64,000 bases of DNA from Malacoraja senta (Eukaryota): positions 14,200,001-14,264,000 of the forward strand of contig CM075991.1 of the NCBI GenBank assembly GCA_038087875.1, written 5' to 3'. Both the position numbers and the translations under genes were made by a program. The notes below the pieces were generated by a model. The model saw only the letters and a list, made by a program, of their open reading frames with translations. It was not told the origin of the DNA and searched no databases. Shown in pieces: positions 1 to 64,000 of the stretch (the stretch's first letter is position 1; each line of letters starts with the position of its first letter).

Positions 1-561
1 TGGGCCGAAGGGCCTGTATCTCTAAACTAAACTAACATACATTCTGAAAGGGGCAGTTTAGTTTAGTTCAAATGCTTAGGAAGGTCATAAGGAATAGGAG
101 TAGAATTAGGCCGTTCGGCCCATCAAGTCTACTCCACGATTCAATGTTCAAGGAGGAACTGCAGATGCTGGAAAATCGAAGGTAGACAAAAATGCTGGAG
201 AAACTCAGCGGGTGAGGCAGCATCTATGTGTGGACAAAATGGGTATTCAATCATGGCTGATCTATCTCTCCCTCCTAACCCCACTCTCCTGCCTTCCCCC
301 CATAACCTCTGACACCCGTACTAATCAAGAATCTATCTATCTCTACCTTAAAAATATCCACTGACTTGGCCTCCACATCCTTCTGTGGCAAAGAATTCCA
401 CAGATTCACCACCCTCTGACTAAAGAAATTCCTCCTCATCTCCTTCCGAAAAGAACGTCCCTTTAATTCTGAGGCTATGTATGACCTCTTGTCCTAGACT
501 CTCCCACTAGTGGAAACATCCTCTCCACATCCACTCTATCCAAGCCTTTCACTATTCTGCT

Positions 562-948
562 GGGAACTGCAGATGCTGGTTTACACTGAAGATAGACACA
601 AAAAACTGGAGTAACTCAGTGGGACAGGCAGCATCTGTGGAGAACACGGACAGGTGACGTTTCGGGTCGAGACTCTTCTTCAGACAGAGTCAGGGGAGAG
701 TGAAACAAGAGCTGTGAAAGGGTACAAAGAACAAATGAATAAAAGATGTGCCCAAGAACAAGCCAGCAACGATGATCAGGAAAAGGCAGAGCGCACAATG
801 GTCTATTGTTGGCTGTGGAAGTGAAAGTCAGCAGGACGACAGTGAAACTATTACGATGACTAGGGTGGCGGGGAGGGACGGAGAGAGGGGACGCAAGGGT
901 TACTTGAAGTTAGAGAAATCAATATTCATACCGCTGGGTTGTAAGCTG
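562..948 (-). mobile_element. Penelope-like element 3' fragment with hammerhead-like core
   Basis: Contains the end of the PLE ORF also seen at 9280-9320 and 22270-22320, plus the shared tail. Minus strand reads CTGAAGA-AGAGTCTCGACCC-GAAACGTC at about 655-685. Confidence 0.75.
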
Positions 949-1399
949 AGTTTAGTTTGGTGTCACGTGTACCGATGTACAGTGGAAAGCTTTTGTTGCG
1001 TGCTAACCAGTCAGTGGAAAGACAATACATGATTACAATCGATCCATCCACAGTCTACAGGGTGGAAATGTAAACGGCTAGAGGGCATCGTTTTAAGATG
1101 AAAGGTTAAGTTTAAAGGAGATAAGTGGGGCAAGGCTTTACACAAAGAGGTGGGTGCCTTGAACGCGCTATCAGGGGTGATGGTGATGTTTAAGACTCTT
1201 TTAGATGGGCCCATAAATATGGGGGGATATGAATCAATGCAGAGATGAATAGTTCATCTTGACATCATGTTTGGCACTAACATCGTGGGCCAAAAGACTT
1301 CTTCCTGTGCTCTACTATTCAAAGTATTGTTTTACGTTCCATCTGAGCTGGTCCCATTTGTCCCAGCCGTTCTATCCTGTTCTATCCACGAACCTGTCC

Positions 1400-2093
1400 A
1401 ATAGACAATAGACAATAGGTGCAGGAGTAGGCCATTCGGCCCTTCGAGCCAGCACCGCCATTCAATGTGATCATGGCTGATCATCCCCAATCAGTACCCT
1501 GTTCCTGCCTTCTTCCCATATCCCCTGACTCCGCTATCTTTAAGAGCACTATCTAGCTCTCCCTTGAAAGTATCCTGAGAACCGGCCTCCACCGCCCTCT
1601 GAGGCAGAGAATTCCACAGACACAACTCTCTGTGAGAAAAGGTCTTTCCTCGTCTCCGTTCTAAATGGCTTACTCCTTATTCTGAAACTGTGGCCCCTGG
1701 TTCTGGACTCCCCCAACATCGGGAACATGTTTCCTGCCTCATGTTATCCAACTTTCTTATTGAAACATATAAGATTATTATATTATATTATGTTACGCTA
1801 GTGTCCAAACCCTTAATAATATTATATGTTTCAATAAGATCCTCTCTCATCCTTTTAAACTCCAGAGTATACAAGCCCAGCCGCTCCATTCTATCAACAT
1901 ATGATAGTCCCGCCATCCCGGGAATTAACCTTGTAAACCTACGCTGCACTCCCTCAATAGCAAGAATGTCCTTCCTCAAATTAGGGGACCAAAACTGCAC
2001 ACAATACTCCAGGTGTGGTCTCACTAGGGCCCTGTACAACTGCAGAAGGACCTCTTTGCTCCTATATTCAACTCCTCTTGTTATAAAGGCCAA
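1400..2093 (-). mobile_element. CR1-clade LINE 3' fragment
   Basis: ORF2 C-terminal peptide [19 protein letters not shown]...[14 protein letters not shown] and (ATTGTCT)n tail. Confidence 0.9.
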
Positions 2094-3022
2094 CAAAGTC
2101 CAAGTGACCTATAGACGCTGTACTTGTACCCGCCTCTGCATCATCTTCTGACAGCGTGTTCCGTACACACACCACCCTCTGTGTGCAAAGGTTGGGGCGG
2201 CACAGTGGTGCAACTGGTAGAGTTGCACCACCAGAGACCTCGCAACACCAGATACCCCGGTTCGATCCTGACCTCGGGTGCTGTCTGTGTGGAGTCTGCA
2301 CGTTCTCCGGGTTTGCGGGTTAATTGGCCCTCTGTAACTTGCCCCTAGTGTGTCGGGAGTGGATGAGAAAGTGGGATAACATGAACGGCTGATCGATGGT
2401 TAACATGGACTCGGTGGGCCGAAGGGCCTGTTTCCTTGAATGCTGTATCTCTAAAATAAAATGGTCTTAAAACAGCCTCCTTGGAACCAAGTTCCATCCT
2501 CACTGTGGAACTTACAACAGTACAGCACTAGAACAGGCCCTACGGCCCACTGTGTAGGTGCTGTTCCCATGCTGTATTCTTCAACAGCACTGCAGGGGCC
2601 CATTGCGTCTACCTGCGACAGGCAGCAAAGCACTAACCAGGCCAGCTGTGAGAACACACCTCAGTGCACTGAATCAACAAGGATATCAAGTGGATTAAGC
2701 AAGTCCACAAGGTGACATCTGTGTGGATTATCCTGCGTGTGGCAATGACGCGGTTGTCAGGGGAAGGGAAGGAGAGGGTTTACGAGAAGGCAGAGCCAGG
2801 CTGCTTGAACAGTATCCCTTCTCACAGCTCCCTCACTGGCACCAGCCTCGGGCCACAGCTGCTCACTGTGAGGGACTGCCTTCTACAGTAACTCTCCACT
2901 CAAGAGGGTTTAGAATGGAGTTGAGGAGGAAATTCTTTAGCCAGAGGGTGGTGAATCTGTGGAATTCATTGCTGTGTGTGTGTAATATATATGTGCGTGT
3001 GTGTGTGTGTGTATATACATGT

Positions 3023-3327
3023 GGCACGGTGGCACAGCGGTAGAGTTGCTGCCTTACCGCGCCAGGGACCCAGGTTCAATCCCGACTACGGGTGCTGTCT
3101 GTAAGGAGTTTGTACGTTCTCCCCGTGACCACGTGGGTTTTCTCTGAGATTTTCGGTTTCCTCCCACACTCCAAAGACGTACAGGTTTGTAGGCTAATTG
3201 TCTTGTAAAATTGAATATTAACCCTGGTGGGTGTAGGATAGTGTAAGTGCACGGAGATCGCTGGTCGGGGCAATCTTGGAGGGCCGAAAGGCCTGTTTCC
3301 GTGCTGTATCTCCAAACTAAACTAAAA
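3023..3327 (+). mobile_element. tRNA-derived V-SINE (HE1-like); one of dozens of copies in the window
   Basis: A box GGTGGCACAGCGG, B box GGTTCAATCC, V-domain GGAGTTTGTACGTTCTCCCCGTG...GGTTTCCTCCCACACTCCAAAGAC, CR1-like 3' end GGGCCGAAAGGCCTGTTTCC and (CTAAA)n tail. Confidence 0.9.
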
Positions 3328-3337
3328 TCTAATATTA

Positions 3338-3347
3338 CATACATATT

Positions 3348-3400
<53 letters not shown>

Positions 3401-3805
3401 CCACGCATATACACACACACATATATACACACACACACACATATATACACACACACACACACACGTATACACACACACACATATATATACACACGCACAC
3501 ATATATACACACGCACACACATATATATACACACGCACACACACGTATACACACACACACACATATATATACACACGCACACACATATATACACACGCAC
3601 ACACATATATATACACACATATATACACACGCACACACATATATACACACATATATACACACACACACATACACACACACACATATATATACACACACAT
3701 ACACACATATATATACACACACATATACACATGCACACACATATATATACACACACACACACACATGCATATATACACACGCATATATACACACACACAC
3801 ACACA
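3338..3805. repeat. Compound (CA)n/(TA)n microsatellite
   Basis: Seen directly; source of the spurious His-Thr and Cys-Val ORFs. Confidence 0.97.
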
Positions 3806-3829
3806 ATCATGTTTAATATATTGTTTTCG

Positions 3830-4210
3830 TTCCCTGAAGGCATTTGATAAAGTGTCACATGAAAGGCTGGTGCATGAGCTCATGATATTGGAACAAACAT
3901 GGATTGACTGATTCTCACACAGAAGGCAGAGTCAGAATAAAGGGATCATTTTCGTGAAGGAAGGATGGAATGAGTAGATTTGTTCTTGGCCTCAGTTATT
4001 TACTGGTATAATAATGAGCTGGGGAAGGGAGCGGAGTATTAGATGTCCACATATAGTGATGATACAAAAATGAGGTCAGTGGTCATGTTGCAATGAAGTT
4101 ATTTGGATATAGATAGATTGGATGAATGGGCGAAACTTTGTCAAATTGTGTTTAAAGTGGGAATGTGTGGGATTGGTAAGAAGAATCTAAAGGAGGTATT
4201 TTATCGAAAT
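3830..4210 (+). mobile_element. Old, degraded CR1 RT fragment
   Basis: KAFDKVSH-like start and DDTK-like remnant with many indels. Similar old copies at about 44170-44600 and 56300-56830. Confidence 0.65.
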
Positions 4211-4325
4211 CTAAATGTGGGGCCGTACAATGGTGCAGATGATAGAGCTGCTGCCTCACAGCGCCAGAGACCCAGGTTCAATCCTGACCTTGGGCACTGT
4301 CTGTGTGGAGTTTGCACATGCTCCC

Positions 4326-4865
4326 TGTTCTTCTTCTTGTGTTTGAGGCAGCAGAGGTTATGTAACGGCCTCCAGGCGCTGTAGCCAGTTCAATCTGTTG
4401 TTGTCGAGGGCCGAGAGGTCTACCCTCCACCAGGGGGGCGGAGGACAGCGCAGTCGAACGCAGCCCCCAGCGATGCATGTTGGCGTTGAACCGGCCGACC
4501 CCTGTACGGAGCTGGTTCAGGGCGACCCACTCTTTGCGGGGCAGGTCCGAGCCGGGCGGGGCTGTGGTGTTTGGTGCGACAGCGAATTGTGGAGGTCGCG
4601 AAGTCTGTTCCCAGCTGGTTCTCCATGCTCCTCGTGTGTTGAAACCGGAGCCACAGAGGGTCGCTGTCTAACGGGAGAAGGGGCGACCAGATGACAGGCG
4701 TTGAGGTCCCAGTTGCTGTGAGTCCTGGGCGAGGTGGTGCAAAGGATGTTTTGTGTCTGATGGGGCCTTGCACCCCAGCCTATGAGTGAAGTACTCTGCC
4801 GGGTTCGATAACTGCGAGCACCGGCAGAAGATCCGTCTGAGTAGGGCGTAGATGGCCTGTCATTG
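4326..4865 (-). mobile_element. Ingi/Vingi-like (I-group) LINE 3' fragment inserted into a V-SINE
   Basis: Minus frame reads PPGSDLPRKEWVALNQLRTGVGRFNANMHRWG, with a (GAA)n tail. It splits a SINE (about 4225-4325 and 4870-5040). Clade assignment is from recalled motif similarity only. Confidence 0.55.
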
Positions 4866-5164
4866 CGTGGCTCTCCTCCAGTTTCCTCCTACATCCCAAA
4901 GACGTGCAGGTTTGTAGATTAATTTGCGTCCGTAGTTTGACCCTATAGTGTAGGGAGTGGATGCAAAAGGTGGGGTAGTGTAGAACTACTGTGGACAGGT
5001 AGACTCGGTGGGCTGAAGGCCTGTTTCAATATGTTGCATCTTTCAATCTATCAATGGAGAATGAATCAAAGGGATTCATTGTTCATTGGTTGTCCAATAA
5101 AGAACAGCTTAAAAAAAAGCCTATGAAGTTACAGTAGTTTTAATTTAGTTTGGAGATACAGCAC

Positions 5165-6330
5165 AGAAACATAGAAACATAGAAAATAGGTGCAGGAGTA
5201 GGCCATTCGGCCCTTCGAGCCTGCACCGCCATTCAATATGATCATGGCTGATCATCCAACTCAGTATCCCGTACCGGCCTTCTCTCCATACCCCCTGATC
5301 CCATTAGCCACAAGGGCCACATCTAACTCCCTCTTAAATTATGGCCAATGAACTGGCCTCAACTACCCTCCGTGGCAGAGAGTTCCAGAGATTCACCACT
5401 CTCTGTGTGAAAAAGTTTTTCCTCATCTCGGTCTTAAAGGATTTCCTCCTTATCCTTAAGCTGTGACCCCTTGTCCTGGACTTCCCCAACATCGGGAACA
5501 ATCTTCCTGCATCTAACCTGTCCAACCCCATAAGAATTTTGTACGTTTCTATAAGATCCCCTCTCAATCTCCTAAATTCTAGCGAGTATAAGCCAAGTCT
5601 ATCCAGTCTTTCTTCATATGAAAGTCCTGACATCCCAGGAATCAGTCTGGTGAACCTTCTCTGCACTCCCTCTATGGCTATAATGTCCTTCCTCAGATTT
5701 GGAGACCAAAACTGTACGCAATACTCCAGGTGTGGTCTCACCAAGACCCTGTACAACTGCAGTAGAACCTCCCTGCTCCTATACTCAAATCCTCTTGCTA
5801 TGAAGGCCAACATACCATTCGCTTTCTTCACTGCCTGCTGCACCTGCATGCCTACTTTCAATGACTGGTGTACCATGACACCCAGGTCTCGCTGCATCTC
5901 CCCATTTCCTAATCGGCCACCATTTAGATAATAGTCTGCCTTCCCGTTTTTGCCACCAAAGTGGATAACCTCACATTTATCCACATTATACTGCATCTGC
6001 CAAACATTTGCCCACTCACCCAGCCTATCCAAGTCACCTTGCAGTCTCCTAGCATCCTCCGCACAGCTAACACTGCCCCCCAGCTTAGTGTCATCCGCAA
6101 ACTTGGAGATGTTGCTTTCAATTCCCTCGTCCAGATCATTAATATAAATTGTAAATAGCTGGGGTCCCAGCACTGAGCCTTGCGGTACCCCACTAGTCAC
6201 TGCCTGCCATTGTGAAAAGGACCCGTTTACTCCTACTCTTTGCTTCCTGTTTGCCAGCCAGTTCTCTATCCACATCAATACTGAACCCCCAATACCGTGT
6301 GATTTAAGTTTGTATCCTAATCTCTTATGT
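5165..6330 (-). mobile_element. Young CR1 LINE 3' fragment (RT C-terminal half, about 330 aa open)
   Basis: SGVPQGSVLGP, KFADDTKL and LEYCVQFWSP motifs; (TTTCTATG)n tail; 5'-truncated. Confidence 0.95.
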
Positions 6331-7130
6331 GGTACAGCATGGAAACAGGCCCTTCGGCCCCACTGAGTCCGCACAGACTAGTGATCCCCGCTCATTAACC
6401 CTATCCTACACAGGCTAGTGACAATTTACATGTTTTTAATACACCAAGCCAATTAACCTACAAACCTGGAGGTTACGTCTTTGGGGTGCGGATGGAAACC
6501 GAAGGTCTCAGAGAAAACCCACGCGGTCACGGGGAGAACGTACAAAGTCCGTACAGACAGCACCCGTAGCCGGGATCGAACCCGTGACTCTGGTGCTGTA
6601 AGGCGGCAACCCTACCGCTGGAGCTCAGTAGAATAATTGGTGCTATAACAAGGAACACTCATGCTGGTTTACCAGAGAAAGACAGGCACAAGATGCTGGA
6701 GTAACTCAGTCAGGCAGCATCTCTGGAGAAGATGGATGTGGTGTCGGGGAGTGACGCTGGGTTCGGCTGTGACCACACCGATACTCGTACTAGGGTGAAC
6801 TCACGTGGTTTATTCCCTACACTGTGGTAAGTCAGTCCAGGGCCACATGGATGCGCTGTCCCTCACTGTCAGAGTGCCTTGTGTGGAGGCGCTGGTGGTC
6901 TGGGGCTTGTCCGGCAGTTCAGTCCTGGTCTTCAAGGGAGGAGGCGGGGAGATCTCAGCCTTCTGCCAGCAGTTCACCCTCGCCTCGAGAGGAGGCGCTG
7001 ACTGCACAGGTTCCGACCTGGCAGCTCAGCTTTGGGCTTGTTTCTGCACTGTATCTCTAAAGTCTAAAGGTGGGACTTGTGTAGATGAGGCATGTTGGTC
7101 GGCGTTGAATGAAGGGCCTGTTTTTAGGCT

Positions 7131-7330
7131 NNNNNNNNNNNNNNNNNNNNNNNNNNNNNNNNNNNNNNNNNNNNNNNNNNNNNNNNNNNNNNNNNNNNNN
7201 NNNNNNNNNNNNNNNNNNNNNNNNNNNNNNNNNNNNNNNNNNNNNNNNNNNNNNNNNNNNNNNNNNNNNNNNNNNNNNNNNNNNNNNNNNNNNNNNNNNN
7301 NNNNNNNNNNNNNNNNNNNNNNNNNNNNNN
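7131..7330. other. Assembly gap (200 N)
   Basis: Run of 200 N abutting a TG-rich microsatellite. Confidence 1.
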
Positions 7331-7705
7331 TTCTGTGCATGAGTGTGACTGTGTGCGTGTCTCTGTGACTGCGTGTCTGTGACTGCGTGTATTTGTGTGA
7401 GTGTGTGTCTCTGAGTGTATTTGTGTGCGTGTCTGTGTCTGTGTCTGAGTGTGTGTGTGTGTGTGTGTCTGTGAGTGTGTGTTTGTGTCTGTGTGAGTGT
7501 GTGTGTTTGCGTGCGTGTGAGTGTGTGTCTGTGTTTGTGTGTGTGTTTGCGTGAGTGTGTGTGTTGCGTGTGTGTGTTTGCGTGAGTGTGTGTGTGTGTG
7601 TGTGTTTGCGTGAGTGTGTGTGTTTGTGTGTGTGTTTGCGTGTGTGTGTTTGCATGTGTGCGTGGTGTGTGTGTGTGTGTGTGTGTGTGCGTGTGTGAGA
7701 GTGTG
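7331..7705. repeat. (TG)n-rich microsatellite
   Basis: Seen directly. Confidence 0.95.
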
Positions 7706-7719
7706 AGGGTGAAAGGGAT

Positions 7720-7910
7720 CGCACTCTGGTTAATGGTAGGATGGTTCAGTTGCCTGATAACAGCTGGGAAGAAACGGTCCCTGAATCTGGAGGTGTGCGT
7801 TTTCACACTTCTGTACCTCTTGCCTGATGGGAGAGGGGAGAAGAGGGAGTGACCGGGGTGAGACTGGTCCTTGATGATGCTGCTGGCCTTGCCGAGGCAG
7901 CGTGAGGTGT
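7720..7910 (-). mobile_element. Rex1/Babar-like LINE 3' fragment
   Basis: LPSGKRYRSVKTHTSRFRDRFFPAVIRQLN peptide, same family as 19755-20335. Confidence 0.75.
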
Positions 7911-8894
7911 TGGCAGTACTCCACTGTGAGATGCGGGACTAATAATGCATGAAGGATGGTGCGATCAGACCAAGCAGTCACAGGTATTCAGGGCAGTCGA
8001 GGAGCATTGACTAGTGCCTGGGCCACTTGGGAGACCGAGCAATTTGTCTCATTATCATTCTATGCAGTCGTAGTGACAAGTACCCAGGGAGTTCAAATCA
8101 CACAACAGGAACTGAGAAATTTAATTTCAATTAATTGAGGTCTTGGCAACAAAGCCTGTGTATTTGTGTGGTTTTGATTAAAACTGGCTTGGTTTAGAGA
8201 AGCTGGTCTTTGTGTAGGAAGGAACTGCAGATGCTGGTTTAAATCGAAGATAGACACAAACTGCTGGAGTAACTCAGCGGGACAGGCAGCATCTCTGGAG
8301 AGAAGGAATGGGTGACGTTTCTTCAGACTGACGTCAGGGGAGGGGTCGGGTCAAAGATAGAATGTAGTCGGAGACAAGGACTAGTGGGCGAGTGAGCAAG
8401 GGCTCTCTGAAGTTAGAGAAGTCTACCTGGTCTACATGTGGGCAGCACAGTGGCGCAGCTGGTTGAGGTGCCAGAAACCCTGGTCCGATGCCGACCTCGG
8501 TGCTATCTGTGTGTGTGGAGTTTGCATGTTCTCCCGGCGACCGCGTGGGTTTCCTTCTGATGCTTCGGTTTCCTCCCACATCCCGAAGACACGCTGGTTT
8601 GTAGGTGAATCGGCCTCTACATTTCCCCTAGTGTGTAGTGAGTTTTATAGTGGTTTTATATGTAGTTCAGTACACGTATCACTGCACGTAGGCGCTAAGA
8701 TGCATCTTGGATAAGCCTCTCCAATACAGTACATATATAGCAGTAGTACACTGAGACTGTGTACAGAGTCACTCTGTATCTTCCCCTTTCCTCTACCTGT
8801 TGTACTTCAGTTCAGCTTAGTTTCATTTATGTATAGTATTATCTGATTTGATCGGATAGCATTCGATACAAAGCTTTTCACTGTACCTTGGTAG

Positions 8895-9630
8895 AGTGCC
8901 CCCCCCCCCTCCCCAGGTACTTTCCCCTGCAACCACAGGAGATGCAACACCTGTCCCAATACCTCCCCCCTCGACTCTGTCCACGGACCCCGACAGTCCT
9001 TTCAGGTGAGGCAGAGGTTCACTTGCACCTCCTCCAACCTCATCTACTGTATCCGCTGTTCCAGGTGTGGACTCCTGTACATCGGCCAGACCAAGGGCAG
9101 GCTCAGCGATCGTTTCGCTGAACACCTGCGCACAATCCCCCGAAACCTACCTGATCTCCTGGTTGCTGTAACTCCCCCTCCCATTCCCACACTGACCTTC
9201 CTGTCCTGGGCCTCCTCCATTGTCAGAGTGAGGCCCAGCGCAAATTGGAGGAACAGCACCTCATCTTTCGCTTGGGCAGCTTACACCCCAGCGGTATGAA
9301 CATTGACTTCTCTAACTTCAAATAACCCTTGCTTCACCTCTCTCTCTCTCTAGCTGTCCCTCCCACCCTAGTTCTCTGACTAGCTTCACTGTCCTGAATA
9401 ATATTACTGATTGTATGCCTCCTTGGTACCTTCCACTCAAACAATAATCCATTCTAAATTTTCCTTGATAATTGTCAGCTTTGATCTGTCGTTTTCACAC
9501 CTCGCCCTTCCATTTTCTCCAGACTCCCTCTCCCCTGACTCTGAAGAAGGGTCAGAAACATCATCCATTCCTTCTCTCCAGAGATGCTGCCTGTCCCGTT
9601 GAGTTACTCCGACATTTTATTTCTACCTCC
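8895..9630 (+). mobile_element. Penelope-like element 3' fragment: GIY-YIG endonuclease remnant plus 3' tail
   Basis: FTCTSSNLIYCIRCSRCGLLYIGQTKGRLSDRFAEHLR is a PLE GIY-YIG motif. Degenerate hammerhead core CTGAAGAAGGGTC-AGAAAC at 9541. Confidence 0.9.
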
Positions 9631-10422
9631 TGCCAAGTCTCTGTTGTGCAGGAGCTCCCAGTGTTGGCATCGGCGTGCCAGGTGGCCTGGCCTCTGCTTT
9701 CTGCGAGAGAACGGGATGGGTATCCTGGAAAGGCTTGAGTCAGTATCCTGGGGCATGGATACAACCACAGCCTTGCTGACTTGTTGACCCCCATCCCTCC
9801 ACAACGCGGGGACAAGGCAGGCCACGTGTTTCCCAAGTACACACACCACGTCCAACCCCGCTAGCAAAACTGAGAGGCTTTGTGTCTAACGCACTCGTCC
9901 CAACATAGTTCATCAGTGATAGGAGCCGAATTAGGAAATTCGGCCCCATCAAGTCTCTTCCGCCATTCAATCATGGCTGATTCCTATCCCATTCTCCAGC
10001 CTTCTCCCCATAACCCCTGACAGCCTTACTCATCAAGAATTCTTATCAGTCTGCCATAAAAGTAACCATTGACTTGTTCTCCACAGCCTTCTGTGGCAAA
10101 GAATTCCGCAGTGGTTATTGATTACATGAGACTTGGAGCAAGTCTTTGTTTTGCCTAAGATTCCAGTATCCAGTAGCTCCTTGTGTCTCCCGCATAAAAA
10201 TAGGCCTAAAATGGTCACAAATGAAGTTCGCAGGTCGGGCAGCATCTCTGGGGAAAAGGAATAGGTGAAGATCCAGGTCGCGACCCTTGTTAGTTGACCA
10301 TAACCACCCGTTCACAATAATCTGATATTAATCCTTTATTGTACCCATCATCTCCCCTCACCTTTTATCACTCCCTACACTCGAGGGGCAATTTACAGAG
10401 GGCCAATTAACCTACAAACCTG

Positions 10423-10702
10423 AGGTAGACAAAAGTGCTGGAGAAACTCAGCAGGTGCAGCAGCATCTATGGAGCGAAGGAAATAGGCAACGTTTCGGGC
10501 CGAAACCCTGAAGGAAATAGGCAACGTTTCAGGCCGAAACCTGGAAGGAAATAGGCAACGTTTCGGGCCGAAACCCGGAAGGGTTTCGTCCCGAAACGTT
10601 GCCTATTTCCTTCGCTCCATAGATGCCGCTGCAGCTGGGTGAGTTTCTCCAGCACTTTTTTGTCTACCTTTGATTTTCCAGCATCTGCAGTTCCTTCTTA
10701 AA
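10423..10702. mobile_element. Inverted dimer of Penelope tails with a triplicated 33-34-bp internal unit
   Basis: Left arm is the reverse complement of the right arm; GAAGGAAATAGGCAACGTTTC(G/A)GGCCGAAACC occurs three times. Confidence 0.85.
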
Positions 10703-12537
10703 CCTCCAAACCTGGGATGTGGGAGGAAAGCGGGGCACCCGGAGAAAAGCCATGCGGGTCACAGGGAGAACGTGCAAACTCCACACAGATGCGCCCGTGG
10801 TCCAGACTGAACCCAGGTCTCTGGCGCCGTAAGGCAGCAACTCTAACGCAGCCGGTTGATGTATTATAGTGGGGCATGAAATCTCAGCAGGCTGTTGCTG
10901 CTGCCTTTTCTACTTGTGTCAAGGTATCTGCCCCCCAACAAGTGGTGACACTGTGACGCAGTGGCAGAGCTGCCAACCCACCCTGCCAGAAACCCAGGTT
11001 CGATCCTGACCTCAGCTGCTGCCTGTGCCTCCCCGTGACCCACCTGCGTTTCCTCCGGGTGCTGCCGTTTCCTCCCACACTGTGTACAGAGTATGGGGAT
11101 CACTGGTCGGCATGGACTCGATGGGCTGAAGGGCCTGTTTCCGCGCTGTATCTCTAAACTAAACTAAAAACTAATCAAGCCAGTCAGAATCAGTGGCATT
11201 ACCATGAAGACAAATATCACGTTAGCAAATAATACATTAGTACAAATAGCATTAATATTTCATCAGCCTGAGCTGCTTTCAGCTGGTATTTTACATGTTC
11301 TGTTCTTTGCTCGTATATTAAAAATAAAATGAAGAAGGGTTTCGGCCCGAAACGTTGCCTATTTCCTTCGCTCCATAGATGCTGCTGCACCCGCTGAGTT
11401 TCTCCAGCATTTTTGTCTACCTTTGATTTTCCAGCATCTGCAGTTCCTTCTTAAAAATAAAATGAATTGATGTTAACTTTCCTAGCTGCTGAGGCGGGAT
11501 TTGAACTCTTGTCTCTGGTCCAGTGCCGAAGCCTCTGATTGTGGGTGCAGGACATAACCATTATACCACTGCACCCAGTGCTACATAATAGGGTGGGGGG
11601 GGGGGGTTTAGAGGGAGTTGAGAGCAAGGGGGTTGGAGATAAATGAGAAAGTAGTTGGTGTTTATTTATTCCTTGCTTATGTGGAAATTCATTTTGGTTT
11701 CCTCACTTGGCCTGCACGGTGGCGCAGCGGTAGAGTTGCTGCCTTACAGCGCCAGAGACCCGGCTTCGATCCCGACTACGGGTGCTGTCTGTACGAAGTT
11801 TGTACTGTCTCCCTGTGACCGTGTGGGTTTCCTCCGGGTGCTCCGGTTTCCTCCCACACTCCGAAGACGTACAGGTTTGCAGGTTAATCTGCCTCTGTAA
11901 ATTGTGTGTGGGGATTGCTGGTCTGTTCGGACTCGGTGGGCCGAAGGGCCTGTTTCCGCGCTGTATCTGTAAACTAAACTAAACAACGAAACATTTTGAG
12001 TTCTGGGTTTAAAAGCAGGACTAGGAATCATTGAACCTCTCTCTCTCTCGAGAAGGCTGCAGGGGTTCATCCATTTCAGCTTTTCCACTCTTGAGATTGA
12101 TTTTCTTTTGAGGGTTGTGGGATATGGGAAGTTGGGACACAAGGAACTGCAGATGCTGGTTTACAAAAAAAAATCAGACTGCTGGAGTAACTCAGCGGGT
12201 TGATTGGTCTTATTGAATTGCACAGTCGGTGCGTAGAACTCAATGGCTGTCCCTCTTATTCCTTAGAGGCATCAAGGCATGAGAAATGTTTCCCACTGGG
12301 CTTCTAGTCCCTTGAGTATACAAGATGAAGCTATGTAAAACACCAAAGTGCTGGAGGAACTCAGCGGGTCAGGCAGCATCTGGGGAGGGGAGGGAATGGA
12401 CAGAAGGCGTTTCGGATCTCTAGTCTGAAGGAGGGTCCTGACCTGAAATATTGTCTGCCCGTTCCCTCCACAGATGCCGCCCGACCCGCTGAGTTCCCCA
12501 GCACTTTGTGTTTTTGTCCACGATTGTGGCATCTGCA

Positions 12538-13192
12538 AATGTTGGCCTTCATAACAAGAGGATTTCAGTATAGGAGTAAAAAGGTTCTTCTGCAGTTGTA
12601 TAGGGCTCTGGTGAAACCACATCTGGAGTATCGTGTACAGTTTTGGTCTCCTAATTTGAGGAAGGACATCCTTGTAATTGAGGCAGTGCAGCGTAGGTTC
12701 ACGAGATTGATCCCTGGGATGGCGGGACTGTCATATGAGGAAAGATTGAAAAGACTAGGCTTGTATTCACTGGAGTTTAGAAGGATGAGGGGGGATCTTA
12801 TAGAAACATATAAAATTATAAAAGGACTGGACAAGCTAGATGCAGGAAAAATGTTCCCAATGTTGGGCGAGTCCAGAACCAGGGGCCACAGTCTTCGAAT
12901 AAAGGGGGGGTCATTTAAGACTGAGGTGAGAGAAAACTTTTTCACCCAGAGAGTTGTGAATTTATGGAATTCCCTGCCACAGAGGGCAGTGGAGGCCAAA
13001 TCACTGGATGGATTTAAGAGAGAGTTAGTTAGAGTTCTAGGGGCTAGTGGAGTCAAGGGATATGGGGAGAAGGCAGGCACGGGTTATTGATAGGGGACGA
13101 TCAGCCATGATCACAATGAATGGCAGTGCTGGCTTGAAGGGCCGAATGGCCTCCTCCTGCACCTATTTTCTATGTTTCTATCTATGTTTCTA
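12538..13192 (+). mobile_element. CR1 LINE 3' fragment
   Basis: ORF2 C-terminus ...GYGEKAGTGY* followed by 3' UTR hairpin and (TTTCTATG)n tail. Confidence 0.93.
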
Positions 13193-15339
13193 ATAGACAC
13201 AACAAGCTGGAGTAACTCAGCGGGACAGGCAGCATCACGGGAGAGAAGGAATGGGTGACGTTTCGGGTTGTGACCCTTCAGACTGAGAGTCAAGTGAGAG
13301 GGAGTCTGGAGATATGGAAGGGTAAGGTGTGAAAATGACAGATCAAAGCAGATGGTGGTGAGGAAATCAGCTTTGATCTGTCGTTTTCCTATCTCACCCG
13401 TCCATATCTCTAGACCCCCCTCTCCCCTTACTCTCAGTCTGAAGAAGGGTCTTGACCATTCCTCTCCAGAGATGCTGCCTGTCCTGCTGAATTACTCCAA
13501 CATTTTTGTGTCTATCTTCGGTGTAAACCAGCATCTGCAGTTCCTTCCTCCACCTTTGTTGAAGTTGTCTGAACATACGTTTAGTTTAGGTTGGGGATAC
13601 AGCATGGAAATTGGCCCTTCGGCCCATCAAGGTTTAGAGGGATATGGGCCAAATGCAGGCAAGTGAGACTAGTGTAGACGGGACATCTAGGTCAGCAGGG
13701 GAAAGTTGGGCCAAATGGCCAGTTTCCATGCTATGACTCCATGCCCACCATTGATCATCAGTTCAAACTACTTCTATTATCCTACTTTCTCATCCACTCC
13801 CTACACACTTGGGGCAATTTTTACATGGACCAATGAATCTATAAATCGACTCGTCTTTGGAATGTTAGTACATACAATGATGAGAGGCTTAGGTAGGGTA
13901 AACAGTCAACCTTTCTCCCAAGGTAGATTCAAATACTAAGGGTGTGGTTTTAAGGTGAGAGGGGCAACGTTTTATTACACAGGATGGTGAGTGCCAGGAA
14001 CACACTGCCAGGGGTGGTGGTTGACACAGATACCATAGTGACGTTTAACATTTTTAGATAGGTACATGGATATGGATTAATTGCAGGCAGATAAGAATTG
14101 GCATCAATAGACATTATGGGCCGAAGGGCCTGTGTTGTACTTTGGACCTTAGAGACACAGGCCCTTCCGCCCACCGAGTCCGTGCCGATCAGCGATGGCA
14201 GTAGCACTATCCTACACACTCGGAGCAACTTACACTGAGGCCAATTAACCTGTACTTGTGTTCAATGAAACTGGAGCACCCAAGGTCAGGATCGAACCGG
14301 GGTCTGTGGCGCTGTGAGGCAGCTGCTCTACCAGCTGCGCCACTACCCGAGGGAGGATTTGCGGAAACTTGGCTGTTTTTGTTGAGGCAGGGAGAAGAGA
14401 GGCGGGGGCGGGTTTAAGACGTTACTTTGGTTTGGAGAGGGGGAGGTCAGTGCATGCTACAGAACTGTTGAGCCTGAAGCAGCAGCAATCCACTCCATTA
14501 AGGAATAAATATTTAAAGCAAAGATAGATGCTTGTGTTGGAAGATTTGTTTTCGCTGAGTTGCAAATGGTTGCAGGAATCCAGGTCTCTAACTTCAGCTT
14601 CAGTGAGAGGGCTTGAAGCCTCTTTAATAACCGCCTGCAAATGGCAGTGTTGAATCCTTTCGAGTAGTTCCACGATTTACCCTCAGGCTGTCTGTCTGTC
14701 TGTCTGTCTGCAGGAATGTTTTGTTAGCCCTGGGATTCTGCAGCAGCTAGAGTTATTCTCTGAAAAACAAACTTTCTTCTTGTGATTGATTCTCGGAAGG
14801 GAGACACAAGCACGTCTGTGACCAGATGTCGTCCGCCAGAGACCCCGTGTTTGTAGAATGGTAGCCCTGAAGTTGATTTAAAGGCCTGGGAAAAACACAC
14901 TGTCTTTGTTCCATTTAGATCCTTAGTTTGGGCAGGGACTGTTCAAGTCGCCATCTTCATGAGAGAAAAATATTGTGGGAAGAACTAAGCTGGGAGAGTG
15001 TGCGGGACTTTGTTGTCCTGTTCCCATTCCCCACTTCTGCAGTAACCCTGGGACAACTCCATACTCAAGGCAGCTGATGGGGTGGGTTTTTCTGCTTGTG
15101 TTTTTTGGCCTGTTGCAAAAGTTGTTTGGATGTTGCCCAGTGTTAGAGGCTGTTTACAATTGTTATACGAGTCAAACACAAAACAGTACAGTGCATGAAC
15201 AGGCCCTTCGGCCCACAATGTTCCCCTCTAAACATGAACCCAAGTTACACTTAACTCCGCTGCCAGCTCGTGATGGATATCCCTCTGTTCCCCGCATGTC
15301 CATGTGCCTATCTAGAAGCCTCTTAAACGCCACTACCGT

Positions 15340-15722
15340 TAGGGTTGCCAACTGTCCCGTATTAGCTGGGACATCCCGTATATTGGGCTAAATTGGTTTG
15401 TCCCATACAGGACCGCCCTTGTCCCGTATTTGACTGCTGCTACTCGGGTCGAGGGGACTGTTGGGTCGGAGCGCCGCGTCCGGCCCCACGTCCGTCCCCG
15501 CCTCACCCGTCCCGTCGTAGTGCAGCCCATGGAGTGCAGCAGCAGCAGCAGCACCTCGCCCGTGGCCCCATCGGTCGGTTGGCCCGGCCAGCTTTCAGAC
15601 CTTCGCTTACCGCCAACACCACCACCCCTCCTCATGGCCGATCGCCCGGGCCAAAACTCCTCAGCTGGCCCTGCCGGCTGGGCTTTGTGTGCAGTCCAGC
15701 ACCCGGGCCAACTCATCACTCA
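15340..15722 (+). mobile_element. hAT-like DNA transposon left-end fragment
   Basis: Begins TAGGGTTGCCAACTGTCCCGT with repeated TGTCCC subterminal motifs and a GC-rich interior. No matching right TIR found. Confidence 0.55.
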
Positions 15723-17583
15723 CCCACGTTCCTGGTTATTGTTGCACATCCTACACCAACCGGCTGAAGGAGTTATGCAGTCGATTGGAATATGGTAGAC
15801 TGGCTTGCAGCACTTGTGCAGCAGAGGTACCATGCTGTTCTGGACAAAGTGGCGCAGCTGGTAGAGCTGCTGCCTCACGACGCCAGTGACCCGGGTTCGA
15901 TCCTGACCTTGGGAGCTGTCCGTACGGAGTTTTCCCATTCTCCTTGACCTCCGGGTGCTCCGGTTCCCTCCCGCATCCCAAAGACACGCGTGTTTGTCGG
16001 TTGGTTGGGCCCCCGTGTGTAGCGAGTGATCGACGGTCGTCGTGGGCCGAAGGGTTGGTTTCCGCGCTGCATCTCTAAACTAGGCGAGGTCTGCTGTACA
16101 CTACAATGTAGGAAGTATGTGGGCAGCTTTGTGGGGAGACCAGAGGCTGGCTCCAGGCTCCAGGCTGGGGTATAGACCATGTACTTACTGCAAAGCCACC
16201 CGCGCTGCCTGGCTAATCAACGGCTGTCACTGAATAACAGGCCCTGCGTGGGGGAATAGCAATTTTCAGACTTGAAAGTAGAACAGACAGGACTTGTTGT
16301 GAATCGCCGCTGGGCTGAGTATGTGGCAGCTCTTGAGCTGACCAGGAGTCGGGTATCTCACTGCCCCCGCGTGCTAGAGTAACTGATGGACAATCTCCAG
16401 CTCAATCCAGGCTGCCTCGTGGTGGTGTATGGTGGAACAGCCATCTCTACCTCAATGGAGACGTCTGAACGATCTTTAGTCCTCCACTAAAGTTGTACTT
16501 AGTTTAGTTTTGTTTCGAGACAGAGCGAGCGAGCATGGTGACGGGCCCTTCAGCCCACCGTGCCCGCCCCAACCAGCGATCACCAGTTCTCACTAGCTGT
16601 ATCCCACACACTAGGGAGAATTTACCGAGCCCAATTAACCTACAAACCCGCACGCCTTTGGGATGTGGGGGGGGAACCAAAGCACCCGGAGGAAACCCAC
16701 GAGGTCACACGGAGAAAGATAGAAACATAGAAAATAGGTGTAGACCATTCGGCCCATCAAGCCAGCACCGCCATTCAATATGATCATGGCTGATCATCCA
16801 GAATCAGTACCCCGTTCCAGCCTTCTCCCCATGTCCCTTGATTCTGTTAACCCTCAGAGCTATCTTTTGAAAACATCCAGTGAATTGGCCTCCACTGCCT
16901 TCTGTGGCAGAGCATTCCACAGATTCACAACCCTCTGGGAGAACATACAAACTCACTTCTTTCGTGTGGCGTCCACAGCCTAAAGTTGTTGGACAACTTG
17001 TTCTATTTGATCTTCCGTTTGTGCGCGTTGAGTTGATTGCATTCGTCGAAACAGGTGAAGGTTGCAATCTTCCACCCCACAAACTCGCTGCAATAGGCAA
17101 TAGGCAACAGGAGCAGGAGTAGGCCATTCGGCCCTGCGAGCCAGCACCACCATTCAATGTGATCACGGCTGATCATCCCCAATTAGTACCCCGTTCCTGC
17201 CTTCTCCCCATATCCCTTAACGCCACTCTCCCTAAGAGCACGCGAGGTCAGGATTGAACCAGGGCCTCTGGCCTCTGGTGCCAGGGAAGGAGGGAGGGCT
17301 TGCGGCAGGAAAATAAACTGTTGCATGAGTTCACGTGGCGAGGTCACGGGAGGTTACACCCAGGCGCTGGGACCTCAGACAAGGGGGCGCTTCCAACTGC
17401 AGCAACCAGGCTTCCTGGCATTGTGACTTGCAAGCTACTTATTACCCTGGACAAACTGCTTCCCAAACCAAATAGTTGGCACTGACTGCGCACAGTTCCT
17501 GCTGCAATAACCACTCTGAACAAGACGTCTTTTCATGCTGCTGTTTCCAGGGTGCAATCATCAGTTTAATAAAAATAGTCTCG

Positions 17584-17898
17584 TTTAGTTTAGTTTGGAG
17601 ATACAGCGCGGAAACAGGCCCTTCGGCCCATCGAGTCTGCACCGACCAGCGGTCCCCACACATTAACACCACCCTACACACACTAGGGACAATTTTACAC
17701 GTCCCCCAAGCCAATTAACCTACGAACCTGTACGTCTTTGGAGTGGGGGAGGAAACCGAAGATCTCGGAGAAACCCCACAAAGTGATGGGGAGAACGTAC
17801 AAACTCCGTACAGACAGCACCCGTAGTCGGGATCGAACCCGGGTCTCTGGCGCTGTAACTTAAGGCAGCAACTCTACCGCTGCGCCACCGTGCTGCCC
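17584..17898 (-). mobile_element. Full-length HE1-like V-SINE
   Basis: Reverse-complement A/B boxes, V-domain and (CTAAA)n tail. Confidence 0.92.
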
Positions 17899-19754
17899 CA
17901 ATAGGTGGAGAGGTCCTATCCTACAGGATGAGTGGACCCTCATAGAGTGTTTGGTGACTCCTTTGAAGAGGTGGGGCCTTGGGCTGGATCGGTAGTGCTG
18001 GTGAAAGCCACGGTGGTACAGCACGGACAATGGACCATTGGACCCTCTCCCTGTGTGTGTGTGTGTGGGGGGGATACAGTCTGGCCCCCTCCGTCTCCAA
18101 GCCTGGCCGTCCGAAGCCTTCACTGTTTTGTGACCCCCCCCACCTCCACGTTTCACCGGAAGAGCGCTCGGAATTGAAACTAATCCAGATCGATTTCCAA
18201 TTTCCTATGTGTAAACAGTGAGGTGGAATCTAGCAGGAAGTCCACAGAAGAGGCATGGATCTCTTTATACACTGGAGTTTATCTTTTAATCTGTCGGCTG
18301 GCCAAGAAAGCGAGTGTTTAACTGTTTGCTGTTCTTGGCTGCAGCTTGAGGATGTAGAAGGACTATTAATAGAATCTCGGGGGCTGGAAGGTTTATCCCA
18401 TGAGGGTTTGGTGATGTTACTATTAGTGTGAAAGAGTGTATTGGATCCTTTGTGTGCCCACTGTATGCCCACAGAAACGACCTCACCAGGCTGCTGGGTA
18501 CAGTCAGAGCTGTAGTTCAGAGATACAGAACGGAAACAGGCGAGTCTGCGCCGACCAGCGATCCCCGCACATTAACACCATCCTAGAGGACAATTTACAC
18601 TTATACCGAGTGTACAAACCCAAGTACAAACCGGTTCGCTTTGGAGTGTGGGAGGAAACAGAAAAATCTGGGAGAAAACCCACGCAGGTGACGGGGAGAA
18701 GGTACAAACACCGTACAGACAGCTCCCGTAGTCGGGTTCGAACCAGCTGTAAGGCTGCAACTCTACTGCTGCGCCACCACGTGCCGCCCAGCTGTACTGG
18801 GTGGAAACATGTAGCAACAAGGAACTGCAGATGCTGGCTGACAGGAAAGTGCTGGAGTAACTCAGCGAGTCAGGCACCAGCTCTGGAGCAAACTGATAGG
18901 TGACATTGTGAGTACCGTCACCCACGAAACGTCACCCATCGATCTTCTCCAGGGATGCTGCCAGACCTGCTGAATTACTCCAGCACCTTGTGTCCTTTTA
19001 ATACAGGCCCTTCAGCCCACTGAGTTTGTCCTGACCTACAGTGATCGCACTTCATTAAAAAAGGTCCACACAGAAACAGGCCCTTTGCCCACAATGTTTG
19101 TGCCAAAAATTAAACTCATCTCATGATCCATTTGCTGCATATCCACGTGCCCTTCTCAAAGCTTCATAAATGTGATACAATATTATATCCATCTTCACCA
19201 CCAATGCGATCCAGGCCTCCACCAACTCCGTGTAAAAAAAACTTGACCCACACATCCCCATGAAACATTCCCACTCTGGCTTATATCCATGCCCTCTAGT
19301 GATCAACATTCCCACCCTGGGAAAAGGTTCTGACTGTTTACCCTGTCTATGCCTCTCATGATTAAAACCCCCCAACATTTTAATGGGAGAAAACCCACGC
19401 GGGTCACGGGGATAACAGACAAACACCGTACAGACAGCTCCCAATGTCAGGATCGAACCTGGGCCTTTGGGGCTTTGAGGCTGGGTTTCTCCAGTTTCCT
19501 CCCACATTCCAAAGACGTACAATTCTGTAGGGTGTGTCAGAAGGAACTACAGATGCTGCTTTCAATTTTGTACGTTCGTTGGCTTCTGTAAACTGTCCTA
19601 AGTGTTTAGGGTAGAACTCATTAAAGGAGTGATCGCTGGTTGGAGTGAACTCAGTGGGCCGATGGGCCTGTTTGCCTGCTGTTTCTCTGAACTAAACTCA
19701 ACATCCTCTCAGCTTCCTCCCCTTCTCCTGAAGGTATCGTCCCACTCACAAGCA

Positions 19755-20335
19755 TTTTATCGGGATGGCATCACAGCACGGTTTGGGAACAGCTCTTTCG
19801 AAGACCGCTAGAAATTGCAGAGAATTGTGGATGCAGCCAAGACCATCACACAAACCAACCTCCCTCCCATTGACTCCATCTACACCTCACGCTGCCTTAG
19901 CAAGGCCAGCAGCATCATCAAGGACCAGTCTCACTCCCTCTTCTCCCCTCTCCCATCAGGCAAGAGGTACAGAAGTGTGAAAACGCACACCTCGAGATTC
20001 AGGGACAGTTTCTTCCCAACTGTTATCAGGCAACTGAACCATCCTACCACCAACCAGAGAGTGGTCCTGAACTACTATCTACCTCATTGGTGACCCTCGG
20101 ACTATCTTTAATCAGGTTTTACTGGACTTTACCTTGCACTAAACGTTATTCCCTTTACCAATAGAGTGATGCAGCGTGGGAACACGCCCTTTGGCCCAAC
20201 TTGCCCATGCCGGCAACATGTCCCAGCTACACTTGTATGTGTACACTGGACGGCTCGATTGTAATCGTGTATTGTCTTTCCACTGACTTGTTAGCACGCA
20301 ACAAAGCTTTTCACTGTACCTCGTGGCAATAAACG
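19755..20335 (+). mobile_element. Rex1/Babar-like LINE 3' end, interrupted by a CR1 tail
   Basis: LQRIVDAAKTITQTNLPPIDSIYTSRCLSKASSIIKDQSH...RFRDSFFPTVIRQLN and 3' tail ...CACTGTACCTCG...CAATAAA. Confidence 0.8.
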
Positions 20336-20980
20336 CAACTATTCTAAACTCCTCGGGCACTGAAAGCAGTGGCGGTGAGTGGGGTCAGTGGTGGCAATGG
20401 GCAGACCGAGGGTCCGCATTTGGATGCGGGGATGGAGGGGAGGATGGTCATGTGTGGAGATCGTATCCAAAATGGCCGTGACCCTCTGCGACCCAGCTTG
20501 GTACAGTCACCGTGGGCCCGAACACACTGCTGGTGGTGGCACAGGCAGAGTCAAGCACATCAGTACTAGTTTGGGCGCCATGGTGTGCAGCTGGTTCGAT
20601 CCTGACCTCGGGTGCTGTCTGTGTCTGTGTGGAGTTTGCACGTTCTCCCTGTGACCTGCGTGGGGTTTTTCCGGGTGCTGCGGTTTCCTCCCACATCCCA
20701 AAGACGTGCGGGTTTGTAGGTTAATTGCCTTCTGTAAATTGTCCCGAGTGTGTGGGGAGTGGATGAGAAGGTGGGATAAACACAGAGCTTGTGTGCACAG
20801 GTGATTGATGGGTCGTGGGCCGAAGGGCCTGTATCCATGCTGCATCTTTATTATTGTAGTTTACAGATACAGCGCGGAAACAGGTCCCTCAGCCCTCCAG
20901 GACCAGGCCGGCCAGCCATCCCCGCACACTAACACTATCCGTCAAATGGGTCTTGGGAGGATTAGTGTGAAAAAGATTCA

Positions 20981-21191
20981 AAGGCCTGTCCCACTTGGCG
21001 ATTTTTTCAGCGTCTGCCGGCATCGACTGACGTATCAGGTCACCGAAACGACGCGGCGTGATGACGTATGGCGCGCGGTGTTTTTTCGAGTGCAGCAACG
21101 GTTTTTATGCCGCCGCTGGATTTTGAAATGTTCAAAATCTTTTGGCGACACTGATATGAGGCTGAAAAAATGGCCAGGTGGGACAGGACCT
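20981..21191. mobile_element. PIF/Harbinger-type MITE
   Basis: TIRs AAGGCCTGTCCCAC / GTGGGACAGGACCT with 3-bp TSD TCA. Confidence 0.75.
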
Positions 21192-22032
21192 TCAGCGTCT
21201 GTACTGAGTCCTGGGTCCTGACCCATTAACAGAGGGCCAGCATTGAGGATGCATGGAAGAGTTGGAAAGGCAAATGGACTGTCTGCCTTTGTAGGATGGG
21301 GCTGGTGTAGGGGGGTTTGCTACAACTGTACAAGGGCTGACGGTGGGCAGCGTGGACGAGGATCTCCAAGAGTTGTCTTCTGAGGAATCAGTGAATAGAT
21401 AGGGTGGCAAAGCTGGCTGAGCCTCTGCCTCACAGCGCCTGAGACTCGGGTTCGATCCTGATCTTGGCCGCTGTCGATGTGGAGTTTGTGCGTTCTCCCT
21501 GAGATTGCTTGGGGTGATCCGGGAGCTCCGGTTTCCTCCCACGTACCAAAGACGTGTAGGTTTGGTTGGTCTCTGTAATTCGCCATGAGTGGGCAGGGAG
21601 CGGATTGTTGGCACTAGTGTGAACGGGTGATGGATGGTCAGCACGGATTGATGGGACGAAGGGCCTGATTCCATGCTTTATCTCTAAACTGAAAAACTAA
21701 ACTAAACTGTGGAGTTTGGAAGGATGTGAAGAATGCTGGCTCTGTACTGAGAGACACAAAATGCTGGAGTAACTCAGCGGGACGGGCAGCATCTCTGGAG
21801 AGAAGGAATGGGTGACGTTTTGGGTCAAGACCCTTCTTCAGACTGAAACGTCAACCATTCCTTCTCTCCAGAGATGCTGCCCCTGTCCCGCTGAGTTACT
21901 CCAGCATTTTGTGTTTACAGTTTAAACCAGCATCTGCAGTTCCTTCATACACCGGCTCGGTAGCAAGACAGTTTTCCAAGTGCAGGTGTCTTGATATCTG
22001 GGAATGTGGAAAGAAGCCCCCTCAGGATTAGG

Positions 22033-22547
22033 TGTTTAAGAAGGAACTGCAGATGCTGGAAAAATCGAAGGTAGATAAAAATGCTGGAGAAACTCAGCGG
22101 GTGAGGCAGCATCTATGGAGCGAAGGAATAGGTGAAGTTTCGGGTCGAGACCCTTCTTCAGACTGATGTGGGGGTGGGGGGGGGGGCGGGAAGAAGAAAG
22201 GAAGAGGCGGAGACAGTGGGCTGTGGGAGAGCTGGGAAGGGGAAAGGGAAAGAAGGAGAAAGCCGGGACTACCTGAAATTGGAGAAGTCAGTGTTCATAC
22301 TGCTGGGGTGTAAACTACCCAAGCGAAATATGAGGTGCTGCTCCTCCAATTTACGGTGGGACTCACTCTGGCCATGGAGGAGGCCCAGGACAGAAAGGTC
22401 GAATTTGGAATGGGAGGGGGAGTTGAAGTGCTGAGCCACCGGGAGATCAGGTTGGTTATTGCGAACTGAGCGGAGGTGTTGGGCGAAGCGATCGCCAAGC
22501 CTGCGCTCGGTCTCACCGATGTAGAGCAGCTGACACCTAGAGCAACG
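22033..22547 (-). mobile_element. TSD-bounded Penelope-like element fragment (GIY-YIG plus tail with hammerhead core)
   Basis: 11-bp direct repeat TCAGGATTAGG at 22022-22032 and 22548-22558. Minus frame reads RCSRCQLLYIGETERRLGDRFAQHLR...MNTDFSNFR*. Minus-strand CTGAAGA-AGGGTCTCGACCC-GAAAC at about 22132-22162. Confidence 0.9.
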
Positions 22548-22904
22548 TCAGGATTAGGGGTCTCCATGATGAGGGGGTGGACCTCTTCTCTCACTGGGTG
22601 GTTGGTGACTCTGTTGAAGTCTCCAACCAGGTGAGCTGTGAAGACCCAAGTCATTGTATATTCTTGGGTCTGATGTTCTCTGACTTTCAAGCGGATGAAG
22701 GGCGATGGGAACCAGGTGGGAAGGTGATTTGGTGTTCTGATGTGTGCTATGAATTCGCTTGGTTTATATCTGCACTGGGTGGCAACACAACATTTAATAG
22801 GAACCCGAGGGGCAACTTTTTCACACAGAGGGCGGTGGGTGTATGGAACAAGATGCCAGAGGAGCGAAGGAAATAGGCAAAGTTTCGGGTCGAGACCCTG
22901 CTTC

Positions 22905-22938
22905 GGTCTGAAGAAGGGTCTCGACCCGAAACGTTGCC
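22905..22938 (+). ncRNA. Minimal type-I hammerhead ribozyme motif (PLE-associated)
   Basis: GGT-CTGAAGA-A-GGGTC/TC/GACCC-GAAA-CGTT-GCC: catalytic core boxes, stem II hairpin, palindromic ACGT in place of stem III, and only a 3-bp stem I. Confidence 0.7.
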
Positions 22939-24175
22939 TATTTCCTTCGCTCCATAGACGCTGCCTCACCCGCTGAGTTTCTCCAGCATTTTTGTCTCCC
23001 TTCGATTTTTCTCCAGCATTTTTGGCTACCTACGAGGAATTTCTTTAGTCAGAGGGTGGTGAATATGTGGAATTCATTGCCACAGAAGGCTGAGGAGGCT
23101 AAGTCAGTGGATATTTTTAAGCAAGAGATTGTCAGATTCTTGATTAGTACGGATATGGGGAGAAGGCAGGAGAATTAGAGATAGATCAGCCATGATTGAA
23201 TGGCGGAGTAGACTTGATGGGGTGAAAGGACTAATTCTACTCGTATAACGTATGAACTTGTGAATAGTTAGCCTTACCAGTGGGGAAGGGCTCCTGTTGA
23301 GGCTAGAATTGGGGCAGGGGTTGGGTGTTGCATGTTTAGAGGAACTTACAGAGTTAGTTAGTTTAGAGATACAGTGGGCAAAGGGACACTTCGGCCCACC
23401 AAGTCCGCGCTGACCAGCGAGCCCCGCCCACTAGCGCTACCCTAAACACTAGGGACAATTGTCAGAGGGCAGTTAACCTACAAAGCTGCACTTCTTTGGA
23501 ATGTGGGAGGAAACCTGAGCACCCAGAGAAAACCCACGTTGTCACAGCGAGAACGTGCAAACACCACACAGACAGCAACCGTGGTCAGGATCTAACCCGG
23601 GTCTCCGGCACGGTAAGGCAGCAACTCTACCGCTGCCCTAGAAGCAGAAGTGAGAGTGGGAATTCCACTGAGTTACTCCAGCTATTTGTGTCTTATCTTG
23701 TCTAAACCAGCATTTGCAGTTCCTTCCTACACATTCACCGAAGCGTCGTTTACACCAAAGATAGACACAAAAAGCTGGAGTAACTCAGGCAGCATCGCAG
23801 GAGAGAAGGAAGGGTGACGTTTCGGGTTGAGACCCTTTTTCGGACTGGCTTGAGTTGGGCTGTGACGCAGGCTTCAACGTTGTACATGAGCTGGAGGCTG
23901 TGGTGAGTGGAAACCAGGAGTGCAGCCAAGATTGGTGCATTAGTCACACCTGGAGCAGGCAGACAGACAGGCACGGATGACAGCTTACATTCCTGGCATC
24001 TGTCACATCACTGGCAGTGCGTAAGGACATAACACTGGAACTGTGAGCTGTGTGACGTCAGGTATTTACATTTGGATTCATTCCTGTAAGTGTTGGAGAT
24101 GTGGTCATTAGTCACCTGCGGAATGTGCTGTGTCCAGAGATTGTCACAGGTTGAATCTGGTGGGGTTGTGGCTAA

Positions 24176-24206
<31 letters not shown>

Positions 24207-24560
24207 CGTGCGTGTGTGTGTGTCTGCGCGCGTGTGTGTGTCTGTGCGCATGTGTGCGTGCGTGTGTGTGTCTGCGTGTCTGCGTGTGTGTGTGTGCGTG
24301 AGTGTGTCTGTGTGTGTGTGTCTGCGCGCGTGCGTGTGTCTGCGCGTGTGTGTCTGTGTCTGTGCGTGTGTGTGTGTGTCTGTGTGTGCGTGTCTGCATG
24401 TGTGTCTGTGTGTGCGTGCATGTGTGTCTGCGTGCATGTGTGTGAATGTGTGTGCGCGGGGGTGTGGGTGCTTGAGTCAGCGTCTGCGTGAGTGAGTGTG
24501 TATATGCGTGCTTAAGTGTGTGTGCGCGTGCGCATTTGCACGTGTGTGTGCACTTGTCTG
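24176..24560. repeat. (TG)n/(CG)n microsatellite with Z-DNA potential
   Basis: Alternating purine-pyrimidine tract seen directly. Confidence 0.95.
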
Positions 24561-25464
24561 TACACACTAACCCCTTGAGTGGTCCTGACCCATCTACCTC
24601 ATTGGAGAGCTTCGGTCTATCTTTAATCTGACTTTTATTGGACTGTATTTTGTATTAAAGATTGTTCCCTGCATACTGTACAATGTGGATGGTTTGATTG
24701 TAAACATGTATAGCCTCTTAGCTGAACGGATAGCATGCAATAAGAATGCTTTTCACTGTACCTCGGTACACGTGACTAATAAATTAAACCAAACTACACT
24801 AGCAGTGAGGCATCCTGCCAGCAGCTAAGTCAAGAGCACTGTGGTGCAGCGGTAGAGTTGCTGCCTTACAGCGTCTGAGACCCGGGTTCGAGCCTGACTA
24901 CGGGTGCTGTCTGTATGGAGTTTGTACGTTCTCCCCGTGACCCCCTGGGTTTTCTCCGGTTTCCTCCCACACTCCAAAGACGTACAGGATTGTAGGTTAA
25001 TTGGCTTTGGTAAAGATTGTGAATTGCTCCTCCTGTTAGGATGGCTCTAACGTTCGGGGTGATCGCTGGTTCGGCACGGACTCGATGGGCCGAAGGGCCG
25101 GTTTCCACGCGGTATCTCTAAACTAATCTAAACTGAAAGTGTAGGAAGGAACTGCAGATGCAGGTTTACACCCACAAAATGCTGGAGTAACGGGACGGGG
25201 CAGGCAGCATCATTGGGTGATGTTTTGGGTCGAGACACCTCTTCAGACTGAAGATAGACGCAAAAAGCTGGAGTCACTCAGCCTGTCATACAGGCAGCGT
25301 ATCTGGAGAGAAGGAATGGGTGATGTTTTGGGTCGAGCCCCTTCTTCAGACTGGTTAGGGATAAGGGGAAGGGGAGATAATAGACAATGATGTGGAGAGA
25401 CTGAAGCAGACTATCCAATCCAATCCAACTTTAATTGTTAAGCACTTTAAAACAACCAATGTTG

Positions 25465-26020
25465 GCCAAAGAATAGAATAGAATAGAAACTTTATTTGCC
25501 ACACGACCAGGGTTGGTGGTAATTGGGTTCGGTACATGATGGTACACTGCTTTAGCACATTAACACTAACAACAATAATAATAAAGCACATCACAAATCG
25601 CAAATCTCACCAACAATACATAGTGCAAAAGAACAGACAAAAACCATAGACAAGACACTGTATACATCAAAGTCAAAAAGTTATTGGAGGGAATTAAGTG
25701 TTCTTATTGCTGAGGGGAAGAAACTGTTTTTAAAACGGGTGGATTTTGTAGCAAGTGACCTAAGGCGCCTCCCTGAAGGGAGAGACTGGAAAAGGTGGTT
25801 TGCTGGATGGGAGGGGTCCGAGATGATCTTTGTTGCCCGTTTTGAGGTACGTTGGAGGTAAATGGAATGGATTGAGGGGAGGGGAGAGTTGATGATCCTA
25901 GAGGCCTTGGAGACAATGCGCTGTATTCTGTGTAGTGAGTGACTGTCAGTGTTTCCGTACCAGACTGTGATTGAGGAGGTGATGATGCTTTCAATGATGG
26001 ATTGATAGTGCTGTACAGAA
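25465..26020 (-). mobile_element. Rex1/Babar-like LINE 3' fragment (divergent subfamily)
   Basis: YQSIIESIITSSITVWYG...IISDPSHPANHLFQSLPSGRRLRS...RFKNSFFPSAIRTLN; AATAAA plus (TTCTA)n tail. Confidence 0.8.
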
Positions 26021-26341
26021 GAATAAACAACACATGATAAACAGACAACATAACACAACATGACGGTGTCGACACAGCAAAGGCACGGTCCCCTCTGAGC
26101 TTCAAATAAAAAGCACAACACACTATTAGAGATTCAACATGAACCAAAGCTCCATTACATTCGTCGGGGAGTAGGGCTGGATCTGGGGGTAGAGGGCGAT
26201 TGTTCGCACTAACGGAGGTGTTTGTCTTTTGCAGCAGGTCCGTTTCCAGCTGAGAGCTTCAGACGGTGACGGAGCGAGCCGATGGGACGGGCGCCCAGAT
26301 GGTGATAGAACCGGCTGTGGGCGAGCAGACGCGGTAGTGGA

Positions 26342-26432
26342 ATGATCAGCTGCGTTGACCTGGTGTGCTGGGCTCTGCTTGGCCTTCTCTCCCTCTCCAC
26401 CGCACGACCTGCTCTAACCCTTCCAGAGCAAG
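26342..26432 (+). CDS. FGFR1: FGFR1 first coding exon (signal peptide), MISCVDLVCWALLGLLSLSTARPALTLPEQ; exon acceptor at 26234 or 26237
   Basis: 91-nt ATG-to-donor segment ending CAAG|GTAGGG (phase 1). Hydrophobic signal peptide ending TARP.TLPEQ closely resembles the human FGFR1 N-terminus ([30 protein letters not shown]). Upstream pyrimidine tract plus GCAGCAG acceptor. Not present in the ORF track; found by reading the sequence. Confidence 0.9.
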
Positions 26433-26497
26433 GTAGGGACACCTTCGCTCTTGCTGGGGGGACTTAATGGGAGAAGTGGCTAGGCCGCGATTGCACA

Positions 26498-27072
26498 GAA
26501 ACATCGGTGCAGGAGTAGACCATTCGGCCCTTCGAGCTAGCACCGCCATTCAATATCATCATGGCTGATCATCCAAAATCAGTACCCCGTTCCTGCTTTC
26601 TCCCCATAACCCTTGATTCCTTTAGCCCTAAGAGCTAGATCTAACTCTCTCTTGAAAACATCCAGTGAATTGGCCTCCACTGCCTCCTGTGGCAGGGAAT
26701 TCCACGGATTCACAACTCTCTGTGTGAAAAAGTTTTTCCTCATCTCAGTCCTAAATGACCGACCCCTTATTCTAAAACTGTGACCCCTGGATCTGGACTC
26801 CCCAACATCGGGAACGTCTTTCCTGCATCTAGCCTGTCCAATCCTTTTAAGAATTGTATATGTTTCTATAAGATTCCCTCTCATCCTAAATTCCAGTGAA
26901 TACAAGCCCAGTCGACCCATTCTTTCATCATACGTCAGTCCCGCCATCCCAGGTATTAACCCGGTGAACCTACGCTGCACACCCTCAATAGCAAGAATGT
27001 ACTTCCTCAAATTAGGAGACCAAAACTGCACACAATACTCCAGGTGCGGTCTCACCGGGGCCTTGTACAACT
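26498..27072 (-). mobile_element. CR1 LINE 3' fragment 65 nt downstream of the signal-peptide exon
   Basis: [14 protein letters not shown]...GYGEKAGTGY. Confidence 0.9.
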
Positions 27073-28378
27073 AGGAAGGAACTGCAGATGCTGGTTTAAA
27101 TCGAAGATAGACACAAAATGCTGGAGTAACTCAGCGGGACAGGCAGCATTGCTGGAGAGAAGGACTGGCTGATGTTTCGGGACGAGAATCTTCTTCAGAC
27201 TTTAGAGTATTGAGTTCAGTCCTGGGCACCGCGTTACAGGGCAGATGTTGCCACGCTGGAGCGGGCGCAGAGAGGGTGGCACGGTGGTGCAGCGGTGGAG
27301 TTGCTGCCTCACAGCGCCAGAGACCCGGGTTGCTTCATGACCACGGGTGCTTCCCTGTATGGAGTATGTATGCGGTCACGTGGGTTTTCTCCGGGTGCTC
27401 AGGTTTTCTCACACACTCCAGAGGTCTGTAGGTTAATTGGCTTCGGACAGCACCCGGTGTCAGGACCGGAACCGGGGTCTCTGGTGCTGTGAGGCGGCAA
27501 ATCTACCGCTGCGGCACCGTGCAGCCCGCAAATATTTCCCGCAGATATTATTCACTTGTCGGTCCTGATTTTGTGAAATTGAGGCTTTGGGGGGGGGCCC
27601 ACTGCAGAGACTGCGAAGCTTTTTAATGAATAAGATGGCATCTACAACATAAATAAGCAGGGTTTGTGTGTTGTGTGCAGCATGGCCAGTGTGAATTGTA
27701 GTCTGAAGAGTCGCCAGTCGCCGCTGCCTCTCAACCCCCCCTGGTCTGCGTATCTTGTGTAGTCTAGAGGTCGATGATTTGGCCCCTCTGGCCAACGCAC
27801 TCTCAGCCTGTGACGCGGGAGCAAACGCGTGGACAGCACTGCGGGCAGAACCACGTTGCAGCCCCTCCTTCATGTTCTGACCGCGTCCAAGATGGCATCA
27901 AACCCAGACGACTATTCTCCCGCGAGCCACAGAAGCAGATCTCCCATCACATATTACAATCGCCCCACACTCTGAAATATCTCCTTGGTGACCCCTCAGA
28001 CCATCCTTGATCCAACTTTGGGGGAAGGAATGCAGATGCTGGTTTAAACCGAAGATAGAAAGCTGGGGGTTAACTCAGGCAGTATCTCTGGAGAGAAGCA
28101 ATGGGTGTCGTTTCGGGCCTGAAGTAGGGTCTCGACCAGAAACATCATCCATTCCTTATCTCCAGAGATGCAGCCTGAAGTGACAGTTTTTACAACGTCT
28201 CAAGGTTTTAGTCCTCAATGGTCACTTTAAATGATGACCGTGGATTAGAAGGTAATCGATACGCACCCACGATACTTTCAATGCCGTCATAAGATGAATC
28301 TTCCAAAAACACTCTTGATTAATAGTTTATTGAAGTACAAACAGTAAAATAATTCATAAAAGCTTCTCCTTGTATTAA

Positions 28379-28657
28379 ACCCCTGACCCACTGTACGAGT
28401 TCATTCCAAGAGTTCTCCCGGGTTTGCCCTGATTCGAACTCGGAGATTTACGGTAATGGCCACTCGTCAGTACTCGGGGCTCTCGTGGACATTTTTCAAC
28501 ATGTCCACGAGTCTTCCCTAGTACCTGCCGTTAGCGCTAAGAGACGTCCCCGAGCTCCGACGTACCCGCTACGTTCATTCTCCGTGCTTACCACCAGTTT
28601 AATTTTTTTAAAACTCGGGAGAGCTCTTGGAATGAACTCGTACCGTGGGACAGGGCT
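28379..28657. mobile_element. PIF/Harbinger-type MITE
   Basis: Long imperfect TIRs CCCTGACCCACTGTACGAGTTCATTCCAAGAG / CTCTTGGAATGAACTCGTACCGTGGGACAGGG; homologous to 30557-30853. Confidence 0.75.
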
Positions 28658-28801
28658 AGTACATTTCAATCATACTCTTGGTCAAGCTCGTGCACAGTCG
28701 AGAACTATGTCTCCCCCCCTGATCTTCATCAAACTAAACTAAACTCCAGAATCCCAGCCGCAACCACACCCAGACTACGTATAAAGCCCACCCACATAAC
28801 A

Positions 28802-30367
28802 TAGCAATGGCACAACATTTTGAGATTTAAAAAATCAAGTCTGTAATTTATCCCATCAGATAAAGCATAAAAAGACGTTTAATTTGACACCTAATTCACT
28901 TTCATACCTTCAGTATTAAAAAAGTTATGGCCATTTTCATACTCGGAAATTAGCACCTTGTTCCCTGTTGCTTTTTCATTGACTTAACACAAAAGCTGTG
29001 ATTGAGGACAGTTAAAAGCCCATAACTTTCTTAAAAATTAAGAGACTGAAAGAAATTTTCAGTTATAGATTGAAGCATTCTGAAACAAATATGAAACAAT
29101 CTTACTCAGATGACATGAAATTAAAGCATATAATTAGTTAGTTACCTAATTGTAGCTAATTACAAAATTCAATTACTAGATCTAAACATCTATCAATTTC
29201 TTAAGAATAGATTTAAAGGCCTGTCTCACGAGTCTGCGGTCATTGGCGGTGATACAGGAAGTATCTACCGCTCGTGGACCACCAGAGACCGCGGGTTTGG
29301 TCAAACGACCACCGCCGGGGCCGTGCGGCGTTTGTCCCAACACCGCCCGGTGCTAAAAAAAAGTCAGCACTGTCCAAAAATAATTTCTTACCGCACAGCC
29401 GCACTCGTGCCAGTGAGGCACGAGTGCGGCACGGTCACCGCCACCAGTGAGGCACGAGCGCCGTGAGTCGAACTCTCACCGCCACCCGCCACCGCCAGTG
29501 AGGCAGGTGTGCGGCACGGCCGCCGCCACAGCCCGCGATCCGAAAGACGTCATCGCGTAGCGCATCGCGTTGCGCGATGACGTAATCACCCGACGCCGCA
29601 AGCTCGTGGAACCGGCCGTACGGAGATCACTCGGCCCCCGCGCAGCATCCGTGCGCGCTCTCGCGGTTGATGTGCGGTCCCCTCTTCTGGCGACGCCGCG
29701 CTTCACCGCCAATGACCGCAACACCGTGAGACAGAGCCTTAACATTTTTAAAAAGCCAAAGTGTCCAAATAACATTCACACAAGAATTCACAATATAACA
29801 TAATTTTTAAATCTCATTGTCATGGATTTATAGGCCAAATGGAAGGAATTTAATGTTTAATACCTGTAAATTAATGGGCATTTAAATCATCTTGCGAGTG
29901 GGTTTTTCTGGAACGCGATCATTTGGAACGTTGATTTGCGGTGAATTTAACCCCGTATCGGCATGAAAAATACTGCCGTTAGTTCGGTGAAAAGAATCAC
30001 TGTTTCGCATTTTAAAATGTGAATTAAAGGCCTCTTAAGAAGCACTTTTATACATAAAATAAACTGCTTTCGTTTACCTGTCCCGTGCGTGAAATTTGTC
30101 GGCGTTGACGGCTTTCGAAGCTGATTTTAAAATAACTCCAGCGCTGAACTTGTCGGGTGAATAAAAATGAAAAATACACAAAACGCCCGTCGGAACGATT
30201 CTTCAGCAAAAGTTTGCACTCCAACGAAATATAATTCAGGACAAGGTAGGAGAAACCCGCGTTTTAACCCCGCCCCCCCCCCCCCCCCCCCCAAAGGCGC
30301 CAAAATCGCGCACACGGCCAGTGGCAGAATTGCAACGCCGCTGAAGGTAAGTATTGTAACATACCTA
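28802..30367. mobile_element. Non-autonomous DNA transposon (hAT-like) with TAG...CTA ends and 7-bp TSD
   Basis: CATAACA duplicated at 28795-28801 and 30368-30374; imperfect 19-bp TIR (13/19 matches); AT-rich interior with no transposase ORF. Confidence 0.65.
29217..29739. mobile_element. GC/CpG-rich PIF/Harbinger-type MITE nested in the hAT-like element
   Basis: TIRs AGGCCTGTCTCACG / CGTGAGACAGAGCCT, subterminal inverted repeat TGCGGTCATTGGCGGTGA, TAA TSD on both sides. Confidence 0.8.
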
Positions 30368-30556
30368 CATAACAGCAGGTAGATAACAGTTTAAAGGTAA
30401 CTGGTTAAAATCAGAACATACTGATTTAAGCTAAATGGCTACTACACTGCCTGTCCTGCTGAGTTACTCCAGCTCGTTGTGTCCATCTTATTCCAACTTT
30501 GCTGACTTCACCTTGCACTAAACCTTATTCCCTTCTCATGTATCTGCATGCTGTAA

Positions 30557-30853
30557 AGGGCCTGTCCCACTGTACGAGGTAATTCAAGAGTTCTCCCGAG
30601 TTTCCCCTGATTCGAACTCTGAGAGAATTATGGTAATAGCCGCTCGTAGGTACTCGGGGCTCTCGTGGACATTTTTCAACATGTTGAAAAAACTTCCCGA
30701 GCTTACCGCGTTTCCCGAGTACCTGCCGTTAGCGTTACGAGCCGCTAAGGGACGTCCTGAGCTCCGACGTACATTCTACGTACTTACCACGAGTTTGATT
30801 TTTTTTTAACTGGGTAGAGCTCTTGAATTAGCTCGTATAGTGGAACAGGCCCT
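30557..30853. mobile_element. PIF/Harbinger-type MITE
   Basis: TIRs AGGGCCTGTCCCACTGTACGAG / CTCGTATAGTGGAACAGGCCCT with TAA TSD; interrupts a Rex1-type 3' tail. Confidence 0.85.
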
Positions 30854-31319
30854 TAATGGGTCGATTGTAATCCTGTATTGTCTTTCTGCTGACTGGATAG
30901 CAAGCAACAAAGGCTTTCACTGTACCTCGGGACACGTGACAATAAACTCAACTGAAACTGACGTGGCCCTACACTCTGTGAGATGCTGCCTGTCCCGCTG
31001 AGTTGCTCCAGCATTTTGTGCCTACCTTTGGCCCCTACACTCTGTGGGTTTAGTCGAGGGGTCACGAGGGGTTTGACCTGTCTGCATCCCTGGAACCCAG
31101 AGTTTGTGGTTCCCACCATTGTGACATGAGGAAGGTTCCCCACCCGAAACATCGCCTGTCCATTCCTTCCACAGATGCTCCTTAACCCGCTGAGTTCCTC
31201 CAGGACGTTGTGTTTTACAAGATTCTAGCACCTGCAGTTCTTTATGTCTCTTTTTGCAGCATGAAACTACGCTGACCAGTTCAGTGCCATGTTGAAGGTC
31301 CAGAAATCTTGTCAGTCAT

Positions 31320-32040
31320 ACAGTAGAAACAGGCCCTTCAGCCCACCATGCCCTTACTGACCAACTTGTCCCATCTACACTAGTCCCACATGTCTGTGTT
31401 TGACCCATAGACCTCTAAACCAATGTACCTGTCCAAATGTTTCTTAAATGTTACGATAGTCCCAGCCTCAACTACCTCCCAGTAGCTCGTTCCATACACC
31501 CACCACCCTTTGTGTGAAAAAGTTACCCCTCAGGTTCCGATTAAATCTTTCCCTCCCCTCACCTTGAACCTATGTCCTCTGTTTCTCCATTCACCTACTC
31601 TGGGCAAGACACTCTACCCAATCTTTTCCTCTCATGATTTTGTACACCTCTATGAGATCAACCCTCATTCTCCTGCGCTCCAGGGAGTCCTAACCTGCTC
31701 AACCTCTCCCATAGCTCACACCCTCAAGTCTGGCAACATCCTCGTAAATCTTCTCTGTACCCTTTTCCAGCTTGACATCTTTCCTATAACACGGTGCCCA
31801 GAATGGAACACAATATTCTAAATGCAGTCTCACCAACGTCTTATACAACTGCAACATGACCTCCCAACTTCTGTACTCAATACTCTGACTGATGAAGTCC
31901 AAAGTGCCAAAAGCCTTTTAGACCACCTCATCTACCTACGACTCGACCTTCAAGGAACCATGCACCTGTACTCCGAGATCCCTCTGCTCTACAACACTAC
32001 TATTTACTCTGGAGGTCCTGCCCTTGTTAGACGTCCTCAA
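31320..32040 (-). mobile_element. CR1/HER1-type LINE 3' fragment (tail shared with the V-SINE)
   Basis: SIEYRSWEVMLQLYKTLVRLHLEYCVPFWAP; minus-strand 3' end GGGCTGAAGGGCCTGTTTC as in the SINE. Confidence 0.85.
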
Positions 32041-35000
32041 CTATTTCAATTCAATGAATCATTCTAAAGGCAGTGTGAAGAAGGCAGCATCTCTGGAGAG
32101 CATGGTCTCACCAACGTCTTGTATAACTGCAACATGATCTCCCAACTTCTATGCTCAATACTCTGTCTCATGAAGGCCAGTGAGCCCCCTTTGACCGCCT
32201 TATCTACCTGTAGCACCACATTCAAGCAACTTTGTATCTGTACTCCTAGATCCCTCTGCTCTACAACACTCCTGAGCCCAGCGTTCACTGTGTGGTCGAC
32301 AGTGTGTGGTCGACAGTGTGTGGTTGACAGTATGTGATGATGCGTGTGTGATGATGCGTGTGCAGTTCTATGCAGTGTGTCAGTCTTGGCACTCTTGACT
32401 CTGAGTCACAATTGTAGTTTCGAGTCGCCCTTCTGAAATATGAAATATAAATAGATTGGGTAGACGCACCGAGTCTCTTGCCCAGAGTAGGTGAATCGAG
32501 GACCAGAGGACATGGGGGAAGGGAAAAGACTGAATAGGAATCTGAGGGGCAACAACAGCCAAAGGGCCTGTTTCCGTGCTGTATCACTCTATGACTACGA
32601 ATAGTGAAAGGGTTGGATAGAGTGGATGTGGAGAGGATGTTTCCATAGTGGGAGAGTCCAGGACTAAAGATTCAATAGGAATCTGAGGGGTAACTTGTTC
32701 ACACAAAGGGTAGTGGGTGTATGGAACAAGCTGCCAGAGGAGGTAGTTGTGGCTGGGACTATCCCAATGTTAAGAAACAGACAGGTACAAGGATAGGACG
32801 GGCTTGGAGGGATATGGACCAAACGTGGGCAGGTGGGACTAGTGTAGATGGGACATGTTGGGCAGCATGGGCAAGTTGGGCTGAAGGGCCTGCTTCCACT
32901 CTATGAATCCAAAAGTCCCGCCAGACTCTGAGGGAGAGCTGCATTGTGTGGGAGGGGCGCACTGGAGAGGTATTAGTCTTGAGGCAAGAGTGCGGTGAAA
33001 CGGGAATTCATTGCCATAGACGGCTGTGGAGGCCAAGTCATTAGGTATTTTTAAGGCAGAGATTGGCAGATACTTGATTGGTATGGATGTCAAGGGTTAT
33101 GGGGAGAAGGCAGGAGAATGGGGTTGAGAGGGAAAGATAGATCAGCCATGATTGAATGGCGGAGTAGACTTGATGGGCAGAATGGCCTAATTCTACCCCT
33201 CTGACTCATGAACATGGCCGTATCTATTTTGGCGGACACAAAAAGCTGGAGTAACTCAGCGGGACAGGCAGCATCTATGGAGAGATGGAATGGGTGACCT
33301 TTCAGGTCGAGACCCCCCTTCAAACTGAGGCAGGTCAGGTCAACTGGGTTAAGATAATGCAGCACAGTGGCGCAGCGATCGAGTTGCTTGGGTCCAGAGT
33401 CCCAGGTTCGATCCCAACTACGGGTGCAGTCTGTGTGTGTGGAGTTTGTACGTTCTCCCTGTGACCACGTGGGTTTCCTCCCTTTTGGCCCAACTAGCGA
33501 TCCCCGCATATACCGACACTATCCTACACACACTCAGGACAATTTACAATTTTACCAAAGCCAATTAACCTACAATCCTGTGCGTCTTTGGAGTGTGGGA
33601 GCAAACTGGAGCACCCGGGGAAAACCCACGTACAAACTGGGTACAGACGGCCCCTGTAGTCGGATGGAACCCGGGTCTCTGGTGCTGTGAGGCAGCGACT
33701 CTACCGCTGTGCCATCGTGCTACCAAACGCTCCCTTCCGGTTCGCCCCTTGCCCATCCAAGTGGAACGTGATGCCCTGTTGGATCCGACAAACCAACCCC
33801 TGGTGTCCACAGATCGCACCACCGACCCCGGCAAATGCAACTCCTCGGCTAAACCCCGGCAGGCCGGCAGTCTCGGTGCCAAATGAGGCGCGGCGCAGGC
33901 AGGCAGATTGTTTCCAGACGGCTGTGCAGGAAGGCTGCTCTCTCTGAGTGGTTGCAGATGGTGGGTGACGTAGAACAGGCCATCACTGATTCCACTGTGT
34001 GTCGCAGGCCCGGACACACTCGGGGAGGGTGCACGCTAGGCAGGAAATTCCACCCCCCCCCCCCCCACCCCACCACCAGATACTTCTCCACATCTGGAGT
34101 GCAGGCCCCCACTGGCTCTGAACAGCAGAGAGCACAGGATCACCGCCACTGCAAGGGCATGCAGCGAGACCCTATAACCACCACACTCCCTCCATCGCTC
34201 CATCCTGGCCCTCTTATTTCCCTCCCCCCTCCCCACGATTGCCCTCTCACTCACCCCCCCCACCCTCTTCCAACCCCCACCACTCTCTCTCCCCACCCCC
34301 AACCTCTCCCCACTCTCTTCACTCTCCCACCCCACCCAACCTCTCACTCTCCCCACTCCTGCCTCTCGCTCCCAGTAGCGCCCCCACCCGCCATCTTGCT
34401 CCACCCCACCCACTCCCCCCCCCCCCACCGCCCTCTCAATCTCCCTCTGCACCAACAACCCACTTACAACCACCCCCCTCCCCCGCCCTCTTCCTCCCCC
34501 ATCAACACTCCCTCCCCCCATCAACCCCCCCCCCCCCCCAGAACCAGGTGTGTTGAACAGCTAGAAGGCAGCGGTGGGTGTGTTCCACAGTGAATGGGCA
34601 AATGGGGAATGTATGGAGGTGGCAGCTGCAGGTTAACGTGGGGGATCTGTCACCTCACCTTGACCGGAAGGATGACATTTTCTTTTAACGTGGAGCGATT
34701 TTCCTGGTTCAACAAAATAGGGAAGGTAGCAGGCAAGTCCGAAACACGTGATGAGTTGTTCTGTACGCAGAAGACATTTTTGATGGGAAGGAATGGGTGA
34801 CGTTTCGGGTCAAGGCTCCTCTTCAGACTGAAAGTCGGGAGAGGGAGAGAAGGGTCGCGACCCAAAACGTCACCCATTCCTTCTCTCCAGAGATGCTGCC
34901 TGTCGCGCTGAGTTACTCCAGCATTTGGTGTCTATCTTTGGTGTAAACTAGTATCTGCAGTTCCTTCCCAGAAGTTTATGTTTGATTGAGTGATTGATTG

Positions 35001-35439
35001 AAAGATCCAGCAGGGAAACAGGCCCTTTCCCCACCGAGACCACGCTGACCATCGATCACCCATTCGCAGGCTAGTCCGATGTTAACCCACTGTCACATCC
35101 GCTCCCTTCACGCCAGGGGCACTTCACGGAGGGCCAGTTAACTTACTCACACACATCTTTGGGATGTGGGAGGACCCACGCCGTCACAGGGAGAACGTGC
35201 AAACTCCACAAAGACAGCACCGGAGGTCAGGATCGAGCCTGTGTCTCTGGCGCTGTGAGGCAGGAAGGATTATTGTTGCAAGTCCTCTGCGATTCCATGT
35301 CAATAGATTTAAGAACGGACGTGGAGACGGTATCTACTCTGCCCATGGGCCCTTGACAACAGTGGCATGGGGCAGAGAGATGCCCACTTTGCCCCCCCCC
35401 CCCCTAGAGATAGCAACATAGCTCACCAGGAGACATTTT

Positions 35440-35977
35440 GGACTCCAAATTTGAGGAAGGATATTCTTGCTATTGAGGAGTGCAGCGTAGGTTCACGAGG
35501 TTAATTCCCGGGATGGCGGGACTGTCATATGCTGAGAGAATGGAGCGGCTGGGCTTGCACACTCTGGAATTTAGAAGGATGAGAGGGGATCTCATTGAAA
35601 CATATAAGATTATTAAGGGTTTGGACACGCTGGAGGCAGGAAACATGTTCCCGATGTTGGGGGAGTCCACAACCAGGGGCCACACACAGTTTAAGAATAA
35701 GGGGTAAGCCATTTAGAACGGAGATGAGGAAACAACTTTTTCTCACAGAGATTTGTGAGTCTGTGGAATTCTCTGCCTCAGAGGGCGGTGGAGGCAGGTT
35801 CTCTGGATGCTTTCAAGAGAGAGCTTGATAGGGCTCTTAAAGATAGCAGTCAGGGATATTGGAGAAGGCAGGAACGGGGTACTGATTGGGGATGATTAGC
35901 CATGATCACATTGAATAGCGGTGCTGGCTCGAAGGGCCAAATTACCTACTCCTGCACCTATTGTCTGTTGTCTATTG
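35440..35977 (+). mobile_element. CR1 LINE 3' fragment
   Basis: [17 protein letters not shown]...; (ATTGTCT)n tail. Confidence 0.9.
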
Positions 35978-36359
35978 AGTGCTTGGGGAAGATGAGCAGA
36001 ATGAAATGTACGGAATTGACAGTGACTTGGTCGCATGGACTAACAAACTAACTTACTGATAGAAAACACAGGCTTATGTTGGAAGGACAATATTCAGGCT
36101 AGAGTCTGTGCTGGGACATCTGTTATTTGTGATCTGTATAAGTGAAGGTAGACACAAAATGCTGGAGTAACAGCAGGTGAGGCAGCATCTCTGGAGAGAA
36201 GGCATGGTCGAACATCGTCCATTCCTTCTCTCCATAGATGCTGCCTCACCCGCTGAGTTACCACAGCATTTTGTGTCTCTACTTTCAATTTTACCAGCAT
36301 CTGCAGTTCATTCTTACACATACGTATAAGTGATTTGGATATAAACCTGGACATGACTT

Positions 36360-36870
36360 CAGTGGTGCAGCGGTAGAGTTGCTGCCTCACGGTGCCAGAG
36401 ACCCGGGTTTGATCCTGACCACGGGTGCTGTCTGTACGGAGTTTGTACGTTCTCCCCGTGACTGCGTGGGTTTTCTCCGACATCTTCAGTTTCCTCCCAC
36501 ACGCCAAAGACTTTTAGGTTTATTGGTTATTTGGCTTGTGTAATTTGTACATTGTCCCTAGTGTATAGGATAGTGTTAGTGTACGGGAATCGATGGTCGG
36601 CACAGACTCGGTGGGCCGAAGGGCCTGTTTCCGCACTGTATCTGTAAACTAGTGCACGGGGTGATCGCTGGTCAGCACGGACCCGGTGGGCCGAAGGGCC
36701 TGTTTCCGTGCTGTATCTCTAAACTAGTGCACGGGGTGATCGCTGGTCAGCACGGACCCCGGTGGGCCGAAGGGCCTGTTTCCGTGCTGTATCTCTAAAC
36801 TAGTGCACGGGGTGATCGCTGGTCAGCACGGACCCGGAGGCCGAAGGGCCTGTTTCCGTGCTGTATATCT
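36360..36870 (+). mobile_element. V-SINE with its 75-bp 3' end tandemly reiterated
   Basis: Unit AAACTAGTGCACGGGGTGATCGCTGG...CTGTATCTCT restarts at 36646, 36721 and 36797. Confidence 0.9.
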
Positions 36871-37962
36871 GAAGTGTAAAGCATGTGGGGAAGATTGGGA
36901 GAGGGGAGAGAGTGAGGTTACTGTTTTAAGACAGGTTGCTTCATCCATCTGCCGGTGTTGTGTTGTGTGTCCTGGTGTTAAACAGCCGTGTTTTGTTCTG
37001 AGCGTTCCTCGGGCAGCGAGTGAGACTGGGAGCCATGTGCATCTGTGTTGGGGCCTCGATGCATTAAGCAGCCCCAGGGGATGGAAGGTGGAGACGATGG
37101 GTTGCTGTTGCCTTACGGCCTCTCTCCGCCCCCCCTAAACCCCCACTGGGAGAGAGGTCAACGTTGACAGCTGGGGCAATGTTTTGACAAAGCGATTCCC
37201 ACAGAGTGCGGAGGGAATGAGGTTTGAACAGCCCTCGACACAGGAAGGTTTGTGTCCAGTTTCACTCCCAGCGTGTTGTCCTGACTTCCAGAAATGATCC
37301 AGGGCCACTATACCCAGCTACAGAAGCAGCCACACCGCAACTCTTGGAGCAGTTTCCTCTCTTCGGACAGTTGTGACACACTCTGACGTGAATATTAAGA
37401 ATTATAGCACAGGGCGGTAGAGTTGCGGCCTCACAGCGCCAGAGACCCGGTTCGATCCTGACTACGGGTGCTGTCTGCACGGAGTTTGTACGTTCTCCCC
37501 GTGACCTGCGTGGGTTTTCTCCGAGATCTTCAATTCCCTCCCACACTCCATATACGTGCAGGTTTGTACGTTCATTGGCTTGGTAAAATTATAAATTGTC
37601 CCTAGTGTAGGATAGTGTTAATGTGTGGGGATCGCTGGTCGGTGCGGACTCAGTGGGCCGAAGGGCCTGTTTCCACGCTGTATCTCTAAACTAAACTAAA
37701 CTTAAATACCACTATTCCACAAAATGCCTCAGCAATTAACCCTGGCAGCGTGTTCCTGGCACTCACTATGTAAAAAGCTGCCCCCGCACATCTCCTTCAA
37801 ACGTTGCCCCTCTCTCACCTTCAACCTATGCCCTCTAGTATTTGATTTTTACACCCAGTTCTGACTGTCTATCCTTATCTATGCCTCATAAACAATTGTT
37901 AGAGGGGATGGTTTGTACCTTAAGAAACATCAAAACCATTGCCTCCATCAACAACATTGCCT

Positions 37963-38176
37963 CCATCTACACACAGGCCCATCTACACACAGGCCCATCT
38001 ACACACAGGCCCATGTACACACAGGCCCATGTACACACAGGCCATCTACACACAGGCCCATGTACACACAGCCATGTACACACAGGCCCATGTACACACA
38101 GGCCCATCTACACACAGGCCCATGTACACACAGGCCCATCTACACACAGACCCATCTACACACAGGCCCATCTACA
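37963..38176. repeat. 16-bp minisatellite (CCCAT[C/G]TACACACAGG)n, about 13 copies
   Basis: Seen directly. Confidence 0.92.
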
Positions 38177-38251
38177 CTCCATCTCCATCCATAATCATGG
38201 ACCACTCGCGTCCCCACCTTGCCCAAAGAAAGACACAAAGTGCTGGAGTTC

Positions 38252-38458
38252 AGGGCCTGTCCCACTTTCACGACTTAATTCACCACCTTTTTTATTTGTG
38301 GACATTTTTCAAAAACGCCGCAACCTACTTGATGCCTACGACTAGCATCACGGCCTGCTACGACCTACCTACGACCTCGTGACGACCATGCTGCGAGTAT
38401 GAGTCAAGGCAAACTTGGCAGAGGTCGTGAATTAGGTCGTGAAAGTGGGACATGCCCT
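38252..38458. mobile_element. PIF/Harbinger-type MITE inserted in a Penelope tail
   Basis: TIRs AGGGCCTGTCCCACTTTCACGAC / GTCGTGAAAGTGGGACATGCCCT. Confidence 0.8.
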
Positions 38459-40666
38459 TTACTCGGCGGGACAGGCAGCATTTTCTGGAGGGAAGGAATG
38501 GGTGATGTTTCGGGTCGAGACCCTTGCCCTCTCTACTAGCCCTGACCCTGTCCACTCCTCAATGCTCTCTTTGCTCCAAGTCTCCAGTCTAACTTCGACG
38601 CAGATTCGAAGCCGAGGATGAATTCCGGAATTCCAGGATCGGGGAATCCTGGATGAGGCGATGTCATCTCGGAATTGGAGCCAGGTTTTCCAGAGCAAAG
38701 TTGGGAAACACATGTAAAATATGTATCTTGCAGCAAAACTGGAGTGGGAAGCGAAGGGTCACAGTCTCTCTTGAAAATGCATCGCTCCCTCTATATTGGG
38801 TTGGACTAAACGATGTGTGGATTAAAAATAGCCAACTATCGGCACCTTAGTGGCATGTGCAAGGCCCACCATGATGTGGGCAATGTTGGTGGAGTTGAGC
38901 AGAGAGCTCTGAGTTACTGCCTTGTGGCCTGTGTATAAAATCATGAGGGGAATAGATAGGGTGAATGCATGGTGGTGTGTGTATGGAACAAACTGCCAGA
39001 GGAGTTGTTTTTAGAGATACAGGAATGGAAACAGGCCCTTCGGCCAACCATGTCCACACCGACCAGCGTTCCCCATTACACTAGCACACACTATACACTA
39101 AGGACAACTGTACTGAGCCAATTAACCGACAAACCTGAACGTCTTTGTGGAGTGTGGGAGGAAACTGGAGCACCAGGAGACAACCCACGCAGGTCACGGG
39201 GTACAAACTCCGTACAGACAGCACCCGTAGTCAGGATCGAACCCGGGTCTCTGGCGCTGTGAGGCGGCATATCTACTGCTTAGGTAGTTGAGGCAGGTAC
39301 TTAACAACATTTGAAAAACATTTGGACAGGTGCATGGATGGGAAAGGTCTGGAAGAAATGCGCTAAAGGTGGGACTAGTGTAGATGGGGCATCTTGGTCA
39401 GCATGGGCAAGTTGGCCGAAGGGCCTGTTTCCGTGTTGTATATCTCTGGTACGGCTTGAGGAAGTAACAGTGGATTGGAGACAGAGAGATTGATAGGGTC
39501 AGGAATGCTTGCAGTGAAGGATGGTCGATAAGTCAGAGGTCATCTGTCATCAAGGGCAAGCTTTCAAACACGTTTACAAATTAGTCATCGACGTTGGCTT
39601 AATGAGGATCGTCTTGGCCTTTTGGATCAGTCATCTTTGAACTGGTGACCGCGGTACAGATCCTTCTCCGCGGTTTGTTCAATCAAACTGAATGGTGGTG
39701 GAAGTGTTGAGTGTGTGGGAAGGAACTGCAGATGCTGCTTTCCACCGGACACTCTTCTCCTCGTGACCTGCGTGGGTTTTCTCTGGGTGATCCGGTCTCC
39801 TCCCACACTCCAAAGGCGTACAGGTTTGTTGGCTGATTGACTTTGGAAAAATTGTAAATTGTCCTGATGTGTGTAGGATAGTGTCATTGGCCGGTGATCG
39901 CTGGTGGGCGAGGTCTCGGTGGGCCGAAGGGCCTGTTTCCACTCTAGACGAAAACTAAACTAAACATGCGGAGGAAGGAACTGCAGATGCTGGTTTACAC
40001 CGAAGATAGACACACAAAAAGCTGGAGAAAGCCCACGCAGGTCACGGGGAGAACGTACAAACTCCGCACAGACAGCACCCGTAGTCAGGATTGAACCTGG
40101 GTCTCTGGCGCTGTGAGGCAGCAACTCTACCGCTGCGCCACTGTGCGCCAACTCCACAGTGAGGCGTCCCCTCAGTGCCACTCCTCTGCCCATCTGAAAG
40201 CCTCCTAGACGCACCTATCATATCTGCCTCCCACCCCCCCCCCCCCCCCCCCCCCTCCGTACCACGACAGTGCGTTCCAGGCTGCCACCATCCAAATGCT
40301 TGCCCACACTGATCCTCTGTAAACTCTGCCCCTCTTGCTTTGAAGGATGAATTCCAGAATTCCAGGATCGGGGAATCCTGGATGAGGCGATGTCATCTTA
40401 GAATTGGAGCCAGGTTTTCCAGAGCAAAGTTGGGGGGGGGGGGTGGGGGGCAAGAGCTGTGCGCTGGAGGAGAGACCACTGTGGAGGCGTAGCGAGGCTC
40501 CAGTGGGAGGGGGCGGGTGGGGGGAAGGAGTCATCGCTTCAGTCCTCTCGCCAGTTGGAACCTGATGGCGGACAAACAAACCTGTGGCGCTGCGGAGAGT
40601 GGCTGAGGTGTGCTGGAAGGAATGCAGTAAATACTACAATCATCCCTGCCAGTTAGTAGCTCCGGC

Positions 40667-40703
<37 letters not shown>

Positions 40704-41793
40704 AGGCTCGCTGTCTCCACCAGCTAGCTGCGCTCAATCCCTGCCCCAAATATGTCGAGCGGGTGAGGAGCGCGGTTTGGGAATGGGCCGAGGTTGGAGG
40801 AGCGGGTGGGCCGAGACTCACTCAGCGGGAGAACGCCGCACCCCCCACCCCTGCCACGTCCAGCCTTCTGTGCTGGGAGACACTTGGTCCACTGATGCTT
40901 TAGTTATCAGTATCAGTATTTAGTTATTAGTAAAACTAAGCAGAGTGATCGTCGCACTAAGGTGATTATTGTGTTGGGAGGTTGTGAGGACCAGCCTCCA
41001 GCATCTCGGAAGTGGACAGTAGCTCTACATCTGGCTGAAGGGCCTTTTAGTTTGGTTTATCATTGTCACCTTCCAGCACGATACAGTGTAAAGCTTTGCC
41101 TGCTATTCCGTCAAAGAAAGGTCGGGCCATCCACAGTTTAACCCTTTGTTATTCATAAGACGTGGGAGCGGAATTATACCATTCGGCCCATCGAATCTAC
41201 TCCGCGATCCAATCATGGATGATCTATTTCTCCTTCTCGACCCCACTCTCCTGCCTTCTCCCCGTAACCCCTGACAACCGCACTAATCAAGAATCTGTCA
41301 ATCTCTGCTTTAAAAAATACCCACTGATCTATCGTTCCCTCCTAACCCGACTACGGGTGCTGTCTGTACGGAGTTTGTACGTTCTCCCTTTGAGCTACGT
41401 GGGTTTTCTCCGGGTGCTCCGGTTTCCTCCCACACTCCCAAGACGTGCAGGTTTGCAGTAAATGGCTTCTGTAAATGTTCGCTCGTGTGTGGGATGTGAA
41501 AGTGGGATAACATCGAACTAGTGTTCGGGAGATTGATGGTCAGCATGGACTCGCTGGGCCGAAGGGCCTGTTTCCACACTGTATCACGAGACAAAAAATC
41601 TAACCTAAAGTTACGGAGAAGTGAGAATGAACCTTTCCACAACTTAGGCCCAAGCTGTGTGTCTTGGTATCTATATGTTAGGTGGTGGGCATATGGAACG
41701 GGTTGCTGGAGGAGGTAGTTGAGGCAGGTGTTCAAAACACACTTGTACAGGTACATGGATAGGAAAGGTTCAGAGGGATATGGGCCAAATGTC

Positions 41794-42110
41794 GGCACGG
41801 CGGCGCAGCAGTAGAGTCGCTGCCTTACAGCGCTTGTAGCGTGGAGACCCAGGTTCGATCCCGACTATGGGTGCTGTCTGTACGGAGTTTGCACGTTCTC
41901 CCTGTTACCTGCGTGGGCTTTCTCCGAGATTGTCCGTTTCCTCCCACACTCCAAAGAGGTGCAGGTTTGTAGGTTAATTGGTTTGGTATAAGTGTAAATA
42001 TTGTCCCTAGTGTGTGTAGGATAGTGTTAGTGTGCGGGGATCGCTGGTCGGCGCGGACACGGTGGGCAGAAGGGCCTGTTTCCGCGCTGTATCTCTAAAC
42101 GAAACTAAAC
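41794..42110 (+). mobile_element. Full-length HE1-like V-SINE inserted in a CR1 tail
   Basis: A/B boxes, V-domain and tail. Confidence 0.88.
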
Positions 42111-42899
42111 AGAAAAACAGCTGGAACTAGTGTAGATGGGGCGTCTTGGTCAGCATAGATGAGGTGGGCAGAACGGTCTGTTTCTGTGCAGGAAGGAACT
42201 GCAGATGCTGGTTTATGCCGAAGATAGACACAAAATGCTGGAGTAACTCAACGGGAAGGTAGCATCTTTGAAGAACGGTGACGTTTTGGGTCTGAAGAAG
42301 GTTCCGACCTGAAACATTACCTATTCCTTTTCTCCACAGATGCTGCCTGACCCGCAGAGTTACTCCAACACTTTGGGTCTGTTTCTGTGCAATGTGATTC
42401 TATGAATGGCCTCCTCTGTCGTATAAAACACACATTAACAGATAACATGCAGGATGAGGCCATTCGTGCCGTCATTCCTGCGCTGCCCCTTCAGGAGGTT
42501 TGCCCAGCCCTAACATTCCTGATGCAGTCCTGGGGTGATAGTGACTTAGGGAGGGCGCAGCGGGTAGAGCTGCTGCCTCGCAGCACCTAGAGCTGCTGCC
42601 TCGCAGCACCAGAGACCTGGGTTCGATCCTGACCTCGGGTGCTGCCTGTGAGGAGTTTGCACGTTCTTTCTGTGACTCCATGGGTTTTCTCTGGGTGTTC
42701 CGGTTTCCTCCCACATCCTAATGACGTGAGGGTTGTAGGTTCATTGGTAGCCTGTAAAATGCCCCGAGTGTGTCGGATTGGATAAGAAAGTGGGATAACA
42801 TAGTACTAGTGTGAACGGGTGGTCAGTGGTCAGCATGAACTCAGTGGGCCAAAGGGCCTGTTCCCATACTGTATCTTTCATAGTGTCATCGAGTGACAC

Positions 42900-43637
42900 A
42901 GTGTGGAAACAGGCCTTCGGCCAACTTACCCACACCGGCCAACAATGTCCCAGCTGCACCAGTCCCACCTGCCTGCGCTTGGTCCATATCCGTCCAAACA
43001 TGTCCTATCCATGTACCTGTCTAACTGTTTCTTAAACGTTGGGATAGTCCCAGCCTCAACTATCTCCTCTGGCAGCTCGTTCCATACACCCACCACCCCT
43101 CAGATTCCTATTAAATCTTTTCCCCTTCACCTTGAACCTATGTCCTCTGCTCCTCGATTCCCCTACTCTGGTTGAGAGACTCTGAGTATCTACCCGATTT
43201 ATTCCTCTCATGACTTTGTACACCTCTATAAGATCACCCCTCATCCTCCTGCCCTCCAAGGAATAGACACCCAGCCTACTCAACCTCTCCCTATAGCTCA
43301 CACCCTCCAGTCCTGGCAACATCCTCGTAAATCTTTTCTGAACCCTTTCAAGCTTGACAATATCTTTCCTATAACATGGTGCCCAGAACGGAACACAATA
43401 CTCTAATCGTGGTCTTGCCAACGTCTTATACAACTGCAACATGACCTCCCAACTTCTATACTCAATACTCTGACTGACGAAGGCCTAAGTGCCAAAGGCC
43501 TTTTTGACCACCTCATCTACCTGCGACTCGGCCTTCAAGGAACCATGCACCTGTACTCCTAGATCCCTCTGCTCTACCACAATCCCCAGAGGCCTACCAT
43601 TTACTGTGTAGGTCCTGCCCTTGTTAGACGTCCTCAC
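42900..43637 (-). mobile_element. CR1/HER1-type LINE 3' fragment
   Basis: MLQLYKTLARPRLEYCVPFWAPCYRKDIVKLERVQKRFTRMLPG. Confidence 0.9.
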
Positions 43638-43901
43638 TATTGCAATCCAATGAATCATTCTGAAGAAGGCAGCATCTCTGGAGAACATGGATAGGTGACA
43701 TTTTGGGTCTGATTTAAAGACGGGGTCCCAACTTGGAACGCCGTCTGTCCCTGTCCCCCAGTCGTGCTGCCTGTACTGATGAGTTACTCCGGCACTTTGT
43801 GCCTTTTGTTTGTAAAGCAGCATCTGCAGTTCCTCGTGTCCCCCGGCCTGGGATGTGGTGAGTGAGGGTGGGCGGCCCCTGTAAGCTGCCTGAGGCGGGC
43901 T

Positions 43902-44101
43902 NNNNNNNNNNNNNNNNNNNNNNNNNNNNNNNNNNNNNNNNNNNNNNNNNNNNNNNNNNNNNNNNNNNNNNNNNNNNNNNNNNNNNNNNNNNNNNNNNNN
44001 NNNNNNNNNNNNNNNNNNNNNNNNNNNNNNNNNNNNNNNNNNNNNNNNNNNNNNNNNNNNNNNNNNNNNNNNNNNNNNNNNNNNNNNNNNNNNNNNNNNN
44101 N
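43902..44101. other. Assembly gap (200 N), probably hiding the FGFR1 extracellular/TM/juxtamembrane exons
   Basis: Run of 200 N. The hidden content is inferred from the missing exons. Confidence 0.95.
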
Positions 44102-45064
44102 CCAAGTCAGTGGATATCCAGGGATGCTGCTTGACCAGCTGAGTAACTCCAGCACTTTGAGTCTAACTTTAGATGTATTGGCTTTGGATTTGCAGAAAAC
44201 ATTTGACATGGTGTCTCATTAAAAAAGCTGGTGCGGAAGATAAAAGCACGCGATACTGGGTGGGGGTGGGAAAAAGATGTTAGCATTTGAAGATTGACTA
44301 ATGTACGGAAGGCAGAGTGTCGGAATAAATGTGTGTTTGTCGGGCTGGAAGGATGTAATTAGTGGAATGCCACAGAGATTAGACCCTCAATCTCTGTTTT
44401 ATTTACTATTTATAATAAGGACGTGATGGGGAGGGCAGATTGCAGCCGTCTCCAAGTTAGCCGATGACACAAGACTACGTGGGAGGGAGGGCTTGTTGCT
44501 ATGAGGATATTTGGCCTGTGCTGCAGGATGTAAATACATTGAATTGAGTGGGTGAGAATTTGGCAAACAAGAGTTTAATGTAGGAAAGTGTGAGGTCAGT
44601 CACAACAAGCTGGAGTCACTCAGCGGGACAGGCAGCATCTCCGGAGAGAAGGAATAGGTGACGTTTCAGGTCAAGGCCTTTCTACAGACCCAAAGAAGTG
44701 TGAAGATGGGTCTCAACCTGAAACGTCACCCATTCCTTCTCTCCAGAGATACTGCTTGACCCGCTGAGTTACTCCAGCCTTTTGTGTTTTAAACCAGCAT
44801 CTGCAGTTAGAAACATAGAAAAATAGGTGCAGGAGTAGGCCATTCGGCCCTTCGAGGCTGATCATCTAAAATCAGTACCCCATTCCTGCTTTTTCCCCCT
44901 ATCCCTTGATTCCGTTAGCCCTAAGAGCTAAATCTAACTCTCTCTTGAAAACAAAATGTGAGATCAGGCATTTCAGTCAGGAGAATCCAAAGACAGGCTA
45001 TATGTGTTTAGGTTTAGGTTTATTATAGGCATGTGCGCTCAGGACAGTGAAAAGCTTTGTTTTA

Positions 45065-46390
45065 TAAACATAGAAACATAAAAAATAGATGCAAGAGGAG
45101 GCCATTCGGCCCTTCGAGCCAGCACCGCCATTCATTGTGATCATGGCGGATCGTCCCCAATCAATAACCCGTGCCTGCCTTCTCCCCATATCCCTTGACT
45201 CCACTAGCCCCTAGAGCTCTATCTAACTCTCTCTTAAATCCATCCAGTGATTTGGCCTCCACTGCCCTCTGTGGCAGGGAATTCCATAAATTCACAACTC
45301 TCTGGGTGAAAAAGTTTTTTCTCACCTCAGCCTTAAATGGCCTCTCATTTATTCTAAGACTGTGGCCCCTGGTTCAGGAGTCGCCCAACATTGGGAACAT
45401 TTTTCCTGCATCTAGCTTGTCCAGTCCTTTTATAATTTTATATGTTTCTATAAGATCCCCCTCATCCTTCTAAACTCCAGTGAATACAAGCCTAGTCTTT
45501 TCAATCTTTCCTCATATGACAGTCCTGCCATCCCAGGGATCAATCTCGTGAACCTACGCTGCACTGCCTCAATCACAAGGATGTCCTTCCTCAAATTAGG
45601 AGACCAAAACTCTCCACAATACTCCAGATGTGGTCTTACCAGAGCCCTTTAAATACTATCCAGTCATATTGTGTGTGGGCCTGTACTCGCTGGAGTTTAG
45701 AAGGATGAGGGGGGACCTCATTGAAACTTACAAAATAATGAAAGGCTTGGATAGAGTGGATGTGGAAAAGATGTTTCCACTAGTGGGAGAGTCTAGGACC
45801 AGAGGCCATACGCTCAGAATTAAAGGGCGTAACTTTAGATTGGAGATGAGGAGGAATTTCCTCTTTCAGTGGGTGGTGAATCTGTGGGAGGCCGCCTCAG
45901 AATTAAAGGACGTTCTTTTAGGAATGCTAAATTTCTTTAGCCAGAGGGCAGTGAATCTGTGGAATTCTTTGCCACAGAAGGCTCTGGAGGGCAAGTCAGT
46001 GGATATATTTAAGGCAGATAAATAGATTCTTGATTATAGACAATAGACAGGTGTAGGAGTAGGCCATTTGGCCCTTCGAGCCATTCAATATGATCATGGC
46101 TGATCATCCCCAATCAGTTGCTGCCTTCTCCCCATATCCCCTGACTCCGCTATTTTTAAGAGCCCTATCCAGCTCTCACTTGAAAGCATCCAGAGAACCT
46201 GCCTCCACCGCCTTCTGAGGCAGAGAATTCCACAGACTCACCACTCTCTGTGAGAAATGTTAGTACGGGTGTCAGAGGTTATGGGGAGAAGGCAGAAGAG
46301 TGGGGTTAGGAGGGAGAGTTAGATCAGCCATGATTGAATGGCAGAGTAGACTTGATGGGCCGAATGGCCTAATTATACTCCTATCTCATG
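45065..46390. mobile_element. Cluster of oppositely oriented CR1 3' fragments just upstream of the first kinase exon
   Basis: Minus copy at 45065-45645; plus copy at about 45677-46390 interrupted by a minus tail at about 46038-46258. Confidence 0.85.
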
Positions 46391-46467
46391 ATCTAAGTAC
46401 TGTGTCAGATATTCAGCGCCCTGCCCTAACCAAGTGTGTGTTCTTGTCTCCCCCCCCCCCCCTACAG

Positions 46468-46589
46468 ACTGACCCTGGGGAAGCCTCTGGGCGAGGGGTG
46501 CTTTGGACAAGTGGTGATGGGAGAAACCATGGGCCTGGACAAGGAGAAGCCCAGCAGGCCGGTCACTGTGGCCGTCAAGATGCTGAAAG
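46468..46589 (+). CDS. FGFR1: FGFR1 kinase exon, Gly-rich loop to VAVK lysine: (R)[40 protein letters not shown]
   Basis: cctacag| acceptor and AAAG|GTGAGA donor; 122 nt; GxGxxG and VAVK motifs of FGFR kinases. Confidence 0.97.
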
Positions 46590-46675
46590 GTGAGACACTT
46601 CACAGCCGCGACGTACAGAGCCAGCCGGGGGATCCAAGTCCACAGCTCCCATCAAACGTGGCCACACTGGTCCAG

Positions 46676-46965
46676 CTGCCCCACTGTACGAGGCAATTCA
46701 AGAGTCCTCCCGAGTTTCCCACTGATTCGAGCTCGGAGAATGCCCGTAGCGGGTCCGTAGGAGTTCGTGGATGTCTCGTACGAGTAACGGTAGGTACTCG
46801 GGAAATCCGGTAAACCCGTGGCGTTTTTTCAACACTGAAAAATGTCCCCGAGTAAAAAAACTACTCGTGATGAAAAAAACGACCCGCTACGGACATTCTC
46901 CGAGTTCGAATCAGGGGAAAACTCGGGAGGACTCTTGAATTGCCTCGTACAGTGGGACAGGCCCT
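46676..46965. mobile_element. PIF/Harbinger-type MITE
   Basis: Inverted arms CCCACTGTACGAGGCAATTCAAGAGTCCTCCCGAG / CTCGGGAGGACTCTTGAATTGCCTCGTACAGTGGGACAGGCCCT followed by TAA. Confidence 0.8.
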
Positions 46966-47287
46966 TAACAGCGCCAGAGACCCGCTTCCATCCTGAGTAC
47001 AGGAGCTGGAGTAACTCAGCGGGACAGGAGAACATGGATAGGTGACGCTTTCTTCACACTGATCTGCCTGAAGAAGGGTCTGTCGTCAATCTAAAGGATG
47101 GTGTCGCCCCGAAACGTCCCCTATCCATGTTCCCCAGAGATGCTGCCTGACCCGCTGAGTTACTCCAGCACTCTGTGTGCTTGGCAATAACTGGTGGTCT
47201 TTCTCGGAGCAGGCGGTGAGTTGGGAGGGTGAGCGGTAGGGAATGCTGTTGGAATCTCCAGCATGCTCCCGACCAGTGCCGGTTTAA

Positions 47288-48595
<1,308 letters not shown>

Positions 48596-49502
48596 TGATG
48601 GCTCCGTGAGTCATTGTTTTTCAAGGCCCTCCCATCCCACCTGCTATTTCAGTGAGGCTGATTTCAGCCTGGGGGAACAGGGACTTTGTGTTGCATGCTA
48701 AACCAGTCAGCAGAAAGACTTTATGTGTGATTGCAATCCAGCCCGTCCACAGTGTACAGATACAGGATACAAGGGCAGTGGAAGCGGAGTCTTTCCATAC
48801 TTTTAAGAGCCGTCGGAGATGGAAGTGTGAGCGAGGGGTTACTAGCAGTTCTGGTGGAGCAGCAGAGTGGAGGTTGCAGACACACCACATAAGGCTGTGG
48901 AGGCCAAGTCAGTGGGTATTTTTAAGGCAGAGACAGATAGATTCTTGATTAGTACGGGTGTCAGAGGTTATGGGGAGAAGGCAGGACAATGGGGTTAGGA
49001 GGGAGAGATAGATCAGCCGTGATTGAATGGCGGAGTAGACTTGATGGGCTGAATGGCCTAATTCTGCTCCTATCACTTATGACCTTATGACAAACCACGA
49101 CCGTACTGAGTGACAAAGCAGGCCAGAGGTGGAGTTCTCTCCCTTCCATTGACACCATCCACACCTCACGCTGCCTCTGAAAGGCCAGCAGCATCATCAA
49201 TGACCAGTCTCACCTCTTCTCCCCTCTCCCATCAGGCAAGGGGGACAGAAGTGAGAAAACGCACACCTCCAGATTCAGGGATAGTTTCTTCCCAGTTGTT
49301 ATCAGGCAACAGAACCATCCTACCCCAGCCAGAGAGCAGTGCTGAACTACTATCTACCTCACTGGTGACCCTCAGGGGTAGGCCATTTAGAACAGAGACG
49401 AGGAAACACGTTGTTGTGAGTCTGTGGAATTCTCTGCCTCAGAGGGCGGTGGAGGCCGGTATATCTCTGGATACTTTCAAGAGAGAGCTAGATAGGGCTC
49501 TT

Positions 49503-50421
49503 AATTGAATTGAATGCTGTTTATTGTCATTCAAGCCTAGGCTTGAACGAAATATAATTCCTACAGTTTTGTTTTACATTACAAAAAAAAACACAAGACC
49601 CGCACTTAACACAGTTGACATAAACATCCATCACAGTGAGTCTCCAACACCTCCTCACTGTGATGGAAGGCAAAGTCTTATCTCATCCCTTTATTCTTCA
49701 CCTGCGGTCCAGCAGTCCAACTGCAGCGTCTAGGCGAACTGGGGCTCCGGTGTTAAAGCCCCCGGCGGACGATGGTAAGTCCCGTGGCCATTCAGCCACA
49801 CCGGGCGATGCTAGGCCCCGGCTCCACGCCCTTCAAACCCCACGGTTCAAGCAGTCCAACTGCAGCGTCTAGGCGAACTGGGGCTCCGATGTTAGAGCCC
49901 CCGGCGGGCGATGGTGAGTCCCGTCCGTGTCCTTTGAACCTCGCAATTCCAGCGGGAGAAGTTGCCGTTGCGGGAGCTCTGAAAGCCAACTCCCACCAGG
50001 GACCTGGAGCTCCCGATGTTCCTGTTCACCGGGCCCACAGCCGGAGCTTCCGAAACTCCAAAATCGGGTCGCAGCCGAGCGCCACCACAGCTCTCCCCGC
50101 TCCAAAGTCGGCCAGCTCCGTGATGTCATGTCCCCAGGCTCCGCGACTGGAGCCCTCAGGTTGGTCCCGGCCGGAGGCAGCCGCCGGCTCCACAATGTTA
50201 GGCCCAACGACATCGGAGATCCGACAGGGAAAAAGTCGGGTCCCCGTACAGGGAAGAGATTAACGGTTTCCCCCACATCCCCCCCTCCACCCCCCACATA
50301 TACACAGCTAAAAAATAATAAAAACTAAGCTCCAGACATACATTTAACAAGACAAAAAATAAAAAAAAGACGGACGACTGAAGTTGAGCCGCTGCCGTTA
50401 GGCACCGCCACTCCCACCTGC
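49503..50421 (-). mobile_element. Non-coding retroelement with Rex1/Babar-type 3' tail, inserted in a CR1 3' end
   Basis: Minus strand ends ATTTCGTT-hairpin-AATGACAATAAA plus (ATTCA)n; its ends are homologous to 61011-61868. Confidence 0.7.
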
Positions 50422-51131
50422 ATAGCGGAGTCAGGGGATATGGGGAGAAGGCAGGAACGGGGTACTGATTGGGGATGATCAGCCATGATCACATTGAATG
50501 GCGGTGCTGGCTCGAAGGGCCGAATGGCCTGCTCCTGCACCTCTTGTCTGTTGTCCTTGATCAGACTTTGCTGGCTTTACCTTGCACTAAACATTATTCC
50601 CTTCTCATATACACTGCGAATGGCTCGACTGTAATCTTTCCACTGACTGGATAGCACGCAACAAACGCTGTTCACTGTACCTTGGTACACGTGACAATAA
50701 ACTGATCTGAATTAGTTTAAGCACCATTGCGTAGGAAGGAACTGCAGGTGCTGGTGTAAATCGAAGGTAGACACAAAATGCTGGAGTAACTCAGCGGGAC
50801 AGGCAGCATCTCTGGAGAGAAGGAATGGGTGACGTTTCGGGGGGCGACCGTTCTTCAGACTGAACACCATTACCCCTGATCTATGATACGATCGAACATT
50901 ATTTATCCCAGGAGGGAAGTTGATCTGCCAGCGGTCCTAAAACACATGAAACATGAATTAGAATGAGGGGTGGAAAGGCTTGGGGGATGTGCAAGGATTG
51001 GGGGGGGGAGGGGGGAGTCAGTCTCAGTCTACCCCATGACAGAAAGGGGAGGTTGTAAAGCTTGCTAGTCACAGGGAAGAAGGGTCTGTGTGAGTGTGGT
51101 GCGTCGATTTGACTGGGATGTTCCTGTGCAG

Positions 51132-51322
51132 GTCCTCTGTACGTCATCGTTGAGTTTGCCTCCAAGGGCAACCTGCGTGAGTACCTGCGCGCCCGCCGAC
51201 CGCCTGGCATGGAATACTGCTACAACCCGACCCACATGCCCAATGAGCAGCTCTCCTTCAAAGACCTGGTGTCCTGTGCTTACCAGGTCTCCAGGGGCAT
51301 GGAGTACCTGGCCTCGAAGAAG
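51132..51322 (+). CDS. FGFR1: FGFR1 kinase exon, hinge and kinase insert: (G)[63 protein letters not shown]
   Basis: tgtgcag| acceptor and GAAG|GTAAGC donor; 191 nt. Kinase insert EYCYNP is diagnostic of FGFR1 versus FGFR2/3/4. Confidence 0.97.
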
Positions 51323-52232
51323 GTAAGCTTCTGCTCCGTACATTTAGGATACGATACGATAGAACTTTATTCATCCCAGGAGGGAAATTGGCCTGCCAAC
51401 GGTCATAAAACACAAGAAGGTACATGGCATTAAAGTGACCAGTGGAAAGGATCGGGCATGTGCAAAGATTGGGGAGGGGAGACAGTCTCAGTCTACCCCC
51501 TTCGTCAGAGGGGGAGGAGTTGTACAGTTTGATAGCCACAGGGAAGAAGGATCTCCTGTGGTGTTCTGTGCTGCATCTTGGTGGAACCAGTCTGTTGCTG
51601 AAGGTGTGACCAATGTCATGGAGGGGGTGAGCTGTATTGTCCAGGATGCTCTGCAGTTTGAGGAGCATCCTCCCCTCCAAGACCAACCTCCCGTGAATCC
51701 AACTCCAGCTCCGCCCCCAGGACGGAGTCGGCCTTCCTGATGAAGAACCATCCGTAACTCCAGCAGCACAGTCGTACAGCGGTAGAGTTGCCACCCTACA
51801 GCGCCAGAGACCCTGGTTCGATCCCATCTACAGATGCTGTCTGTACGGAGTCTATACTTTCTCCCCGTGACCACGTGGGTTTTCTCCAGGTGCTCCTGTT
51901 TCCTCCCACATTCCAAAGACATGCGGGTTTGTAGGTTACTTGGCCTTCCGTCTATTGTGAATTGTCCCTGGTGTGTAGGATAGTGCTAGTTGGTGATCGT
52001 TGGTCGGTGTGGGCTCGATGGGCTGAAGGGCCTGTTTCCACACTATATCTCAAAGTCTAAAGTCCAAACCTGTTGTTTACCCCCTGTAATTCTCCCCATC
52101 GTGTGTATATTGGACCATTGAACCACAAAGATGCCCATCTGACATGTCTACCCATAGGGTGGGCACCAGGCATTGGAGCCAACCCAAGATGGCATCTGGG
52201 ACTTCAGGCTTAGTTCTGGTTTTTGCCCAATA

Positions 52233-53064
52233 TAGTAAACCCTTGCTATTAGGGGTCTCTTACTAACGTGATTTGGGTAGAGTGGACGGATCTACCGACC
52301 TTCACCGCCGGTGCCACCCCCGGCCCGCACCGCCGCCCCGGCCACTTCCAGACCGGGCCCGCCGCCGCCGGCCCACGCACCTCCCTTGCCGCGTCCAGGT
52401 CCCAACCCTCACCGATCCTCCAGTCCACGACCACCGACTCCGCCGATCCTCGCCTCTCCCCCAGCCACCAGCCAGCCTGGGCCGTCAACTCACCCGGATT
52501 CCAGGCCCAGTTCCAGACCTAGAGTCTGAAGATAGTCGACCCAAAACATCAGCTGTCAATGTTCTCCAGAGATGCTGCCTGACCCGCTGACTTACTCCAG
52601 CACTTGGTGTCCTTGTGTGTATTAGACATCATCTGCAGTTCTTTGCTTCCACTACTTTAGTTTTGTTTAGAGATACAGCGCGGAAACAGGCCCTTCGGCC
52701 CACCGGGTCCACGCCGACCAGCGATCCCCAAACATTAACACTATCCTACACCCACTAGGGACAATTTTTACATACACCAAGCCAATTAGCCTACAAACCT
52801 GTACGTCTTTGGAGTGTGGGAGGAAACCGAAGATCCCGGAGAAAACCCACGCAGGTCACGGGGAGAACGTACAAACTCCGTACAGACAGCACCCGTGGTC
52901 GGGATCGAACCCGAGTCTCCGGCGCTGTAAGGCAGCATCTCTACCGCTGCGCCACCGTGACCGCCCGTACTTACACAATGATAATCCTTTACTCAGTTAT
53001 AGCGGACACTCAGCAATAACGGACACCATTGCCCCCACTGCTCCGTCATAACCAGGGTTTACTG
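52233..53064. mobile_element. Possible Tigger/pogo-like non-autonomous element with nested Penelope tail and SINE
   Basis: TA-TAGTAAACCCT at the left and AGGGTTTACTG-TA at the right; could instead be two unrelated fragments. Confidence 0.4.
52656..52966 (-). mobile_element. Full-length HE1-like V-SINE
   Basis: Reverse-complement A/B boxes, V-domain and tail. Confidence 0.92.
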
Positions 53065-55191
53065 TATTAGGTTTTTTGATCATTGATTTTTTTTTGTGCT
53101 TATTTCTTACATTATTTATAGAGTACTGTGTTTACAAACCTGTAGTGCTGCTGCAAGTAAGAATCTCAATGTTCCATTACGGTACATATGACAAATAAAT
53201 CACTCTTAACTAGACAAGACATCTTGGACTGGCACAAGTTTTTGGACAAAGACCAACAAAGGCTGCTTCTAGATAAATAACTCTGCTCTGCGGCGAATTG
53301 GGCCTGTGGATGTATAATGAATGCAGTGTGTTGAAGATAAATCTACTTATTACTCGTACATCTGCCAATCCCTCATCTCCTAAAAAATATTTTTCTATTT
53401 CATTTTTGTCACCACATTGTAATCCGCGCAGTCCAGATGTCCACGGGCCTTGTCGTGAAGGCTTCTGTTTAAATTATTCTCATTTATTTCAGTCTATATT
53501 GGGTGATCGGGCCTTGCCATGAAGGCTTCTGTCTAGATTGTTCTCATTTATTTCAGTCTATATTGGGTGATCCCGTGAGGCTGCATGGCCTAGTTCTAGG
53601 CTATTTTTCACACGAAGAGGGACTGGGAACTGTGTATATCACAGTAGGTTAACCTATGATGAGCGTTTGTCGGCACTGGGCCTGTATTCGCTGGAGTTCA
53701 GAAGAATGAGGGGGGACCTCATTGAAACATACAGAATAGCGAAAGGCCTGGATAGAGTGGATGTGGAGAGGATGTTTCCACTAATGGGAGAACCTAGGAC
53801 TAGAGGTCATAGCCTCAGAATTAAAGAATGTTCTTTTAGGAAGGAGATGAGGAGGAATTTCTTTAGTCAGAGGGTGGTGAATCTGTGGAATTCATTGCCA
53901 CAGAAGGCTGTGGAGGCCAAGTCAGAGGATACATTTTGAGGCAGAGATAGATAGATTCTTGATTAGTACGGGTGTCAGAGGTTACGGGAAGAAGGCAGGA
54001 GAATGGGGTTAGGAGGGAGAGATAGATCAGCCATGATTGACTTGATGGGCCGAATGGCCTAATTCTAGGCCTTGATTAGTACGGGTGTCAGAGGTTACGG
54101 GAAGAAGGCAGGAGAATGGGGTTAGGAGGGAGAGATAGATCAGCCATGATTGAATGGCGGAGTAGACTTGATGGGCCGAATGGTATTATTCTACTTCTAT
54201 CACTTATGACCTTGTGATTTATGCATCTTTCTTCCACGCAGTGCAATGTGCAGGGCCTGGCCAGGACGCTGGACTGCAATGGTCAGCTCAAGTTCAGTTT
54301 AGAGATACAGCGCGGTAACAGGCCCTTCGGCCCACCGAGTCCATGCCGACCAGCGATCTCCGCACACTAGTTCTAACCTACACATACTAGGGACAACTTA
54401 GAACAATTTACAATGACCCTCCCACCCCTAACATCTTACCCCTCGTTGTACTAAACGACAAAGAATACAACAATCCAAACCGCCCAGCCTCTCTCAGTTT
54501 AATTTAGTTACAGCATGGAAACAGGCCGTTCAGCCCACCAAGTCCATGCCAACCATAGTTCAATGTTATCCCACCTTCTCATCCACTCCCCATACACCAG
54601 GGGCTACAAGCTACAAGCCCGCACGTCTTTGAGAGGAAACCGGAGCACCCGGAGGAAACCCACAGGGTCCCAGGGAGAATGGGCAAACTCCACATCGACA
54701 GCACCCGAGGTCGGAATTGAACCTGGGTCTCTGGCGCTGAGAGGCAGCGGCTCTACCCGCTGCACCACTGTTCCACCCTCTTGATAGGACAACCCTCTCA
54801 ACCCAGAATGGTCCTTAGTAAATCGCTTCAGGTCTGCGTCCAGACATCCATTTATGAAGTCACTTACAGAGTGTTCGAGGTGTGGCCTCACCAACAAACC
54901 CTCATCTTCAACTCCAACCCCTCACAATTAAAGCCAATATACAAGGATTGACATGACTCGAGAGCCTGAACTGTGCAGGCTAGGGCTTTAATCCTCGGAG
55001 AGCTGGAGGCTGAGGTGTATAGAATCATGTGGGGAGTAAATAGGGTGAATGCACCACCTTTTATCCAGGGGAAGGGAATCAAAGACCAGGGAACATGAGG
55101 TTTAAGGTGAGACAGGCAAGATTTAATAGGAACCTGAGGGGCAACATTTTCATTCAGAAGGTGGTGGGTATAAGGACCAAGCTGCCAGAGA

Positions 55192-55225
55192 AGTCTGAAG
55201 AAGGGTCTCGATCCGAAACGTCACC
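55192..55225 (+). ncRNA. Minimal hammerhead ribozyme motif (PLE tail)
   Basis: AGT-CTGAAGA-A-GGGTCTCGATCC-GAAA-CGTC-ACC. Confidence 0.62.
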
Positions 55226-57435
55226 CATTCCTTCTCCCCGGGGATGCTGCCTGACCTGCTGTGTTACTCCTTCCAACATTTTGTGTCTACCTTTGATTTA
55301 AACCAGCATCTGCACTTCTTTCTGACTCGAGCTGCCAGAGGAGGTAGAGGCAGGTACGATAACCACATCTCAAAGACATTCGGACAGATACATGGGTGTA
55401 GGAATGTTTTAAAGGGGTATGGGTCGAATGCAGGCACATGGACTCGTTAAGATGGAGCATCTTGGTCGGTATGGGCGAGTTGGGCCGAAGGGCCTTTTTC
55501 CGTGCTGTGTGATTATGGTTCTAGAACGTTCCCCTTGTTAACCAGTTGTGCTCCTACCTGCAAACCCTCAGTGATTCATACGCCTCTGCCCCTCTGATCA
55601 TCTCTCACTTGCCGTCTCTCCCTGTTTAGATCTTAATCTGGATTTTGATTCCTCTTACTGAGTGCATGATGCCCCATTTCCCATGTTAAACTCCATTTAG
55701 TTTAGTTTAGAGATGCCACGTGGAATCAGGCCCTTCGGCCCACCGACACCATGCTAACCATAGATTACCCATTCACACTGGTTCCATGTGATCCCATTCT
55801 CTACAAACGGTGGGGGGAGGAGGGGGGGGGCAGTTAACCTTTGGAGTGTGGGAGGAAACCGGAGCACCCGGAGGAAACCCACGCGGTCAGTGGGAGAATG
55901 TGCAAACTCCACACACACACACACACACACACGATCGAACCCGGGTCCCTGGCGCCGTGAGGCAGTGGCTCTACCCACCCCGACACTTTCCCGAAGAAAT
56001 CTGTACTTAGTTTAGAGATACAACATCACACAGAGATGTGATAATGTCCGATAAAGGGCTGGCATACTTCAATCTTCTGGCTGACTGGCTTCGCTGTATT
56101 TTGTTTAGAGGTACAACGCGCTCCACCCACTGTGCCACCTGTTTGCCAGCCACTTGAGAAAGCCCCCTTCTCACTGGCATGTTGTGCCACACTCTTGGTA
56201 TGCAGCCATCTCCATACGCACCCGTCAGGAAATGGAGAAGGTGTTAGCATGGACGGGGTGTTAGTATAGCTGTCTGACCCACTACCCTGTCCCCCTCATA
56301 CCTTACAATGGAAAGAAAAGTGCCATTATGCACTTTGGTGAGAAAAGGAAAACAGCAAAATATTTTTAAGATGATGAGGGGACTGGGAGATGTGTGGATT
56401 CAGACAGAATCAATATTGGGCCCAGCCACCAATTAGTCTATGTTATTCTTTATTGCAGAAGAGGTTTACTGAAAGAGTAATGTATGTGCAGCATTAGTTC
56501 TGCCACATCTGGAGTACTGTACACTGTTTTGGATTCCATCCTTAGAAAAGGATTTACTTGACTTGAGGGAATGCCGCGGAGAGAGACTGGCTGGAAAGAG
56601 TGTCTGGATTTTCGGTTGAAACGATTAAACTAAAAATCACTTGGGTTGCTTTGCTGCGAGGTTGAAGAGTTTAGAATCTGCAGATCACGTTTCCGAGTGT
56701 TGTCTCTTTAAAAGAGGTGGAATTTCTTCTCCCAAAGGGCTGTGAATCTCTGGAATGATCTCACATGGTGACCATTGAGTCTATCCAAAGGTGAGATTGA
56801 TTGATTTGGACAACGGCCATTGTTCAAATTGGAAGAAGAGGGGATGCATTCCTGAAACGCATTCCATGGTGCAGATGTTCATAAAAGCAGACGGCAAGGC
56901 ATATGGTCCCACGCAAGGAAACGGCACGCTTTTCATCTCAGCGAGATATGGCGTGGATCCCTAATGTTCAAGGACGTTACCGTGAAAACCCATGAATCAG
57001 TGTTGATTGTGTGCAGGAGATGTGGAGATCGGGCGGGAAAGTGCGTTTGGGAATTGTGCTTTGAAGAGGGTGCAGAATGCAGAAGAGAGGCGTCACGGTG
57101 GCACAGAGGTAGAGTTGCTGCCTTACAGCGGTTGCAGCGCCAGAGACCCGGGTTCGATCCTGACGACGGAGTTTGTACGTTCTCCCCGTGACCGCGTGGG
57201 TTTTCACCGAGATCTTCGGTTTCCTCCCACACTCCAAAGACGTACAGGTCAATTGGCTTGGTAGATGTGCAAATTGTCCCTAATGTGCGTAGGATTATGT
57301 TAATGTGCGGGGATCGCTGGTCGGCGTGGACTTGGTGGGCCGAAGGGCCTGTTTCTGAGCTGTATCTCTAAACTAAATGAAAATATAAAGATAGACCAGA
57401 AGGCAGAATGACATTTCGGGTCAGCTCCCTTCTGC

Positions 57436-57466
57436 CTGAAGAAGGGTCCCGACCCGAAACGTCACC
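57436..57466 (+). ncRNA. Minimal hammerhead ribozyme motif (PLE tail)
   Basis: CTGAAGA-A-GGGTC/CC/GACCC-GAAA-CGTC-ACC; stem I poorly paired. Confidence 0.58.
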
Positions 57467-58034
57467 TATCCATGTTCTCCTGAGATGCTGCCTGACCCAC
57501 TGGGGTACTCCAAAGATAGACACAAAATGCTGGAGTAACTCAGCAGGACAGGCAGCATCTCTGGAGAGAAGAAATGGGTGAAATTCCCCACAATTTGTAT
57601 AAACAAGCATCTGCTGATCTTTAATTCTACATCACTAGAATGCTGCCTGGATTAGAGGATATTAGCTATAAGGAGAGGTTAGGCAAACTTAGATTGTTTT
57701 CTCTGGAACGCCAGAGGCTGAGGGGACATCTGATCGGAGCATATAAAACTATGAGGCAATAAACAGTCAGAACCTTATTCCTAGGTCAAAGGGGATAGCT
57801 TTAGGGTGAGAGGGGCAAAGTTTAAAGGAGACAAGACCAAGGGGGACCCGTTGGGTCCCGTCCCCTCAAAGCGCGGTTGCGGGGGGGGGGGGGGCGGCCT
57901 GCGGCGTCACACACACACAAACCACCCCCCACACACACACTAACCACCCCCTATATTAATATTATTAATTCTCTCCTTTTACCCCATCCCCGCCCTATCC
58001 ACTCACGCATAGCCCCCAACTCACAGGCGTGTTT

Positions 58035-58420
58035 AGAGGGGGAGGGGGAGTAGAGAGAGAGGGCAGAGACAGAGAGAGAGGGGGCAGAGACAGAGAGAGT
58101 GACGCAGAGACAGAGAGAGGGGCAGAGTCAGAGTGAGTGGGGCAGAGACAGAGAGAGGGGGCAGAGACAGAGAGTGACGCAGAGACAGAGAGAGGGGCAG
58201 AGACAGAGGGAGTGGGGCAGAGACAGAGGGAGGGGGAATAGAGAGAGGGGGCAGAGACAGAGAGAGTGACGCAGAGACAGAGAGGGGCAGAGACAGAGGG
58301 AGTGGGGCAGAGACAGAGGGAGGGGGAGTAGAGAGAGGGGGCAGAGACAGAGAGAGTGACGCAGAGACAGAGAGGGGCAGAGACAGAGTGAGAGGGGCAG
58401 ATACAGAGAGGCGGGGGGAG
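58035..58420. repeat. GA-rich minisatellite (GGGGCAGAGACAGAGAGAGTGACGCAGAGACAGAGA)n
   Basis: Seen directly. Confidence 0.9.
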
Positions 58421-58628
58421 AGGAGCAAAGTTTAAAGGAGATGTGCAGCATCTCGCGAGCTGCGGTCAGCAAGTCCACGGTTACATAAGGTCATAAGGAA
58501 TAGGAGTAGAATTAGGCCATTCGGCCCATCAAGTCTGCTCTATCTCTCCCTCCTAACCCCATTCTCCTGCCTTCTCCCCATAACCTCTGACACCCGTACT
58601 GATCAAGAACCCTCGGTTACCATGATGA

Positions 58629-58856
<228 letters not shown>

Positions 58857-60454
58857 TAGAGTTGCTGCCTCACAGCACCAGAGACCCGGGTTCAATCCTG
58901 ATAACGGGTGCATTCTCCCTGTGACTGCCTGGGTTTTCTCCGGGTGCTCCGGTTTCCCCCCACACTCCAAGGACTTGCAGGTTAATTGGTCTCTGCAAAT
59001 TGCCCCTAGTGTGTAGGATCAAAACTGGGATAACGTCAAACTAGTGTTCCGATGATCGTTGGTCGGTACAGATTCAATTCAAGTTTATTGGTCACATACT
59101 CAATTATACAGGTATAACCAGTAGTGAAATGCTTAAGTGCCTGTCCAGTTGTGCATGGTTCCCCACTTACACATAACCCACATAAAACAATACCCACATA
59201 TAACACATAGCCCATAAATATACCACATAACAAGTAGTGCTGTTACAAGCAAAGTGACAAGTGCCGTGTAACACCTGTGATAACAGCATGTTCCATCCAG
59301 TTCAGTCCCATGTGTGTGTGTTTGATGGTGGCGGGGCGGGGGGTTTGGGCGGGGGTGCAGGTGCTGGTGAGGAGGGTGGGGAGGGTTGGGGGGCTGGGGG
59401 AGGGGGGGGCGGCAACACTCCGTCCTCGTTCAGCAGTCTCATGGCCTGGGGAAAGAAACTCCTCCTCATTCTCTCCGTGTTGGCCCTGAGCAGCCGGTAG
59501 CGTTTCCCTGAGGGCAAGTTTCAGTGGGCCGAAGGGCCTGCTTCCACACCAATTTGCATTTGGACCTCCTTCTTTGTTCATTTTTTAATATTTTCACTAC
59601 CCTTGGTTATAAATATTTCCGAAGCATCTGTTGGAAAACTCCTCATCCTTGTGTCACTCCCTGGTCTATCTCTGTCTGAAGTCTCATAAGTTCATCGGCG
59701 ATAGGAGCAGAATTGGGCCATTCGGCCCATCAAGTTACGGGCCGTCACGGTGGCGCAGGGATTGAGTTGCTGTCTTACAGTGAATGCAGCGCCAGAGACC
59801 CGGGTTCGATCCCGACTACGGGCGCTGTCTACGGAGTTTGTACGTTCTCCCCGTGACCCGCGTGGGTTTTCTCCGATATCTTCCGTTTCCTCCCACACTC
59901 CAAAGACGTACAGGTTTGTAGGTTAATTGGCTTGGTAAATGTTTTAAAAAAATTGTCCCCAGTGGGTGTAGGATAGGTTAATGTGCGGGGATCACTGGTC
60001 GGCGCAGACCTGGTGGGCTGAAGGGCCTGTTTCTGTGCTGTATCTCTAAACTAAACTAAACTAAACTCGACATAAAAAGTCGACTCCGCCATTCAATCAT
60101 GGCTGATCTATCTCTCCCTCTTAACCCAATTTTCCTGCCTTTTCCCCATAACCCCTGACACCAATACTAATCAAGAATCTTTCTATCTCTGCCTTAAAGA
60201 TGTCCATTGACTCCGGCCTCCTCCGGCCCCATCCGTCCCTCCCATCTCCAGGCTCCCACAGTGCTAGTTAAAGGACAGATGTACTTTGTATAGGAGGTCA
60301 TTCAAAGAAGGTTCATTGGGCTGATTCTTGTGATGAAAGACGAGCTGCAGCCTCACAGCGCTGGAGACCCAGGTTCAGTCCAGAACTCGAGTGCTGTCTG
60401 TGTGGAGTTTGCACGTTCTCCCTGTGGGTTCCCTCCGGGTGCTACGTTTTCTTG

Positions 60455-62520
60455 AGGATGTGACAAGTAATATGGATGAAGGAGAGCCAGTGGATGTGGT
60501 GTACCTGGACTTTCAGAAAGCCTTTGTTAAGGCCCCGCACAGGAGATTAGTGTGGTAACACACATGGTATTGGGGGTAGGGTATTGACACGGATAGAGAA
60601 TTGGTTGGCAGACAGGAAACAAAGAGTAGCAATAAAGGAAGACCCTGTCAGAATGGCAGGCAGTGGCGAGTGGAGTGCCGCAAGGCTCGGTGCTGGGGCC
60701 GCAACTATTTACAATATATATTAATAATTTAGCTGATGGAATTAAAAGTAACACTAGCATATTTGATGATGACACAAAGCTGGGTGGCAGTGTGAACTGC
60801 GATGAGGCTGCAGGGTGACTTGGACAGGTTGAGTGAGTGGGCAGATGCAGTATAATGTAGATAAATGTGAGGTTATCCACTTTGGCAGCAAGAACAAGGA
60901 GGCAGATTATTATCTCAATGGTGTCAGATTAGGAAAAATGAAAGTGCAACGAGACCTGGGGGTCCTTGTTCATCAGTCACTGAATGTAAACATGCAGGTA
61001 CAACATGCAGTGGGCGGCGCAACTTTCGTCTGCAGCGGCCTCTGCAGTCCGTCTGTCTTTTTATTATTTTTGTCTCGTTTTTATGTAGTTTTTTATTCTT
61101 TTTTTTGTCGGGGTATGTGTGTGGGGGGGTGGGAGGGGGAAACTTTGAAATCTTTCCGCTGCACGGGAGACCCGACCTTTTCTTTGTCGGGTCTCCGTTG
61201 TCGTTGGGGCTGGGCAACGTGGAGCGGCCTCCAGCAGGAACGACCTGGGGCTCCCGTGGAGCTGCGGACTACTCATCGTCGCGGGGCTGGCCGAGTCCGG
61301 AGCGGGTGGAGCTGTGGTGGAGACAATCGCTGTTGCGACCCGACCGCCGGAGATTCGGAGGCTACAACCGCGGGTCTGGCGGACGGCAAACACTGGAAGC
61401 CCGCGGGTCCCCTGGTGGGAGACCGCTTTTCGGGGCTTCCGCAGCGGCGACTTCTCCCGCCCGAGTTGCGGGGTTGAAGAGCACCTGGAGCGGGGCTTTA
61501 TCCCCCCGCGCGGCTTGGAATGGCCACCGGACTTTGCGGGTGCGCGCCGGGGCTCTAACACCAAGACCCGGTGCGCGACCTTGCATCACCCGGCGTGGCT
61601 TTAATGGCTGCGGGACAATCACCATCGCCCGCCGGGGGCTTTGACTTTGACTCTGACATCGGGGGGGAGTGCAGTGGAGAGATACGTTTTTTTGCCTTCC
61701 ATCACAGCGCTGTGATGGATGGATGTGTAAATTGTGTTGTGTCTCGGGTCTTCTTCGTTTTGTAATGTATGGCTGCAGAAACGATATTTCGTTTGGACCT
61801 CAAGGGGTCCAAATGACAAATTTGTCCAAAAGACAAATAAATTGAATTGAATTGAATTGAATTGATTGAAAGCTAATGGCATGTTGGCCTTCATAACGGG
61901 AGGATTTGGGTATAGGAGTAAAGAGGTTCTTCTACATTTCTACAGGGCCCTGGCGAGACCACATCTGGAGTATTGTGTGCAGTTTTGGTCCCCTAATTTG
62001 AGGAAGGACATTCTTGCTATTGAGGCAGTGCAGCGTAGGTTTACAAGGTTAATTCCCGGGATGGCGGGACTGTCATATGCTGAGAGAATGGAGCGGCTGG
62101 GCTTGTACACTCTGGAGTTTAGAAGGATGAGAGGGCATCTTATTGAAACATATAAGATTGTTAAGGGTTTGGACACGCTAGAGGCAGGAAACATGTTCCT
62201 GATGTTGGGGGAGTCCAGAACCAGGGGCCACAGTTTAAGAATAAGGGGTAAGCCATTTTGAACGGAGACGAGGAAACACTTTTTCTCACAGAGAGTTGTG
62301 AATCTGTGGAATTCTCTGCCTCAGAGGGCGGTGGAGGCGGGTTCTCTGGATGCTTTCAAGAGAGAGCTAGATTGGGCTCTTAAAAATAGCGGAGTCAGAG
62401 GATAAGGGGAGAAGGCAGGAACGGGGTACTGATTGGGGATGATCAGCCATGATCACATTGAATGGCGGTGCTGGCTCGAAGGGCCGAATGGCCTACTCCT
62501 GCACCTATTGTCTATTGTCT
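60455..62520 (+). mobile_element. CR1 LINE ORF2/3' fragment interrupted by a non-coding insertion
   Basis: VDVVYLDFQKAF, SGVPQGSVLGP and ...MQVQHAV | KANGMLAF...LEYCVQFWSP; frameshifted; (ATTGTCT)n tail. Confidence 0.92.
61011..61868 (+). mobile_element. Non-coding retroelement with Rex1/Babar-type 3' tail
   Basis: Ends ATTTCGTT-hairpin-AATGACAA...AATAAA(TTGAA)n and splits the CR1 ORF2. Confidence 0.7.
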
Positions 62521-62969
62521 TACCTGCCTGCACATGATCCATATCCTTCCACTCCCTGCCTATCCATGTGCCTATCCAAAAGTCTCTTGTACGCCACTAT
62601 CGTATCTGCCTCCTCCACCACCACCCCTGGCTGCTCGCTCCATCCTCTGTGTGAAAGAACGTAACACGCACATCTCCTTTAAATTTGCCCCAGCCACGGG
62701 AGGTAGTTGGGGCAGGTAACGGCGTTTAGACAGGTGCATGGATAGGAAAGGTTTAAGCTCTGGGTCAAATGGCGGCATGTGGGACCAGTGTATGTTGGTC
62801 GGCATTGGCAGGTTGGGCCGAAGGGCCTGTTTCCACGCTGTTTGACTCTAGGACTCTCACCTTAAACCAACGCCCACCGGTATTTGGCATGACCATCCTG
62901 GGGGAGAAAGGCTCTGACTGTCTACCCTGTCTGTGCCACTCACTGTTGTATGTATGGGTGCCTTGCCCT

Positions 62970-63376
<407 letters not shown>

Positions 63377-63404
63377 TAAGTAGAGGTGTCTGTCTGACCT
63401 GCCG

Positions 63405-63540
63405 GGGGTAAGGATGGGGGGGGACGGTGTGGGGTAGGGGGGGTGAGGTGTGGGGTGGGGTGGGGTGGGGGGTGGGGTGGGGTGGGGGGGGCGGGGTGGG
63501 GTGGGGGCGGTGTGGGGTGGGGGGGGTGGGGGGGGAGGGC
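63405..63540 (+). repeat. G-rich (GGGGT)n tract with G-quadruplex potential
   Basis: Many runs of four or more G, beginning about 30 nt downstream of the exon donor. Confidence 0.8.
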
Positions 63541-64000
63541 GTACTACCCGCGTGCCCTGTCTCTCTGCAAAAAGAGAACCCAAGAACATAGATTTAATGA
63601 GTACGGAGTTTGTACGTTCTCCCTGTGACCCCGTGGGTTTTCTCCGGGTGCTCTGGTTTCCTCCCACACTCCAAAGACGTGCAGGATTGTAGCATAATTG
63701 GCTTGGTGTAAATGTAAAAATTGTCCCTGGTGTGTGTAGGATAGTGTTAATGAGCAGGATCGCTGGTCGGTGTGGACTCGGTGGGCTGAAGGGCCTGTTT
63801 CCGCGCTGTATCTCTAATCTAAAGTACAGATTGCCTGGCTCAGCGGGGTGTGTGTGTGTGTGGGGGGAATCGCCTGCTCTCCCCTGGGGCCAGGGGTCAG
63901 GAGCCAGTGAGGTAGTGGAGTAACAGCAGGCCAGGCAGCATCTCTGGAGAACATGGATAGGTGACGTTTCTTCACTGCTCTTCCACCTCCTGTGGTTTGT

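Follow-up and report, generated by a model that had tools for sequence, protein, structure and literature searches.

The 64-kb stretch of the Malacoraja senta genome analysed here (64,000 nucleotides, hereafter the window) carries exons of an FGFR1-like gene together with many short repeats that contain what looks like a hammerhead ribozyme. The question is whether such copies, above all the focal one at 22908, could cut the pre-mRNA of the host gene, or whether they are remains of a mobile element. Our analysis favors the second answer. With a probability of roughly 85%, the repeats are 3′ stubs of a Neptune-like Penelope element with a minimal hammerhead, and the focal copy is likely inert and neutrally decaying, its core being held shut, according to folding predictions, in a 44-bp hairpin with its own inverted arm.

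The repeat family and its hammerhead

The first box of the motif plus the start of stem II was matched 22 times in the 64-kb window with at most two mismatches, versus 2.38 expected, and none of 100 shuffles gave as many; for the second motif half, 35 matches stood against 2.97 expected, and no shuffle reached that number. Searching the window with a single sequence yielded 56 family matches, and an HMM seeded with 15 well-preserved copies, applied to this one 64-kb sample, found 57 (minus strand 34, plus strand 23), which cover 7.8% of the window and are mostly only about 100–125 nt long. All copies named in a previous sequence-only reading of this DNA were recovered at their places and on their strands by the pattern and HMM searches. 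Its statement that the motif is the most abundant short repeat amounts to a near tie, however, with 47–52 matches versus 42–52, and more bases, in another short repeat family. Altogether, 62% of the window lies under self-repeats, and a LINE-type reverse transcriptase (RT) fragment of 347 aa is present at 5337–6377 (−), accompanied by many shorter pieces (Pfam RVT_1, E 5e-18).

In the focal copy, C3–A9 occupies 22908–22914, followed by the bulged A (22915), stem II (22916–22919/22924–22927), G12–A15.1 (22928–22931), the ACGT palindrome (22931–22934) and H17 (22935). The motif had been described as a hammerhead core with an intact stem II, and the focal copy does agree with the published consensus at every defined position (supplement Fig S3 of PMC4209133), but stem II is better read as 4 bp with a 4-nt loop than as 5 bp with a 2-nt loop. 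Across the family, the unpaired base between 9 and 10.1 is A in 24 of 30 copies, and the four pairs of stem II, which is closed by G10.1–C11.1, are kept in 27/32, 29/33, 29/31 and 25/32 copies. Helix I has 2 bp family-wide: its first two positions pair in 21/25 and 21/24 copies, while the third is an A-C mismatch in 16 of 21 and pairs in only three of the 21, the focal copy included. Consensus match, ORF linkage and pairing counts together uphold the identification as a minimal type-I hammerhead of Penelope origin, with ACGT as the palindrome and 2–3 bp in helix I; judged by sequence and position, the skate motif is a Penelope-like element (PLE) minimal hammerhead. Two further candidates for structural evidence were discarded. 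A change from C-G to T-A in the palindrome of copy 12422 is not covariation, because two CpG decays yield the same outcome, and lengthening helix I by splicing at the CAG before C3 fails, as judged by eye, with candidate donors near the ORF stop adding no pairs.

The tail downstream of the ribozyme, e.g., at 50731–50830 (−), has two invariant blocks 3′ of the cut site which, by prediction, pair into a stem enclosing a small inner hairpin; one strand of this stem is repeated in the family tail. Stem and tail repeat are candidates for a protein-binding or RT-start signal, as far as the folding model goes. One of the invariant blocks contains an ATG which opens a short reading frame.

Two ORF ends, at 8916–9322 (+) and 22547–22272 (−), code for a Cys-rich linker plus a GIY-YIG-type domain. 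Both are matched by a stingray protein (E-values 1e-43 and 4e-36), and in longer relatives RT-like sequence lies upstream; the Pfam GIY-YIG scores are weak (19.3 and 15.9 bits, below the curated cut-off of 22.6). The third ORF-linked copy (about 660) has the same ORF terminus and 3′ UTR. Thus, the link between motif and GIY-YIG ORF end stands in that three copies follow a Neptune-like ORF, but they do not follow it directly, as had been stated: they lie 107–216 nt past the stop. All three are damaged, with 9541 lacking the 3′ arm of stem II, 22132 lacking ACGT and 660 having a stem II mismatch. The linker motif C-x4-C-x2-C, found in the ORF 8895–9296 and in relatives, points to Neptune/Nematis PLEs. 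The Cys-rich linker of Neptune is common to Nematis (PMC8557442), and the label Neptune-like for the skate element is taken from the linker, not from a tree, so that it does not separate the two. Within the 64-kb window, neither an RT core nor a full-length element nor a 5′ pLTR was found; exact-pattern scans of metagenome and viral contigs gave 0 loci each, and a PDB search with a PLE relative gave 0 matches.

Table 1. Positions of the features discussed, counted from the first letter of the window.
Feature	Position	Strand	Remarks
Penelope-like 3′ end	560..934	−	last ORF codons, 216-nt 3′ UTR, hammerhead with stem II mismatch, tail
5′-truncated Penelope-like element	8916..9630	+	Cys-rich linker and GIY-YIG end (one frameshift), ~215-nt 3′ UTR, hammerhead with stem II deleted
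Sense copy truncated at U4	11330..11452	+	no C3, no helix I 5′ strand; flanked by A-rich target duplication
5′-truncated Penelope-like element, second subfamily	22036..22547	−	GIY-YIG end, 107-nt 3′ UTR, hammerhead without palindrome, tail
Focal left arm, inverted, shortened	22861..22904	−	95% complementary to 22910–22953; predicted pairing with entire ribozyme core
Focal right arm, Penelope-like 3′ end (hammerhead and ~85 nt)	22905..23019	+	tail interrupted by 30-nt local duplication (22978–23035)
Focal minimal hammerhead motif	22908..22937	+	C3–A9, bulged A, 4-bp stem II with tetraloop, G12–A15.1, ACGT, H17, helix I 3′ strand
FGFR1-like exon with ATG (signal peptide)	26235..26432	+	preceded by splice acceptor at 26234/26235; coding part 26342–26432
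Five FGFR1-like kinase exons	46466..63373	+	near 46470, 47786, 51131, 58650 and 63302; define host strand and introns
Only intact sense copy without inverted arm	55192..55320	+	has tail and 11-nt target duplication; FGFR1 intron between exon ending at 51322 and exon starting near 58650
Third core-intact sense copy, C3 at 57436	57409..57512	+	2.1–1.1 pair missing; inverted arm 57409–57433

Position of the copies in the host gene

The exon at 51131–51322 shares 100% identity with FGFR1-like proteins from Leucoraja erinacea and Amblyraja radiata, and by sequence the host gene is the skate FGFR1 locus. Between the ATG exon and the first kinase exon (26433–46466), no match at any identity was obtained for the exons of residues 32–488 (Ig, transmembrane and juxtamembrane parts), and a 200-N assembly gap lies at 43902–44101. 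FGFR1 is therefore incompletely assembled here, the missing exons having probably been lost in the gap.

Among the 29 rows that span the core (one is a misaligned flank), three are intact, namely 22908, 55195 and 57436. These are the copies which had been called near-intact and sense, but 57436 lacks the 2.1–1.1 pair; 11331, called a weaker sense copy, is indeed without C3 and the 5′ strand of helix I. The copies had further been placed in the FGFR1 introns. This holds for 55195 and 57436, which lie 2.2 kb apart in one coding-region intron, but the focal copy is situated 3.4 kb upstream of the ATG exon and counts as intronic only if it is preceded by a non-coding first exon. Three runs from three studies, all probable RNA, provide contigs that enter the window at 26233 and stop at 26420–26432, carrying 79–221 extra upstream letters which do not fit 24600–26232. 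Just before the ATG exon these runs have no depth, while run X1, whose kind is not on record, is continuous there, like DNA; RNA status is an automatic guess throughout, and one run was flagged as probably DNA. In view of the extra letters, the acceptor and the drop in depth, a non-coding first exon is likely to be found further 5′, which would probably place the focal copy in a 5′-UTR intron. Such an exon could in principle also lie within 23030–24600. A CpG scan of 1–26000 revealed no island marking a promoter. Downstream of the ATG exon, 29001–31000 is CpG-rich (observed/expected 1.35 and 0.98). One contig of run X1 is without 15 nt at 26302, in the 5′ UTR part of the ATG exon, possibly an allele.

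Insertion, decay and predicted folding

Head-to-head arrangements occur at 13 loci, which hold 28 of the 57 matches; a 14th (57409–57464) was seen by the inverted-repeat search only. The tail is present on one arm in 11 of the 13 (10 by motif test, one by HMM coverage) and on both arms in none, with a partner arm that ends too early to be scored in three loci. Flanking words of at least 9 nt are shared at 7 of 18 units, delimited by hand, versus 18 of 306 mismatched pairings, and four of the seven are whole head-to-head pairs. As target duplications flank whole pairs, a pair represents one insertion event. Inverted arms, one-sided tails, palindromic junctions and duplications of 8–10 bp have been described for PLEs (PMC8557442, PMC3846280), and the skate copies show this standard insertion anatomy of EN+ PLEs: an inverted 5′-truncated arm, a one-ended tail and target duplications. 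A 44-nt inverted repeat (95% complementary; 22861–22904/22910–22953) has the focal copy as its right arm, and 57436 is likewise accompanied by an inverted arm. For the focal unit, with its shortened left arm, no target duplication was found, and its flanks resemble pieces of two different LINE-like repeats. The focal unit (22860) and the 55195 copy (55191) both border on a LINE-like 3′ repeat, at almost the same point of that repeat. Another head-to-head unit, at 10415–10700, has a left arm in which a 34-nt segment, from stem II to just past the cut site, occurs about three times; it is flanked by a 13-nt duplication. In contigs of three runs, loose ends with mixed flanks occur at 25139, which is a sharp family-wide 3′ end.

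At the other end, 17 of the 57 matches begin within six bases of the ribozyme 5′ edge (e.g., 50862, 55192, 27201 and 52523) and four more do so ambiguously, while eight run into the 3′ UTR, 16 begin further in, three begin near the cut site and nine are unclear; these classes were set by hand, divergent 3′ UTRs could hide some longer copies, and many of the 5′ ends are fixed by target duplications and inversion junctions. Several inversions join the ribozyme 5′ edge to the 3′ arm of stem II via 3–4 complementary bases (12418/12422, 28117/28119, 42289/42292, 43709/43715). The sequence at the 5′-edge hot spot resembles both an initiator and a 3′ splice site consensus, and the hot spot may be a start site, a 3′ splice site or an RT stop. 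In Drosophila, the Penelope intron ends just before helix I (PMC4209133).

By analogy with anole Poseidon, the element RT would use uncleaved RNA and start some 65 or 100 nt 3′ of the cut site, copy through the ribozyme and often stop at its 5′ edge. The cDNA end may then snap back at a few complementary bases, producing the inverted arm. Folding of the cDNA end predicted no stable snap-back hairpin, so it is from the junction sequences only that this step is drawn. An uncleaved template RNA would leave copies which span the cut site (PMC11167929), as seen in the skate, where only 3 of 57 begin near it. The hammerhead of the active parent would likely work only in tandem transcripts and with help from the element protein, and once copies are inserted, CpG decay would strip G12 or the ACGT palindrome from most of them.

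Excess conservation of the core was looked for in the inserted copies. Over all changes, the non-CpG core has varied less than the tail (20/334 vs 325/2627, p = 0.0004), a whole-tail figure that includes subfamily-diagnostic columns. When only rare changes, seen in one or two copies, are counted, the rates are 17/334 (5.1%) for the core and 99/2627 (3.8%) for the tail (p = 0.23; the misaligned 5′ part of four rows was left out and edge columns were trimmed). Thus, no excess core conservation exists in the window sample after setting subfamily differences aside, an outcome which the sequence-only reading had itself listed as speaking against its proposal, and we infer that the better conservation over all changes reflects constraint on the parent elements. 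An earlier comparison of the core with hand-picked invariant tail blocks (6.0% vs 5.8%, p = 0.89) is circular and was given up in favor of the rare-change test. At the two CpGs within the ribozyme, 17/75 and 20/90 cells show a change, almost always the one that deamination predicts, and all 13 core and palindrome letters are kept in 6 of 28 copies versus 4.7 expected from independent decay. Deletions in stem II recur (8309–8328, 9540–9562 and 63946–63975), and two of them fuse the GAA of the first box to that of the second. Regarding orientation, there are 14 sense and 16 antisense copies 3′ of the ATG exon (p = 0.86), i.e., no sense depletion, and 9 sense and 18 antisense copies upstream of it (p = 0.12). 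The intact copies are all sense to FGFR1 (3/14 vs 0/15, p = 0.10), which counts against the inert reading.

The focal region folds into one hairpin of −92.2 kcal/mol (z −11.1, 0 of 200 shuffles), and opening the core is predicted to cost 41 kcal/mol in the focal copy, 19–21 kcal/mol at 57436 and 11–13 kcal/mol at 55195. As the inverted arm is transcribed first, G5–G8 are predicted to be paired before the ribozyme is completed; in the folding of the growing focal transcript this is already the case once the RNA reaches 22920. Association into a double hammerhead, compared with two monomers, comes out at +0.2 to +3.5 kcal/mol at 1 M, versus −3.1 for the bare ACGU duplex. Because nearest-neighbor energies take no account of Mg2+, protein or tertiary contacts, and the folding had no active minimal hammerhead as a positive control, only the ranking of these values is reliable. 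Two of the intact copies, the focal one included, are thus predicted to be right arms of head-to-head hairpins which bury the core. As its inverted twin is predicted to fold it shut, the focal copy probably persists as an inert remnant rather than as a switch that cuts FGFR1 RNA.

Competing explanations

The sequence-only reading had proposed that sense copies transcribed as part of the FGFR1 pre-mRNA dimerize via ACGT and cut the intronic RNA without help. Three sense copies with complete cores exist, two of them neighbors in one intron, and dimeric cleavage of PLE hammerheads has been published (PMC4209133; review PMC6765202). However, the published dimers and trimers cleave only weakly at 10 mM Mg2+ and the monomers not at all (PMC4209133), and the skate family combines a helix I of 2 bp with unfavorable dimer energetics. 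Only 3 of 29 cores are intact; two of these are predicted to be sequestered, one of which lacks the 2.1–1.1 pair besides, and the opening costs apply to all three. Nor do the cores carry a signal of selection or the sense copies one of depletion. We therefore regard unaided cleavage as highly improbable and consider this proposal not sustained. Cleavage might instead be assisted by a protein: that of a live Penelope element, expressed, e.g., in the germ line, might bind the stem-loop downstream of free copies such as 55195 and fold the hammerhead, so that introns are occasionally cut in trans. The hammerhead of anole Poseidon needs the element protein to cleave (PMC11167929), and 55195 retains the core, the 2-bp helix I and the downstream tail region. 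Nevertheless, its downstream stem-loop has several changes and a 4-nt insertion, the Poseidon study, in its RNA-seq part, saw no ends at the element's own cut site (PMC11167929), and the window contains neither a sign of a live skate element nor a selection signal. Protein-assisted cutting is thus very unlikely, and so is the idea that rare free intact sense stubs like 55195 are cut in vivo when Penelope protein is present. If it were true, skate introns would hold a genome-wide layer of protein-switched ribozymes which break pre-mRNAs such as that of FGFR1 upon transposon expression, and a demonstration of protein-assisted intron cutting would establish a new route from transposon to host pre-mRNA.

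Intronic inverted repeats are ADAR substrates, and it may be the hairpin rather than the ribozyme that matters: head-to-head units would form near-perfect pre-mRNA duplexes of 30–90 bp, which could be A-to-I edited or diced. The number of head-to-head loci and the z-score of the focal hairpin speak for this, as do the best matches of the window to Rfam miRNA models, which are sub-threshold, lie on head-to-head hairpins and microsatellites, and were rejected as miRNA genes. Yet either strand can fold into these hairpins, for which no sign of conservation is seen; even edited hairpins might thus lack any function, and we hold a role for the hairpin to be very unlikely. Finally, the resemblance to a hammerhead might be coincidental, the motif being a conserved terminal protein-binding sequence. 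An Rfam scan of the window returned no hammerhead family among 44 matches up to E = 10, and the family copies of the window show no clear two-sided covariation in stem II. Against this, the boxes, the bulge, G10.1–C11.1, the palindrome and the position in the pLTR all fit the published consensus, and subfamily variants keep stem II pairing through G-U; coincidence is next to negligible as an explanation. The reading as stubs of a Neptune-like Penelope element is accordingly preferred, and decay together with predicted sequestration shows why most genomic copies cannot act. With the junctions mapped genome-wide, ideas on the termination of PLE cDNA and on second-strand priming could be tested.

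Comparison with known systems

A literature search brought up no mention of this skate family; the retrozyme preprint (bioRxiv 10.64898/2026.07.22.740005) or Lunse et al. 2016 may already cover cartilaginous fish. That preprint describes hammerhead-bearing non-LTR retrozymes, found in the one chondrichthyan it sampled, which resemble the skate stubs in being non-autonomous, PLE-derived and equipped with a type-I hammerhead. However, retrozymes are tandem arrays with at least two complete motifs, whereas the skate copies are single or head-to-head. A tandem non-LTR retrozyme was ruled out here, since G12 is missing from both units of the sole head-to-tail pair of the family (25147–25353 on the minus strand, antisense to FGFR1).

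The RT of the anole Poseidon element PAc (Frangieh et al., 2024, PMC11167929) initiates at two internal sites which define the tail, and insertion does not depend on cleavage by the hammerhead. PAc and the skate family are alike in having the hammerhead upstream of two 3′ end positions that define the tail, and in copies which span the cut site. PAc, on the other hand, belongs to another clade, its ORF starts in stem II and biochemical data exist for it, while the skate family is described here from its sequence. With Neptune-clade PLEs, the skate element shares the C-x4-C-x2-C linker before a C-terminal GIY-YIG as well as 5′ truncation, an inverted arm, a one-sided tail of about 30–40 nt and target duplications.

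The closest comparison for the motif itself is the metazoan PLE minimal hammerhead. Cervera and De la Pena (2014; PMC4209133) reported thousands of motifs per genome in fish, coelacanth and frog, as dispersed single copies and as close opposite-strand pairs; the supplementary alignment of that study, in the part consulted, includes no cartilaginous fish. The skate motif has the same core boxes, the bulge at 9/10.1, G10.1–C11.1, the palindromic 15.2–16.2, no helix III and the same place at the PLE 3′ repeat. It differs in that both helices, with 4 bp in helix II and 2 bp (a U-A or U-G pair among them) in helix I, stand at the short, weak end of the range, and the cases of a 2-bp helix I listed for metazoan minimal hammerheads are G-C pairs, unlike those in the skate. 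Skates are thereby added to the animals whose Penelope elements carry minimal hammerheads.
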